A program made the position numbers and the translations under genes. From a virus (Duplodnaviria > Caudoviricetes), in the IMG/VR virus record IMGVR_UViG_3300025767_000018, positions 1 to 59,097 of that record: 59,097 nt of DNA; one strand, written 5' to 3'. The notes under the pieces were generated by a model. It had not been told where the DNA came from. It searched no databases and saw only the letters and a program-made list of their open reading frames with translations. The stretch's first letter is position 1, and the number at the start of each line of letters is the position of its first letter. Positions 1-59,097 of this stretch are shown here, in pieces.

Positions 1-229
1 TGCCAACTTCTGTCCAAGAATGTATCCAGTAGTCTGGAAACTTAACATTAAATAAAGAATACTGTTGTATCAAGTCTAGCTGTTTTAAGTTTCCAGAGCC
101 GCCTCTAGCAAACGAAAGCACCAGATAATGGTCATTTTGTAACCGGCCTTCGATACTGTCGTCCATCCGTAACCCCGACTTTGTTAACGACCTCCAATCA
201 AGCCAACTGTCGCCACTAAGCCATATCAT
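1..229 (-). CDS. Partial (runs off window) SGNH/GDSL hydrolase-like protein
   Basis: Hand translation MIWLSGDSWLDW...SFARGGSGNLKQ...; GDSW block-I-like and GGSGN block-II-like motifs; ATG overlaps upstream TGA. Confidence 0.5.
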   Translation of the reverse strand, partial: MIWLSGDSWLDWRSLTKSGLRMDDSIEGRLQNDHYLVLSFARGGSGNLKQLDLIQQYSLFNVKFPDYWIHSWTEVG

Positions 230-342
230 ATGTGTTCGCTTCCCCATTTAATAGTTTCAATAAACAATTTCTTATTGTTAATATTAGTTTGTTGCAATCT
301 TTTTTTTCTGTAATCTATATGTTTAGTGGGATTAAATTTCAT
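226..342 (-). CDS. Small basic hypothetical protein (38 aa)
   Basis: Hand translation MKFNPTKHIDYRKKRLQQ...WGSEHI; fills the gap exactly, starting next to the upstream stop with an ATGA overlap into the next gene. Confidence 0.4.
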   Translation of the reverse strand: MKFNPTKHIDYRKKRLQQTNINNKKLFIETIKWGSEHI

Positions 343-343
343 T

Positions 344-1408
344 TTAAGTAAACTGCTCTGCAAAAGGATCAAACTCGGATCCGCACTTCATAGCACATAC
401 CTTTAGTTTTCCATCGCCGCAGCTTGGTTTATTCCAGCTGTCTTGTATTCTGTCAAATGCACCTGTAGCAAATACTTTCTCTAAGCCGTTACGTGCATTA
501 AGGGCGTCTTTATCGATAAAGTCCCATATCTGTTCTACTTTGGGATCTTTGTGCCACCATTTATACATACGGCCAGCAGTCCAACAACACGGCATTGCTA
601 GGCCCTCTGCTGTAATAAACAAACTATTATCTTTCTTTACTTTACAAATGATAGGAGCTGCATCATAGTAAGCATCCATAGTGCCGTACTTGTTAATAAT
701 TACTTCTTGCTTGCTAAGTGCTTTGTTAACATACTTTGCATTTGGTTTTTTAATTTCAGTTGTATTGTTGCCTTTTTTATCGCGGGCTTGATGAGATTCT
801 TTCTTCTTAGAATCCTGCGTAATAAAGCGTCCAGTTTTTTTCTTCATAAACTTTTCACAACCCCACTTATTAGCAAGTGCTTCTGCTTCTTCTACTTGAT
901 GTTGGTTGTGTTCAAATATTAAAAAGTCCCAACGTGCTCTGCCTCCGGCATTAATAAACGCTTGCATGTTACGCTCTACGTTGTCCCAGTTTACTCCTTG
1001 ACGATAAAGATGATTAGTATCACGCAACCCGTCTACGCTGAATATAACTGCACCCTTTTTATTAATAACATCTGCAAGCTCTGACCACCAAGCAACACTC
1101 TTTGCGCCGGCATTGGTGTTCATACTTAACCACATTGTAGGGTTATGCTCTCTAAAGTATTTGAATATTTCCAATGTATCTCGTGCTACAATAGGATCAC
1201 CTAGGTTACCGCACATAAACATTGTGTCTAACTGTGCAATAAACTCTGGGAGGAATATTTTTTTACAATCTTCTAAACTAAGTTCATCTAAATTAATGTG
1301 AGGATTAATACCTTTACCATTCATATTGCGATCGCACATAGGACAACTAGCTTGACAGTTTTGTGTTACTTCAAGATGAATTGATCTTATATCAGCATAG
1401 TTATACAT
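344..1408 (-). CDS. Radical SAM enzyme with C-terminal SPASM/twitch-like Cys domain
   Basis: CQASCPMC (CX3CX2C), GNLGDP, TNAG, FSVDG; C-terminal ICKV...MPCCW...VCAMKC; start moved to MYNYAD (1408), which overlaps the upstream stop. Confidence 0.9.
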   Translation of the reverse strand: MYNYADIRSIHLEVTQNCQASCPMCDRNMNGKGINPHINLDELSLEDCKKIFLPEFIAQLDTMFMCGNLGDPIVARDTLEIFKYFREHNPTMWLSMNTNAGAKSVAWWSELADVINKKGAVIFSVDGLRDTNHLYRQGVNWDNVERNMQAFINAGGRARWDFLIFEHNQHQVEEAEALANKWGCEKFMKKKTGRFITQDSKKKESHQARDKKGNNTTEIKKPNAKYVNKALSKQEVIINKYGTMDAYYDAAPIICKVKKDNSLFITAEGLAMPCCWTAGRMYKWWHKDPKVEQIWDFIDKDALNARNGLEKVFATGAFDRIQDSWNKPSCGDGKLKVCAMKCGSEFDPFAEQFT

Positions 1409-2057
1409 ATCTATTAAATCCCCAATAGCGTTCTTTACAAAACCAACATACTTCACAATGCTTGTCGATGTTATACACTGAATCGGTTACTATTGCTTCG
1501 CAACTTCTAGTTACAGGAAATAATGTATCCATTACTCCTAGTCGAGTATAGTGTTCAGCAACGCCGCGTTTATCTATGTTAATAAGAGGAACACGATAAT
1601 TGACTTTTTTTACAAGTTGTTTCGATCTGTCATCAGTCGGCATAGACGAAATATCGGTATACAAATGCGGAGCATCGTCTTTACTTGGGTTAGCTGTGAT
1701 GCCGCTAAAATGCAAATTAAACAGTTCTTGTTCATACAACGACTTTAAAAAGTCTTCTTGATCTAAAATATATCTACTTGCTGTAACATCTTTATATTGA
1801 TGTTTGCCAAACACTATTCCAGTTAGTTCTTCAACCTTTCTCAATACACTATCTGCATACTTTTGCTGATATAGTTTATTGTCGGCAACACCTGTTACAG
1901 GATGAATTGTTATGTCTGGGCGTTCTTCCATTACATACTTTGCTAACATATAACACACAATTGCACTATCAGCGCCACCAGATATTTTTAATCCAATATT
2001 AGTTATATTTTTAGGAAGATCAATTTCCCAGTTATCTTGCGAATTTTCAAATAACAT
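1401..2057 (-). CDS. QueC-like PP-loop ATP pyrophosphatase
   Basis: ISGGADS PP-loop; C-terminal TRSC...HCEVCWFCKER matches the QueC Zn-binding pattern. Confidence 0.7.
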   Translation of the reverse strand: MLFENSQDNWEIDLPKNITNIGLKISGGADSAIVCYMLAKYVMEERPDITIHPVTGVADNKLYQQKYADSVLRKVEELTGIVFGKHQYKDVTASRYILDQEDFLKSLYEQELFNLHFSGITANPSKDDAPHLYTDISSMPTDDRSKQLVKKVNYRVPLINIDKRGVAEHYTRLGVMDTLFPVTRSCEAIVTDSVYNIDKHCEVCWFCKERYWGFNRYV

Positions 2058-2792
2058 TTATAGCTGTTCCTTAACATAATTAAATATGTGTTCGTTTGTT
2101 AATGTGCCTATATGGGTATTATCATAAGCATAGTCTATCCGTGCAATCTCTGATATGTTATAAAAGTTTTCTTCAGATGTTATATCATACTCAATAGCGT
2201 TAATGTCGAAACTATTTAATAAATTTAAAGTATGTTGACGACACCATTTAGAATGTGTTTCTATAGGGTTAATTTCGCCTTGTATAAAGGGTCCAAAACC
2301 TTTTTGGGATGCCATGGGCTGTATCCGCATAACCGCATTGCTAGGATGTGTATACGGAAAATTTAGTCTCATATGCTTTGGCCATTGTATAACTACTGCT
2401 TTTGGTTTGTTTGATACATTATACAATAGATTAGCTATATTCATCATAATGTAATTTGCACTACCGCTACACAGGCCTAAATTGTAGGTTTTTATATTTA
2501 AATTCTTTTCTATAAGATTTGAAGCACGTTCATGTTCATGTAAGTATAGACCGTATGTATTACTACATCCAATGTGGATAATGTATTCACCATCATTGTC
2601 AAAGTCAAATTCATGTGTTCTGTATCCCATACTATTATGTTTAAATTCTATAGGATTTTCTAAAAGTTTACGATATTTCCAGGGTTTGCCCAGTATCTTT
2701 AAATTTCTGCGCCATCTCTTATGGTCATCTGGGTGCGGAAAGTTAATATCTATTTTACTGCCACCACCTAGATCAATTAAATCATACTGCAT
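2058..2792 (-). CDS. Hypothetical protein, SGNH-hydrolase-like
   Basis: IGCSNTYG and NLGLCSGSAN motifs, late DNTH resembling the DxxH block. Confidence 0.5.
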   Translation of the reverse strand: MQYDLIDLGGGSKIDINFPHPDDHKRWRRNLKILGKPWKYRKLLENPIEFKHNSMGYRTHEFDFDNDGEYIIHIGCSNTYGLYLHEHERASNLIEKNLNIKTYNLGLCSGSANYIMMNIANLLYNVSNKPKAVVIQWPKHMRLNFPYTHPSNAVMRIQPMASQKGFGPFIQGEINPIETHSKWCRQHTLNLLNSFDINAIEYDITSEENFYNISEIARIDYAYDNTHIGTLTNEHIFNYVKEQL

Positions 2793-3211
2793 TTTTCCAT
2801 ACCTCTATATGTATTGTAGCACATATTTTTAGTTTTGTCAATCTTATAATACTCATCCCCTGGATACAGCAAACTTAAATTTACAATAATATGTGAAGTT
2901 CTGTTTAGTTCGGTATATTTTCTATCTATGCATCGTCCAAAATGAAACCCACAAAAATAATATGGTCCGGTAGTATCTGGAGTTTCTTGTATCTTATTGA
3001 TTACTATATCTTTCGAAGTATCAATTTCGTCCATTATCTCTCTACCATCTGCACAATGTATAATTGCATAACTTGACCTTAAACTTTTTAAACGTAGATT
3101 TAAAAAGCTACCAAACAATTTTGCTTCTTGTTCGAGGTGCGGAAATCGTATTACATCTTCTTTTTCACAATGCTTCCAAGCATCGACTACTATAATAGTT
3201 CCTTTATTCAT
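2777..3211 (-). CDS. Hypothetical protein, possibly isochorismatase/cysteine-hydrolase-like
   Basis: N-terminal IIVVDAW and later FCGFHFGRCI resemble the Asp...Cys catalytic elements. Confidence 0.4.
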   Translation of the reverse strand: MNKGTIIVVDAWKHCEKEDVIRFPHLEQEAKLFGSFLNLRLKSLRSSYAIIHCADGREIMDEIDTSKDIVINKIQETPDTTGPYYFCGFHFGRCIDRKYTELNRTSHIIVNLSLLYPGDEYYKIDKTKNMCYNTYRGMEKCSMI

Positions 3212-4241
3212 TTATAATTCCTTGTATAACAGGCCTTAATCTTTCAGCATCGAATTCTACAAATTGTTGCCTATATACTTTTTGATTATGTTTAATTATC
3301 GGCCGCATTTTAGATCTAATGTTTGTTAATTCACAAGGTGTAAAATTTCTATAATAGTTTAAATTATCTGTAATAACTTTTATTCGATCTGATAAATTAA
3401 TATCGTTATCGTAGTCTTCGTTAAACCATTTATCAAAAGTTTTATACCCCATTTGTTTTAAAGATTTTAATGTTCCGGGATTACCTAATATCATAAATGG
3501 CATTCCTATTGCTATTGGTTTATATACTTTTTCTGAAAAGAATAAGCGAGTGTTATCAACTAACGTTTCTGTAGCAATATAGACGAAAGACCTTTTACAC
3601 TGTTTCGTAGGTACAAAGTTATTAGGGTTTATGTTAATTAAATCACTAACGTCTAATACATCAAATTTTTGATTAGGAATTTTTGAAGTTGGATTATTAC
3701 TAAAATAATTTGTTAACTCGTTTCCCTTATTGCTTATTGTATTATACCCTAAGTCAAAAAGATCATTGTTAATTAATTCTTCTATTAATTGTGCTCTATG
3801 AGGGCGAGCTACTCTAGTACAATTTATATATAATTTGTTGCTGAAATATTTACAAGGCCTATTCTGAGGATACATGCAAGCACTCCAAAAGTTATGAAAA
3901 ATAAAATGTAAATCGTTAGTAGACTGATTAGGTAATAGTTGATCACAAGTTATTACATAAATTTTCTTTTGTAAATGTTTGTTTAATAATTGTGCTGCGG
4001 TATAAACAAATTTACTTGCTTCAAATAAATCAAAAAGTACTACTCTAACATTATTGTGTTTAATAAACTCTTTATTTGTTCCGTCTATTACTAATTGCAT
4101 CCATTGGTCGATTGGTTCGTCTATTCCTGGGGAATATTCAATAGGATATATTTGTATATCATCAGATGTTTCGATCTCTGGCAGCATATCAAAAGTTGTT
4201 TTATGCCACAGTTGACTTTTATCTATAAACGCATATTTCAT
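3204..4241 (-). CDS. Glycosyltransferase, GT10 (alpha-1,3-fucosyltransferase)-like GT-B
   Basis: YIATET...FFSEKVYKPIAIGMPFMILG resembles the GT10 E..Y.TEK...A...G.P motif; RPHR motif. Confidence 0.6.
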   Translation of the reverse strand: MKYAFIDKSQLWHKTTFDMLPEIETSDDIQIYPIEYSPGIDEPIDQWMQLVIDGTNKEFIKHNNVRVVLFDLFEASKFVYTAAQLLNKHLQKKIYVITCDQLLPNQSTNDLHFIFHNFWSACMYPQNRPCKYFSNKLYINCTRVARPHRAQLIEELINNDLFDLGYNTISNKGNELTNYFSNNPTSKIPNQKFDVLDVSDLININPNNFVPTKQCKRSFVYIATETLVDNTRLFFSEKVYKPIAIGMPFMILGNPGTLKSLKQMGYKTFDKWFNEDYDNDINLSDRIKVITDNLNYYRNFTPCELTNIRSKMRPIIKHNQKVYRQQFVEFDAERLRPVIQGIINE

Positions 4242-4456
4242 TAATCATCTAAAACTAATTTGATATCTTTGCCTGGTCCTACTTTACTGGGCAGGTCACC
4301 GTGCTCATTAACATACCAATCTATTACTGCTGCATACCAATTTTGACTGTTGTGATGTGCTTGTTTATTAAATTGATAGATGTTGTTGTTTGTTGCCTGC
4401 ATTGAATTTAATGCCCTAGCACTTTCTTTTTGCATTTCTCTTAAACTAAGTTTCAT
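4241..4456 (-). CDS. Hypothetical protein (71 aa)
   Basis: ORF overlapping both neighbours in the operon. Confidence 0.65.
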   Translation of the reverse strand: MKLSLREMQKESARALNSMQATNNNIYQFNKQAHHNSQNWYAAVIDWYVNEHGDLPSKVGPGKDIKLVLDD

Positions 4457-5546
4457 ACTTTACTCCGTAGCTGTTCCATGGATCGAAGTTATATACATTA
4501 TTTATTGGCTTGCACGTTGGATGAACTAAAACATACACTAACGGGTTGCTATCAACAATCCGTCCACCAAGTTCTTTTACATAATGTTGCACTAATAGAC
4601 TGTAACTACCGTCAGTATATTCAACACCCGGTTTATAACTATCGCTACTAAACTGTATTCGATCGCCGTGGTTTAAAATTTCAATAGCCATGTTCCGTGC
4701 TTGTTGTTCTCTTGCTATCATCATTGAGTCAAACAAGTCGTATCCTAAATCTAACTTGTCTGCTAGAAAACGCAGAGCAATATTATCTCTAGGATGACAT
4801 GCGCCGCCGTCTCCCATCCCTGCTGTCATATACGCTGGACTTATAATACGCTGTGTAGATTGCGACAAAGCGCCTGTAACAACGTTTACGTTAATGTTAC
4901 CCTGTTGCACTGCTACGTCTTGTATCATGTTTACAAGGGCAATTTTAGTGCTTATAAATGTATTATAGAAAACTTTAATACACTCACATTCGTCCCAGGT
5001 GCCAATTACGTAGCGAGGATTGTTTTCCATGATTGTTTTATAAAAATCTACAAGTTGTTTTGCATCACCTGTTTCGGTTCCGTCTGCTGTGCCAATCATA
5101 ACCATTTCAGGATTGACCATATCCCAAGCTACTGTGCCCATAGCAATCAAATAAGGATTATAAACAAATCGTGTATTAGGGACAAGATCAATAAATTCTC
5201 TACGTACTGTGCCTGGTAATACTGTACTTACAAGTACAAGCATTTGAGCAGGAGTCATATGGGTGTTTGCTTCTTCAAGTACATCTTTTACAATTTTATA
5301 ATCAAAGTCCTTAGGTGGTAGATGTGACGTGGGAGACGATCCGTCATAGGCCGGGTCATGTGGTGTTGGCACTGCTATAAAGACAATATCTGCACTTTGA
5401 ACTGCTTTCTTAATTGTGGAGGACACAAATACTTTAGAGCTTTTTTTATTACTAATATCGTATCCAGTTACATTATGTCCTTTTTGTGCAATAACTTCTG
5501 CACACGGCAACCCTAATTTACCTAAGCCAATCCATGCTATATTCAT
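4446..5546 (-). CDS. ugd: UDP-glucose/GDP-mannose 6-dehydrogenase family protein
   Basis: GLGKLG Rossmann motif, IAVPTP, STVLPGT, KVFYNTF, GDGGACHPRD catalytic Cys motif, YKP. Confidence 0.9.
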   Translation of the reverse strand: MNIAWIGLGKLGLPCAEVIAQKGHNVTGYDISNKKSSKVFVSSTIKKAVQSADIVFIAVPTPHDPAYDGSSPTSHLPPKDFDYKIVKDVLEEANTHMTPAQMLVLVSTVLPGTVRREFIDLVPNTRFVYNPYLIAMGTVAWDMVNPEMVMIGTADGTETGDAKQLVDFYKTIMENNPRYVIGTWDECECIKVFYNTFISTKIALVNMIQDVAVQQGNINVNVVTGALSQSTQRIISPAYMTAGMGDGGACHPRDNIALRFLADKLDLGYDLFDSMMIAREQQARNMAIEILNHGDRIQFSSDSYKPGVEYTDGSYSLLVQHYVKELGGRIVDSNPLVYVLVHPTCKPINNVYNFDPWNSYGVKYET

Positions 5547-7057
5547 TTGATTCCAATTCTCATATATCTTGTGTACTTTTCTAAAGGCAATTCACCTTCA
5601 TATAATACTGATGTCATCGGTGACTGACTTGCAAAGTCAGTTAATCCGTCTACACAATTTACATGTTCTTCTATTTCAAAATAATTATTAGTTTGTAAAA
5701 TAACTAGTTTTCCATCTGGTATCTTAGCATACCATTCTTCAAAGTTATTTATATGCTCACAACTTGTGTTTATAATTGTGTCAGGTGTATCATCTAAAGG
5801 ACACTGTGTTCCGTCGAATTTAATCACTTCATAGACGTCATGCACATAATTAATATCCATAATGTCCTTTGTTGATGATTTAAACTTCCAGCTATCCTTA
5901 ACCCACGGTTTATTAAATGTTTCGGCAATACTTTGGCAATTAGGATCAATATCAAAGCTTCGTATCTTGTCTATTTTGATCTTACTTTCAAACAACATAG
6001 TAGCTAACGTAGCATACCATCCTGCACACAAGAAAACTGTACCTAAATCTAAATTTAATTTTGTAAGCTCTTTGACAATCCATAGTTTACTTTTTATTTG
6101 TCCTCGACTAAAACAATCGTCCCAAATTTCAGTTTCATTAACAAAAAAGTCTTTAAATGCTGCTACAAACTGTGTGTCGACATATCGATCTAGAATAGGC
6201 CAAAGTTTCCAAATATTATCTTCTAATACAAGTTTTCGCAAATCTTCGTCATCGACGAATCTAAAAATACTATGTAAGTTCTGTTCAACTACTGCTTTAC
6301 GCAACTCTTCGTATTCATCCGGCAATAGTCTAAAAATACTATGTAAGTTCTGTTCAACTACTGCTTTACGCAAATCTTCGTCATCGACTAATCTAAAAAT
6401 ACTATGTAAGTTCTGTTCAACTACTGCTTTACGCAAATCTTCATCGCCATTAGTTAATCTAAAAATACTATGTAAGTTTTTTTCAACTACTGCTTTACGC
6501 AATTCTTCATCGCCATTAGTTAACCTAAAAATACTATGTAAGTTCTGTTCTAATACTGCTTTACGCAATTCTTCAAGTTCTCCATTAACTTCGCCATCGA
6601 CTAATCTAAAAATACTGTGTAGGTTTTGTTCAACTATTGCTTTACGCAATTCTTCGTATTCATCCGGTAATAGTCTAAAAATACTGTGTAGGTTTTGTTC
6701 AACTATTGCTTTACGCAATTCTTCATGTTCATCCGGCAATAGTCTAAAAATACTGTGTAAGTTTTTTTCAACTACTGCTTTACGCAATTCTTCATGTTCA
6801 TCTGGCAATAGTCTAAACAAACTATGAATATTTTCTTCTACTATAGTTTTACGCAAATCTTCGTATTCATCTGGCAATAGTCTAAAAATACTGTGTAGGT
6901 TTTGTTCTAATACTGATTTACGAAGATCCTCATCTGCATCAATAAGCCGAAAAATACTGCTTAAATCTTTATCTATATACGATCTTCTTAAATCAGCAAG
7001 GTTACTTTCAGTAGGATATAACAATTCAAATCTGTCTAATAATTCATATGTTTTCAT
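5543..7057 (-). CDS. N-terminal tandem helical repeat protein fused to a class I SAM-dependent methyltransferase-like domain
   Basis: About 11 ELRKAVVEQNLHSIFRL repeats; C-terminal FLCAGWYA / RSFDIDP / IINTSCEH / KLVILQ Rossmann-like motifs. Confidence 0.65.
   Translation of the reverse strand: MKTYELLDRFELLYPTESNLADLRRSYIDKDLSSIFRLIDADEDLRKSVLEQNLHSIFRLLPDEYEDLRKTIVEENIHSLFRLLPDEHEELRKAVVEKNLHSIFRLLPDEHEELRKAIVEQNLHSIFRLLPDEYEELRKAIVEQNLHSIFRLVDGEVNGELEELRKAVLEQNLHSIFRLTNGDEELRKAVVEKNLHSIFRLTNGDEDLRKAVVEQNLHSIFRLVDDEDLRKAVVEQNLHSIFRLLPDEYEELRKAVVEQNLHSIFRFVDDEDLRKLVLEDNIWKLWPILDRYVDTQFVAAFKDFFVNETEIWDDCFSRGQIKSKLWIVKELTKLNLDLGTVFLCAGWYATLATMLFESKIKIDKIRSFDIDPNCQSIAETFNKPWVKDSWKFKSSTKDIMDINYVHDVYEVIKFDGTQCPLDDTPDTIINTSCEHINNFEEWYAKIPDGKLVILQTNNYFEIEEHVNCVDGLTDFASQSPMTSVLYEGELPLEKYTRYMRIGIK
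6226..6965 (-). repeat. Coding tandem repeat, about 11 units of 63-81 bp (21-27 aa)
   Basis: Repeated ctaaaaatactatgtaagttctgttcaactactgctttacgcaa core on the + strand; all unit lengths are multiples of 3. Confidence 0.95.
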
Positions 7058-7724
7058 TAAATTTTTCCTTTAACCAATCAAAATCGTTTATTTTTTTAAG
7101 TGCTTCTACATTATCTTGATTTGCTCTTCCGTAACCAGTGCCTGCTGTTGCGCCCCTAATAGCATACTCACCATGAGGACGGTCTTTCCCTACTGTCTGC
7201 CAGACACGCAGACGATTTTCAGTTTCTTCATTATTTTGCCTATCTATCACTTTGCTCGACAGTTTAGTACACTCTCTAAATGCACTGCGCCAAGTGCTAA
7301 ATTCATCAACATTAAATGCTGTAACATTACTAACTTGATCCATTGGAATAAATTTATTACTAATGCTAGTTGTCATGTCAGTAGTAGTTGTATCCATATT
7401 AACTGTTGCTAGTCTTGGAAATAACTTTACTCCGCCATTACCGTATTCTAAATCATTGATAGGATTACAACTGCGCCATACATGTACTGCATCTCTATTA
7501 TTACGAGTAGGAACATACCCAAAGTCAAAGTCATCTACAATTTGTGCATCTGCATCAATTATCCATATCATAGGAGTAAATGCCTGTTTGGCTGCTTGAA
7601 TGTGCGCCTGATGTATTCCTTTAACTCCATGCACACGAGTAGCCCACGGAACTTTTCTTTTTAACACGTTCCAGTTTGTATCTGCTTCAGCTTCGTTGTA
7701 GCTTATAAAAATTACATCATACAT
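7044..7724 (-). CDS. GT-A fold glycosyltransferase (paralog of 9051-9977)
   Basis: IIDADA DxD motif; YDVIFISYNE, RVHGV, YGNGGVKLFP and WRSAFRE shared with the paralog; start moved to MYDV. Confidence 0.75.
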   Translation of the reverse strand: MYDVIFISYNEAEADTNWNVLKRKVPWATRVHGVKGIHQAHIQAAKQAFTPMIWIIDADAQIVDDFDFGYVPTRNNRDAVHVWRSCNPINDLEYGNGGVKLFPRLATVNMDTTTTDMTTSISNKFIPMDQVSNVTAFNVDEFSTWRSAFRECTKLSSKVIDRQNNEETENRLRVWQTVGKDRPHGEYAIRGATAGTGYGRANQDNVEALKKINDFDWLKEKFNENI

Positions 7725-9063
7725 TACTATTCTCACATAATTTATAAAATTCTTTATATTCCGGAAATGTTTTTAAAAAGTTTTTATTTCTTCGCCGGTC
7801 GTATTCGTTAACAAATTGTACAAATCTAAATCTGTCTGCATCTACATTAGTATTCTTTTTAAAACGAGCAATACAATCATTATATATTCTTTCTAATTTT
7901 ATAATTTCTTCTATTTTAAATCTTTTATTTTTTTCATTTCTCATATAGGTTATTGTGGATTTTAAATATAATTCAATCATTTCTTTAGTTGCAATCTTAA
8001 TGTCAAGGAATTCTGGATGCCTAACATACGCAAAATCCATATGTATCCGATCGCCGTAGTTGCGTTTTAACTTTTCTATGTGACACACATACTTATGAAT
8101 TGTAGGAAGACTAAAAATATTAAATGCACTCATAAAACAAATGTTAATATTATTAGTATTTTCTAAAAAATATTTAATATTTTTATTAAAAACGTCCCAA
8201 TCCATTCCGTCTCTACTATACTCAGCTTGCTCGTTTACACTTTCTGCACTTGTAAATAACGAAAACGACTTAATAGATCCTGAGGCTTCTAATTTTTTTA
8301 TAGAATTAACAAAGTTCTTCCAAATTCCATCCGGCGGGCATGCATTACTGTTTATAGCAAATTCTAAATTAGGTTGTGGGTTATTAATTAAGTATTGAAT
8401 CACGCGGTTAGTATGCTTGCTTAATAAAGGTTCGCCGCCTGTGATCCTAAATACTTGCATATACTTTACAGCTTCTGGAAACCATTTCCAAAACGCTTCA
8501 ATGTATGGGTTCTCTTCTCTTTCAAGGATAGGTACTTCGGTATCTTTAATACTATTATAATGATTATTTTTTAATTTATAAGGACCGTTAGTTTTTATTT
8601 CTTCAGTCCACTTGCTACTAAATGCCGGGCCGCAATACGAACATTTAAAATTACAAACGTTAGAGAAACTAATTTCGGCATATCTTGGATATACATTTTC
8701 ATTACCAGTAGATGCTATTATTTTATCTTTATCAATAGTACTCCATTGTTCTGAACTTTTAGTAATCCTATCACTAAAATTATTAGTGTTATCTTCTATG
8801 CGCCAACAATAGTCACATTCGTCAGGACGTTTGCCTGCAAGCATTTCTTTTCGAATTTGTTTTTTAAAATTAGTATTATGTAATGCACCTGGATTAGTAG
8901 CAAGTTCATCTAATGGGATTTTATGAGCACCTACATGATGACAGCTATGTGTTATGCCAGAACCTAAGTGCGTAGTTACTTGGGTCCATTTAGCTAGACA
9001 AAATCCACACCCAACAGCATCTAATTCTTTTTTGACTTGCGGAAATGTATTTAAATCTGGCAT
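7717..9063 (-). CDS. Radical SAM enzyme with N-terminal twitch-like Cys domain
   Basis: CNFKCSYC, ITGGEPLL, INSN; N-terminal CLAKW...HSCHH...ECDYCW. Confidence 0.9.
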   Translation of the reverse strand: MPDLNTFPQVKKELDAVGCGFCLAKWTQVTTHLGSGITHSCHHVGAHKIPLDELATNPGALHNTNFKKQIRKEMLAGKRPDECDYCWRIEDNTNNFSDRITKSSEQWSTIDKDKIIASTGNENVYPRYAEISFSNVCNFKCSYCGPAFSSKWTEEIKTNGPYKLKNNHYNSIKDTEVPILEREENPYIEAFWKWFPEAVKYMQVFRITGGEPLLSKHTNRVIQYLINNPQPNLEFAINSNACPPDGIWKNFVNSIKKLEASGSIKSFSLFTSAESVNEQAEYSRDGMDWDVFNKNIKYFLENTNNINICFMSAFNIFSLPTIHKYVCHIEKLKRNYGDRIHMDFAYVRHPEFLDIKIATKEMIELYLKSTITYMRNEKNKRFKIEEIIKLERIYNDCIARFKKNTNVDADRFRFVQFVNEYDRRRNKNFLKTFPEYKEFYKLCENSNV

Positions 9064-9977
9064 TCGGGATCAATCACAAATTGTTGAGTAGGATTTCTAC
9101 TAGGATTTTGATATACTGTTTTAAAGAATTTACTTTGTTGCCGATCTAACGGAGTTGAAGCAATAGGAATATCAAGTTCATGAATAAGCGTTTCGCCTAA
9201 TCCCATAATTTCATAGGGCAGCATATCTTCAGTAATTTTACTGTATTCATTTTTCCAAAGACTATTGAGGTACTCGAAGTCTCTTACTTGTACAAAATCC
9301 CAATCAGTACACATTGTTTTATATAAGCCTTCACGGGCTCCGTAGATTGCCCAGTCACCGTTTTCTACATCTGCGCCTATCATTAACCAAATCCAAAGCC
9401 TGTGTAAGTTTTTCCAATGGCCACTAAGAAACTGATCCTTAGTAGGTTTAGCACCTTGATCAAGTGCCATTTTAACACCTTCACGGAAACCTGCTCGCCA
9501 AGCTTGATGTGGAGTTGCATTATTATGAACATCTGAATAACAACTGTTTTGCTGAATATACTTTAGATCCCAACAAAAATCTACTTGAGCTGCAACATTG
9601 TTAACATCAGCATTTTCATGTGTTTTCATTTCTAATACATATTCTTTTGGCCAACACTTTAATCCACCGTTACCGTATAGCAACCCATTAATCTCATTTT
9701 TGCCGCACCAACTAATAACACTAGTTTCTAAATTACTACCTTGTGGAATATCTATGTCTTGTTCTAAAAAACCAGGACGGATAATATTATCGCCATCGAC
9801 TGTGATAAATCGATCTGTTTCACTTAGTTTAGCACATGCTTTGTGTGCGGCATCACTACCCTCTACACCATGTACACGCTTTGCCCACGGCGCTTTAGTA
9901 AGTAAATCTGCGTAATTTTTTTCTGCGTTTGGTTCATCATAGCTTAGATAAACAATATCATAATCAATAATTTTCAT
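9051..9977 (-). CDS. GT-A fold glycosyltransferase
   Basis: TVDGDN DxD motif; YDIVYLSYDE, RVHGV, YGNGGLKCWP, WRAGFRE. Confidence 0.75.
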   Translation of the reverse strand: MKIIDYDIVYLSYDEPNAEKNYADLLTKAPWAKRVHGVEGSDAAHKACAKLSETDRFITVDGDNIIRPGFLEQDIDIPQGSNLETSVISWCGKNEINGLLYGNGGLKCWPKEYVLEMKTHENADVNNVAAQVDFCWDLKYIQQNSCYSDVHNNATPHQAWRAGFREGVKMALDQGAKPTKDQFLSGHWKNLHRLWIWLMIGADVENGDWAIYGAREGLYKTMCTDWDFVQVRDFEYLNSLWKNEYSKITEDMLPYEIMGLGETLIHELDIPIASTPLDRQQSKFFKTVYQNPSRNPTQQFVIDPECQI

Positions 9978-9980
9978 TTA

Positions 9981-10535
9981 TTACTCCTGTACAATATGTA
10001 TATGTTTTACGTGATGTGAACTACATAAAAGGCTAATTGGTTGCTTACATATCTCTTTATTATAATCGTTTATAATAACAGTATCCTGTGCTGCAAGAAC
10101 TTTTAAATTAACTCGAAACGTATCTAATAATATAAACCTGTTAGCAGTATCAACTACATAATATTCTTTGATATGATCACCGCCTTGAGCAAATAAAGAA
10201 CAATTTACATCATTCATTGTATGCGTAACTATCCACTTACCGTTAGTTATATCCTGTGTTATAATAACCAAGTTTTTAGATATCTCTTGTTTAGCAATGA
10301 CGCCTGTAGTCTGCATTAATTTCTCATGTTTATCTAAGTCTCGCGACACAATATGCATTTTTCCTGAAATTTTTGCATTTTTAATTACAATATAATCAAA
10401 AAGTTGCTTAATGTTATTTGAAAATTCTTCATAAGTTTGTAAATCAACTTCTACAAAATTGGGGCCGAACGAAGCATCTTGCATATTTGTAGCAGAAGTT
10501 ATATTTCCAGTATTGTCATAATACACATAATACAT
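9981..10535 (-). CDS. Hypothetical protein
   Basis: ORF; start moved to MYYVYYD, which gives a TAATG overlap with the upstream gene. Confidence 0.7.
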   Translation of the reverse strand: MYYVYYDNTGNITSATNMQDASFGPNFVEVDLQTYEEFSNNIKQLFDYIVIKNAKISGKMHIVSRDLDKHEKLMQTTGVIAKQEISKNLVIITQDITNGKWIVTHTMNDVNCSLFAQGGDHIKEYYVVDTANRFILLDTFRVNLKVLAAQDTVIINDYNKEICKQPISLLCSSHHVKHIHIVQE

Positions 10536-11344
10536 TATATCTTTTCTCTCAACCATGTTAACATATCGTCTGTTAGAAAATCATCTTCAACATAATGCAA
10601 TACGCCTGATTGTTTATAACCATTAATATAAATGGTATCATTTCCAAAGTCTACAGGTAATACGTCTGTCCATTTGTTAGGTACATGTTGCCAATGTTGT
10701 GCGTGAGGTTTCATATGTGTAAATGATAACATACTATTACTATTTAATGCATATTTGTCTAAGTTTAAAATCTTTAATGCTAATGCTGCACTTAAATCTA
10801 CACTGTTCCAATTTTGCATGTTTTTATGTGCATATTTTTTATAAAAAACTCTCCAATTTTTCATTATTACATCTAGAAAATTAACAAAGTTATGAGCATC
10901 GGTACTTTTACTAAATTGATACATACCAGTGTATACATCTGGCAAATTATTTGCATCAAACGCCTTGCGATAATATCTACTAGTAATAATTTCATTTCGA
11001 TAAGTTTTAACATTAGTAGCAAACGAAAGGTTATGTAAATTATTCCAAATAGGAGCAATGTTGTCTAATACTAACATGTCTGCATCAAACACAATAGTAT
11101 TAGTATATGGCGTTACATGATAAACTTTATATCGATTTTCGATCTTCCAATCATTGTGTGCAATATCACTCCATGGTATAGGAATTACTTTATCAAATAC
11201 ATTATATGGAACTTCGTCATTAGTAATTAAACTTATATTTGTGTTAGGAGATTTAGCAAGTATACTTAACGCAAGTGCATATGCTTGTTTAACATAATTT
11301 GTTGTTGAGTTATTTTGTGCTACTACGCAAATACCGTTACTCAT
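10535..11344 (-). CDS. GT-A glycosyltransferase (GT8-like)
   Basis: VFDADML DxD motif, YTG, late HY; N-terminus paralogous to 11337-12179. Confidence 0.7.
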   Translation of the reverse strand: MSNGICVVAQNNSTTNYVKQAYALALSILAKSPNTNISLITNDEVPYNVFDKVIPIPWSDIAHNDWKIENRYKVYHVTPYTNTIVFDADMLVLDNIAPIWNNLHNLSFATNVKTYRNEIITSRYYRKAFDANNLPDVYTGMYQFSKSTDAHNFVNFLDVIMKNWRVFYKKYAHKNMQNWNSVDLSAALALKILNLDKYALNSNSMLSFTHMKPHAQHWQHVPNKWTDVLPVDFGNDTIYINGYKQSGVLHYVEDDFLTDDMLTWLREKI

Positions 11345-12179
11345 TTTCAAATTCCTTGTCTATAAACGAATTTAAACTAAATTTATTCATAACATGCACT
11401 GTTGCATCTGTAAGTTTTACAGGCAAATAATCATAAGATTTATGTGCAAGTAATTTAACAGTAGTATCAGTAATATCTAATAGTACATCTTTATCTGTCG
11501 ACACCCACATGTCACTGTTTAATTGTAGTGGCCATTCTGTACTAGATTCAAATCCACTCATCATATGTACAGCAATACTAAATGCAAAATCATTCCTAAA
11601 CTTAGATTCTGGTATGTCATAAACTGTTCTGTAATAATTATAGTTTTCTTTTATATGTGCAACTAAGTCAAATACCGTCTTAGCTGTGTTGCTTTTTGTA
11701 AAATAAAGTATGGTTGCCCAATACATCGGAATAGTTTTATCGCCCACTTTATCAAAATTTATTCCGTTAAGATTAACAAGTTCGTGATGTTTTGCAACCA
11801 TAAAGTCTTCGCTTGTGCTAAAACACGATAATAGCTTGTCATTAAACAATAGTAAGTCTGTGTCAATTACTAATGTTTTCTCAAATACGCTTATTTCGTA
11901 TGCATCACTACGTGCAGAATTCTTCCATTCTAATTGTGTTTTACTATAAATGCCGTTATAGAATGTTTTAGTATGACCCTTTGGGGCATCTCTGTGAGTT
12001 ACTATATCGATATATTGTTTGTAAAACGGATAAGCAGATTTAATATAATCCTCTGCATCAGTAACAAGTTGTACTGGCAATTTGAGGTGCGTTTTTATAC
12101 GTTTTGCACAATAGATTGCTTGTTTTACATAATCAACACTGTTGTTATTAAATGCAAAAAGTAAAACTCCTTGTTTCAT
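11337..12179 (-). CDS. GT-A glycosyltransferase (paralog of 10535-11344)
   Basis: VIDTDLL DxD motif; GVLLFAFNN..DYVKQA; FRND; HVMNK. Confidence 0.7.
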   Translation of the reverse strand: MKQGVLLFAFNNNSVDYVKQAIYCAKRIKTHLKLPVQLVTDAEDYIKSAYPFYKQYIDIVTHRDAPKGHTKTFYNGIYSKTQLEWKNSARSDAYEISVFEKTLVIDTDLLLFNDKLLSCFSTSEDFMVAKHHELVNLNGINFDKVGDKTIPMYWATILYFTKSNTAKTVFDLVAHIKENYNYYRTVYDIPESKFRNDFAFSIAVHMMSGFESSTEWPLQLNSDMWVSTDKDVLLDITDTTVKLLAHKSYDYLPVKLTDATVHVMNKFSLNSFIDKEFENE

Positions 12180-12523
12180 AAATCGATTAATCCGTGTACT
12201 GATCTATTTTTCTTAATTGATTCATAGTCACTGGCATACTTACGAGATGCAAATACATACACGCCCATTATCTCTTTTGCAAATTCGTCAATGTTAGTAA
12301 CAGCATACGGAGTATTATTATCATCTAATACTACGGCATCTAATGGGTGCATTTCTGATAATGTATGTAAAAAATTAATTAATTCTTGCGTAACTGTAAA
12401 CTTGTGTCCGTGAGTGTAATGTACAAGATTTTCCTTATACTGTGCTAAAAATATGCGCTTTTGATTATTCTGTGTTTCTAAAAAGTTAGAAAACTCTAGG
12501 GCTTTTTCTAATCGTTCGTCCAT
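12176..12523 (-). CDS. Hypothetical protein (115 aa), first gene of the operon
   Basis: ORF with GGAG Shine-Dalgarno (12532-12535) directly after a consensus promoter. Confidence 0.75.
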   Translation of the reverse strand: MDERLEKALEFSNFLETQNNQKRIFLAQYKENLVHYTHGHKFTVTQELINFLHTLSEMHPLDAVVLDDNNTPYAVTNIDEFAKEIMGVYVFASRKYASDYESIKKNRSVHGLIDL

Positions 12524-12548
12524 TCGTGACTCTCCATGTATAATATAT

Positions 12549-12577
12549 ATTATACACTACAATTGACGAGATGTCAA
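12549..12577 (-). promoter_or_regulatory. Consensus sigma70 promoter for the glycosylation/modification operon
   Basis: TTGACA (12577-12572), 17-bp spacer, TATAAT (12554-12549); overlapped by a perfect 20-bp palindrome at 12537-12556. Confidence 0.85.
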
Positions 12578-12583
12578 GTTAAA

Positions 12584-13498
12584 TTAGAAATTATGTGTGT
12601 CACCAGTTGCAATAGTTGGAGCTGTTGCTGCTACGTTTGCACCTGTGGCATATACATAAGATAATGCACTAGTTAGTGTACCTTGTACGTTTTCATCAAC
12701 TGGCGGTCCTGATCCTGTTTGGTCGCCAGTATCATTGTCTTCATATAACACACGAATTCGAAGACCATTAGTAATTGATCTTGCTAGGACTTTATATCGG
12801 TTTTCTGAATAAGGATTTGCGCCTCCGCGAACATAAAGTTCACGTTCTGTAGTAGTAATATCATAATACCCATCATTGTTACTAATAGTTCCGCCGGTTC
12901 CAGATTCTTTGTATGCATCAACGTAGTTAATAGCAATAATAGCTGTATCAGATACCATTGTCCGCCAATCTAATGTTTTTGCTTCACCGCCTGCATACGA
13001 TAATGATGTGGAAATCCTTAGACGGCTACCAGAATTAAAAAATGCCTTTGCATCATTTAAGGTTGGCCAAGTAAATGTAATGTCATGTATCTTTGTTCCG
13101 TTCCAATTTGTTGCTGTTACACTACTAGCAGATATTGTCGAAAATTGTCCGGCACCTAATGAAAATCTAGTTCCTGCATCTTTAACAAGATTAACTATAG
13201 TTTCAAGTTCATCATGTATTACTTTTGTAATTCCAGTATCAGTATTTACAGTAGCAAGTGCAGGACTGGGTCCTGATCCTATCTGGTGCGTATATGCTTT
13301 ATCGATATCAGATTTTAGGCTGTTCCAATCTGCAGCAAGTACTTTATCTCCTGGACTAACAGGTGGGGCAGATAATGTTTGATTATAACCAGCAGCACTT
13401 AGTCCAAGACCAGTGGGTGTACCCATTACAAGATTAATACCCGATCTTAATGTCGTATATTCTGCTTCGCCTATTGTTTGACCCACTGTAACTGCCAT
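12584..13498 (-). CDS. Virion structural protein, tail-fibre-associated
   Basis: Gly/Thr/Ser-rich; preceded by TATAAATA late promoter and GAGG SD; follows the fibre genes. Confidence 0.6.
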   Translation of the reverse strand: MAVTVGQTIGEAEYTTLRSGINLVMGTPTGLGLSAAGYNQTLSAPPVSPGDKVLAADWNSLKSDIDKAYTHQIGSGPSPALATVNTDTGITKVIHDELETIVNLVKDAGTRFSLGAGQFSTISASSVTATNWNGTKIHDITFTWPTLNDAKAFFNSGSRLRISTSLSYAGGEAKTLDWRTMVSDTAIIAINYVDAYKESGTGGTISNNDGYYDITTTERELYVRGGANPYSENRYKVLARSITNGLRIRVLYEDNDTGDQTGSGPPVDENVQGTLTSALSYVYATGANVAATAPTIATGDTHNF

Positions 13499-13524
13499 AC
13501 TATATCCTCTTTATTAACTACGTA

Positions 13525-13532
13525 TATTTATA
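13525..13532 (-). promoter_or_regulatory. T4-type late promoter TATAAATA
   Basis: Exact T4 gp55 consensus, overlapping the upstream stop codon. Confidence 0.75.
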
Positions 13533-15060
13533 CTTTTAACACACACTCTATAAGTTTTTCATTTGCATCATCACTTGATTCAAGAGCAATTCCTACCATG
13601 GCTGTTGTTGAAATAGTTGTACATACACCATCTGACATTGCATAAACTGCATCGCCTTTTGTAACTGCACCCTTAACTCTTACAGGTAACCGTCCTTTAA
13701 GACCAATGTATTGACCATCACTATCACTGTTCATCATGTATGCTGGATCTGTTGAAACAACACCAATACAATGATTACTTGCACTTGCTGGGCAAACCTC
13801 TGCTTCGCCGCCTACTGCTACTGCTGTACCTGCTGGTAATTCTTCTGCTGTTGTGTATTTTTCTGCAAGGTCAGCATAACGTGCGCTTGTTGCAGTACCT
13901 TGGAATAATACCGCATTTAAGTTTCCACTTGCATCTCTAACTGCAACAGTACTACTAGTACCGGTTCCAATAGTATCAACTGCACCAACTCTAGCCGAGC
14001 CGCCGACTACTAATGCACTTGCTTTTTCTGATAATCCATAAAGATTAGTAGCATACACAGCCGCAAATGTATTACTAACATCGCCTAATGCTACTAATTC
14101 ATTATCAGTACCTGCTGAATTTAATCCTGGCTTTATTAACCCATAATTAAGAGTTGCAGCATCTGTAGAATACCCAAGTGTAGCAATATTTTTAATTAAG
14201 CCGCCTGTTTTTTTGCTTCTAAAACGTATTTCGTCACCTTGTGTATTTGAAATAACTCCTTGATTATCGTTTTCAATGAATAATTTTAAATCTAACCCTG
14301 CACCAATGGCAATGCCATCGTCAATTTGGATATTAACAAGTTCCGAGAATACAGTCGGAACTCCTGGAGTTGCTGTAATATAGTCTGTTGAAAGCTTGCC
14401 ACCTAGCTTTTCAGCGTTAGTAGCTGTACCATGGAACCGTTGTGTTCCGCTAGTAATTCCTGCTGCGTCATTAGGGGTATTGACAAGGGTTACACCTGCA
14501 CGTATTACATCAAATCCTGTAATAGCATTTTGGGCGTCATTAGAATCAATCGTGAATTGTAAAGGACTAATAATAAATATTACTTCGTCATTAACTGTAG
14601 CTGTAATTACACTTCTACTAACTGCAGTCGTATCGCGTACAGTTTTACTCTGCATTTGGGTAATTCCTGATCCAGCATCTTGAGGACCAATTAATACAAA
14701 GTCAGTACCGTTGTACGAATATAATTGTTCGTTTGTAGTGTCCCACCAAAAATCACCAATTGCTAAGCCAGCAGGGGCGGTAGCACTGATTTCAGCACCT
14801 CCTGTTGTACGCCATTTTGTTCCGTCATTGAATTTTAGTTTGCTGTTTGCACTATCAAACCAAACTTGCCCTCTAATTGCCCTCGGTGGTTGATTAGACC
14901 CTGCAAAATTTTCTAACAAAAATACAAAATTTTCGTTTTGTATTTCGCCGTATCCTGCATAGTTTTTACCAACTAGTTTCAAATCAGTTGTTTGGTCTAA
15001 CGTACCATCTTGTACTATTGTTAACTGATCTGTGTTGTATTTGTTAATTGTATACGCCAT
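13528..15060 (-). CDS. Tail fibre with C-terminal intramolecular chaperone/autocleavage-like domain
   Basis: Shared fibre N-terminus (LVGKNYAGYG..NENF..LLENFA, GQVWFD); C-terminal YADLAEKY...GVVSTDPAYMMN...GRLPVRV. Confidence 0.8.
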   Translation of the reverse strand: MAYTINKYNTDQLTIVQDGTLDQTTDLKLVGKNYAGYGEIQNENFVFLLENFAGSNQPPRAIRGQVWFDSANSKLKFNDGTKWRTTGGAEISATAPAGLAIGDFWWDTTNEQLYSYNGTDFVLIGPQDAGSGITQMQSKTVRDTTAVSRSVITATVNDEVIFIISPLQFTIDSNDAQNAITGFDVIRAGVTLVNTPNDAAGITSGTQRFHGTATNAEKLGGKLSTDYITATPGVPTVFSELVNIQIDDGIAIGAGLDLKLFIENDNQGVISNTQGDEIRFRSKKTGGLIKNIATLGYSTDAATLNYGLIKPGLNSAGTDNELVALGDVSNTFAAVYATNLYGLSEKASALVVGGSARVGAVDTIGTGTSSTVAVRDASGNLNAVLFQGTATSARYADLAEKYTTAEELPAGTAVAVGGEAEVCPASASNHCIGVVSTDPAYMMNSDSDGQYIGLKGRLPVRVKGAVTKGDAVYAMSDGVCTTISTTAMVGIALESSDDANEKLIECVLKV

Positions 15061-15084
15061 ATTTAAATAACCCCTTGCTATTAG

Positions 15085-15092
15085 TATTTATC
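15085..15092 (-). promoter_or_regulatory. Late promoter-like GATAAATA
   Basis: TAAATA core in a short intergenic gap ahead of a fibre gene. Confidence 0.6.
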
Positions 15093-15097
15093 GGATG

Positions 15098-16999
15098 TTA
15101 AGGATAATTGCTTGTGCTAGTAAATACCCACGTAGCGCCCGTAACTGTAAATGTCATTGTGTATCGTGTCGGAGTTAAAACTACCAAACCCGATGCTGTA
15201 TTTGCTGCTGCAATATCCTGTATAACTGTTTCGTTTTGTGTGCCAGCACTATCGACAGCTATTGTAGATTTTTGTAATACCCCTGAACTGTCTGTTGTTA
15301 CAGTTACGTTAATTCCAGTAACTGCTGCACCTGCGTAACTCGTGCAATGAATTTTAGCAACTGTGCCATTTCTCGAACTAGTTGCAGGGCTAATGCTCTG
15401 TAGTATATTTCCAACATCTACAATTGGCCCGTTTCCTGTACCTGCTGGATTTGGCCCAGTTAATCCAGTAATATCTAAAGAAAATGCAACAGGTATTGTT
15501 AAAGTTGAATTATCAACATATGCTTTTGTTGTTGCATCTGTATTGCTAGTAGGTGTTGCTAGCCCTGTAATTTTTTGATTGTTTATTGTTATATCACCTG
15601 TCGAACTAATAGTTAATGCGCCCGGTGAGCTAATACTTCCAAATGCTCCATTTCCGGTTACTGACAACGAACTCAAAGTACCTATACTTGTTAATCCATT
15701 AGCTGTAGCAACAGTATCTCCTAATTTAGTTTTAGATAATACTTGTACATTTTCAATTCTATATTCTTTGCCAGCAATTAAATCTACATTTTGATTAAAT
15801 GTCCAGTTACCTGTTGACTGTATCCAAGATATATCTTTACTGCCGTTACTTGATCGTAGTGTTATACCGCCACCGTTCGCATTAGTATCATCACCTTCAG
15901 TACTGTCATCTAATAAGCCTAATTCAATGTTAGGATCTTGAACTCTAAATTGTTGCACATCAATTGATGTTGTTGTACCTTGAATTAATAAGTTACCAGC
16001 AACAGTAAGATTTCCTGTAAACTTTCCTGAACCCGTTACGTCTAATTCAACAGTTGGAGTATCTTGGTAAATCCCAATTCGCTTAGTGCTAGTATCAAGA
16101 GTAAATGCTTCTATAAAATCATTTCCTTGTGGCACTCTAATAGCAAAATCATAATTTAATTGTTTTAATTCTAGTGCTGTAGTTGTTCCGCTATCAAGTG
16201 TTTTAAATGAAGCATATTGAGTATCGCCGAACCCAACACTAACACCGTTGGCCCCTTTAACAAAAAGTGCGCCTTCCATTTCTTGATTAACTACTGCATT
16301 TGAACTGTCTCTCTCATTAGTTCTTACAAAGTCTATTACCGAATATACAACACCTGCATCATCTATTAATGATTCTGAAGATAATGCCGATCCTTGCCAT
16401 TTAAAGTCTGAAACAACTGTTGGATTAAATCCAACTTTTATTAGTCTTCCTGCAGCATATGGAAGTATAACAGAATCCGAAGAAGGAGTAAATTGGAATC
16501 TACTATAAATTCCGGCTAATACACCTCCTATATACATTACTGTTACAGTTCTAATTTGTCCTCCAGTATCAACCATCGAAACAGCTTCAAGACCTGTTTT
16601 TCCTTGGGATGAAGTATATTGGGGACCAATTAATGTCCACACAGTATTAAACATATAGAGGCGGTCTTCACTATTATCAATCCATAAGTCTCCAATAACT
16701 GGATTAGTAGGAGCTGTACTGCTTACTGTTGGTGCACCCGATGTTATAAAATTAGTACCATTATATATTTTTAATCTGTTTTCGCTAGTATCGTACCATA
16801 ATTGTCCACTTAGGGGATTACTTGGTGCAGTAGTTGATGCAAAATTTTCAATTATTTTAACAAAATTTTCATTAAATGCTTCGCCAAAACCTTTATAATT
16901 TCGTCCAACTAATGTAATATCTGTAGAAGTTGTATCAATTATGCCGTCGGTAAGTTCTATTAACAAATTGCCATTAGTTTTATTTATTTTATAGCTCAT
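15098..16999 (-). CDS. Tail fibre protein (paralog 2)
   Basis: Same N-terminal domain (LVGRNYKGFG..NENF..ENFA, GQLWYD); RIGIYQDTP..ELDVTG and ITGLATPTSNTDATTKAYVD fibre motifs. Confidence 0.8.
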   Translation of the reverse strand: MSYKINKTNGNLLIELTDGIIDTTSTDITLVGRNYKGFGEAFNENFVKIIENFASTTAPSNPLSGQLWYDTSENRLKIYNGTNFITSGAPTVSSTAPTNPVIGDLWIDNSEDRLYMFNTVWTLIGPQYTSSQGKTGLEAVSMVDTGGQIRTVTVMYIGGVLAGIYSRFQFTPSSDSVILPYAAGRLIKVGFNPTVVSDFKWQGSALSSESLIDDAGVVYSVIDFVRTNERDSSNAVVNQEMEGALFVKGANGVSVGFGDTQYASFKTLDSGTTTALELKQLNYDFAIRVPQGNDFIEAFTLDTSTKRIGIYQDTPTVELDVTGSGKFTGNLTVAGNLLIQGTTTSIDVQQFRVQDPNIELGLLDDSTEGDDTNANGGGITLRSSNGSKDISWIQSTGNWTFNQNVDLIAGKEYRIENVQVLSKTKLGDTVATANGLTSIGTLSSLSVTGNGAFGSISSPGALTISSTGDITINNQKITGLATPTSNTDATTKAYVDNSTLTIPVAFSLDITGLTGPNPAGTGNGPIVDVGNILQSISPATSSRNGTVAKIHCTSYAGAAVTGINVTVTTDSSGVLQKSTIAVDSAGTQNETVIQDIAAANTASGLVVLTPTRYTMTFTVTGATWVFTSTSNYP

Positions 17000-19101
17000 C
17001 CTGCAACTCCTGTGTAGATAATATAGTTAATAGTTTGGAACGGATTCATAGTTTCAAGTGGGGCACCGACTTCACTAAATGCACTTCCTAATGGAATCGA
17101 AACATTTCCACTACTAGGCAATCTTTGTGATAAGTTATCTACACCGGTCTGCAGGGTTGATCCTTCAACGCCATCTGGTAAGTTAGAGCGGCCATCGACT
17201 TCTCTATGCACATAAAATTGTTGTCCTGTAGATGATTTTAAATCATGTTCGTGTTCTGGTAAATTTTCTAAGTTAATTGTAGCCGAATCAGTTCCGTCTA
17301 CTGCACCTAGTACACTCGAATTTGATCCTCTACTTCTAATATCTGGATCAGTAACAGCCGGTGCCGTACCGCCCATTGTTAAATTACCTAATGGAAATCT
17401 GCCTCTAAGATCAGGTACTTGAAAATATCCCGATGTCGGAGTTGGTCCATAAGTAAATCCAACTAATGTAAACAATGCGTCAAATGGACCTTGTGCTAAT
17501 TCTTGACCATTACAAAATTTCCAACCAGAAGGTTCAGCAACTCCTGCGTATGGCATAATACTACCTACTGGTGTTAGACCTGTAATACTATTAAATAAAG
17601 TAGCTCTAGTTATACGTTTTAAACCTGTATCTGCACCAGTAGTTCTGTCAATTAAAAAATCATCACTAGATAAACTATTAATTACCTGTTCCTTAGCACT
17701 AATAACTGTATTTTTTAATGTTAATGCGAAAGTTTTTACTCCGCCACCTGTTTGACCATCGAAACTATTTTCTACTGTCTCAACATCACCGGTTAGTCTA
17801 AATGTCGTAGCTGATGTAAGTTTATCAGCACTTCCTGATTTTCCACTTACATTACCACTAACTTGTCCTTCTAAGTTTCCTAAGAAAGTAGTTGCATATA
17901 TTTTCCTCCAGCGTTTTGTAGGAGTACCAATATTTCTAGCATTGTTAAGATCTGGCAATATTAAATCACTTGCTGCTGTATCAACTACTAAGTCAGTGTT
18001 ACCTAATGTTAAGGATTTTTGTACAGTCATCGAATCGCCAACGTTTATTGTTTTAGCAACGCCAAGGCCGCCTTTAACAACTAATGCACCATTACCAATT
18101 GTACTACTCTGAGAAGTATTATTTGTTGTAATAATTCCACTAGATTTAATATTTCCAGTAACATCTAGTGCTTCATCCGGAGCTTCATTATTGATACCAA
18201 CTCGCAAACTTGAGTCAACTCTTAAAACAGTATTACTATTTCCGGCATTTCTAACTCTAAAATCAATATTTGAGCCTTCGATATTATGCTGTATCACACC
18301 TGCACTTCCCTCAATGCCGATATTGAGCTCTGCATTAATTCCGTATGCTATGCCTGTGTTATTTTGGACATTAAGGGGAAAGGTTGTTGTTGATTCTGTA
18401 TCACTTCTTAAGAAGTCAGCAGCTGGTATTGTTAAATTGTTAACAATTAACCCTTCTGCTTTTTCAGCTGTACCATAAAACTTAACATTATTAATGCCAT
18501 CAGCATCAGTGTCTCTGTTGGCTAAGTTAATGCCAGGGCGAATTTGTCCGCTACTAAATCCAGTAATTGTTGCTTTTGGAGTAAATGTATTAAATGCAAT
18601 AATTGCAACAATAACAGCGTTTACTTGTACTTCAATTACAGTGTAATCATTATTGTCTTGGCCAGTAATAGTGTTAGGTTGGGCACCAGTTGTTAATCCA
18701 CTACTAAAACTCGGACCAACTAATATCCAAGTAGCACCTGTAAATAAATATAATTGTTGGTTATTGGTATCAACCCACAAATCGCCAGTAATTGCTTGTC
18801 CTGGGTCAGGTTCAGTTGTGCTCTTTTTAAGACCACTAGCAGAAACCCAAACTGTGCCATCGTATATTAGTAACTGTTCTGTGTTATTATTGTACCATAG
18901 TTGACCTTCAATAGGTCTATCTGGAGTTGTAGGACTAGCAAAGTTTTCTAATAAATGTAATAAATCTTCAGCAATTGCAGCACCGTATCCTGTACTGTTT
19001 CTCCCTGGCAATTTGATACTAGTGTCAGTATTAATTGTCTGGTCTTCAACTACAATAGGATCTTTTTCAGCACTATCAGTATATTGTATTGTGTATGCCA
19101 T
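16996..19101 (-). CDS. Tail fibre with phage tail collar domain (paralog 3)
   Basis: Same N-terminal domain; PVGSIMPYAG...GWKFCNG...FQVPDLRGRFPLG collar; NLPEHEH; ends in INYIIY. Confidence 0.85.
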   Translation of the reverse strand: MAYTIQYTDSAEKDPIVVEDQTINTDTSIKLPGRNSTGYGAAIAEDLLHLLENFASPTTPDRPIEGQLWYNNNTEQLLIYDGTVWVSASGLKKSTTEPDPGQAITGDLWVDTNNQQLYLFTGATWILVGPSFSSGLTTGAQPNTITGQDNNDYTVIEVQVNAVIVAIIAFNTFTPKATITGFSSGQIRPGINLANRDTDADGINNVKFYGTAEKAEGLIVNNLTIPAADFLRSDTESTTTFPLNVQNNTGIAYGINAELNIGIEGSAGVIQHNIEGSNIDFRVRNAGNSNTVLRVDSSLRVGINNEAPDEALDVTGNIKSSGIITTNNTSQSSTIGNGALVVKGGLGVAKTINVGDSMTVQKSLTLGNTDLVVDTAASDLILPDLNNARNIGTPTKRWRKIYATTFLGNLEGQVSGNVSGKSGSADKLTSATTFRLTGDVETVENSFDGQTGGGVKTFALTLKNTVISAKEQVINSLSSDDFLIDRTTGADTGLKRITRATLFNSITGLTPVGSIMPYAGVAEPSGWKFCNGQELAQGPFDALFTLVGFTYGPTPTSGYFQVPDLRGRFPLGNLTMGGTAPAVTDPDIRSRGSNSSVLGAVDGTDSATINLENLPEHEHDLKSSTGQQFYVHREVDGRSNLPDGVEGSTLQTGVDNLSQRLPSSGNVSIPLGSAFSEVGAPLETMNPFQTINYIIYTGVAG

Positions 19102-19106
19102 CTAAA

Positions 19107-19721
19107 TTATCCCTCGTTAAATCCAGTTAAACTTTGTACCCTAACAGTATAATCAATTTGAATTAGTCTATTAAGACTTTTCTGTACTGGATGGAATACA
19201 ACGTGTGTTAATAATCTGCCAGTACCGTTAGCACTATACGACTTTAACCCTAATTCGTCAAACACATACGGACTGTCTGTATTAGTTGCTGTGTCAAAAG
19301 CATCTTGACCACTTGGTTCACTATAATCTAATAAACAAGTTACTAAGATATCAGTGTAATTTGTACCACTTACATGACGTGTTTCAATTTTGTTACGTGC
19401 AGGATCAAGATTGTTTACACTTCGATCATCTACTACCTTAGTAAATGTTTCGTTATATAAACTAGCATTTGTGCCTGTACTGTTTGGAGTTAAGTATGTA
19501 ATAATACCTGTCGGGTCAACACTTGTGCCGCTGTTACCAAACCCCATTTCATATATCCAACCTGTGCCGGCATTGCCTAAACTTTCTGCAAGGCTAATAC
19601 TCATATTTTCATAATGAATAGCGTTGCGTTTGTCTACAATAACCTCTCCAGTTTCTGGATTGTGTATTTTAATGTGTCCTTGTAATAACACACCACTTTG
19701 TTCATTTAATTTATCTGTCAT
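19107..19721 (-). CDS. Baseplate/fibre-attachment structural protein
   Basis: MGFGNSGT and FDELGL...LLTHVVFHPVQKS..IQIDYTV resemble fibre-attachment domains; position in the tail module. Confidence 0.55.
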   Translation of the reverse strand: MTDKLNEQSGVLLQGHIKIHNPETGEVIVDKRNAIHYENMSISLAESLGNAGTGWIYEMGFGNSGTSVDPTGIITYLTPNSTGTNASLYNETFTKVVDDRSVNNLDPARNKIETRHVSGTNYTDILVTCLLDYSEPSGQDAFDTATNTDSPYVFDELGLKSYSANGTGRLLTHVVFHPVQKSLNRLIQIDYTVRVQSLTGFNEG

Positions 19722-19746
19722 AGTTTATATACCATCCTGCTTATTG

Positions 19747-19754
19747 TATTTATC
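19747..19754 (-). promoter_or_regulatory. Late promoter-like GATAAATA
   Basis: TAAATA core overlapping the stop codon of the giant gene. Confidence 0.6.
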
Positions 19755-22700
19755 GCGGCAAGTCAACTGTTGCTGCACGTAAGAATCTACTAATATCAGA
19801 TTCTGATTCACTTAGGCGTATTCCTGCATCTTTCCATATTATTCCAGTTTTTCTAACAACAGTTACCTTAATATCTGGTTCTTCAGGAACCGACAACAGT
19901 GTTAATGTAGATCCTTCTATACTAAACTCTGCTGGTAATGTTACATCGCCTTCTGGACTATCTGGTGCAATTACTTGTATTGCATCACCGTTTTTAATAG
20001 GCTGTACATAACTACTAATTGCATTTTTACGTAACCGTTTTCCTGCTACAAATACTTCAAATTCATTTACACCATCTTCACCAGGTTCAAAATTAAGTTC
20101 GTAAGTTGCTGTAGTTCCGTCTGTTAAAAATTCCGAAGTTAATGTTTCGTCTCTGTACGGCATAGTTGCATTTTGACTTTGGTTATAAACATTTTCACCT
20201 TCTAAGTAAATTGCCTTAACTCCAGTGCCTAGTGTGCCTCTACGTAGTTGACTTAATACATTGTCATTTCTCACAAAGTATTCAATGCGTTCTCCGTTAA
20301 TAAACAGTATGCCAGGAATATTAGTCGACGGTACTGGATCAGGAAGTGTTGTTCCATCTGTTACTGTAATACTTTGATCATACCAATTTAAATCAGTTGC
20401 TAACATTATACCATCTCTATCATCAAGACGTTTATAATGTGTTCTATTAAGTATATCTTTAAATTGTCTCCACCCGTATTTGTTAGATAATATAGTATTT
20501 GAAAATTGTAATATTTCAATTACATCGTTCTCTTCAATACTTATGTTGATTTTAACATAACGTTTATTTTCAGTTACATAATAGTGCATACTAGGTGTTA
20601 ACAAATCACCATTAAGGGTAACCCAAACATATTGTGCATCTAACGCAGGTTTTGCTAATTCAATTAATCCAGCAGTTAAATGATTATATGTATACCAGTC
20701 ATCTGTTCCGACAGTTAACGATACTCTATCAACAGCGTCATACTGTTGTCTATCAAATCCCTGCGAATCGTGGTTACTAAATTGGTAAACTGTTATGATG
20801 TCACCGTCGTTATATGCACTATCAAGATACAGTTCGCCTGGAGTAGAAACAAATTCATTTGCACTATCAAAATATCCGTATCTGTATTCGCCATCATTAG
20901 TAATAAACACTGTTAATACATCACCATCTTGTTGGTTAACTTTTGGTTTTAGTCTAACTAAACTACCGGCACTACCTTTAGTTCCAGTAAATGACCATTC
21001 TGTATTATATGCCAATTCTTTATTATTTAAAAACACTTTTATTTGCTTGTTATTAACTGCACCGGGTGGAATTTGAAACTCTTCTAATTTATATTCACGC
21101 TTTTCTGCTGTTGTTACAAATCTACGATTGTATCCTGCGTTAAGTATTTTGTTATTAACTTTTACAATACTAAACCAAGCACTTGGCTCATTATTAAACG
21201 GCGTTTGTACAAGATCAAAAACTGTTGTGCTTCCGTCTGCTGTAAATGTATCAATCGAGACTTCACTAAAGTTTTGTTTATCCCCTTTAAAGAAAGCATA
21301 ACTTATTACACTACCTGCTTCTGGTGGCGTAGCAAATGATACTACTGCATTATTTGGATATGCATATGAATCGTCGCTTTCTTCAATTACATTGTTTAAA
21401 GTTTGTCCGTTTAATGCAATAAAATATTGCAAGTCTGTACCAAATCTCACGTTAGTTAAAAACTTACTTGTACTTCCGTCTGCAATAAAATTGTCTATAT
21501 CTAATATTTCAGTGCCGCTTATACCCAATATTGCAAAATGTATTTTTGCATTTAGTACAGGCGCAATATTAAAAGTTACTGTTTTAGTAGTGTAATTAAT
21601 AGTGTAATCTTCTGCAGAGATAATATTATATCCTACCTTTACAAACAAGCTGTTAGCCTGTAAAGGTGATGTATCTAAACTGAATTCTTTAGTTGTGCCA
21701 TCACCTGTATAATTTCTTGAAGTAATTTGGCTGCTGCCGTTTTGCGGTCTTTCATATACCTTAATATCAATTGTATCAAGTACTTGACCAGGAACAAGTT
21801 CTTCTGGGCCACCGCTTGTTGTTGCTGTCACAAATCCGTCACCGTCAATCACAATATCTTCAGCGTTTAACCCTGTAGCAGTTGAATAGTTAAGTGCGCC
21901 GCCTGTTATACTAGTATCATAACTATTTGGGTCAGGTAAGTAAGTTCCATCGCTAGTTGATTTTCTAATAATGATAATATCGCCTGCTTGGTTAGCAAGA
22001 TTAAGTCCGTCATTATCAAGGAACACAATAGTAGTAGTTCCGTCTCCTGTAATACTTTGACATATTGCATTTGGATTAGTTACTGGAGTTGCAGTGCCGT
22101 AGTTGACATCATCAATGCGCACACCGTTTAAGTAAACATTGTATACTGTTGCGTTTGCTAACGGCGCAGCAAGATCGAGACTTATAGTAGATCCGTCTAA
22201 TTCAAAAATTTCATCTTCAAATGTTGTGTCGTAACTGTCCCAAGTGTCTTCATACCATCCATCTGAATCCCAGCCTTGACCTTTGCCAAACCCAAGACTA
22301 GTAACTTCAACTCCGCCGTAGTCTAAACCAGTCATAAGTTGGTTTAGGTCTTTGCCAGGCATACCTGTAGTTGGAGTATAATAATTATTAATTCTATCTT
22401 GGGCTTGCATCAAGTCAACGGATTTTTTATATTCAATTCTTACCGATTTATTAATTGCAGGAGCGTTAGTAAAAGTTATTTGTCCATAATGACGATCATA
22501 TCCTTTAGTAATATCTAATAAGTTTTTATATGTGTATTCACTGTTTAATGCTTCTTGATTGTTGACATAAACTTTTATATTTGATTTTAATAGATCCATT
22601 GGCCATATTAAATCAAATTCAAATTCGCTACCGCTTGCTATAAACGTTTCGGTTTGACTTAATGAGGTATAAACATATGTGCCGGTTGTTCTATCAAACT

Positions 22701-25700
22701 TAACAGTTGAATATAATCCTCTTACAGGATTGTCACCAAGTTGTACACTGAATGTTGCAACTTCGCCACCTGGCTCGATATTATCTAATGATGATATTGT
22801 AGGAGTAGAATAATATCCTGCACCTGGAGATACAACAGTTACACTAGATATTTTGCCGGCGGTTCCTATATTTGCTTTTAATACTGCGCCGCCTGATCCA
22901 CTTAGTGTTAGTACAGGTGCAGTCTTATACCCGCTTCCTGGATTAACTACTTCAACCTTTACAATCTTATACCCACTGTTATCTAACCAATTCTTATTAG
23001 GATAATTTTCAAAATCAGCATTAACACCAATTAAAACACCATCTTGTATTTTAACGTTTTGTGGAACAATTTTGCCGTCGACGCTATTATATGCTGGAGG
23101 TAAATCAAAGTCAGTAACTGCTGTGCTAGTATTATCAAGGCTTTCGTAAGCACTTAAATATTCTCTAACTTTAGTTCCAAACGGTTTAACTTCTTTAATA
23201 TAAGACTCGTAACTTGGAAGATTATCATTATTAAATGTAACGTCTTTTCTTAAACTTCCAACATTATGTTTTGCTTTAATAAAGCTAGTTTTAAATGCCC
23301 AATCAATATAAGTTTGTTCACTAAATGCATAACGTAAATTTGCAAAGAACAAAGAATTAAACTTAACTAATAGATCGTCAATAAATAAATCATTTTTAAT
23401 TGACTCTAATATTATTCTAAGTTCTATTGTTGGCTCACTGTCATAAACTTTAGTATCAAAACTTATAGTATCAAACCCAGTAGCAGCTTCATTAGAATCG
23501 TAAAGTGTAGATTTAAACTGAATAGTGCCGTTTTGTCTTCCAATAGTACTATAATTAATTGTATAATCTTCAGTATCTTGGGAGTCTATTTTCTTTAGTA
23601 ACAGCCATCCGCCTGATCCAATTGAAGATATTTTTACAATATCGCCAATGCTATTGTTTAGTGATGTAAGTTCATAACTATTATCAATAAGGTAATCAAT
23701 TTCAGTTAGTTCACTGTAATCACTTGCATACCAATTTGAATAATCCCAATATAAATTTACATTATAGCTTTGGCTTTGTATTCTATTCCAAGAACGAGGA
23801 TCATTAATTCTTTCATATAGCCCCCATTTTCCTTGTATAGTTCTATCACTGTTAACTAGAACAGTAAATTTTCGTACAGTTAGTATTGGTGCATTATTAT
23901 AATTTTCACCAGGGGCTGTAACAGCAACACTTGTGATTCGACCAAAAGTATCAATTGCTGTTTGTAATATGGCGCCAGTTCCGTTGCCTGTTACAGTTAC
24001 CGTTGGCGGTACTCTATAACCTCTTCCTGGATCTACAATATTAACACTTGAGATTTTACCATTTATTACTACAGGCGATAATATAGCCTGTGTTGCTCTT
24101 GCAACACCTATAAATTCTAAGTCATCGATTGTGTCAACTTTAGCATCCCAATGATTTGACACTTCAGTTGGGGCAGGATCAAAATTAAAGAGTGATGTAA
24201 ACACTTTATCATCTACAATTAAGTTTTCGTTAAGTATAAGGTTAGTTCTTTCAATAAATTGCTTTAATGCTTCAGTACGATTTATAAACCAACTTTGCCT
24301 TGGTGTGTTTAATGCACCGTATTTTTGTTTTGTACTTAACAACGGATCCGGAACAATACGATCTTGTTCATCATATCCTATTAGACTGTCGTACCATTTT
24401 CTAATAATATCTTTATTAGGCTGACTTGTTTCAAGTCCTTCAGATATAATTTGATATTGTGTATGGATATTTTGGTCTTGATTTTCGATTGTCCAAAATT
24501 GGGTACTTAATGCAACATCAGTGCCTTTAATATATCCTTCTGCATTATAAAGTACAAAGCTAGTAGGACTAATTAATCCAGCAAATGTGTATCCTTTAGC
24601 AACAGGATCTTTAATGTAATCTGCAATATCACTAATATTAATGTTTCTAAATTCTACATTAGGCACTGTCTTTTTATTAGATACCCAAAAGTAATATATT
24701 GTTATAAATGTGCCAGCAATATTATCATATTTGCGTTTAGTGCTATAAGCTGTATCGCCATATAAACTAGTACCGCTATATCCTTTTGCAAATCCGTTTT
24801 CAGTATCAGCTTGGGCATCCCAGGCACTAGGTAATACATCTGACTCTACCCATTCGTATACATCAATAGTGTTGCCCTGGAAGACTTTAGACCAATTTTG
24901 TGTACTAAAAATTGTATCTCCTTGATAAGGATTATAAAATTTAGCGTTAGTTAAATTCCACCATACTTCACCAATATGTTCACTTCCCCAACTATTTGTT
25001 ATATCAATAATAGTGCCCGATGCTGTTGATAAATCATAAAGTGCCGGATCGTAATAAGTTTTAAATGTTAGTTCTTGTTCTGCAACACCTGCAACTTTTC
25101 CTTGAATTGGATCAATATAATCAAGCGGAGTTAGTAATAAATTTTCCTTTGTATCATAAAGGAACATTTTTTTAATCTTACTAATATCAACGGTTGACTT
25201 AGCTGCGCTATGTTCCGTCCACATAGGTTGCGTTTTATTATTGGCAAAATTTAAAATACGTCCTGTATAATTTCCGGAGATATCTACTTCCTTAGATAAT
25301 CCAACATATAAGTGATTATTTTTAGCAACAATATTTTGGCCAAACTCTTTTACAGCTCTATTAGATATTCCAATAGTTTGTGCAAGTAATAATTCCGCCT
25401 CTATTTTTTCGTAAACATATATAACTCCTGCGTCTTCATTAATTGTTTTAAAATCAGTAAAGCCGCCATCAAATACTGTGCTATAATTATCAAAATAAGA
25501 CCTAGATTTAGAATCTGCATTTTTAGCAGAAATATATAATTTTTCGCCGTCAAACTCAATTTTCCAACCAAACAATTCAGCTCTCTCGTTATTAAAACTT
25601 TTTAATGTTTGTGATAATACAAATGTTCCATTAATTTGTTTATAGATATAAACAATCCCTTGATTTTCAAGATAGTCATCGTTTAACGGGGCACTTATTG

Positions 25701-28700
25701 CAATTAATGTACCATCTGAGGATATTGATATTGACTGGCCAAATGCCGATGTTTTATCAGGAGCCGGAATTTCTTGAGATTTTTCAAAATGACCGTTATT
25801 AGATCTATATACAACTACTTGGTTAGGTGTCTGATTGCTATATAATGCATTAACAACTAGCACTTCTCCGGACAATGATACGTCAAACTGTGAGGCAAAA
25901 TCTTCAAGCCCGATCTGATTTAATATTGTAGTCGAGTCACTTACATTTCGACCAGTTGAATTAGGAATAAATCCAACATAGTCAACTAAGTCTGACATTG
26001 CGGTCCATTCATTAATACTAAATGTGCTAGGTGCTAAATTAGTTTTTGCAGCATATATTATACCTTCATTATATACAATGTCGTCTGTAAAATAAGTAAT
26101 ACCTTCACTAAATGTACCTTTAAACTTTTTATTTTTTGCATAATCCCAGTTATAGTTTATACCGTTTTCTTCACCGTTTTTAATAAAATATAATTTGCCT
26201 GGAGAATATTGAGTAGTAGTCCAGGTATTATTACTCCAAGAATATATAAAATTGTTAACTTTCCATTTGCTATCTTGAGTATTACCATAAACTATATACG
26301 TATTGATATCTGATATTTGCGGATCAATCTTTCCTGCAAAGTACGGAGTACCTGATATTGTTACACCGGTAATGGTTCCGCTAATACTTACGCCAGTAAC
26401 TGTTAATACAGCATCGTTGTTGCTATACCTTCCACCTAGTAAATTTCCTCTTATAACAATAGTATCATTAATATTAAAATTAGAGCCGCCGTCGACTATA
26501 TTTTCAATATTGTAATATAAATCTGGTAATGTTTGTGTACTATCATTAAGTGCAGGCGTTAATACTCTTACTCCAACTGTAAAAGATGTTTGAGTAGGTA
26601 AATCATTTGCCGAATCTAATGTTCCTATTGTATCTAAATCAAGTGAAGAACCAGCGTGAATAAATCCTCTATATAAATTATTATTCTTTGTAATTTTTAT
26701 AGAACTACCAAGTTTAAAGTTTTCTTGTTTTTCAGGTACAGTGTAATTTTCTGTTATACTATATTTTCCAGGAGCAATCTTTGAGTATACACTATACATT
26801 CCTTCGTTAGTCAATCCGCTAGCAGTTCCAGTCTTATCAGCTGGGATTTGATATATCTGAGTCCATTCATTATTAACAGCAGACGGTATGTTTGCAAGAC
26901 GTGCCCTGCCAGAAACTTCGTATTGTTGATAAAGCCAATATTCTATATCTAATAATCTAGAGCCTGATGATAAAGGAATAATATCCGAAGATTGGAAAAC
27001 AAATAACTTTCCAATACCTTCACTAGGCAGTCCTAAACTAACATATTGTATTTGTCCAATTGTTCTATCTACTTGGTATGTTGGATCAGGGTCTCCTGGA
27101 ATTTCTTTAAATTTAATTTCAGCATTGTCAGAGAATACGTATCCATTAGACCATGTTCCCACTACACCTTTAACAAACAACGTTGCATTAAGACCGTCTC
27201 GTTGATAATATGTAACTATGCCAGTTGCTCCGGTAGTCAAGTCTTCAACAGTTTGGCCAATCTTTGGCTCATAAGGAGTATCATCAACATTAAATTTTGT
27301 ATAATTTATGTTTATGTAACCATCCCATACATCGTACACTGTTTGCACACTATTGGTAATATCAGTTGACAATCCAATAGATGTTAAATCTCTAACAATT
27401 CCAGTGCCGTATTGGGGTAACTGGTTAACATAAAGGTTAATTAGATCACCCTGGTTAACCTCATCGCTAATCATCTTAGGTGCTCTAACTACATACAAGT
27501 TATTTAAGAATGGTGCATTAGACCCATATGCGCCAGGCAACCCTTGATAGCTTAATTTTTCTATGTATGCATTATATGTATTTTGACTACTAAATGCATT
27601 AGTTTTATAATCTAAGGAATTAGCATATAGTTTATTGCTATCTACACTATCTGTAATAACATCGTAGAATACTAAGCCACGTCCTTGATCTGTATTTTCA
27701 GTTCCAACAGTCGGAGTATAACTAGGAGTATCAATAAACCAAAACCCTCCAAATTGTGTGTTAGACTGAACACTACTAATTGGTCCTTGTTTAATATATT
27801 CTCCAATAAAATCGCCATCATCACGGAAAATACTATCAGTACTGTTAAACACACCATTAACATCTTTTAAGTATATTACTAATTCTGCACCATCGTTATA
27901 TACATAATCAACAATTCCGGATGCCGTTGTTGTTTGTAATATATCACCAATAGCAGGAAAGTTAGTTGACGCATTAATATATAGTACAACATCAATTTTC
28001 TTTTGTATAGTATGTGTTTGCTCTAAAAATTCTGCATTAATATTTGCAAATGATCCATTAAATGGGGAACGACTTGCAAGTGATGGCAAGTCTTGATTTG
28101 AGTAAGTTGTTTGGTTCCAAGCTACTTTAATTAGATCGTTTTCTTCACTACCTTCATAGTGTGCTAGCGGCGCTCTAATTAACATATGTGTCGCTGGTTG
28201 ATTTGCAAATGCAAGTTGTGCAGTTATTGGGTTAATTGCATAGTTACCAGTAACCAAAGTCGGTATAGATACTGCATTATCATTTTCTACGTCTAGCGTG
28301 TCAACAATTTGTGTAACAGAACCAAAACTATTAAATTCAATATTTTGCACAGCAGGTTGAATATCAACTAATGATTTCCAAAGTTGTTCATCTTTAGATA
28401 CAATAGTTCCCTTTGTGTAAGCAAAGTTAGGAAGAAAAGTTCCGCCTGGGGCGTATTTTGTTTTTACGTCAGATGCATTAGGCGAACCAATTATTATGCT
28501 ATTTCCGTCAGGACTAATTGCAACAGCTGACCCAAATGCTAGTGTGTCAGACGGTACCGGAAGTTGCACAAAATAATTACTTTCAAATCCATCTTCAGCA
28601 TCACTTGAATGCGGAGTAATACACTGATAAAATAAACCGTTATATATTATTATTTCGTCAACATAATCAATCTCCGGAGCCCAATTATTATATAGTTTTG

Positions 28701-31700
28701 CAACGTTGTCAGATACTTCGATTACCTGTGTTTGTGAAAAGTTTAATGAATCAGAAGATCTATTATAGACATATACCTTACCATTACCCTCGGTAGGTGC
28801 ACCAACTAACATAGTAGTATTTCTGTCATCAGTTGCTAATGCTGATCCAAAAGAATTGTCTAAAGAAGTTGTTGTCTTAGTAAGTTGTTGTTGTTCTAAA
28901 AGTAAATTTTCATTCTTGAGAACTTTCCATTTACCTGTGCCATTAACATTATCTATCCATATATAGTCATCAAGTGCAATACTTTCTTGTAGTATATTAT
29001 TTGCTGATGTAATATTTGCTGCGCGAACTTTTAAAAATCTTGTTATAGATCCAAAACATCTTGGTATTTCATCCTGGGCATTATTTGTAAGTACTGTAAT
29101 TACATTTTTGTCTACCGCAGATACTAAATAAAATCCTTCTAATTCAAATTTTTCGGTAGTTGATGATGCCGACGAGTCTTGGCCTGTATATTCTATATAA
29201 TTATTAAAACTATGTAATCCTATAACATCATTAACTGAAATTGTATCAGCATTAGTTGTAAGAGTTAATGTAAAGGAAGTAGTTCCTTCGGTTACTGATT
29301 CAACTCTATAATTAGTATCAATGTGTTTGTAAACATTCCAAGAAAGCTGATCATTTCCTACCCAAATATAATCATTTCTACTAATATCTGCAAAATTAAA
29401 ATCAGCAATATTGTTATAATTTGTTGCAACACCTCTTACATCATCAGGGTTTACATATCCTGCATCTTTTACATAACTTGCATCTACATACTTTTTAGGA
29501 AAAGGCTTATGGTCGTAATTAGGCGTTTTTTGATAAACTTCATAAGGAAGAATTCTATAAACTAAATCAGTTTCTTTACCTGTAGTACTTGTTACAAGAT
29601 CAATTGGCTGGGGAGTAAGTCTAAACTTGCTTTCATCCAGTAATAATTCGTATTCTGTAAATCCTTCACTTGCTCCATACTGACCGGCTTTAATTGCCCA
29701 TTCTTCGTAAAATTCTAAACTATCCTTATCTGCACTACTTAATACATCAAATAATTTTGTTAATGCGTTTTTAGTACCTTTGTCTTGTATCATACCTTGA
29801 TAAAATTTATATTGACTTACATCATCATTAATGATATTTTCAAGATACTGCCGCTTCTGGTAACCAATTAAATGTTGAGAAAGTCGCTGTTGTTCAGTAT
29901 CAAAATTATCCGAATCTAGGTCGTAAAAATCTGCAAACTGATTAGTTTTATATTCAAAGTTTGCATATAATCCTGCTTCTGGTTTTTTATCTAAACGATT
30001 CCAATCTATTGCATTAAACGATTCTGTACCAGTTAATTTAGTAGACGAGCTATAATAAAACTCTTTGTATTTTACAATACTGCCAATTGCATAATCAGTC
30101 CAGGGCATCCAACTAGTAGTTTTAGCTTCGTCATATACGAACCCTGGAATATTTAAACTGCCGTCCCATTCTTGGGTTTTATAACCAAGTACTTTAATGC
30201 GCTCTTGTCTATAGCCCGGTTGTGTGTCGTAAATAACATCACCAAATACTGTATTATTATCAATTAATAATGCGTGTTCTTTTTGTATAAGAGGAAGTTT
30301 AACAGCATATATTCCGTTAGCAGTAGTATCTTTCGAACGAATAACAAATTCATTAGGGGAACGTCCTAATAATGAAAATTCTTGTACTAATTTAGTGCCA
30401 TCTGATTGTAACAGAGAATAACCATAAAAACTATCAAAGATGTTATCGACCATTGCATATTCTGTTTGGAATTTAAGTTGCGCCGATGCTGGACTTAGTG
30501 TAATAACACTTCCTTCACCCCAGTTTTGTGTTGTCCAGAATAAGAATTCATTTACACTATGACGCCAGTTTAATACAACTTTTGCATCGCCTTCGTAATA
30601 ATCAAATACAAATCCTTGGTCTTCTAAATAATTGCCGTAGCCTAATAAAAAATCAACTACATCCTGTATACTAGTAAACAAGTGCCCGTAATCTGATTCA
30701 ATAACAATATTTTTATTAAATGTTTTTCTTAGAAAAGCATTTCTGCCACCTATTAATGGCAATGCCGCAAGTTTACTAAGATTAGTTGTGTCAAATTCTT
30801 GGCCACTTCTAAAATTAGATTTTACTCTATAATATGCTCCTTGGTATTCTAAATTTTGTCCTGGTATATAAGTCTTATTGCTATCCCAAATTAAATAGCT
30901 TTCACTTATTCCACCAATATTAATACTCGGATCTGCTTGAGAAGATATCGGCGCATAATATTTAAACGATGCAATTTCATTATCATATCCTTTAATTACA
31001 TATCCGTCACTTCTGCGTTCAATAATAACACCACTATACGAAACAGTCTTAACTGGTGTACTGGTATTTAAAAATACTTTATAATTTTCATCTGGGATAA
31101 AAACATTGCCGTCGTTTGTTGGACTACGGCTATCTAATATTAATTTAAATTTTTCTTTATCAGTAAATCCTGCTAACTTATGCCCTAATTGATTTTTAAT
31201 ATTTTTAATATTTGTTTTGTATGTAGTATAAGATGTAGTTACGTCAGATGTTAAATAGTTTGCAATATAGTTTACAAGCCCACTTGTATAAATTTGAGAT
31301 GTATCTTCGTATGTATTCGGAAATAATAAGTTAGTTAATTGAATTCTAGTACCTGTAGTTTTATACACTAGCTCATTTGAAACATTTCTTACTTGATTAA
31401 TTCTATCAAACCCGGTAGCAAAAAGTGTATGCGGTTTATTAATTGCAAAAGCTGAAATAATACTAAACGGATATTGACTACTTGATCTCCAAGCACTTTC
31501 TACAGGTGAACCATCACCAAATATAAAACTTCTGTCTAGTAGTTGATTATCGAATGTATTAATATAACCAGACTCGATTGGAGATACTAAGTTACCGTTA
31601 CTATCAACTGGAATGTGATTAACTAAGCCAGGGCGTTTGAAATTATTAAGAATTTTATATTTTACATTTGGTTGCCTTACAATACCTGCTTCGAGATCTT

Positions 31701-34700
31701 GCCACAACAATAAATTTTCTTTAGTATACGGAGCAGGGCCATATTGTGTTTCCCACCAAGTAGGCATAACGCTAAATCCAAGCATTTCCCAAGGATGTGT
31801 ATGAGGACGATCAGTATCGTACGCTTGTTGATAAATTTGTCTCCAAAAACCCGGCAACGATTTGCCAGATGGGCCTGTACTGCCTGCATAGTTAAATGTA
31901 AAGGAGTTAGTTCTATCAAAGAAATTATGTAACGTATAATCTTGATCAATTAATTTTGACCATTGTACAAAGTCTGGTAACATAACCCTATCGATATGTT
32001 TTTTAGTAACTCCTGTATCTCTGTGTTCGCCACCAATTAAACTGTTTATATCTAATAATTTATTGTCATATACTACTTTTATGTTATTATAGATTCTTTT
32101 TTCAAGTTCAAGTAGTAAGTCATCTCTGTAATCGTTAAACGCTATAATTTTACTACCGTCGTGGCCTTGAATAACTTCCTTTGGTGTTTGATACGTATTA
32201 TCTAAGTATTTTACAGGTTCATAAGAAGGGTATAATCCTAGCTTACTAGGAGTAGGCGGAACAAAGCTACCGTTAGTAGTTTCGTATTCATAAATATCAA
32301 TTACATCATCTGGATATTTAGTTGCGGTAACTATTACATAGCCTTCATTATTAAATGTATAATCTTTACCATGTACTAGTTGCACTTCGTTTAAATATAC
32401 TTGTACTGCTATTCTAGAAGGAGTACTTAAAGAAAAGATTGCCGACAAAGGATAAAATTTGTCGTCAGCATCAATTACAGTTGTTGTTAGTTTTCTAGTT
32501 GCACCAGTTGGGGTCATATCACTAAAGAAGAACGGCTGTGTAGGAGTCTTATTTTTGTTAATTTGTTCTAATATTGCATCTACATGCAGTTTAGTAGTAC
32601 CACTAAAAATTATATCTTCGGCTGTTTGAAGAAATAACCGTTTAAAAGTAGTATACTGATTCATTGCAAATTTTATACTTTTTATAACATTTGCATCGTT
32701 ATCTAACATATGATATAATGCAAGATTCATTGGCGAACTGTGTTGTACAAATCTTCGCCCTAATTCTGTTAAATTGCCAATATCTCGTAAATTACTTGTT
32801 CCTGGATACGTTCCTACAAATGTATCACTTTGTTCTACTATCGTAGCAATGTGATCGTTTACTTCGCCGAGCGTAAACTCTGTGATATTTTCGTTTGCTG
32901 GATTTCTTTCTAAGGATGCAGGAATTTCATAATAGCCATTTTCATTTTTTGTGGCAGATGATCTTGTCTTAATTATTACTACATCATTTATAGATAATGG
33001 ATTTGTGAAATTTACTGTTGCAATATTGTTAATATCATTAATAATAGTATAATTATTATCTTTAAATTGTAATTTGTTATTTAAATATACCTTAGTCCAA
33101 AGATCTGTTAGTTCTCCGCTATTATCATACATGTCAATTGGAAAAGACGTAATAGTATTATCAAACACATACTGTCTAATTACTAACTGTTCACTGGGTG
33201 TACTAACTTTTTTCCATCCAGATACTGAAACAAAGTTACTAAGATTTGAATATTTTCTTAAAAATCCAATATCAGTTTTTTTAGAAAAAGTTTCGTTTTT
33301 AAATGTATAAGTAAATGAATCATTTAGTAAACTAAAATTAAAAACAATGTCACCAATGTTATTAATACTCCTATAAGAAATAGGAATGGTTAATTCACTG
33401 TCAACAGCACCGGTACCGGTTTTATAACTGAATACTGTGTTACCAGTAAACGTAGACGATTCATAAACAGTTGTATCTGCATACGAGTTACCATCAATAT
33501 CAAAAATATCAAAAACAGGAGCCTGGTTAATTTTAATCTTATCCTGAGTAAGTTTCCAATCTGTGCCAGTATAATACAACATTTTACCTTTGTATGTTAC
33601 GCCATTTAAAATCAATACGACTTCGTTTGTTATTGGAATTGAATCTGTTTCTGGAATTAAAGTAATCTGTCTCTTTACTCCGACAGTCGGATCTGTAAAA
33701 TTAATAAATTTTACTTTAAATATCCTTCCAGCTACTAAAGAGTCTGGGTCTGCAGTAAACACAATTCGCATACCGTCTGCTAGATCAATTCCGTCAACAT
33801 TATATCCTTCGGAACCTTCAATAATAGAAAATGCGTCTTTTGTAAAGTCGTCAACAACATCAACATCTAATTTTGAAGAAGTTCCAAAGTTATGTAATTT
33901 TAGATTTGCTTCAAATTCAATAATAGGACGTTTGGCACGCTGTAATTGGTCTATATCAACGCTTTCATTGTTAGATAATGCACTTTCTTCAATAACACTT
34001 TTATGAAACCATCTATTATAACGACTCCATAAATTGCCATCTATACTTGCACGATTAATTACAATATAATCTTTATCTTCTGGATATCCGATTGCTTTAC
34101 TATACGGTAGTCTATCAAATCCTTGAGCATCAAATTGTATATCAATATCTTCTGTAAACGATGTAGGAACATTTAATTTAGTTTCAGAAACTAAATTAAT
34201 TTTATCACCTACCCCTTCAACATAAAATGTGCCTTGGGCATAAGTTGCAGGAACTACTTCACCAGTAAACTCGACCTTCATACCATTTGACAATTCAATA
34301 CCATTACCGCTTTTATAAAATTTCTTACCAATAACTTCGGTTTCAACATTAATAAAAGTTGCTTCGCTTATATCTTTAACAATAATAGTACCGCTTGCAT
34401 CTAAATCATTAGCTGCAACATAGTACAGCACATCCGGAGTAGATGTACCGAGTTGCAATGTGCTAACTCCTTTTTCTAATCCCTGTATACTAACACCATC
34501 AAATACTAAAATACTTGAACTATCTAATTCAAATCCATCTTCAAGTGTTTTCTGTGTTTTAATTGTAAAAGGTAAATTTGGAGTGTCAATGTCAAACTTG
34601 TAAGTAATTCCTCTATAAAGAGTAATTGTGGGATTCTGTGTCAATCCGTCTGGAGAAAATATATAAGTTTCGTTATCTGCGTTTTCACCAATACGAACAG

Positions 34701-35217
34701 TATATGTACTTTCAACGTCAACAGTATTTCCGGAAATGCCAATTGTTTGTGGGCCCGAAGGCAACCAATAATATTCGCGGAAATTACTAAACTTATCCCA
34801 ATCAATACTAGGGTTCCAAGCATAATATTCTTGCTGATTAACTACACTATGGTTGTCGTTAGATTTATTAAAGTTTGTTAACTGATTTGTAAAATCGTTA
34901 TAATCTTTATAAAAAGTAACATTACCTAACTGATCTTTAATTACTGCTGTAGGTTCTAGCTGATAGTTAAATCTATCAGCACTAACATCTCCAATATAAT
35001 TATCAGTAGGATTAAATGCTTTAGCTGTTTCTCTGCCAATATAACCATTAAGTTTTTCAACTACTCCCGGCTGTATTAATTGATCTAATGTACTATTTAA
35101 AAACTTTTTGTTTGACGGTGTTCTAAAAAATCTAGGAAGGAAAGCTTCACTTTTGCGTTTGTCGCTACTGCCTGGTACTGGCAAATTTGGTTCGTTTTGA
35201 TCGTTGTCGTAAGACAT
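19750..35217 (-). CDS. Giant (5155 aa) modular baseplate wedge/adhesin-like structural protein (gp7 position)
   Basis: 15.5-kb uninterrupted ORF directly after the gp6-like gene; FG-GAP-like blades, W-x4-Y-x2-G-x2-V-x-Y modules, G-x-GY-x3-P repeats, DG(S/T)T-x2-F repeats. Confidence 0.8.
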   Translation of the reverse strand: MSYDNDQNEPNLPVPGSSDKRKSEAFLPRFFRTPSNKKFLNSTLDQLIQPGVVEKLNGYIGRETAKAFNPTDNYIGDVSADRFNYQLEPTAVIKDQLGNVTFYKDYNDFTNQLTNFNKSNDNHSVVNQQEYYAWNPSIDWDKFSNFREYYWLPSGPQTIGISGNTVDVESTYTVRIGENADNETYIFSPDGLTQNPTITLYRGITYKFDIDTPNLPFTIKTQKTLEDGFELDSSSILVFDGVSIQGLEKGVSTLQLGTSTPDVLYYVAANDLDASGTIIVKDISEATFINVETEVIGKKFYKSGNGIELSNGMKVEFTGEVVPATYAQGTFYVEGVGDKINLVSETKLNVPTSFTEDIDIQFDAQGFDRLPYSKAIGYPEDKDYIVINRASIDGNLWSRYNRWFHKSVIEESALSNNESVDIDQLQRAKRPIIEFEANLKLHNFGTSSKLDVDVVDDFTKDAFSIIEGSEGYNVDGIDLADGMRIVFTADPDSLVAGRIFKVKFINFTDPTVGVKRQITLIPETDSIPITNEVVLILNGVTYKGKMLYYTGTDWKLTQDKIKINQAPVFDIFDIDGNSYADTTVYESSTFTGNTVFSYKTGTGAVDSELTIPISYRSINNIGDIVFNFSLLNDSFTYTFKNETFSKKTDIGFLRKYSNLSNFVSVSGWKKVSTPSEQLVIRQYVFDNTITSFPIDMYDNSGELTDLWTKVYLNNKLQFKDNNYTIINDINNIATVNFTNPLSINDVVIIKTRSSATKNENGYYEIPASLERNPANENITEFTLGEVNDHIATIVEQSDTFVGTYPGTSNLRDIGNLTELGRRFVQHSSPMNLALYHMLDNDANVIKSIKFAMNQYTTFKRLFLQTAEDIIFSGTTKLHVDAILEQINKNKTPTQPFFFSDMTPTGATRKLTTTVIDADDKFYPLSAIFSLSTPSRIAVQVYLNEVQLVHGKDYTFNNEGYVIVTATKYPDDVIDIYEYETTNGSFVPPTPSKLGLYPSYEPVKYLDNTYQTPKEVIQGHDGSKIIAFNDYRDDLLLELEKRIYNNIKVVYDNKLLDINSLIGGEHRDTGVTKKHIDRVMLPDFVQWSKLIDQDYTLHNFFDRTNSFTFNYAGSTGPSGKSLPGFWRQIYQQAYDTDRPHTHPWEMLGFSVMPTWWETQYGPAPYTKENLLLWQDLEAGIVRQPNVKYKILNNFKRPGLVNHIPVDSNGNLVSPIESGYINTFDNQLLDRSFIFGDGSPVESAWRSSSQYPFSIISAFAINKPHTLFATGFDRINQVRNVSNELVYKTTGTRIQLTNLLFPNTYEDTSQIYTSGLVNYIANYLTSDVTTSYTTYKTNIKNIKNQLGHKLAGFTDKEKFKLILDSRSPTNDGNVFIPDENYKVFLNTSTPVKTVSYSGVIIERRSDGYVIKGYDNEIASFKYYAPISSQADPSINIGGISESYLIWDSNKTYIPGQNLEYQGAYYRVKSNFRSGQEFDTTNLSKLAALPLIGGRNAFLRKTFNKNIVIESDYGHLFTSIQDVVDFLLGYGNYLEDQGFVFDYYEGDAKVVLNWRHSVNEFLFWTTQNWGEGSVITLSPASAQLKFQTEYAMVDNIFDSFYGYSLLQSDGTKLVQEFSLLGRSPNEFVIRSKDTTANGIYAVKLPLIQKEHALLIDNNTVFGDVIYDTQPGYRQERIKVLGYKTQEWDGSLNIPGFVYDEAKTTSWMPWTDYAIGSIVKYKEFYYSSSTKLTGTESFNAIDWNRLDKKPEAGLYANFEYKTNQFADFYDLDSDNFDTEQQRLSQHLIGYQKRQYLENIINDDVSQYKFYQGMIQDKGTKNALTKLFDVLSSADKDSLEFYEEWAIKAGQYGASEGFTEYELLLDESKFRLTPQPIDLVTSTTGKETDLVYRILPYEVYQKTPNYDHKPFPKKYVDASYVKDAGYVNPDDVRGVATNYNNIADFNFADISRNDYIWVGNDQLSWNVYKHIDTNYRVESVTEGTTSFTLTLTTNADTISVNDVIGLHSFNNYIEYTGQDSSASSTTEKFELEGFYLVSAVDKNVITVLTNNAQDEIPRCFGSITRFLKVRAANITSANNILQESIALDDYIWIDNVNGTGKWKVLKNENLLLEQQQLTKTTTSLDNSFGSALATDDRNTTMLVGAPTEGNGKVYVYNRSSDSLNFSQTQVIEVSDNVAKLYNNWAPEIDYVDEIIIYNGLFYQCITPHSSDAEDGFESNYFVQLPVPSDTLAFGSAVAISPDGNSIIIGSPNASDVKTKYAPGGTFLPNFAYTKGTIVSKDEQLWKSLVDIQPAVQNIEFNSFGSVTQIVDTLDVENDNAVSIPTLVTGNYAINPITAQLAFANQPATHMLIRAPLAHYEGSEENDLIKVAWNQTTYSNQDLPSLASRSPFNGSFANINAEFLEQTHTIQKKIDVVLYINASTNFPAIGDILQTTTASGIVDYVYNDGAELVIYLKDVNGVFNSTDSIFRDDGDFIGEYIKQGPISSVQSNTQFGGFWFIDTPSYTPTVGTENTDQGRGLVFYDVITDSVDSNKLYANSLDYKTNAFSSQNTYNAYIEKLSYQGLPGAYGSNAPFLNNLYVVRAPKMISDEVNQGDLINLYVNQLPQYGTGIVRDLTSIGLSTDITNSVQTVYDVWDGYININYTKFNVDDTPYEPKIGQTVEDLTTGATGIVTYYQRDGLNATLFVKGVVGTWSNGYVFSDNAEIKFKEIPGDPDPTYQVDRTIGQIQYVSLGLPSEGIGKLFVFQSSDIIPLSSGSRLLDIEYWLYQQYEVSGRARLANIPSAVNNEWTQIYQIPADKTGTASGLTNEGMYSVYSKIAPGKYSITENYTVPEKQENFKLGSSIKITKNNNLYRGFIHAGSSLDLDTIGTLDSANDLPTQTSFTVGVRVLTPALNDSTQTLPDLYYNIENIVDGGSNFNINDTIVIRGNLLGGRYSNNDAVLTVTGVSISGTITGVTISGTPYFAGKIDPQISDINTYIVYGNTQDSKWKVNNFIYSWSNNTWTTTQYSPGKLYFIKNGEENGINYNWDYAKNKKFKGTFSEGITYFTDDIVYNEGIIYAAKTNLAPSTFSINEWTAMSDLVDYVGFIPNSTGRNVSDSTTILNQIGLEDFASQFDVSLSGEVLVVNALYSNQTPNQVVVYRSNNGHFEKSQEIPAPDKTSAFGQSISISSDGTLIAISAPLNDDYLENQGIVYIYKQINGTFVLSQTLKSFNNERAELFGWKIEFDGEKLYISAKNADSKSRSYFDNYSTVFDGGFTDFKTINEDAGVIYVYEKIEAELLLAQTIGISNRAVKEFGQNIVAKNNHLYVGLSKEVDISGNYTGRILNFANNKTQPMWTEHSAAKSTVDISKIKKMFLYDTKENLLLTPLDYIDPIQGKVAGVAEQELTFKTYYDPALYDLSTASGTIIDITNSWGSEHIGEVWWNLTNAKFYNPYQGDTIFSTQNWSKVFQGNTIDVYEWVESDVLPSAWDAQADTENGFAKGYSGTSLYGDTAYSTKRKYDNIAGTFITIYYFWVSNKKTVPNVEFRNINISDIADYIKDPVAKGYTFAGLISPTSFVLYNAEGYIKGTDVALSTQFWTIENQDQNIHTQYQIISEGLETSQPNKDIIRKWYDSLIGYDEQDRIVPDPLLSTKQKYGALNTPRQSWFINRTEALKQFIERTNLILNENLIVDDKVFTSLFNFDPAPTEVSNHWDAKVDTIDDLEFIGVARATQAILSPVVINGKISSVNIVDPGRGYRVPPTVTVTGNGTGAILQTAIDTFGRITSVAVTAPGENYNNAPILTVRKFTVLVNSDRTIQGKWGLYERINDPRSWNRIQSQSYNVNLYWDYSNWYASDYSELTEIDYLIDNSYELTSLNNSIGDIVKISSIGSGGWLLLKKIDSQDTEDYTINYSTIGRQNGTIQFKSTLYDSNEAATGFDTISFDTKVYDSEPTIELRIILESIKNDLFIDDLLVKFNSLFFANLRYAFSEQTYIDWAFKTSFIKAKHNVGSLRKDVTFNNDNLPSYESYIKEVKPFGTKVREYLSAYESLDNTSTAVTDFDLPPAYNSVDGKIVPQNVKIQDGVLIGVNADFENYPNKNWLDNSGYKIVKVEVVNPGSGYKTAPVLTLSGSGGAVLKANIGTAGKISSVTVVSPGAGYYSTPTISSLDNIEPGGEVATFSVQLGDNPVRGLYSTVKFDRTTGTYVYTSLSQTETFIASGSEFEFDLIWPMDLLKSNIKVYVNNQEALNSEYTYKNLLDITKGYDRHYGQITFTNAPAINKSVRIEYKKSVDLMQAQDRINNYYTPTTGMPGKDLNQLMTGLDYGGVEVTSLGFGKGQGWDSDGWYEDTWDSYDTTFEDEIFELDGSTISLDLAAPLANATVYNVYLNGVRIDDVNYGTATPVTNPNAICQSITGDGTTTIVFLDNDGLNLANQAGDIIIIRKSTSDGTYLPDPNSYDTSITGGALNYSTATGLNAEDIVIDGDGFVTATTSGGPEELVPGQVLDTIDIKVYERPQNGSSQITSRNYTGDGTTKEFSLDTSPLQANSLFVKVGYNIISAEDYTINYTTKTVTFNIAPVLNAKIHFAILGISGTEILDIDNFIADGSTSKFLTNVRFGTDLQYFIALNGQTLNNVIEESDDSYAYPNNAVVSFATPPEAGSVISYAFFKGDKQNFSEVSIDTFTADGSTTVFDLVQTPFNNEPSAWFSIVKVNNKILNAGYNRRFVTTAEKREYKLEEFQIPPGAVNNKQIKVFLNNKELAYNTEWSFTGTKGSAGSLVRLKPKVNQQDGDVLTVFITNDGEYRYGYFDSANEFVSTPGELYLDSAYNDGDIITVYQFSNHDSQGFDRQQYDAVDRVSLTVGTDDWYTYNHLTAGLIELAKPALDAQYVWVTLNGDLLTPSMHYYVTENKRYVKINISIEENDVIEILQFSNTILSNKYGWRQFKDILNRTHYKRLDDRDGIMLATDLNWYDQSITVTDGTTLPDPVPSTNIPGILFINGERIEYFVRNDNVLSQLRRGTLGTGVKAIYLEGENVYNQSQNATMPYRDETLTSEFLTDGTTATYELNFEPGEDGVNEFEVFVAGKRLRKNAISSYVQPIKNGDAIQVIAPDSPEGDVTLPAEFSIEGSTLTLLSVPEEPDIKVTVVRKTGIIWKDAGIRLSESESDISRFLRAATVDLPR

Positions 35218-38200
35218 TAATAAGCCCCTTTAATTGTGGTCAATCCACTACTTGTTAAACCTGCATTAACTGAAGTTGCATCAGTAACAATTGATCCACT
35301 TGACCGAAGTCTTGTAGCGGTTATACTATCAATTAATTCGATATCAGCAACAGTTGCTCCACTTATAAAAACTTCATCAGATTCTGATTTTATTTCAAAT
35401 AAACTACCAAATGTGCTAGATGCTTGATTTGGAACTATTACAAATGTCACTAGATTTGGCGATAGCTGTTGCATAACGTATGTACTTAATTCTGTAAAAT
35501 AAAACGTTTCGCCAAATTCCCAGTTTTCAAGTGCAAAGAATTCATTAATTGCAGCTATCACCCTAGTTTTAATTTCATTATCATTAATTACAATATCCGG
35601 ATTCTTTACAATTTTAAATTTTGCTTGTAAATCAGACGATGCTATTTCTCCAAACAGTATTTTATACTTAACTGGATGATAAATTATTTCATCACTAATT
35701 GACTTAATATTATTAAGCTGTTGACCGTAGTTTAAATACAGCTGATCACTACTAGGAGCAAAAGGCTTAACAGTTGTTGTGCCGTCAAGATAAAGTCTAA
35801 AATTATCGTCATATGATTTTGTTAACAGATATACGTCTACAATATTACTAACACTTGGATCAATTCTATTACTTGCATCAGCTGCATGAACATAATGAAA
35901 TTTAAGTGTTCCTCGGCCAAGTTTAGCACGATAGAGTTGTGTAGTAGTAAGACTACCAGTTATTTTATTTAATGTTTGAAATAAATTTTCTTGGACAAAA
36001 TAAAATATTTGACCATCGTCATAACTCGATGTGCTAGTTAAATTACTAACAGAAGCAATAACGTTTATACTTCCTACACTGTCTAAGAATGTATATTTTG
36101 CAATTTTTGGGCTTTCTGAAATTATCGTCGGAACCTCTGTTGCAAGATGTCTATATTCATCTATACCGTCAATAGTAGTTGTTTGGAGCTCAAATACATA
36201 TTTTGTTATCGGGTTTTCAGATTCGTTAACAATTTCATCAAATAATTCAGGATTGTCAACTACGCCGTCGTCATCTTCATCAAAGAAACTAACTTGGATT
36301 TTACTACTGTCGACATATCCTTCAGCATCTCTGTATTCTTCTACAATTTCCCAATCAAAGTCAACTGTAAATGGATTAACATTGTCCGGCTTCTTATTAA
36401 TATTTAATACAGAAATTTTATCTTTAATAATCTTGCCTGTGCTAGTATTATAAATTTTATCTGAACTGTCAAAATAAAATCTAATTTCTTTTGCACTTTC
36501 AAATATATACCTACTACCTCTATAAGTAATTGAATACGTTTCACCGTCAGTTTCAAATAACAATAACCAACTTGCATCTAACTGTTGAGTAGTTGCATCA
36601 CCAGTTTTACCAATACTAAAAGGACTATTAATATTTAAATTGTCAGTAGTAATTACCCGCCATTCTCCTATATTAACATCAAATCTTAAACCAAAACTAT
36701 TGTAAGCAAATACTTGATCAATTACTTGCAATGAAACAGCAGATTGTAATTCTGTAGCTAATCTTGGTATTATTTCAGTGAGTATTGGACGGTTTGACGA
36801 ATTTAAAAGATCACCAGGAATATTATCATTAAGTATTATTGGCCCAGTTCCGTCAGTATTCGTTGTAGTACCGTCGTCAACAACACTTACAATCTTAGTC
36901 CATTTATATAAAGTGCCATTTACAGGTATTTCTCCCGATGTTGGTATAGAAGTTAACTTGTTATTATTTTTACTTTGAAAATATTTTCCACTAGGTGCTA
37001 CAAACTTAACTAGCGTTCCAGGCTTTAATAATTTTAAAGTACTTGCTGTAAACGCTCCTATCTGTAACCGTGATCCGGCTGTATTAGTAAAATAACCAGT
37101 AGTCTGATTGGTATTGTCTGATTGGTTGTTCCACATTACACCTAAATCTCCTACAAGAATTTTAGGAAAACTATTATAATAATAATTTTTTATTTGGTTA
37201 TTAGTTAGTATTGGTTCTATTATATTTGCAATAGCACCTTCTATGTCAGTTTTAGTTATAAAGTTAAATTTTGATTTAGGTGTTAAAAACTCTTTAGTTA
37301 GAATTCCGTCTATACCAAACAAATTAGTTTTAGAATATTTTCCTGTTGCATCAACTAGGTCTAAATACCGACTAATTCCACTAGCTGTTCTATTAACACT
37401 TTTTACTTTAATAATTTCTTGGCTTATTGACAGCGGTGCCACTTGATAATCTTCAGCAGTTATCATTCTATTTTGTGTGTAATACGTTGACGGAGCATTG
37501 CGTTTAATACTATCGTTTGTTTCGCTTGTACTTGCATTGTCAACAGTATACTTCAATGAAAATACCATTGTAATTTGTTCTATTTTGCCAGTCTTACTTA
37601 CATAAGGAATCTTAATACTAACACCTCGCATGTCTGCTGGTTCGATAATTAATCGTTGATTTTTACTGCTTCTATAGTATACTCTAAAATTACCTTGAGG
37701 CAAATTACCAAATGTACCGTCAGAGAAGATTAAACTAATTCTGTCATTTGCTCGTGTCAATACACTATAAATATTCCTAATACTTTTACTTAAACTATTA
37801 TATATTACATTGTTGCCTTCTACAGCATCAACTTTACTCCATAGTTCTTCTTCTAATCCAAAATTATCAACTTTATAAAGCCAAACATCTGAGTTATTAA
37901 CATCTGTTGCATCAATTGCAACAACTTGGTTAGTACTAGGACGGTCTATTGTAAATGTGCCTTGGTCTAATGCACCTTGTCTAAAGTGGCAAAAATACCC
38001 AGTGTTAGAGCTTGCTGGGCCTTTGCCATCATTTCTATAAAGGAATGCAAAATTATTTCCTGGAAACGGTGCTTCTTCTTTAATTTCACCGTTGTCTATG
38101 TCAGTTGATACAATTTCAAACTTACTAGTTGACCCACTAATAGTCTTATTAAAGCCATAAACAGGTAAGTCGGTATTTGAACTGTTTAATCTGTATTGTT

Positions 38201-38753
38201 CTGTTGGCACACCGGCTACAGTTTCTTTTTTAGACGGGCGGCCAATATTAGAATTAACCGGAAGTGCAGCATTTAAAATTTTAGTAAATTGTTCTTGCCA
38301 GTTAGGATTACTAGGATCATTCCAAACAACAGTTTGGTTAGATAAATTTAAATTATTAGAGTCCCTAACACTTTCTGTTGAATTTACACTTTCAATTTTA
38401 AACAGTCCATTAGATGCTTGATTACGTTTAGGATTATAAGAAAGTAATCTTGCTAAACGTAGCACACTTTCTCGGCGTTCTGCAAGTTCTAAGAAGTTTT
38501 CTCTAGCATTTAAATCAGTACGGAAAGCAATATTTTGGCCTAGGAAAGCAATTAGGTCAATAAGTGCAAGGTACTCCGAACTTTCAATGTAGTCATTAAA
38601 GTCTTCTGGGTAATTTTGTCGAATATAATTGATCATTGTCCGACGTAAATTATCAAAATCATAAGATTTGAAATCTGCATTTCTATAGCTTTGATAGATA
38701 CGCTTCCAATCTTCTGCTACTAATAAACGGTTCTGTCTGTCTGTACTTGACAT
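35217..38753 (-). CDS. Baseplate wedge subunit, T4 gp6-like
   Basis: SYDFDNLR, DFNDYIESS, ENFLELAERRESVLRLARLLSYNPKR, FSDGTFG, QNRMITAEDY. Confidence 0.85.
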   Translation of the reverse strand: MSSTDRQNRLLVAEDWKRIYQSYRNADFKSYDFDNLRRTMINYIRQNYPEDFNDYIESSEYLALIDLIAFLGQNIAFRTDLNARENFLELAERRESVLRLARLLSYNPKRNQASNGLFKIESVNSTESVRDSNNLNLSNQTVVWNDPSNPNWQEQFTKILNAALPVNSNIGRPSKKETVAGVPTEQYRLNSSNTDLPVYGFNKTISGSTSKFEIVSTDIDNGEIKEEAPFPGNNFAFLYRNDGKGPASSNTGYFCHFRQGALDQGTFTIDRPSTNQVVAIDATDVNNSDVWLYKVDNFGLEEELWSKVDAVEGNNVIYNSLSKSIRNIYSVLTRANDRISLIFSDGTFGNLPQGNFRVYYRSSKNQRLIIEPADMRGVSIKIPYVSKTGKIEQITMVFSLKYTVDNASTSETNDSIKRNAPSTYYTQNRMITAEDYQVAPLSISQEIIKVKSVNRTASGISRYLDLVDATGKYSKTNLFGIDGILTKEFLTPKSKFNFITKTDIEGAIANIIEPILTNNQIKNYYYNSFPKILVGDLGVMWNNQSDNTNQTTGYFTNTAGSRLQIGAFTASTLKLLKPGTLVKFVAPSGKYFQSKNNNKLTSIPTSGEIPVNGTLYKWTKIVSVVDDGTTTNTDGTGPIILNDNIPGDLLNSSNRPILTEIIPRLATELQSAVSLQVIDQVFAYNSFGLRFDVNIGEWRVITTDNLNINSPFSIGKTGDATTQQLDASWLLLFETDGETYSITYRGSRYIFESAKEIRFYFDSSDKIYNTSTGKIIKDKISVLNINKKPDNVNPFTVDFDWEIVEEYRDAEGYVDSSKIQVSFFDEDDDGVVDNPELFDEIVNESENPITKYVFELQTTTIDGIDEYRHLATEVPTIISESPKIAKYTFLDSVGSINVIASVSNLTSTSSYDDGQIFYFVQENLFQTLNKITGSLTTTQLYRAKLGRGTLKFHYVHAADASNRIDPSVSNIVDVYLLTKSYDDNFRLYLDGTTTVKPFAPSSDQLYLNYGQQLNNIKSISDEIIYHPVKYKILFGEIASSDLQAKFKIVKNPDIVINDNEIKTRVIAAINEFFALENWEFGETFYFTELSTYVMQQLSPNLVTFVIVPNQASSTFGSLFEIKSESDEVFISGATVADIELIDSITATRLRSSGSIVTDATSVNAGLTSSGLTTIKGAY

Positions 38754-38777
38754 ATGTTGCTTCCTCTAATTATACAG

Positions 38778-38785
38778 TATTTATT
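38778..38785 (-). promoter_or_regulatory. Late promoter-like AATAAATA
   Basis: TAAATA core upstream of the GAGG SD of the gp6-like gene. Confidence 0.6.
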
Positions 38786-38809
38786 AAATATAATAAACCG
38801 CGTATATAA

Positions 38810-39259
38810 TTAATTGGCTAAAAATCCGTTATTTTGATCAAATTTAAGTTGCATATTTTCTGCAATATTATAAGGTAAAAATATTAAAGTTGCATCTATT
38901 TGTAATCCACTTTCGTATTGGTCGACTGTGATATTAGTAACACTAACCCTTGGATCATAATTAATAATAGTAGTTACATTATCAGCAATAATTTTCTTAA
39001 GACTTTCAGTTAGCGGTTCAAATAAAATGTCCCAGATGATTGTTCCAAAGTTAGGATTACTAAGTAACTCTCCTTGGCGAATATGAAAGTTATTAATAAT
39101 ATCTTGTTTTACAATTTGTAAATCATATAACTTAAACCCAACATTATCAGGATTAACCGTAGAAAATCCTTTATAGGTTTTTTCGCCTATTCCGTAATCA
39201 GGGCGAGTATTACCCTTTACAGTAATTTCTTTATAAAGTTTCTTCTCTAATGTGCTCAT
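38810..39259 (-). CDS. Baseplate wedge gp25-like protein
   Basis: IRQGELLSNPNFGTIIWDILFEP...YDPRV, the GPW/gp25 family signature. Confidence 0.9.
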   Translation of the reverse strand: MSTLEKKLYKEITVKGNTRPDYGIGEKTYKGFSTVNPDNVGFKLYDLQIVKQDIINNFHIRQGELLSNPNFGTIIWDILFEPLTESLKKIIADNVTTIINYDPRVSVTNITVDQYESGLQIDATLIFLPYNIAENMQLKFDQNNGFLAN

Positions 39260-39263
39260 ACTG

Positions 39264-39271
39264 TATTTACC
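39264..39271 (-). promoter_or_regulatory. Late promoter-like GGTAAATA, 4 nt before ATG
   Basis: TAAATA core followed by CAGT-ATG; no SD between motif and start codon. Confidence 0.55.
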
Positions 39272-39274
39272 TTA

Positions 39275-40858
39275 TTATCGTGGTCCGGTTCTTGACGGAG
39301 TACTAGTAATTGTTGCAGTTCCAGGACGGACTGTTCTTCCATCAACTGAATACTCGCCACCACCAATTGATTCATTATACGCAGCTACTTCAGCATCAGT
39401 TGACACAGTAGTGGGAGGTGTTGTTGGCACACCGGGATCGGCAGTATCTGCACCTGTTCTTGACTCTGGAGGACATTTTGCAAATGTATCCATTTGCACA
39501 AGTTCTTCTTCTGCTGGTAGTGGTGCTGTTGTTGCGGTTGCTTCAGTATTAACTGTTGTAGGATTTATATTTTCGTGACTTCCCCAAGGTTCAACAGACG
39601 GAATTCGTGTTGGCACAGCTGGTGGGCTTGCTGTAGGAGCAACTGGTCCGTTCATATGTATAACTGTAGCTGTTTCATAATGTCCTGCACTAGCAATGTT
39701 ACTAGTTCCGGCGCATGTTAATCTGCCATCTGCTCCTACTAATACATCCCAATTTGCGCCTGTTTGTGTTGACATTTGATTAGTTGCAACTATATTAATA
39801 TTATTGCCTGCTTTAATATTAACATTTCTACCAGCATCAAAATTTAAATCATTGTCACTATGAATGCTTACACTATCTTTAGAGTATATATCAAGTTTAC
39901 CGTTGGCGGTCATCTCAATCCAACTATTACCACTACCATGAGAAATATAAACTAAGTCTTCTGTATTATGTAAAAGAATTTGATGGCCAGTTCGTGTTCT
40001 AATTCTTACTAGCTCGTTCATAGGCAAAGTAGGGTCGCCACCGTCAGCTATACTTGCATATTCACTAGGAGTTGTAGCTGCTGGGCCTTTTCTAAACATA
40101 CTAGAATCGCCGTCATCCATTACAAAACTTGACCCGGTTAGTCTCGATGCTGGTATTTCAGTTTGTGCGTTTTCGGCACCAACTTTTACTTTAGGTTTTC
40201 CGGGCCTACGATCTAAAGGTCCTGGCGTACTCATACCAAATACCATACTAGGAACCTCTCGCCTAGCACTTGAAGTAGTTGTGCCTCTTATTTGATCATT
40301 AATTAGACCTGCTGCTGTGAGTTGTTCTACTGCATCTGTATTAACGGATTTTAAAAACTGAGTAGGATCATTGCCGGCCCCTAATTCGTTGCGCTTATTA
40401 TATTCGCTAACAGGTAAAACTGTTTGTTGATCTTCTTTATTGTACGTAGTGCTTGCATTACCAGGTATCATAAAATTCATAAACTTTTCTTGAACACAAC
40501 CGATCCAAAAACCTCTACTTTTATTTCCTTCTGCAAAAATAACTAAAACTGTAGTTCCAATGTCTGGTGGCACTGCCCACATACCGTAACTCTTTTGTGT
40601 GTGATCAAACCCTTCGTTATCACTAGTTCCGCTGTAAGGTGTAATTCCATAAAACGGACTTAGATAATTTACAGTTGCCATTTCTCCAGACACATTTGTT
40701 GTATTACCTTCAGTGGTTGATTTTAATAATTCAACTTCTAGTGACCCCATGTATTCAGTATCTATATGGTTGCGTACAATTGCCATAAATGGGCCTGGAC
40801 CATCAAACGAACTTGATTTTTGTTGTACTTCTGGAGTTCTAGTATCTTGTCCTGCCAT
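39275..40858 (-). CDS. Baseplate hub/central spike, gp5/VgrG-like, no lysozyme domain evident
   Basis: YGMWAVPPDIGTTVLVIF..G...FWIGC OB-fold; RTRTGHQILLH, SWIEMTANG, beta-helix repeats. Confidence 0.85.
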   Translation of the reverse strand: MAGQDTRTPEVQQKSSSFDGPGPFMAIVRNHIDTEYMGSLEVELLKSTTEGNTTNVSGEMATVNYLSPFYGITPYSGTSDNEGFDHTQKSYGMWAVPPDIGTTVLVIFAEGNKSRGFWIGCVQEKFMNFMIPGNASTTYNKEDQQTVLPVSEYNKRNELGAGNDPTQFLKSVNTDAVEQLTAAGLINDQIRGTTTSSARREVPSMVFGMSTPGPLDRRPGKPKVKVGAENAQTEIPASRLTGSSFVMDDGDSSMFRKGPAATTPSEYASIADGGDPTLPMNELVRIRTRTGHQILLHNTEDLVYISHGSGNSWIEMTANGKLDIYSKDSVSIHSDNDLNFDAGRNVNIKAGNNINIVATNQMSTQTGANWDVLVGADGRLTCAGTSNIASAGHYETATVIHMNGPVAPTASPPAVPTRIPSVEPWGSHENINPTTVNTEATATTAPLPAEEELVQMDTFAKCPPESRTGADTADPGVPTTPPTTVSTDAEVAAYNESIGGGEYSVDGRTVRPGTATITSTPSRTGPR

Positions 40859-40868
40859 TGTTTATTCC

Positions 40869-43604
40869 TTAAAAAGGTCCTGATTGTTGTTGTGCAGAAA
40901 CATTAGCTGCTTGCGTTGCCCTAACTGCTCTCAAAGGTGCATCGTCATATGTGCTTCCGGTAGTTGGGTTTGGTCTACTTGCAGGGCGAGGGCTGCTGGT
41001 TATAACTCCCGGATCTGCGGTATTTGCACCATTTGCGTTTGCTATTGCAGCTTGTGCTGCTGCTTCGTCACCTGCTCCGTTAGCACCAACTGTTGGGTTA
41101 GCATTAGTACCTGTAAACTGGTTAGTATTAGTATCTGTATTAAGTACCAATGACTGTGCCGGAATTGACGAACTCTGATCTTGGCTTTGTCTTCGAATTG
41201 TTTGCAATGTTTGTGTAAATTGCCCGTTACTAAATTTATTATTTACAAATAAAACTTGGTACAATCCGCTAAATTCTGCTACAGGAGCTGTGCCGTTAGC
41301 CGGAAAGTCCATATATCCAGTTGGACCATAATCAAGTGGAGTTCTAAAATTAAGTTCAATGTCAACTTCGCCATTTTGATAATTCATAGTTCCGTCTGCG
41401 TTGATGTTTAATATTCCTGGTACTTGCAATGCATTGTAATTGCCCATTCCGCTATCTGCTATGTAATACGGATCACCTAATATTTCTAAGTCTACTGCAA
41501 CTAAATCTACTGTGCTATTCATTAATGCTTCATTAAAACTTCGGGCAACTTGAGACTCTGGATGAAGTTGGCCAATTCCTCCGTCAACAGAGTTAGGTTT
41601 TGCTGTTGCCGACTGTGTACGTCCAATTTCGGCCGGATTAGCACTTCCCTTAGGTACACCCGGAGATGGTCTTTCTCCAGATGAAGTAGTTTCTTGTACT
41701 ACAGAATTTTTACTATCTAAACCAGCTTGACCTAAATCTCCATTAATTGAAGTAAAGAATGCATGATTAAACTTAATGTCAAAATTAATGATATCTTTAT
41801 TTTTTCCTGTATAGATGTAATTGTATTCTTTAATTGCTTGCTGTTTTAATTGCGGTATTCCGGGACTACTATCACTGGCTCCTTTAAATTTGCTTAAATG
41901 TACAAAATACGGTACAACTCTGTAAACAAACACTCTTGCAGGTATACCGGTTTTTGCTACTACCGCTGAACTTGAATCTGCATTAAATACCTGTGTTTCG
42001 ATTCTAAACCAAGAAACCATTCCATTTCCGTCAGGTTTTCTATTTGCGATATCTCTACCATACTCGCTTGAGATAATAATTTCTTCAATAATAGTTTGAA
42101 TTTTTTTGCCTGAAGAAAAAGTAGCTTGGCGAACATCTCCTGATAATTGTACTTTGCAACGATCTATTTCACCTTTAGTAGTTTCACTTTCGGTATTTGT
42201 GGCAGTTCCCATAGGTCTAGTTCCGCCGTCATTATTAGATTTAACTATTTTTGCTCGACCTATTGCATTCATATTTCCTAATTTCTCAGCATATTCTCGA
42301 ATATTTTCTCCAATTGTTGATCTCTTAACTGAAATACCTGGCGAATTTGCTATTTCATTTCTATAATCAGCAGGAATTTTGTCGCTAAGAACCCCTGTTG
42401 AAGATTTGTAATAATTTTTTATTTCGCCTTCAGTGAATTCTCGAGTAGTTGCACTGTCATTAGCCTGTTCTGGCTGACCCATCATAAACTGAGCCGACTC
42501 TTGTGCAGACGAACTAGTATCTGGAAACATTATAATATATTGGTTTGCTTTACTAACCTTTCCTGCTTTTTCTGAAGCAAGTTCTCGATCGTTTATTATT
42601 CTTGTTAAACTTTTTGCACCAGTCTGTAACATTTCAGAAACTGTTGATCCAGCAAAACTTACATCAGTGTGCGTAGTTTGCACTTCATCAGTTAATGCAA
42701 TTTCATGGTAGGGTATTGCTTGTACTGCATATGTACTTCCTGATTCAGTTACATCAAATTCTATGTTTACTAATTTTATTGGAAAAAGTCTGCGTAAATT
42801 ACTAGCATGAATATAATTTCCGGCATCATCGTACCCTTTAAATTCTACTGAGAGTAAGTATGGAGCCTCAATATAATTTGGATATCCTGATCGCAATGCT
42901 GATACCTGTAATGCTTGAAGGAATAATCCCATGCTATACGGTTCGAGAATTTCAAAACTTAAACTAGTTGCGTTTGTAGAACGAGATCCTGCATTACCGG
43001 CAACAATAGTTTCTATGTCAACATTTTCTATAAAATATTCTGTTTTTCCAGTAGATTCATAAACAGTACTACTTCCCCGAGTAGGGCCGCCGCCAGATCT
43101 AAGTATTACATTTTCTGGCTCTTGTCTTCGATATGTTAAATCTGGAAATTCTAATTCACGCTGAGTTAAACACCCTAATGTAAACACATAATTAAAACTA
43201 GCAAACTGTTCTAACGGATTAGGAAGTTTACTAGCGCCGCCACCAGCAGAAGATGTTCCAAAGCCATCGCCAAATGCTGCTCCTAAAAATCCACCAATAC
43301 CACCTTTAATTTGATCTATTAAGTTGTTTGAAATATTATTAGCAATATTGCCAACTAAACTTTGTCCTATTCCAGGGCCTGTTAATCCATTTAAGCTATT
43401 TGTTAAGTTAACAGTTGCACCTTTTAAATCTTGCACAGATCCTGATACAGAATCTAAAACTCCATCAACTGAAATATTATTACTTGCTAGAAATCTCTTA
43501 CCCGAAGCTAATGTTTGAGGAGAAGCCGCATCTACGCTGTTAGAAAAACTTTTTCCTGCAGCTTTTAATCTTGAAGATAAATTTTGTGGGAGAAAACTTC
43601 TCAT
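40869..43604 (-). CDS. Baseplate hub protein (gp27/gpD-like), 911 aa
   Basis: Lies between gp53-like and gp5-like genes; LEILGDPY and FSGLYQV...F.NGQFTQTL hub-type C-terminus. Confidence 0.6.
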   Translation of the reverse strand: MRSFLPQNLSSRLKAAGKSFSNSVDAASPQTLASGKRFLASNNISVDGVLDSVSGSVQDLKGATVNLTNSLNGLTGPGIGQSLVGNIANNISNNLIDQIKGGIGGFLGAAFGDGFGTSSAGGGASKLPNPLEQFASFNYVFTLGCLTQRELEFPDLTYRRQEPENVILRSGGGPTRGSSTVYESTGKTEYFIENVDIETIVAGNAGSRSTNATSLSFEILEPYSMGLFLQALQVSALRSGYPNYIEAPYLLSVEFKGYDDAGNYIHASNLRRLFPIKLVNIEFDVTESGSTYAVQAIPYHEIALTDEVQTTHTDVSFAGSTVSEMLQTGAKSLTRIINDRELASEKAGKVSKANQYIIMFPDTSSSAQESAQFMMGQPEQANDSATTREFTEGEIKNYYKSSTGVLSDKIPADYRNEIANSPGISVKRSTIGENIREYAEKLGNMNAIGRAKIVKSNNDGGTRPMGTATNTESETTKGEIDRCKVQLSGDVRQATFSSGKKIQTIIEEIIISSEYGRDIANRKPDGNGMVSWFRIETQVFNADSSSAVVAKTGIPARVFVYRVVPYFVHLSKFKGASDSSPGIPQLKQQAIKEYNYIYTGKNKDIINFDIKFNHAFFTSINGDLGQAGLDSKNSVVQETTSSGERPSPGVPKGSANPAEIGRTQSATAKPNSVDGGIGQLHPESQVARSFNEALMNSTVDLVAVDLEILGDPYYIADSGMGNYNALQVPGILNINADGTMNYQNGEVDIELNFRTPLDYGPTGYMDFPANGTAPVAEFSGLYQVLFVNNKFSNGQFTQTLQTIRRQSQDQSSSIPAQSLVLNTDTNTNQFTGTNANPTVGANGAGDEAAAQAAIANANGANTADPGVITSSPRPASRPNPTTGSTYDDAPLRAVRATQAANVSAQQQSGPF

Positions 43605-43605
43605 A

Positions 43606-43908
43606 TTAAATTCCTAATACCCTAGCCAATGCATCGCCTTTAGGTACATATATTTGAATACCTGCTACTAAATCAAATACAGGATCTTTAAGTATTTCCA
43701 TATTTCGTTGTGCAAACACCCACCAAAGATCTTTATCTCCATATAAGTCAAACGATAATAAATCAGGTCGGTGCGTGTACTGAGGTTGCACTGTAATTAA
43801 AACGTCATCTGATTCAGCAGGTATAGGTCGTATACTTAAAATATCAAGATACTGATCTTCTTGTGTATTAGTGTTAAACCATGGGCTAGTTCCAGTATAA
43901 TTTGCCAT
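43606..43908 (-). CDS. Baseplate wedge gp53-like (LysM-like) protein
   Basis: YTHRPDLLSFDLYGDKDLWWVFAQRN...GIQIYVP. Confidence 0.8.
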   Translation of the reverse strand: MANYTGTSPWFNTNTQEDQYLDILSIRPIPAESDDVLITVQPQYTHRPDLLSFDLYGDKDLWWVFAQRNMEILKDPVFDLVAGIQIYVPKGDALARVLGI

Positions 43909-44783
43909 TAAATAAATCCTTGTCCGCTACCTTTAGCATAACCGCCGCTAACAAACTTGTCTAAACTAAATTGTTGTACTGAACGTCTGCTGTATGTTGG
44001 CATTAATACCACTGATACGTTGCATCTAGTAGGAGCCCAAGTGTCTAATGCAGAAATATAAATGTAATCTACATCTTCAGGCAGTTCACATGTAAATTGC
44101 TGTACTACCACAGGAACATTTTTAAAAACAAAACTGCCATATCCGTTAAGTTGTACAACCGGGGGCGGCGCTCCTTGATTACTTGAATTACCATAAGACA
44201 TTTTTGTAATACTTCGTAAGTAATGAATCATTGCTATCCAATATAAACCTTCGGCTTCATTTTCAATAATAAAAGGTCCAGTAATTTGAATATTATCAGG
44301 TTGACTATTTTGATAAACTGGAAATGGGTAGTTACTGTGTGTAGGTTTAACTTGCGAATAGGTTGCACTGTGTGACATAATAATACTAGGAGTATATGGA
44401 AAAATCATTCCACTTGTTTCTTCTAGTGCTTCAAGAAGATTAGGTTCTAACCCTAGTCCCTGCGGCATGGAAAGTCTAACACGCCAATCATCATTATCAG
44501 TTCCTGTCCAACTAACATCACTAAATCCAACACTTCCTGGCATTCCAAACTTAGGAAGACCTCCACCTCTTAACAAACTCATAAAGTTACTAGCTGTGAA
44601 TATATCCTCAGCAACACCTTTTATAGAATTTCCAATCTGTCCTACAAGTCCTTGACCAAATTGTGCAGCACTACCTAACAAATTACTTACTGCCGACTGT
44701 GGAGAAACACCATTACGGGCTTGCGATTTTGCTGCTTGGGTAAATGATGTCCCAATTGACCCACCTGGGTTAAAGTTTGGCAT
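43908..44783 (-). CDS. Tail tube initiator/baseplate-tube junction protein (gp48/gp54-like)
   Basis: IFPYTP, GAPPPVVQLNGYG..FKNVPVVV..F tube-fold motifs; adjacent to the gp53-like gene. Confidence 0.65.
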   Translation of the reverse strand: MPNFNPGGSIGTSFTQAAKSQARNGVSPQSAVSNLLGSAAQFGQGLVGQIGNSIKGVAEDIFTASNFMSLLRGGGLPKFGMPGSVGFSDVSWTGTDNDDWRVRLSMPQGLGLEPNLLEALEETSGMIFPYTPSIIMSHSATYSQVKPTHSNYPFPVYQNSQPDNIQITGPFIIENEAEGLYWIAMIHYLRSITKMSYGNSSNQGAPPPVVQLNGYGSFVFKNVPVVVQQFTCELPEDVDYIYISALDTWAPTRCNVSVVLMPTYSRRSVQQFSLDKFVSGGYAKGSGQGFI

Positions 44784-44805
44784 ATTATTAGTCTCCTATA
44801 TACAT

Positions 44806-44813
44806 TATTTAGT
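44806..44813 (-). promoter_or_regulatory. Late promoter-like ACTAAATA for the baseplate operon
   Basis: TAAATA core upstream of the AGGAG SD of 43908-44783. Confidence 0.6.
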
Positions 44814-44841
44814 TGACTTTTTAATGTATGTATATTATAAT
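44813..44841 (+). promoter_or_regulatory. sigma70 promoter for the late sigma gene
   Basis: TTGACT (44813-44818), 17 bp, TATAAT (44836-44841); GGAG SD downstream. Confidence 0.8.
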
Positions 44842-44866
44842 AGTACTAAGTTAACCGGAGACTCAA

Positions 44867-45700
44867 ATGGCTAGAAAAATTAATTATCTTAACAATAAAG
44901 ATATACTTAAAGAAATACATAAATCAAAGAGTACATTCTGTAGCTTTGTAGCAGATACTGATCATCAATTTGATCTTATTTTGCCTAGTGTTGATAAGAT
45001 CAATATTAGAACAGTTGCAGAAGCTAAAAGAGCACACGCCAAACGATTACAACACTTAGATTTTGAATCTCGTAAGCTAGCAGGTGAGAAAATTAAACTT
45101 GCTGAATGCGAAATTGATTATAGAAAAATTGAAAAAACTGATCTAGTGTTTCGTATTATGACATTTGATCATGTTCCAGACGAGCCCGGACGTAAAAAGA
45201 CACCAAAGACAGTTGCTGATCACAAAGTAAAACTTAACTTTCCGCCGTTTCAACATTTTAGATTTGATGAGGAAGATAATTTAGTATGTGTAGGCAAGAG
45301 CCATTGGTCAGGCGGAATGGAAAACGGACATTTTAATCTAGGCGGCGGTAAGGCCACAAATAAACTTGCTCTTATGTGGATGAAACTATGTGATCGCTAT
45401 GCTACTCGAGGCAATGTACGTGGTTACACATACAATGACGAAATGCGCGGACAAGCTATTCTACAATTAGCACAAATTGGACTACAATTTGACGAATCTA
45501 AGTCAGATAATCCGTTTGCATACTACACTGCTGCCGTAACTAACAGTTTTGTTCGTGTTATCAACATTGAAAAACGTGCGCAAAACATTCGTGATGATAT
45601 TCTCGAAATGAATGACATGAATCCTAGCTATACTAGACAAAATGCAGGTGAATGGGAAGCACAACAGAAACGCGAAAAAGATTTTCAAACTAAAAAATAA
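44867..45700 (+). CDS. gp55: Late transcription sigma factor, T4 gp55-like
   Basis: NYLNNKDIL N-terminus; NVRGYTYNDEM...QFDESKSDNPFAYYT..V.NSF gp55 core; sits before gp47/gp46; TAAATA promoters throughout the window. Confidence 0.85.
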   Translation: MARKINYLNNKDILKEIHKSKSTFCSFVADTDHQFDLILPSVDKINIRTVAEAKRAHAKRLQHLDFESRKLAGEKIKLAECEIDYRKIEKTDLVFRIMTFDHVPDEPGRKKTPKTVADHKVKLNFPPFQHFRFDEEDNLVCVGKSHWSGGMENGHFNLGGGKATNKLALMWMKLCDRYATRGNVRGYTYNDEMRGQAILQLAQIGLQFDESKSDNPFAYYTAAVTNSFVRVINIEKRAQNIRDDILEMNDMNPSYTRQNAGEWEAQQKREKDFQTKK

Positions 45701-45704
45701 TTAC

Positions 45705-45733
45705 TTGCTCTTTAACATATAATATGTTAAAAT
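45705..45733 (+). promoter_or_regulatory. sigma70-like promoter with embedded operator palindrome
   Basis: TTGCTC, 17 bp, TAAAAT with extended TG; perfect inverted repeat TTTAACATAT-A-ATATGTTAAA at 45711-45731. Confidence 0.6.
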
Positions 45734-45762
45734 TATAGTCAATATCAAATAGGAACTTAACT

Positions 45763-46773
45763 TTGTTTAAAAAAGCTGCGGTATTTACAGACATACACTT
45801 TGGATTAAAAGGCAATAGTAAGGTACACAATCAAGATTGTGAAGATTTTATTGATTGGTACATCAAACAAGCACAAGATGCCGGTTGCGAAACTGGTATT
45901 TTCTGTGGAGATTGGCATCATAATAGAAATAGTTTAAATTTAACTACTATGGACGCCACTGTTCGATGTATGGAGAAGCTAGGTGCTGCTTTTGAGCAGT
46001 TTTTCTTCTTTGATGGCAATCATGACTTGTACTACAAAGACAAACGTGACGTTAATAGTACAGCGTTTGCTAAACACATTCCGGGTATTACGTTTATTGA
46101 TGAAATTACCACAATTGAAGACGTTACTATTGTTCCTTGGCTTGTAGGTGACGAATGGAAGAAGCTACGCAAGCTGAAAAGTAAGTATGTATTCGGACAC
46201 TTTGAACTTCCTAGCTTCTACATGAACGCTATGGTACAAATGCCCGATCACGGAGAGCTTAGAGCAGAAGACTTTGCTAATCAGTCGTATGTGTTTAGTG
46301 GTCACTTCCATAAACGTCAACAACAGGGTGTTGTACACTACTTAGGTAACGCATTTCCACATAACTATGCTGATGCGTGGGATGACGAACGTGGTATGAT
46401 GATACTTGATCGAGAAAATGACAAGGCTCCAGAGTATATTGATTGGCCGCAATGTCCTAAGTATCGTACAATTAAGCTAAGTCGACTAATCGACGAAGCT
46501 GATACGTTTATTAAACCTAATATGTACCTACGGGTTAACTTAGACTTGCCAATTAGTTATGAAGAAGCTAGTTTTATTAAAGAAACTTTCATTAATAACT
46601 ATAATTGTCGTGAAATTAGTTTAATTCCACAAAAACAGTTAGAAGAAATTAGTACAGAACTAAACATTGCACAATTTGAAAGTGTTGATCAAATTGTTGC
46701 TGGCGAAATTGCCGCAATCGACTCAGACAACTTCAATAAGAAGATGCTATTGGACATTTATAACGAACTATGA
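45763..46773 (+). CDS. gp47: Recombination endonuclease gp47 (Mre11/SbcD family), TTG start
   Basis: TDIHFG, GDWHH, GNHD, FGHFE and SGHFH metallophosphoesterase motifs. Confidence 0.93.
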   Translation: MFKKAAVFTDIHFGLKGNSKVHNQDCEDFIDWYIKQAQDAGCETGIFCGDWHHNRNSLNLTTMDATVRCMEKLGAAFEQFFFFDGNHDLYYKDKRDVNSTAFAKHIPGITFIDEITTIEDVTIVPWLVGDEWKKLRKLKSKYVFGHFELPSFYMNAMVQMPDHGELRAEDFANQSYVFSGHFHKRQQQGVVHYLGNAFPHNYADAWDDERGMMILDRENDKAPEYIDWPQCPKYRTIKLSRLIDEADTFIKPNMYLRVNLDLPISYEEASFIKETFINNYNCREISLIPQKQLEEISTELNIAQFESVDQIVAGEIAAIDSDNFNKKMLLDIYNEL

Positions 46774-48542
46774 TAAAAATTAAAGATCTAACAGTACGTA
46801 ACTTCATGAGTGTGGGCAATCAAACCCAAGCAGTGAACTTTAACCGAGAACAACTAACACTTGTACTAGGTGAAAACCTAGATCAAGGTGGCGACGATAG
46901 CGGATCACGCAACGGCACTGGTAAAACTACTATCATTAATGCGTTATCATACGCATTATATGGCAAAGCACTTACAAATATCAGAGCTAACAATTTAATT
47001 AATAAAACTAATAGTAAAGGCATGTTAGTTACACTCCACTTTGAAAAGAACGGTGTTGATTATCGTGTCGAGCGCGGTCGTGGTCCTAATCTATTAAAGT
47101 TTTTTGTTGATGATCAAGAACAAGAAATGACAGACGAGTCACAAGGTGACAGTCGTAAGACGCAAGAGTTTATTAACAACTTGTTAGACATGAGTCACGA
47201 CATGTTTAAGCATATTGTTGCACTAAACACTTATACTGAGCCGTTTTTGTCAATGAGGCAGAATGATCAACGTGCTATTATCGAACAGTTGCTTGGTATT
47301 ACTATCCTAAGTGAAAAAGCAGATGCTCTTAAAGAACAAACTAAGCAAACTAAAGATGCTATCACTGAAGAAACATTAAAAATTAATGCTATCCAGAGTG
47401 CAAATGAAAAGATTCAAACAACTATTGATAGCTTAGGCCGTACACAACGTGCATGGCTTTCTAAGAAAGATCAAGACTGTGTTAAATTACAAACTGGCAT
47501 TACTGAATTAGAAAAGGTAGACATCGATGCAGAACTAACTGCGCACGATCAACTTTCAAACTGGACACAGCATAACAATGCTATTTTGGCTCTTAAAAAA
47601 GAATTAAGCACATTAGAACCAGCACTAGTACGTGCAGATAATAGTGTTAAAAAGGCAAATAAAGACATTACAGATCTCGATGATGCTACTTGTTACACAT
47701 GTGGTCAAGAACTACATGCAGACAAAAAAGCAGAAATTTCTTTACGTAAAAGTAAAGAACTAGCTGATGCTATTGCATATCAATCAGAAATTACTGTTAA
47801 AGTAAATGATGTTATAAAAGGGCTTGGCGAAATCGGCGACATCAACGGTAAGCCTACAACGTTTTATGACACTGCTAAAGAAGCATATGACCATAGACAA
47901 AATGTTGATAGCTTAAAACAAGCGTTAGCAAATAAACAAGAAGACACTGATCCGTATCAATCACAAATTGACGAATTAAACGATGCAGCAATGCAAGATA
48001 TTGATTGGTCGTCAGTTAATACACTTACTGATTATAAAGAACACCAAGACTTCTTGCTCAAGTTGCTAACAAACAAAGATAGTTTTATCCGTAAGAAGAT
48101 TATCGATCAAAACTTGATGTATCTTAACAATAGATTGTCTTACTATCTTGACAAACTAGGATTGCCGCATCAAGTTGTATTCCAAAACGATCTTGCTGTT
48201 GAAATTCAGCAGCTAGGACAAGATTTAGACTTTGATAACTTGTCACGCGGAGAACGTAACAGACTTATTTTAGGAATGAGCTTTGCATTCCGTGACGTTT
48301 GGGAAAGCCTATATCAAAAGATTAACTTAATGTTTATTGACGAACTTATCGATAGCGGTATGGACACAGCAGGTGTTGAAAGTGCATTAGGTGTTCTTAA
48401 GAAGATGGGTAGAGAAGGTGACAAAAATGTTTATCTTATCTCTCACAAGGACGAACTAGTTGGAAGAGTTAATTATGTAATGAAAGTAGTAAAAGAAAAC
48501 GGCTTTACAAGTTACGAAAACGATATTGATATTATAGAATAA
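46770..48542 (+). CDS. gp46: Recombination ATPase gp46 (Rad50/SbcC family)
   Basis: NFMSVG, NGTGKT Walker A, coiled coil with CYTCGQ zinc hook, LSRGE signature, MFIDE Walker B, ISH. Confidence 0.95.
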   Translation: MIKIKDLTVRNFMSVGNQTQAVNFNREQLTLVLGENLDQGGDDSGSRNGTGKTTIINALSYALYGKALTNIRANNLINKTNSKGMLVTLHFEKNGVDYRVERGRGPNLLKFFVDDQEQEMTDESQGDSRKTQEFINNLLDMSHDMFKHIVALNTYTEPFLSMRQNDQRAIIEQLLGITILSEKADALKEQTKQTKDAITEETLKINAIQSANEKIQTTIDSLGRTQRAWLSKKDQDCVKLQTGITELEKVDIDAELTAHDQLSNWTQHNNAILALKKELSTLEPALVRADNSVKKANKDITDLDDATCYTCGQELHADKKAEISLRKSKELADAIAYQSEITVKVNDVIKGLGEIGDINGKPTTFYDTAKEAYDHRQNVDSLKQALANKQEDTDPYQSQIDELNDAAMQDIDWSSVNTLTDYKEHQDFLLKLLTNKDSFIRKKIIDQNLMYLNNRLSYYLDKLGLPHQVVFQNDLAVEIQQLGQDLDFDNLSRGERNRLILGMSFAFRDVWESLYQKINLMFIDELIDSGMDTAGVESALGVLKKMGREGDKNVYLISHKDELVGRVNYVMKVVKENGFTSYENDIDIIE

Positions 48543-48745
48543 TGATAGAAGATGACATTCACGATCAATTAACCAAAGCGTACTTAGAATACTTTAAGGC
48601 GAACGAAAATTTTGAATCTCGTTTGTCTCATCGTACACATTTATCAAGTAGAAAATGGTTACGAGAAATTAGAAAATTAGCAAAACTAAGGCAAGAAGAA
48701 ATACATGCTACATATGCAGCCAAGAAGGCAGCAGAAAAGCAATAG
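48542..48745 (+). CDS. Small basic hypothetical protein (67 aa)
   Basis: TAATG overlap with gp46; predicted helical and K/R-rich. Confidence 0.65.
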   Translation: MIEDDIHDQLTKAYLEYFKANENFESRLSHRTHLSSRKWLREIRKLAKLRQEEIHATYAAKKAAEKQ

Positions 48746-48761
48746 GCACAATAAGTATGTT

Positions 48762-49196
48762 ATGCAATGGACTTATCAAGGCAAAACAATAGACCAACTA
48801 CCGGAAGGTTGTGAAGCATTTGTATACCTAATAACAAACAAAGTCAATGGCATGATGTACGTAGGCAAAAAACTAGCAAAATTTAAAGTAACAAAGAAAC
48901 CACTCAAAGGCAAGAAAAACAAAAGACGTAGCACTAAAGAAAGTGACTGGCAAACTTATTACGGTTCCAATGATAGACTTAATGCAGACGTTTTAGAGTT
49001 AGGCGAAGAAAATTTCATAAGAGAAATTATTCACATTTGTCCTAGCAGAGGCATAGCAAGTTACTTAGAGGCACGAGAGCAGTTTGAACGCAGAGTACTC
49101 GAAACAGATGAATACTACAACGGTATCATAAATGTTAGAGTTGGCGGATCAAAAATTCTTAAAGAACATCTACAGGCAAATCATTCCAACACCTAA
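48762..49196 (+). CDS. Stand-alone GIY-YIG family nuclease (144 aa)
   Basis: FVYLITN..NGMMYVGK, YYGS, REIIH, YLEAREQ, YYN; likely start MQWTY 4 nt after the AATAAGTA late-promoter variant. Confidence 0.8.
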   Translation: MQWTYQGKTIDQLPEGCEAFVYLITNKVNGMMYVGKKLAKFKVTKKPLKGKKNKRRSTKESDWQTYYGSNDRLNADVLELGEENFIREIIHICPSRGIASYLEAREQFERRVLETDEYYNGIINVRVGGSKILKEHLQANHSNT

Positions 49197-49604
49197 GGTT
49201 AGCGGGCCAGTTTAGAAATACCGCTGTGGAAAAAGCTCTCGTATAGAAGCACACGTACATATTGATCGACTCCCCAGAGGGAGGAAGCCACCAAACAAAT
49301 TGGGCTCACTGGTTGATATAGATTGCATGTTGGCAGTCGAAAAACACAACATAGTTCATAAAAACCCTTTAGCAACAGGAACGAAGCGAGGGAATATTGT
49401 ATACTATATTGTACATTAACTAGTTTAATGTATATTATATTGTACATAATGTCGACGGAGGATGGGAAAGGTCAGAGCCCATTGAACTTGTGTATAAAAA
49501 ATTACCTCTTTCCAATGTCTCGGCTGTGACAGACTCACATGAAGCTCAGATTAGACGGAACCCTTAAACAGGTTCCGTCTGACTAAAACAATCTACATGA
49601 AACT
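49197..49604 (+). ncRNA. Candidate large structured non-coding RNA/cis element (unassigned family)
   Basis: Largest non-coding gap in the window; about 48% GC over 49201-49340 by hand count; many complementary segments including long-range pairings and a 12-bp hairpin. Confidence 0.55.
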
Positions 49605-49608
49605 TAAA

Positions 49609-49729
49609 CATTATTACATTCGTAATAATGCAATTATAATTCATTTACATTATTTAAATAAAACGAAGTGTTATAGTTTGAGCGTTAGCGAAAACTTGTA
49701 TGAACTTGTTCATACACTAAGTATCTTAG
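49609..49729. repeat. Cluster of short inverted repeats/hairpins
   Basis: CATTATTAC-attc-GTAATAATG; AGTTT-GAGCGTTAGCGA-AAACT; TGTATGAA-cttg-TTCATACA; CTAAG-tat-CTTAG. Confidence 0.85.
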
Positions 49730-49736
49730 ATAAATA
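49729..49736 (+). promoter_or_regulatory. Late promoter-like GATAAATA
   Basis: TAAATA core upstream of the AAGGA SD of 49766. Confidence 0.6.
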
Positions 49737-49765
49737 ACTTTAATATAATTAAGGATTAGTCACGA

Positions 49766-50971
49766 ATGAAAGTACATCACATATTATCTGAAACATTAGA
49801 CGTAAAGCAAATTGACGGTATGTGGAGAGTATTTGATACTGTTAAAAATGCTGTTGTAGGTGATATTGGATTTGCAACGGCTGGCGAAGCTGAGGCTGAA
49901 CGAGATAGAGTCAGGGCCCGACCAGCAGCGGATACAGGTGCTAACAATAGAGCTAATACTCCTTCTCAAAATTCATTCTCTGCTGGTGCTCGGCCTGGAA
50001 CTCCTAACTCTAGTCAACTAACTAGGGGAGAGCAACGTAAACTTTCTAGATCTGGTAGTATTACTCGCGGCGGTGTTACCTATACTCGAGCAAACATTGC
50101 TGCTGCTGATGCTGAGCTTAAACTTAAAGTTGAGCCTGGATCTTTTGACAACAACAAACCTAATAGTAGTAAAAAAATAAATGATGACTGGCTTTCTAAA
50201 GCTAAAGAAGGTGCTGCAAAATCCTTTAAAAGTAAAGCATTTCAAAGTTTTGGAGGACTTCTTAAAGGCACTGCACTAACAAAAATACAAGCTATTTTTA
50301 ATGCTATGGTACTTGAAGAAACATTAGACGCATACTTACGAGCTGTTAGAGAATGGGGCACAAGTTTAAATGCAAACGATTCTGCTGGAGTAGCAAATTT
50401 TCAAAAAGCTGAAGCTGGAGATAAAAGTGCTGTGCTACCACCTAAGGTACAGGCTGCATATGTAGAATCAGTAAGACGATCTACTGAGCTCTTTATTGAA
50501 GGTATAGTAGGTCTTGTACTGACTTTGGGTCTTGCAGCAATACCAATAATTGGATTTTTTGGGTTAGGCACAGGCGGCCTTGGCTGGATTGCTAGTCTTA
50601 TTGCAGGTGGTGCACTTGTTTGGGGCGGCTCTACGTTAGTATACGAAATTCTAAGAAAAACCGGAGTAACTAATTCTATATCTAAATGGATTGGTAGTGA
50701 ATTTTTAGATCCGCCATATGTAATAACATTAGCATTAGGCGTAGATGGCTTTCAAGATCAACTAGGAGCAAAATTAGATATGTTTAGTAATGGCACTCTT
50801 GGACAGTTTGTTAGAGATGACGAATCTATTGAAGAATCAAATTCTCTAGGAGATTTTAAAGTTGACTCAGCTGTAGCAGATGAAGCAATTAAAGATTTTA
50901 TCAAATCTGATCCTAAATTAATAAAAGCATTTAGAGATGGTAAGAAAAAACTAGCTGCTAAAACAGATTAA
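49766..50971 (+). CDS. Hypothetical late protein with hydrophobic Gly-rich hairpin; possible internal head/ejection protein
   Basis: MKVHHILSE N-terminus; GIVGLVLTLGLAAIPIIGFFGLGTGGLGWIASLIAGGALVWGG segment. Confidence 0.6.
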   Translation: MKVHHILSETLDVKQIDGMWRVFDTVKNAVVGDIGFATAGEAEAERDRVRARPAADTGANNRANTPSQNSFSAGARPGTPNSSQLTRGEQRKLSRSGSITRGGVTYTRANIAAADAELKLKVEPGSFDNNKPNSSKKINDDWLSKAKEGAAKSFKSKAFQSFGGLLKGTALTKIQAIFNAMVLEETLDAYLRAVREWGTSLNANDSAGVANFQKAEAGDKSAVLPPKVQAAYVESVRRSTELFIEGIVGLVLTLGLAAIPIIGFFGLGTGGLGWIASLIAGGALVWGGSTLVYEILRKTGVTNSISKWIGSEFLDPPYVITLALGVDGFQDQLGAKLDMFSNGTLGQFVRDDESIEESNSLGDFKVDSAVADEAIKDFIKSDPKLIKAFRDGKKKLAAKTD

Positions 50972-50973
50972 AT

Positions 50974-51228
50974 TTATAATAACGGCAATCTAGTTTTTTC
51001 AGTAGTTTCAATATTGTCTTTAATAATTCTATTAAAAATTTCAAGATCATCATGGCTTATGTGATACATTAAGTCAATATAATTTATTGATCCACGCATA
51101 TACCATCCAATACGATACCTATCGTCTTTAATTTGTTTTATTTGTAGTTCGTATTGATCAACTAATTCTAATAGATCAGATTCCGGGAGTGTAAGAATCT
51201 GAGTCCGAAAAAATTTGAATAGTCCAAT
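50974..51228 (-). CDS. Unannotated -1 frame ORF, probable frameshift extension of 51168-52034
   Basis: Open frame ...FFRTQILTLPESDLLELVDQYELQIKQIKDDRYRIGWYMRGSINY...ETTEKTRLPLL*; no ATG/GTG/TTG before the internal Met; slippery A-AAT-TTT-TTC at 51216-51207. Confidence 0.7.
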   Translation of the reverse strand: MGLFKFFRTQILTLPESDLLELVDQYELQIKQIKDDRYRIGWYMRGSINYIDLMYHISHDDLEIFNRIIKDNIETTEKTRLPLL

Positions 51229-52034
51229 TCAACATTTGATCTATAATCGTGATTGCACTCTTCGTCTGAGCATGATACATCAATAGTAGGAGTGCGCCAC
51301 CGGTTGCTCAACTCGTATATATTATCTTTAAGTTTGTTATAGAACACACTATCATTTTGAGCAACGAAGTTTGATATTTCGTCTATGTTAGTTTCTTCAC
51401 TGATTTCATTTTTAACAGATTCAATATATGATATAGCAACTCTAAGATTTAGATTGTTTATTTGCGAATAAGAATTTTTACTATTTTTATTTTTTTCTTC
51501 GTCAGTCATATCGTTATTTCTTCCTATTTCGATTAACTGTCTTTCAAACGAATAATTTTCTATACTAAAGTTTGTCATTTGTCTATAAGTTAACGGTTTT
51601 AAATTAAATTTCAAGTCGTTAACTTCAAAACTATGAGCTGTTTCAAACGTTTCGTATTTTTGTATCATTCGAGTAAGACTTAGCGAACTTTGTGTTTCTG
51701 TATCGCATTTACTGCATTTAGTAGTAATTGGCATTTCGTCTCCGTAAGTAGCAATACGAATTGCAATTAGTACGTAGTCGATATCAAACCCAACAAGATT
51801 CCATGGATCTAATATTGAAGGAATACAACTTTTTATAACTTGTGCTGTTGACTCGCCAGTAAATAGTGCATCTGGAGTTTTAAACATAATTTCGTCCATT
51901 GCATTCATACCGAATACAGGAACTTGAACATACTGTTCATCTTCTATAATTGTTGAGTTATAATATTTTCCCTTGCTAGGTAAATCTATAAACAACTTAG
52001 GCTGTCGTTGATATTGTTGTAGAAAACTGCTCAT
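51168..52034 (-). CDS. Baseplate hub/tail assembly chaperone (T4 gp26-like)
   Basis: FIDLPSKG, MNAMDEIMFK, DIDYVLIAIRIATYG, CSKC and C-x4-C Zn pairs, ends LDYSNFF; adjacent to the tape measure gene. Confidence 0.75.
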   Translation of the reverse strand: MSSFLQQYQRQPKLFIDLPSKGKYYNSTIIEDEQYVQVPVFGMNAMDEIMFKTPDALFTGESTAQVIKSCIPSILDPWNLVGFDIDYVLIAIRIATYGDEMPITTKCSKCDTETQSSLSLTRMIQKYETFETAHSFEVNDLKFNLKPLTYRQMTNFSIENYSFERQLIEIGRNNDMTDEEKNKNSKNSYSQINNLNLRVAISYIESVKNEISEETNIDEISNFVAQNDSVFYNKLKDNIYELSNRWRTPTIDVSCSDEECNHDYRSNVELDYSNFFGLRFLHSRNLIY

Positions 52035-52045
52035 ATTATCTTTCC

Positions 52046-52074
52046 GCTAAATATACTTATATACTATATTTATG
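52046..52074. promoter_or_regulatory. Face-to-face late promoter motifs
   Basis: + strand GCTAAATA 52046-52053; - strand CATAAATA 52074-52067 and TATAAGTA 52061-52054. Confidence 0.5.
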
Positions 52075-52110
52075 ATTAATAATATAGGTAGTTTTTAAAT
52101 TGGAATTAAA

Positions 52111-54204
52111 ATGGCAGACGAAGTAGTTTTATCGCAAACAAGTATTAATCAGTTAGTTGATGCCCTAAAATCTGTTGGTAACAACGCTCCTCGTAATAAT
52201 ACTACACCCGGCAACAGTAGAAATACAAATTTTAATACTAAAGAAGTTGGCGAAGCTTATACAAGTCTTACTGGATTTATTGCAGCAGCTGGCGGAGATG
52301 TAACTAGTTTTGCTAAAGCAATGGGCGGCGGAGCCCTTGGTATAAAATTATTCTCTGGTATTATAGAAAACAGTGCTGGATATATAGAAGGCCTTAACAA
52401 TACATTTCAAAATCTTTCTAAAGTTGGAGCAGGCTTTAATGGTGACTTAGGAGCACTTGCAGCTGCAGCATCAAATACACGTATGCAAGTTGGCGAATTT
52501 GCAGATGTTGTTGGCACAAATGCAAAAGATTTAGCCGGTCTTGGCGCAGGTGTTAATCAGGGAGCAAAGCGTTTTTCAGAATTGTCTAGAGCAATGTTTG
52601 AAGATGGTCAAGTTATTGAAGGCATGCTCAATTTAGGGTATAATATACGAGAATCTAACGAAGCATTATTAGATAACGCAACATTGTTATCAAGACAACA
52701 GCGACTAACTGGAATGAGTGACAATGAAGTTGCTCAAGCTACGCTATCAATGGCTGCAAATATGGCAGAGATAGCTGAAATAACTGGCAAAAGTGCTAAA
52801 CAGCAGCGCGAAGAGCTAATTGATGCTAATAGAGATGGTAAAAACATTGCTGCAAATAGAGCACTAGAAGCACAAGGTATCAAAGATGCTTCTCAGACAT
52901 TTAATCAAGTATTTACGGCGTTAGGTGAACTAGGTCCTACTGCGCAAGCATATGCGCAAGATATGAACCAAGCTAGAGCACCGTTGTCAAAACTTACGCA
53001 GAACTTTGAAACAATTGCACCTCAGACTGCTGCAATTATTAAAGAAATGGATGCTGTAAGAAAATCAAATTTAACAACAGCTGAAAAGACTGCAAGGATA
53101 AGCGCATTAGAAGCACGAGCACGAGCAACATACGCAACAGAAATGAAAAGTTCTCAGGTATTAGCTGCTGCTAGACTTGGTCAAATTAATGAACGTGGTG
53201 CAACGGCTGCTGACATGCTGTCAGAGTTTAATCCTTCTTTACAAGCTATTGAAGCAGTTCAAGCAGAAATGGCCAAAGAACGTGCAGAAGCATCTGGTCA
53301 AGAATATACAGGTGGATACGGCGATGTTACAATGGCAGAAGCTGAAACAGCATTGCGCCAATCTATTGCTGATCGTGTTAACGCTCAAACAGGTGGCGGA
53401 GATAATGAACAAGCTGTTTCAAGAGAAATTAATCTTGCAACTATAGGATTAGCAAATACTGCTGCTAGTGTTAATCAAGAAATAGGAAGAAATTTAAGTG
53501 CTAATACAAAATTACAAGACGCTGTAGCAGCAGCATATCGAGGGTTAGTTAAAAGTTCGGGGGTAATTGCAGCAACAGCAGAAAAGGCACTGGGTGTGTT
53601 ACCTGGAACAGTTGATGATGAAAAAATATCATTAAATCCATTTAGAGAAGTATTTAAAGAATCTTCCTTTGCTAACGGTGCATTACGGACAAACATAGAT
53701 AATTTTGATGACATTGCTGGTGTTATGTCTTCTCAAACTAAAGAAGATATTCGTAATATGTTTAATGACCCGCCTGGTAAAGCACTTGGTGGAAGTGTAA
53801 CAGCTAACAGCCCATATCGAGTAGGAGAATATGGCGAAGAAACTTTTGTGCCTGGAATGGATGGTGCAATTATACCAAACATGAAAACGGCCCTAAACAG
53901 AATGCCAGACATAGCTAAACAATTAAAGCAAGAAATGGAACAATTCGGCGCACCAATAACGAAAGCAGCAAAAGCAGCAGCTGCTGTTAGTGGTCAAGAA
54001 TCTAAAAAGCTTGAATCTATGAAGACAGCAATGACAAATTTGAAGAGTGACGATATTAGCGCATTAATACAACATACTCAAACCACTAACGAGCTTTTAA
54101 CACGTTTACTTGGGGTAAATACTACACAAATGCGTGTAGGCGAAAAACAATTAAAAAGTTCTAGGGGCGCAGGAAACTTAATGACAGGACTAGGTAGAGC
54201 ATGA
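52111..54204 (+). CDS. Tail tape measure protein
   Basis: Ala/Gly/Gln-rich helical protein; C-terminal KALGGSV..PYRVGEYGEETFVP..DGAIIPN motif typical of tape measures. Confidence 0.75.
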   Translation: MADEVVLSQTSINQLVDALKSVGNNAPRNNTTPGNSRNTNFNTKEVGEAYTSLTGFIAAAGGDVTSFAKAMGGGALGIKLFSGIIENSAGYIEGLNNTFQNLSKVGAGFNGDLGALAAAASNTRMQVGEFADVVGTNAKDLAGLGAGVNQGAKRFSELSRAMFEDGQVIEGMLNLGYNIRESNEALLDNATLLSRQQRLTGMSDNEVAQATLSMAANMAEIAEITGKSAKQQREELIDANRDGKNIAANRALEAQGIKDASQTFNQVFTALGELGPTAQAYAQDMNQARAPLSKLTQNFETIAPQTAAIIKEMDAVRKSNLTTAEKTARISALEARARATYATEMKSSQVLAAARLGQINERGATAADMLSEFNPSLQAIEAVQAEMAKERAEASGQEYTGGYGDVTMAEAETALRQSIADRVNAQTGGGDNEQAVSREINLATIGLANTAASVNQEIGRNLSANTKLQDAVAAAYRGLVKSSGVIAATAEKALGVLPGTVDDEKISLNPFREVFKESSFANGALRTNIDNFDDIAGVMSSQTKEDIRNMFNDPPGKALGGSVTANSPYRVGEYGEETFVPGMDGAIIPNMKTALNRMPDIAKQLKQEMEQFGAPITKAAKAAAAVSGQESKKLESMKTAMTNLKSDDISALIQHTQTTNELLTRLLGVNTTQMRVGEKQLKSSRGAGNLMTGLGRA

Positions 54205-55949
54205 GCTGGAAAAAACATTTTACACCTGTACAAACAGGCGACAACCCAAATGGAAGTTATAGTCCAATAAGCGGTTCGGCATCTGCCGGTCGTCCAGGAC
54301 CTGCACGTTCTAACTATTCAAGTTACTTGCCTGATGTGTATGTAGGTTCGCCAAACAGAGTTGAACGCTACGGACAATATAACACAATGGACCAAGACAG
54401 TGAAGTAAATGCTGCTCTTGATATTCTTGCTGAATTTTGCACACAAAAGAATAAACAAAACGGAACCAACTTTAAATTTGCATTTAATAAAAGTGCAACA
54501 AATAATGAAATTAATATTTTAGGCCAATATTTAAAACAATGGTGTAAAATAAATAATTTTGAAACAAGAATGTTTAGAACATTCCGTAATATATTTAAAT
54601 TCGGCGATGCAATATTTTTAAGAGACCCGGAAACAAAAAAATTGTTTCATGTTGATCCTGCAAAGCTAACACGTATTATTGTTAATGAAAGCGAAGGCAA
54701 AATACCAGAGCAATATATCATCAAAGATATAAACTTTAACTTTACTGAAATGGTTGCTACTACTCCGCATATTACTAACGGTAACATGGGCACGCCTGGA
54801 GCAAATTATCAAACTGGCGGCGCTCGCGGAATGACCGGCGGCGTTGCTGGCCAAAGTGGTTCGCGATTTAACGTTCAAGACGGAGAAGTTGCAATTGATG
54901 CAGATCATGTAGTTCATTTAAGTCTAAGTGAAGGTTTAGATAATAACTATCCGTTTGGTAATAGTTTACTAGAAACAATATTTAAGGTATTCAAACAAAA
55001 AGAATTACTCGAAGATGCTATTATCATTTATCGTGTACAACGTGCTCCAGAGCGCAGAGTATTCTACGTTGATGTGGGTAACATGCCATCACACCTTGCG
55101 ATGCAATTTGTTGAGCGTGTTAAAACGGAAATACATCAAAGACGTATCCCATCGTCAACAGGAGGCGGAACTAATGTCATAGACAGTTCATACAATCCCT
55201 TGTCAATCAACGAAGATTACTTCTTTCCACAAACTGCTGAAGGACGTGGATCAAAAGTTGAAACATTACCAGGCGGTACTAACCTTGGAGAAATTGATGA
55301 CCTTAGATATTTTACTAATAAGCTCGTACGCGGTTTACGAATACCTTCCAGCTATTTGCCTACGGGTGCTGATGATGGAGCAAGTTCATTCCAAGATGGA
55401 AGAGTCGGTACTGCTTACATACAAGAACTAAGATTTAATACGTACTGTGAACGTTTACAAGGTTTAATTGTAGAAGATTTTAATCAAGAGTTTAAACGTT
55501 ACTTGTTAGAAAAAGGTGTAAACATTGATACAGCAATGTTTGATTTAGAATTTGAAACACCACAAAACTTTGCAAGTTATCGACAAGCAGAACTTGATAA
55601 TGCTCGTGTTCCGACATATACACAGATGAGTGCTATTCCTTATATTTCTAATCGCTTTGCAATGAAACGTTTCTTAGGCATGAGCGAAGAAGAAATTGCA
55701 GAAAACGAACGTTTGTGGAAAGAGGAAAATGACGAAGAACTTAATAATGGCGGCGAAGACGCAAGTGCAGAAATGCGCAGCGCTGGTATTAGTAGTGCAG
55801 GCATCAGTGCAGACATTGATGGCGCCGAAGATATTTTACCCGATGACAGCGAACCTGAAATAGGTGGTGATACAGCTCCACCAGAAACAGTAACAACTGC
55901 AGAACCTGGCGGAGCTGCTCCTGCAGCATCTACAGCACAAACGATATAA
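54201..55949 (+). CDS. gp20: Portal vertex protein gp20
   Basis: LLEDAIIIYRVQRAPERRVFYVDVGNMP, EDYFFP, GSKVETLPGG.NLGEIDD, LRIPSSYL. Confidence 0.97.
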   Translation: MSWKKHFTPVQTGDNPNGSYSPISGSASAGRPGPARSNYSSYLPDVYVGSPNRVERYGQYNTMDQDSEVNAALDILAEFCTQKNKQNGTNFKFAFNKSATNNEINILGQYLKQWCKINNFETRMFRTFRNIFKFGDAIFLRDPETKKLFHVDPAKLTRIIVNESEGKIPEQYIIKDINFNFTEMVATTPHITNGNMGTPGANYQTGGARGMTGGVAGQSGSRFNVQDGEVAIDADHVVHLSLSEGLDNNYPFGNSLLETIFKVFKQKELLEDAIIIYRVQRAPERRVFYVDVGNMPSHLAMQFVERVKTEIHQRRIPSSTGGGTNVIDSSYNPLSINEDYFFPQTAEGRGSKVETLPGGTNLGEIDDLRYFTNKLVRGLRIPSSYLPTGADDGASSFQDGRVGTAYIQELRFNTYCERLQGLIVEDFNQEFKRYLLEKGVNIDTAMFDLEFETPQNFASYRQAELDNARVPTYTQMSAIPYISNRFAMKRFLGMSEEEIAENERLWKEENDEELNNGGEDASAEMRSAGISSAGISADIDGAEDILPDDSEPEIGGDTAPPETVTTAEPGGAAPAASTAQTI

Positions 55950-55952
55950 ATA
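55945..55952 (+). promoter_or_regulatory. T4-type late promoter TATAAATA, 4 nt before ATG
   Basis: Exact consensus overlapping the portal stop codon, followed by CAAT-ATG. Confidence 0.7.
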
Positions 55953-55956
55953 CAAT

Positions 55957-56205
55957 ATGATATTACGAGAACTATTTTATTTTGATAAAGAAACAATTGA
56001 GTCTACTGAAGATGATCGATATGATCCTCAGTATGACGATAGTGTTGTTAAGATGAAAGACAGTCGCAAAACACGTCTTACTCTACGCCAAATTAACCGC
56101 GCAAGGAAAGCTAGTGAGCTACATACAACTGAGAAGGCTACCGAGTTAGACTTTGTTAGACAGATGTATGGAATAGCAGCACAAGCAGCCGCTGCCGGGG
56201 TATAA
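55957..56205 (+). CDS. Small head-module hypothetical protein (82 aa)
   Basis: ORF after the portal gene with its own late promoter; RKTRLTLRQINRARK. Confidence 0.7.
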   Translation: MILRELFYFDKETIESTEDDRYDPQYDDSVVKMKDSRKTRLTLRQINRARKASELHTTEKATELDFVRQMYGIAAQAAAAGV

Positions 56206-56927
56206 TGGCAAAAATAGATAAAACTCAATATACAAAAGAAGAATGGCATAAAATAAGAGATCAACGCCGCCTTGAAAAACTTAAAGAAGAAATCAAGATC
56301 GACGTTATATCTCCTAAAAAAATTAATAATCCTACAACTACTAACACAGCATTTGTATTAGGTAATGGTACAAGCAGAAGTACCATTGATGTTAATCAAA
56401 TATCGTTGTATGGTAAAACATATGGGTGTAATGCACTTTATAGATCATTCTCACCAGATTACTTAATTGCTGTTGATGTTAAAATGGTTTTAGAAATAAA
56501 TAAATCTGGTTATCAACACAAAAATATAGTTTGGACAAATCCTAATAAGACTTACCAAAAAATGTCAAATTTAAATTACTTTCAGCCAAGCAAAGGTTGG
56601 AGTAGTGGACCAACAGCATTATGGTTAGCTAGTCAACATAATTACGAAAAAATATTTATATTAGGATTTGACTATAAAGGATTAGATTCTGGAAACCGAC
56701 TTAATAATATATATGCTGACACAGTAAATTACAAAAAATCAACAGACGGCGCTACATTTTTTGGAAACTGGTTAAGGCAAACAGCAAGTGTAATTAAAGA
56801 ACATCCTAAAATTATGTATTATAGAGTTATATCGCCAGATAATTATTGTCCAGAAGAACTAAATAGATTTAGTAACGTAAAAGACATTTATATTGAAGAT
56901 TTTAAAAAAATGTTCAATATTTCCTAA
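56205..56927 (+). CDS. Maf/DUF115 or sialyltransferase-like nucleotide-sugar transferase fold protein
   Basis: FVLGNGTSR, YGCNALY, PDYLIAVD, SSGPTALWLA, IFILGFDY. Confidence 0.65.
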   Translation: MAKIDKTQYTKEEWHKIRDQRRLEKLKEEIKIDVISPKKINNPTTTNTAFVLGNGTSRSTIDVNQISLYGKTYGCNALYRSFSPDYLIAVDVKMVLEINKSGYQHKNIVWTNPNKTYQKMSNLNYFQPSKGWSSGPTALWLASQHNYEKIFILGFDYKGLDSGNRLNNIYADTVNYKKSTDGATFFGNWLRQTASVIKEHPKIMYYRVISPDNYCPEELNRFSNVKDIYIEDFKKMFNIS

Positions 56928-56976
56928 CATTAATTCTAAATGGCTCGTTTTGAGCCTATTATCATCCCATATTCTT

Positions 56977-56991
56977 AATAAATAGTAAATA
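56977..56991 (+). promoter_or_regulatory. Tandem late promoter-like motifs (AATAAATA, GTAAATA)
   Basis: Two TAAATA cores ahead of the AGGAG SD of 57040; small GGCTC/GAGCC hairpin at 56942-56956. Confidence 0.6.
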
Positions 56992-57039
56992 CACTTGACA
57001 GCCTTACCATAGGTACAACATTTATTAGGAGAAAAAATA

Positions 57040-57954
57040 ATGGCAGATTTAAACAAATTTGAACAGATGCTTGAAAAACTTGTCAACGAAGACAAGGCAG
57101 GCGCTGAAGAACTATTCCACGAGATTGTAGTAGAGAAATCACGTGACATTTACGAAGGTTTATTAGAAGCAGAACTAGAGGACGACGAAGTTGACGAAGC
57201 AACTGATGAAGAAGTTGATGAGTCAGATGATGAGCTAGACGAAACTGATGACGAAGAAGTTGATGAGTCAGATGATGAGCTAGACGAAGACTTTAACTTA
57301 GACGAGTTTGAAGTTGAAGCAGATCCAATGGACGCTATGATGAGCGACATGGAAGTAGACGGCGGCGACGAAGCACCAGCTATGGATATGGGCGACGAAG
57401 AAGGTGAAGGCGATGTTGAAGATCGTGTTGAAGACCTAGAAGACGCTCTAGAAGAATTAAAAGCAGAATTTGAAGCTATGATGGGTGACAACGACGATGG
57501 CGAAGAAGCTAACGACGATGCAGACGACATGGACATGGATGCAGACGACGATGGCGAAGAAGCTGAAGAAGAAGCAATGGCTTTTGAAACAGCAGACGAA
57601 GAAGTTGAAGAAACAGCAGACGAAGAAGTTGAAGAAACTAAAAAGTCAGCAGGCGAAACAATGCGTGAATACGTAGAAAAAGTAAATGCAACAATGGGCG
57701 ACAACGGTGCAAATACTAAAAGTGCAACAGCTACTCCAAACCACATAGGTGACGGAACTGCTGCAAACTTAGCACAAGGTGCAGATGAAAAAGGCGGCAA
57801 AGCTGATTCAGCTAAAGATATGTCAACTGGCAACGTAAATGTTCCAGGCGGCAAAGCAGCAAAATCAAATACACCAAATGCTAAAGGCCATGGTGCTGAG
57901 AAAAAAGGCGCAGGCGAAACTGCTGATAATAAAAAATCTACTATCGGCAAATAA
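57040..57954 (+). CDS. Highly acidic prohead core/scaffold-like protein (gp67/gp68 position)
   Basis: D/E-rich central region and basic C-terminus; located between portal and prohead protease. Confidence 0.65.
   Translation: MADLNKFEQMLEKLVNEDKAGAEELFHEIVVEKSRDIYEGLLEAELEDDEVDEATDEEVDESDDELDETDDEEVDESDDELDEDFNLDEFEVEADPMDAMMSDMEVDGGDEAPAMDMGDEEGEGDVEDRVEDLEDALEELKAEFEAMMGDNDDGEEANDDADDMDMDADDDGEEAEEEAMAFETADEEVEETADEEVEETKKSAGETMREYVEKVNATMGDNGANTKSATATPNHIGDGTAANLAQGADEKGGKADSAKDMSTGNVNVPGGKAAKSNTPNAKGHGAEKKGAGETADNKKSTIGK
57208..57288 (+). repeat. Two identical 36-bp coding repeats
   Basis: gaagaagttgatgagtcagatgatgagctagacgaa at 57208 and 57253; a separate 24-bp tandem pair lies at 57586-57633. 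Confidence 0.9.
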
Positions 57955-57970
57955 GAGTAAGGAAATCTGA

Positions 57971-58594
57971 ATGTTAAACTTACGAGAACACCTAAGTTTC
58001 GACCAAGCGAAAATTGTCGTTGAGTCTGCTAACGAAGGAAAAGACTTGTACATGAAGGGTATTTGTATACAAGGCGGAGTACGCAACGCTAATCAGCGTG
58101 TGTATCCTGTAAATGAAATTGGCAGGGCTGTCAAAACTCTCAGCGAACAAATCGAGGGTGGATACAGTGTACTCGGAGAAGTTGATCATCCAGAAGGACT
58201 TAATATTAACCTAGATCGCGTAAGCCATATGATCAGCGAATGCTGGATGGATGGCCCAAACGGTTATGGTAAATTAAAAATACTACCAACTCCAATGGGA
58301 AACCTAGTTCGCACCATGCTTGAAAGTGGTGTGAAACTAGGGGTTTCATCAAGGGGATCTGGTAATGTTAGTGAAGACGGTAGCGGCAACGTTAGCGACT
58401 TTGAAATTATAACAGTGGACGTTGTGGCACAACCTAGCGCCCCTGGAGCATATCCTACACCAATCTATGAGCATCTTATGAATGCTCGTGGAGGAATGAA
58501 GGCATATGAATTAGCACAGGCAACAAGGCAAGACCCAAAGGCACAAAAATATCTAAAAGAATCTCTGATTAATATAATCAGTAGACTCCAATAA
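57971..58594 (+). CDS. gp21: Prohead core protease gp21
   Basis: NANQRVYP, LGEVDHP, RVSH, LPTPMG, LGVSSRGSG, DVVAQPSAPGA. Confidence 0.95.
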   Translation: MLNLREHLSFDQAKIVVESANEGKDLYMKGICIQGGVRNANQRVYPVNEIGRAVKTLSEQIEGGYSVLGEVDHPEGLNINLDRVSHMISECWMDGPNGYGKLKILPTPMGNLVRTMLESGVKLGVSSRGSGNVSEDGSGNVSDFEIITVDVVAQPSAPGAYPTPIYEHLMNARGGMKAYELAQATRQDPKAQKYLKESLINIISRLQ

Positions 58595-58608
58595 AAGGAG
58601 AACATAAT

Positions 58609-59097
58609 ATGTTGGACGCACTAAAAACACTTTTTGAAAACGATGCAGTTTCTGAAGAAGTACGTGCAGATATCGAAGGCGCATGGAATGCAAAGATTCA
58701 GGAAAACAAAATGCAGGCAACTGCTGAGTTACGTGAAGAATTTGCAAAGAAATACGAGCATGATAAATCAACTATGGTTGAAGCTATTGATGCTATGATT
58801 TCAGAGCGCCTTGCAGAGGAAATTGCTGAGTTTGCAGATGATCGCAAACAGCTAGCTGAAGCAAAAGCAAAGTACGGAGTAGCAATGCGTGAAAATGCAG
58901 ATCTACTAAAACGCTTTGTGGCTGAGTCATTAGTAAAGGAAGTTTCTGAATTGCATGAAGATCAAAAAGCAATTGCTAGCAAGTTTAGTATGCTCGAGAG
59001 TTTCATCGTTGATGCACTTGCAAACGAAATTGCAGAGTTCCACGAAGACAAAAAAGATTTAGCTGAAACTAAGGTAAAACTTATTAAAGAAGCTAAA
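58609..59097 (+). CDS. Prohead core scaffold gp22-like (partial, runs off window)
   Basis: AAGGAG SD; hand translation MLDALKTLFENDAVSEEVRADIEGAW..., Glu/Ala/Lys coiled coil; follows gp21. Confidence 0.8.
   Translation, partial: MLDALKTLFENDAVSEEVRADIEGAWNAKIQENKMQATAELREEFAKKYEHDKSTMVEAIDAMISERLAEEIAEFADDRKQLAEAKAKYGVAMRENADLLKRFVAESLVKEVSELHEDQKAIASKFSMLESFIVDALANEIAEFHEDKKDLAETKVKLIKEAK

What the first reader, a model, noticed from the sequence alone, without database searches (positions are those of the whole stretch)
48750..49604. Minimal GIY-YIG nuclease directly followed by a ~400-nt pseudoknotted structured element: candidate nuclease-RNA system
Seen: in a window with almost no intergenic space, the GIY-YIG stop (49196) is followed by about 570 non-coding bases, GC-enriched at the 5' end (about 48% over 49201-49340). 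Local pairings are AGCGG 49201-05/CCGCT 49221-25; TCGACT 49266-71 plus GCCA 49287-90 against TGGCAGTCGA 49331-40, with a small hairpin at the junction; GGAAAG 49465-70/CTTTCC 49508-13; an AT-rich hairpin at 49412-32; and TTAGACGGAACC/GGTTCCGTCTGA (49551-82) flanked by the direct repeat ACATGAA(G/A)CT. Crossing long-range pairings are GCCAGT 49206-11/ACTGGT 49308-13, TGGGCTC 49301-07/GAGCCCA 49475-81, AGTTCA 49353-58/TGAACT 49483-88 and ACACA 49344-48/TGTGT 49489-93. The nuclease has only the catalytic domain, with no NUMOD/HTH DNA-binding tail as in intron GIY-YIG homing endonucleases, but carries a long K/R-rich loop (KKLAKFKVTKKPLKGKKNKRR). Inference: the gene and element are co-transcribed from the AATAAGTA motif at 48750 and form a ribonucleoprotein, possibly RNA-guided or RNA-regulated by analogy with IscB/TnpB omega-RNAs. 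Alternatively the element is an unassigned catalytic or structural phage RNA.
Basis: partly seen in the sequence, partly recalled or inferred. Interest (0 to 1): 0.88.

Follow-up and report, generated by a model that had tools for sequence, protein, structure and literature searches.

The report
Large twin-box phage RNA beside nuclease
The gene-free stretch after a small DNA-cutting-enzyme gene of this uncultured marine T4-like phage encodes a real, knotted RNA of about 400-440 bases that matches no catalogued RNA family; the enzyme looks like a fixed neighbour and not a proven partner, and the RNA's job is unknown.

Summary
The observation largely holds. 49197-49765 is non-coding, and its first ~440 nt is a real + strand structured RNA. 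Relatives lie in at least 130 distinct viral-contig loci.

Thirteen helices, one of them a pseudoknot, are backed by compensatory changes. Pairing is 96.2% and 91.2%, against 28-45% when partners are slid, and 0 of 500 shuffles reach the observed values. G-U outnumbers A-C by 571 to 78 cells, which fixes the strand. No small ORF is conserved.

Four others have no support.

No Rfam 15 family matches, and there is no tRNA or tmRNA.

Two identical 7-10-nt "boxes" flank hairpin P9. They mutate in parallel, and I found no complementary partner.

The nuclease-RNA reading is only partly supported:
- 98 of 100 loci found by the RNA alone have the GIY-YIG gene, but 97 of 97 also have gp46, so this is synteny.
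- The RNA occurs without the nuclease in L116 and L125.
- The nuclease occurs without this RNA in Melnitz, B23 and L053.

Function is unknown. This scan has flagged the same family before on other DNA.

The parts
48762..49196 (+). GIY-YIG nuclease gene, 144 aa, catalytic domain only, with an invariant K/R-rich insertion
   Evidence: Pfam PF19835 at 2.3e-32 and phrog_447 at 2.3e-36. Twenty-four homologues have 79% mean column identity. AF2 model pLDDT 82.4. Best PDB folds are GIY-YIG proteins, but weak, at E 0.34-0.43.
48689..49178 (+). One-strand cluster of the word AGGCA (9 copies) that ends where the RNA begins
   Evidence: Nine copies here, against 43 on the + strand of the whole 59-kb window. 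Across 131 loci there is about 1 copy per 100 nt from -900 to -200 before the core word, against about 0.1 elsewhere. The reverse word TGCCT is near 0. Homologous genes without the RNA hold 1, 1 and 0 copies.
49190..49198 (+). Conserved junction word (CACCTAAGG here, mostly CACATAAGG) at the 5' edge of the RNA
   Evidence: It is conserved in the consensus of A1. It is kept in L116 and L125, which have no GIY-YIG gene. In L016, L019 and L022 the ORF stops about 21 nt before it, so it is not only a stop codon.
49197..49640 (+). The structured RNA as a whole. The 5' edge is at the junction word. The 3' edge is inferred after hairpin P10.
   Evidence: Conservation profile, covariation, strand. A hairpin of 5 bp or more follows box 2 in 92 of 115 loci, with a T-rich tail in half of them.
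49201..49225 (+). P1 hairpin (49201-05 / 49221-25)
   Evidence: 98.4% paired; GC80 AU6 CG2 at one pair.
49226..49254 (+). P2 (49226-28 / 49252-54) enclosing the variable hairpin P2a (49235-37 / 49248-50)
   Evidence: UA75/AU12; GC67/CG18; CG61/UA26.
49259..49319 (+). P3 (49259-67 / 49311-19) enclosing a variable insert with hairpin P3a (49270-74 / 49279-83)
   Evidence: UA63/CG26; AU59/GC28; UA60/CG27.
49321..49338 (+). P4 hairpin (49321-25 / 49334-38)
   Evidence: All 5 pairs change on both sides; 96.8% paired.
49344..49493 (+). P5, a long-range two-part helix (49344-48 + 49353-58 with 49483-88 + 49489-93) that closes the core domain
   Evidence: GC62 AU18 UA9; UA56 CG24 GC10; AU45 UA35 CG9. 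The outer part was not in the model and still covaries: AU43/UA26, CG43/GC28, AU31/CG31.
49365..49392 (+). P6 hairpin (49365-68 / 49389-92) with the invariant loop word GGAACGA
   Evidence: 100% paired; UA49/CG41; CG68/GC20. Invariant columns.
49397..49447 (+). P7, a variable-length AT-rich hairpin domain whose outer stem covaries
   Evidence: UA42 CG33 AU14; GC38 AU31 UA11. Its length differs by tens of nt between loci.
49448..49482 (+). Nearly invariant core segment; it holds the 18-nt word used for the scans
   Evidence: Invariant columns in 111 and in 56 sequences.
49457..49509 (+). Pseudoknot PK1 (49457-62 / 49504-09), which crosses P5
   Evidence: UA87 GC5 CG1 and GC80 GU12. The window itself carries the compensated G-C form. 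It was not in the model.
49534..49544 (+). Box 1 (CTCACATGAAG)
   Evidence: Shared word with box 2; variants change in parallel.
49553..49580 (+). P9 hairpin. The 3' arm is invariant. The 5' arm varies through G-U pairs.
   Evidence: AU82/GU11, UG60/CG26, AU68/GU24, CG87/UA6.
49590..49601 (+). Box 2 (TCTACATGAAA)
49609..49630 (+). P10 hairpin, a possible 3' end or terminator of the RNA
   Evidence: UA29/AU23, UA56/GC11, UA55/CG9. T-rich tail in about half of the loci.
49672..49716 (+). 3' module: a conserved word (GAGCGTTAGCGAAAAC with a small stem at 49682-83 / 49688-89) plus hairpin P12 (49698-704 / 49709-15). It lies before a variable gene slot and may be a separate element.
   Evidence: All 7 pairs of P12 covary; CG86/UA13 in the small stem. 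The word is unique in the window. The next gene is replaced in 74 of 76 loci.

Best explanation
49197 to about 49640 is a gene for a free-standing, + strand, non-coding RNA of about 400-440 nt. It belongs to a large, uncatalogued family of marine phage RNAs.

Shown:
- It folds into P1-P4, then a core closed by the long-range helix P5 and knotted by PK1, then hairpin P9.
- Long unpaired stretches of the core are invariant.
- P9 is flanked by two identical single-stranded words, the twin boxes.

Inferred:
- The RNA is made as the tail of the GIY-YIG transcript, or from a start at the conserved junction word.
- It acts as a folded RNA in its own right.
- The core serves as a rigid scaffold that presents the two boxes to one outside partner that reads the same word twice. 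That partner could be a two-site or dimeric protein, or the complementary DNA strand of the locus.
- The GIY-YIG nuclease is a conserved neighbour at a fixed place (gp47, gp46, orf67, GIY-YIG, RNA, variable gene, baseplate hub), not a dedicated partner or an RNA-guided enzyme.

What the RNA does for the phage is not known.
For: Family:
- The element follows the gene in 50 of 80 loci chosen by the protein, at 70-87% identity.
- Model R1 finds one full-length copy, on the expected strand, in 94 of the 100 sources searched, at 144-277 bits.

Structure:
- On A3, 96.2% of cells pair, against 35-41% when partners are slid. 27 of 40 pairs change on both sides. 579 cells do so, against 179 in shuffles, and 0 of 500 shuffles are as high.
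- On the unfitted alignment A1, 91.2% pair, against 28-44% slid. 630 cells change on both sides, against 206 in shuffles, 0 of 500.
- PK1 and the outer part of P5 were not in the model and still covary.

RNA, not protein or DNA:
- G-U 571 cells against A-C 78 cells.
- The window's small ORFs stay open in 0-3 of about 101-106 relatives.

Twin boxes:
- The box is the longest shared word in 149 of 151 loci, and it has at least 12 variants.
- The best partner of each variable box-1 column but one (49540, 3 variant rows) is the same column of box 2, with the same letter.
- There is no third or reverse-complement copy at a fixed place within 3 kb.

Neighbour, not partner: (98 of 100; 97 of 97; 68 of 76).

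Expression: contigs of 4 RNA libraries from 4 studies cover the gene and the 5' part of the RNA and bridge the stop codon.
Against: - No function was tested, and no partner for the boxes was found. Parallel change of the boxes could have other causes.
- The GIY-YIG protein is unusually conserved: 79% column identity and an invariant basic loop.
- A second, very different RNA class also sits right after the same gene, in L024, L032, L035, L037 and L082. The pairing of gene and RNA is therefore older than one RNA class, which argues for some functional tie.
- The AGGCA cluster runs through the nuclease gene and stops at the RNA start. It is absent from homologues without the RNA. This again links the two.
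- The RNA-library data are contigs only. They give no ends and no strand, and DNA carry-over is possible.
- The sequences are related, so the shuffle controls overstate significance. The slid controls are the safer ones.
Confidence: 0.5

Rival explanations
1. Nuclease-RNA particle. The GIY-YIG protein binds the RNA through its basic loop, and the RNA guides, aims or regulates cleavage, as omega-RNAs do for IscB and TnpB.
For: - The gene and the RNA are adjacent on the same strand in 98 of 100 loci found by the RNA alone.
- A second RNA class sits at the same place after the same gene.
- The protein has no DNA-binding tail and has an invariant K/R loop.
- RNA-library contigs bridge the gene and the RNA.
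Against: - gp46 co-occurs just as well, in 97 of 97 loci.
- The RNA occurs without the nuclease in L116 and L125.
- The nuclease occurs without the RNA in Melnitz, B23 and L053, and the family is common in cyanophages.
- I saw no hypervariable guide-like segment at either end in the alignments.
- The boxes are only 7-10 nt long and occur twice in the RNA itself.
Confidence: 0.12
2. Start site for DNA copying or recombination. Transcription through the locus gives a folded RNA that re-pairs with its own template. Because box 1 equals box 2, the RNA can pair with the DNA complement of the other box, about 58 nt away. It would then serve as a primer or R-loop. The one-strand AGGCA cluster would be protein or nuclease sites beside it.
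For: - Pairing with the complementary DNA strand is a simple base-pairing reason for two direct words to stay identical with no RNA partner.
- The AGGCA cluster is strand-specific, about 10-fold enriched and ends at the RNA start.
- The locus lies next to the recombination genes gp46 and gp47.
- Earlier notes of this scan reached the same idea on other genomes. They are a lead, not independent support.
Against: - Nothing here shows replication: no skew switch was tested, and there are no ends or intermediates.
- At least 13 covarying helices and a pseudoknot are far more structure than known primer RNAs need. This comparison is recalled (ColE1 RNA II, T4 oriF), not tested.
- In L116 and L125 the RNA lies before terminase genes.
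Confidence: 0.15
3. Cis-acting RNA or DNA: a long structured 3' UTR that stabilises, processes or terminates the GIY-YIG message. It might also set expression of the variable gene downstream, like the promoter-plus-stem-loop cassettes (PeSLs) of T4-type phages.
For: - The RNA starts at the stop codon.
- Contigs bridge the gene and the RNA.
- The 3' module with hairpin P12 lies before a gene slot that is replaced in 74 of 76 loci.
- A sigma-70-like match lies at 49613-49640.
- PeSLs are described in PMC2839356 and PMC4122927. I saw only the titles and the starts of the abstracts in the search listing.
Against: - A 400-nt knotted core with invariant unpaired stretches is far more than a terminator or stabiliser needs.
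- The same RNA follows unrelated genes in L116 and L125.
- The 3' module word occurs once in the window, not on both sides of the slot.
Confidence: 0.1
4. Self-processing ribozyme. The conserved core cuts or joins the transcript at the two boxes and releases or skips the P9 segment.
For: - Its size, its pseudoknot and its many invariant unpaired nucleotides are the marks of large ribozymes. This is general knowledge and was not tested.
- Two identical words could be two identical processing sites.
Against: - No internal guide covaries with the boxes.
- No joint that skips P9 was seen in the RNA contigs. There was no coverage there, so this counts for little.
- No Rfam ribozyme family matches.
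Confidence: 0.08
5. Known RNA missed by the models (degenerate group I intron, tmRNA piece, RNase P-like RNA), or a purely DNA-level hairpin cluster such as a pac, cos or ori site with no RNA role.
For: - GIY-YIG genes often sit in group I introns; NCBIfam grpIintron_endo matches at 2.1e-5, below its cut-off.
- The fold energy is low on both strands.
Against: - No Rfam match at gathering score in the window, and none of note at E<=10 in three local scans.
- ARAGORN finds nothing.
- The flanking ORFs are complete and different genes, so there are no split exons.
- G-U against A-C is 571 to 78, which shows selection on + strand RNA.
Confidence: 0.03

Closest known systems
GOLLD and ROOL: large ornate RNAs of phages, prophages and bacteria with unknown function. 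I saw the title and the start of the abstract of 10.1101/2024.12.08.627333 / PMC12286853 in the listing.
   Same: Several hundred nucleotides, many covarying helices with pseudoknots and invariant unpaired stretches, carried by phages, no known function.
   Different: There is no sequence or structure homology: no Rfam family reaches its gathering score in the window, and none scores at E<=10 locally. This RNA sits at a fixed place after a GIY-YIG gene in T4-like phages. It has twin boxes that change in parallel. Whether it forms multimers is untested.
Omega-RNAs of IscB and TnpB (formerly HEARO), the OMEGA systems. I saw only the title and the start of the abstract of PMC13565253 in the listing.
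   Same: A large structured RNA encoded right beside a small nuclease gene on the same strand.
   Different: The nuclease here is GIY-YIG, not RuvC or HNH. I saw no guide segment and no transposon ends. The RNA occurs without the nuclease and the nuclease without the RNA.
Free-standing Seg-type GIY-YIG homing endonucleases of T4-like phages (Pfam PF19835 SegE_GIY-YIG). Their habit of sitting beside conserved RNA genes, such as segB in the T4 tRNA cluster, is recalled and comes from no call.
   Same: The protein matches PF19835 at 2.3e-32. It is a small nuclease gene next to a highly conserved RNA gene, which would make a good homing target.
   Different: It is only 144 aa with no DNA-binding tail. 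It is highly conserved and sits at a fixed place in 98 of 100 loci, not scattered as selfish endonuclease genes usually are.
Polynucleobacter-1 RNA motif (Rfam RF01718), listed in the table of PMC2864571 (passage seen). Earlier notes of this scan named it as the closest family.
   Same: An aquatic-metagenome RNA motif of unknown role.
   Different: Tested here: RF01718 gives no match in the whole 59-kb record at E<=10. It is absent from the three local Rfam scans (and the gathering-score scan).
PeSL promoter-plus-stem-loop cassettes of T4-type phages (PMC2839356, PMC4122927; titles and starts of abstracts seen).
   Same: This applies only to the 3' module at 49672-49716: a conserved short motif with a stem-loop beside a gene slot that is swapped between relatives.
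   Different: The module occurs once here, not on both sides of the slot. The 400-nt RNA itself is unlike a PeSL.

Membership tests
Any Rfam 15 family | A covariance-model score at or above the family's gathering score | tested here: not met
   There are 0 matches in the whole window. At E<=10 only chance-level hits appear: Ysr35 at 16.9 bits against a cut-off of 428, and miRNA families.
Polynucleobacter-1 (RF01718) | A match to the 141-position model (gathering score 37 bits) | tested here: not met
   No match at E<=10 in the 59-kb record.
Group I intron with a GIY-YIG ORF | An intron core recognisable by its model | tested here: not met
   The Rfam scans list no intron family.
Group I intron with a GIY-YIG ORF | A host gene split into two exons around the element | tested here: not met
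   Upstream lie complete ORFs (gp46, orf67, GIY-YIG). Downstream lies a different complete ORF, which is replaced in 74 of 76 relatives.
tRNA / tmRNA | Detection by ARAGORN or by the Rfam tmRNA models | tested here: not met
   0 genes; no Rfam hit.
RNA-guided nuclease system of the OMEGA type | The RNA and the nuclease are mutually dependent: neither is found without the other | tested here: not met
   The RNA occurs without GIY-YIG in L116 and L125. GIY-YIG occurs without R1 in Melnitz, B23 and L053.
RNA-guided nuclease system of the OMEGA type | A variable guide segment at one end of a conserved scaffold | tested here: inconclusive
   The variable parts I saw are internal hairpins (P2a, the P3 insert, P7), not an end segment. 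The true RNA ends are unknown.
RNA-guided nuclease system of the OMEGA type | RNA-dependent target cleavage | not testable with these tools
   This needs biochemistry.
GIY-YIG superfamily, SegE-like domain (PF19835) | A profile match over the catalytic domain | tested here: met
   112.3 bits against a cut-off of 25, over residues 3-123. The best PDB folds are GIY-YIG proteins, but weak.
Seg-type homing endonuclease | A C-terminal DNA-binding domain | tested here: not met
   The protein is 144 aa and has no domain beyond the catalytic one.
Seg-type homing endonuclease | Sporadic presence among close relatives | tested here: not met
   It is present in 98 of 100 RNA-bearing loci, at one fixed place.
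T4 endonuclease II (DenA) | Sequence or fold similarity to the solved enzyme. That such a structure is in the PDB is recalled. | tested here: not met
   phmmer against the PDB gives 0 hits at E<=1. The Foldseek list shows no endonuclease II entry. The only link is position: in Melnitz the homologue follows nrdB.

The most novel reading that the evidence does not exclude
The RNA, the twin boxes, the one-strand AGGCA zone and the conserved catalytic-only GIY-YIG gene form one machine of a kind not yet described. There are two versions. In one, the nuclease is aimed or controlled by a large folded RNA. In the other, the folded RNA re-pairs, through its two identical boxes, with the complementary DNA strand of its own locus and so starts DNA copying or recombination. 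Three observations keep this open. A second, unrelated-looking RNA core sits after the same gene and has the same box logic. The AGGCA zone is missing from nuclease genes that lack the RNA. No cis partner for the boxes was found.
Probability: 0.2. Interest if true: 0.92.

Novelty: new variant of a known kind. Interest (0 to 1): 0.78.

Why it matters
Large, knotted, highly conserved RNAs are rare. Most of those understood so far turned out to be ribozymes, guides or parts of central machines.

This one is carried by an abundant lineage of uncultured marine T4-like phages, and also by unrelated small phages. It matches no family of Rfam 15. It shows a feature I found in no paper: two short words that stay identical to each other while they mutate.

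The work here gives a defined structure, boundaries, a search model and clear exceptions to the nuclease link. That makes the RNA directly testable by in-vitro folding, cryo-EM, binding and cleavage assays. It also warns against reading fixed gene order as a functional nuclease-RNA system.

Tried and rejected
Ideas and searches that led nowhere:
- Known RNA: three Rfam scans, RF01718 and ARAGORN all came up empty.
- Cultured carriers: blastn of the 569 nt against 50,697 phage records gave no match at E<=1e-3. R1 on the whole Melnitz genome gave none at E<=1.
- Coding: the small ORFs are not kept in relatives. A reading of the boxes as start codons is dropped, because indels follow box 1 and variants such as ACAGGAA, ACATAAT and ACAGAAAG lack a start codon.
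- Partner for the boxes:
  - There is no 7-mer reverse complement at a fixed place within 3 kb.
  - No complementary column shows up by mutual information.
  - A TTCAT after P10 pairs with box 2 in only 37 of 78 standard-box loci and does not follow the variants.
  - The box is not a genome-wide motif: 3 matches against 5.8 expected.
- DenA idea: the Melnitz homologue follows nrdB, but neither PDB sequence nor fold supports it.
- Cellular genomes: the 18-mer gave 15 stretches in the genome collection. My own arithmetic expects about 17 by chance in 596 Gb. Only 3 are real by R1: L204, L215 and L218, which are contigs binned into MAGs and may be phage.
- PeSL-like second copy of the 3' module: none.
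- WAGGCAW is not enriched window-wide: 31 matches against 38.5 expected. The enrichment is local.
- RNA runs: nothing was laid on 49561-49900, and only one contig reaches 49526.
No DNA run was laid beside them, so this is at most a hint.
- Literature: searches. Passages were read in PMC9004378, PMC2864571, PMC10690425 and 10.64898/2026.09.22.753630. None mentions a GIY-YIG-linked RNA in its main text.
- My first regular expression for the 3' module found nothing because it was badly written. I draw no conclusion from it.
Full report
**Setting.** The window is a 59-kb fragment of an uncultured virus record. The genes around the finding are gp47-like (45763-46773), gp46/Rad50-like (46770-48542), a 67-aa ORF, the 144-aa GIY-YIG gene (48762-49196), a 569-nt gap, a 401-aa ORF of no known family, and a baseplate hub gene on the other strand. 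The nearest cultured relative of the nuclease is Methylophilales phage Melnitz, at 72.6% identity.

**The observation.**
- The gap is real.
- It is richer in G+C at its 5' end: 0.46 and 0.44 against about 0.33-0.39 nearby.
- It folds better than shuffles on both strands, with z = -3.15 and -3.92.
- That alone does not show an RNA, so I collected relatives.

**Relatives.**
- Of 80 viral loci chosen by the protein, 50 carry the element directly after the gene, at 70-87% identity.
- Nearly all of these loci have 400-900 nt without an ORF of 80 aa or more after the gene.
- After removing duplicates, 130 distinct loci remain, and 112 of them were found by the RNA word alone.
- No record among 50,697 deposited phage genomes matches the 569 nt.

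**Structure.**
- A covariance model (R1, 270 positions) was built from 56 diverse sequences of the part 49318-49608. It finds exactly one full-length copy, on the expected strand, in 94 of the 100 sources searched.
- On that alignment my structure pairs 96.2% of cells, against 35-41% when every partner is slid by 1-3 columns. 27 of 40 pairs show changes on both sides. No shuffle in 500 reaches the observed values.
- Two helices that were not part of the model, and so were not favoured by the alignment, also covary. One is the outer part of the long-range helix P5 (AU43/UA26, CG43/GC28, AU31/CG31). The other is the pseudoknot PK1 (UA87, GC5, CG1; the window carries the compensated G-C form).
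- On the plain MAFFT alignment of the whole element (111 sequences, 107 distinct rows), the 5' helices P1, P2, P2a, P3 and P3a and the 3' helices P10, P11a and P12 pair in 91.2% of cells, against 28-44% slid. 630 cells change on both sides, against 206 in shuffles.
- The sequences are related, so the shuffle counts are not probabilities. The slid controls and the many independent pair types are the stronger argument.

- Right: P1, P9 and both parts of the long-range helix (49353-58/49483-88 and 49344-48/49489-93).
- Without support: GCCAGT/ACTGGT, TGGGCTC/GAGCCCA, GGAAAG/CTTTCC and TCGACT/AGTCGA pair no better than shuffles, 69.1% against 68.9%.
- The last four pairs of GGAAAG/CTTTCC never vary and so cannot be judged. 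They would cross the covarying PK1.
- About 18 of the 107 distinct rows lack the P1-P2 domain and carry a different short 5' domain.

**RNA, strand and coding.**
- In the supported helices G-U cells outnumber A-C cells by 571 to 78. The + strand gives 92.9% standard pairs and the - strand 85.8%.
- P9 shows this most clearly: its 3' arm is invariant, while its 5' arm varies through G-U pairs.
- The five small ORFs of the window in this stretch stay open in 0-3 of 101-106 relatives. About 60% of relatives differ in length by a number that is not a multiple of three.

**Twin boxes.**
- P9 is flanked by CTCACATGAAG (49534-44) and TCTACATGAAA (49590-601).
- In 149 of 151 loci the longest word shared by the stretches before and after P9 is this box. 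The two exceptions are one locus with only TGAA and the window itself. In the window a chance 8-mer is longer, although both boxes are present.
- The box has at least 12 variants, among them ACATGAA, ACATAAT, ACATGATG, ACGTGAA, ACAGGAA and GCATAAAG. Each variant occurs in both boxes of the same RNA.
- The column that shares most information with a variable box-1 column is, for every such column but one (49540, 3 variant rows), the same column of box 2, with the same letter.
- I found no complementary partner.
- The box is not a general motif of this genome.
- Identity without a partner in the RNA points to an outside reader that sees both boxes, or to pairing with the complementary DNA strand. 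This is inference.

**Known families.** Rfam 15 gives nothing at gathering score in the window and nothing of note at E<=10 in local scans. RF01718, which earlier notes of this scan named as the closest family, gives no match at E<=10. There is no tRNA or tmRNA. The two-piece tmRNA that the Melnitz paper reports is a different locus (passages of PMC9004378).

**Is the nuclease the partner?**
- Among loci found by the RNA alone that have at least 700 nt upstream, 98 of 100 have the GIY-YIG gene.
- However, 97 of 97 loci with enough flank also have gp46, 84 of 97 have the 67-aa ORF, and 68 of 76 have the baseplate hub downstream. Only 2 of 76 have a homologue of the 401-aa ORF. The locus is one fixed place in one phage lineage, followed by a variable gene slot.
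- The two loci without the nuclease (L116, L125) come from a different kind of phage. There the RNA lies 0.6-1.2 kb before genes for the small and large terminase subunits.
- Conversely, Melnitz has the nuclease after nrdB and no R1 match in its whole genome. Cyanophage B23 has about 110 nt and then a gene on the other strand. L053 has a promoter-like site and ORFs after the gene.
- These facts argue against an obligatory pair.

**Two facts that argue for some tie.**
- Loci L024, L032, L035, L037 and L082 carry, after the same gene, an RNA with a very different core that R1 does not find. It has the same short 5' domain, the same logic of two identical boxes around a hairpin, and the same 3' module.
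- The protein is far more conserved than selfish endonucleases usually are: 79% column identity, with an invariant K/R loop. Its fold is GIY-YIG-like but close to nothing solved; the best Foldseek E-value is 0.34.

**Expression.** Six metatranscriptome runs hold 13-23% of the sampled words of 48700-49900. Contigs of four of them, from four studies, cover the nuclease gene and the 5' part of the RNA, and contigs of each of the four runs bridge the stop codon. This fits co-transcription. Contigs show neither strand nor ends, and DNA may be present in such libraries.

**Other features.**
- The word AGGCA occurs 9 times in 48689-49174, against 43 times on the + strand of the whole window.
- Across 131 loci its density is about 1 per 100 nt from 900 to 200 nt before the core word, against about 0.1 elsewhere. 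It falls to zero at the RNA start, and the reverse word is almost absent.
- Nuclease genes without the RNA hold 1, 1 and 0 copies. The word falls in different reading frames and also in non-coding DNA. It is therefore a nucleotide-level signal tied to the RNA. Its meaning is unknown.
- The junction word (CACATAAGG in most loci) is kept even where there is no nuclease gene, and where the ORF stops 21 nt earlier.

**Verdict.**
- A real RNA of a new family: about 0.95.
- The fuller reading, a stand-alone folded RNA that presents twin boxes to an outside reader, with the nuclease as a neighbour: 0.5.
- Rivals: origin or recombination start 0.15, nuclease-RNA particle 0.12, cis-acting UTR or cassette 0.10, ribozyme 0.08, missed known RNA or DNA-only element 0.03.
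- This scan has met the same family before on other genomes. I re-derived the structure, the exceptions to the nuclease link and the box behaviour from my own calls. I could not confirm the suggested kinship with RF01718.

Noticed in passing
window 48689-49178 (+), and -900 to -200 before the core word in 131 loci: A one-strand cluster of AGGCA, about 10 times the background, with the reverse word near zero. It ends exactly at the RNA start and is missing from homologous nuclease genes that lack the RNA. Meaning unknown.
   Followed up: partly
L024:3424-3850, L082, L032, L037, L035 (after the GIY-YIG stop): A second class of RNA after the same gene. Its core is different and R1 does not find it. 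It has the same short 5' domain, two identical boxes around a GC-rich hairpin, and the same 3' module.
   Followed up: partly
window 49766-50971 (+): The 401-aa ORF after the RNA has no family in Pfam, PHROGs, NCBIfam or PADLOC. A homologue is present in only 2 of 76 related loci, while the baseplate hub beyond it is kept in 68 of 76. This is a variable gene slot.
   Followed up: partly
L116:6693-7203 and L125:1260-1743: The RNA lies in non-T4 phage contigs, before terminase small and large subunit genes and without a GIY-YIG gene. L116 has an HNH endonuclease gene 1.3 kb upstream.
   Followed up: partly
L204, L215, L218 (genome collection): Full-length copies of the RNA (256 and 210 bits) lie on contigs binned into a Crocinitomicaceae MAG and a Neomarinimicrobiota MAG. 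These are probably phage contigs in the bins. The other 12 matches of the 18-mer are chance.
   Followed up: no
window 19750-35217 (-): A single ORF of 5155 aa, followed by one of 1178 aa (35217-38753), in the structural part of the window.
   Followed up: no
No DNA run was laid beside them, so this is only a hint.
   Followed up: no
window 49470-49476 and 49578-49584: The invariant core word GGTCAGA is complementary to TCTGACT at the foot of P9: 111 of 111 cells pair at 6 of the 7 positions and 109 of 111 at the other, and there is only G-U/G-C variation. This may be a tertiary pairing that docks the P9 and box arm on the core. Covariation cannot test it.
   Followed up: partly
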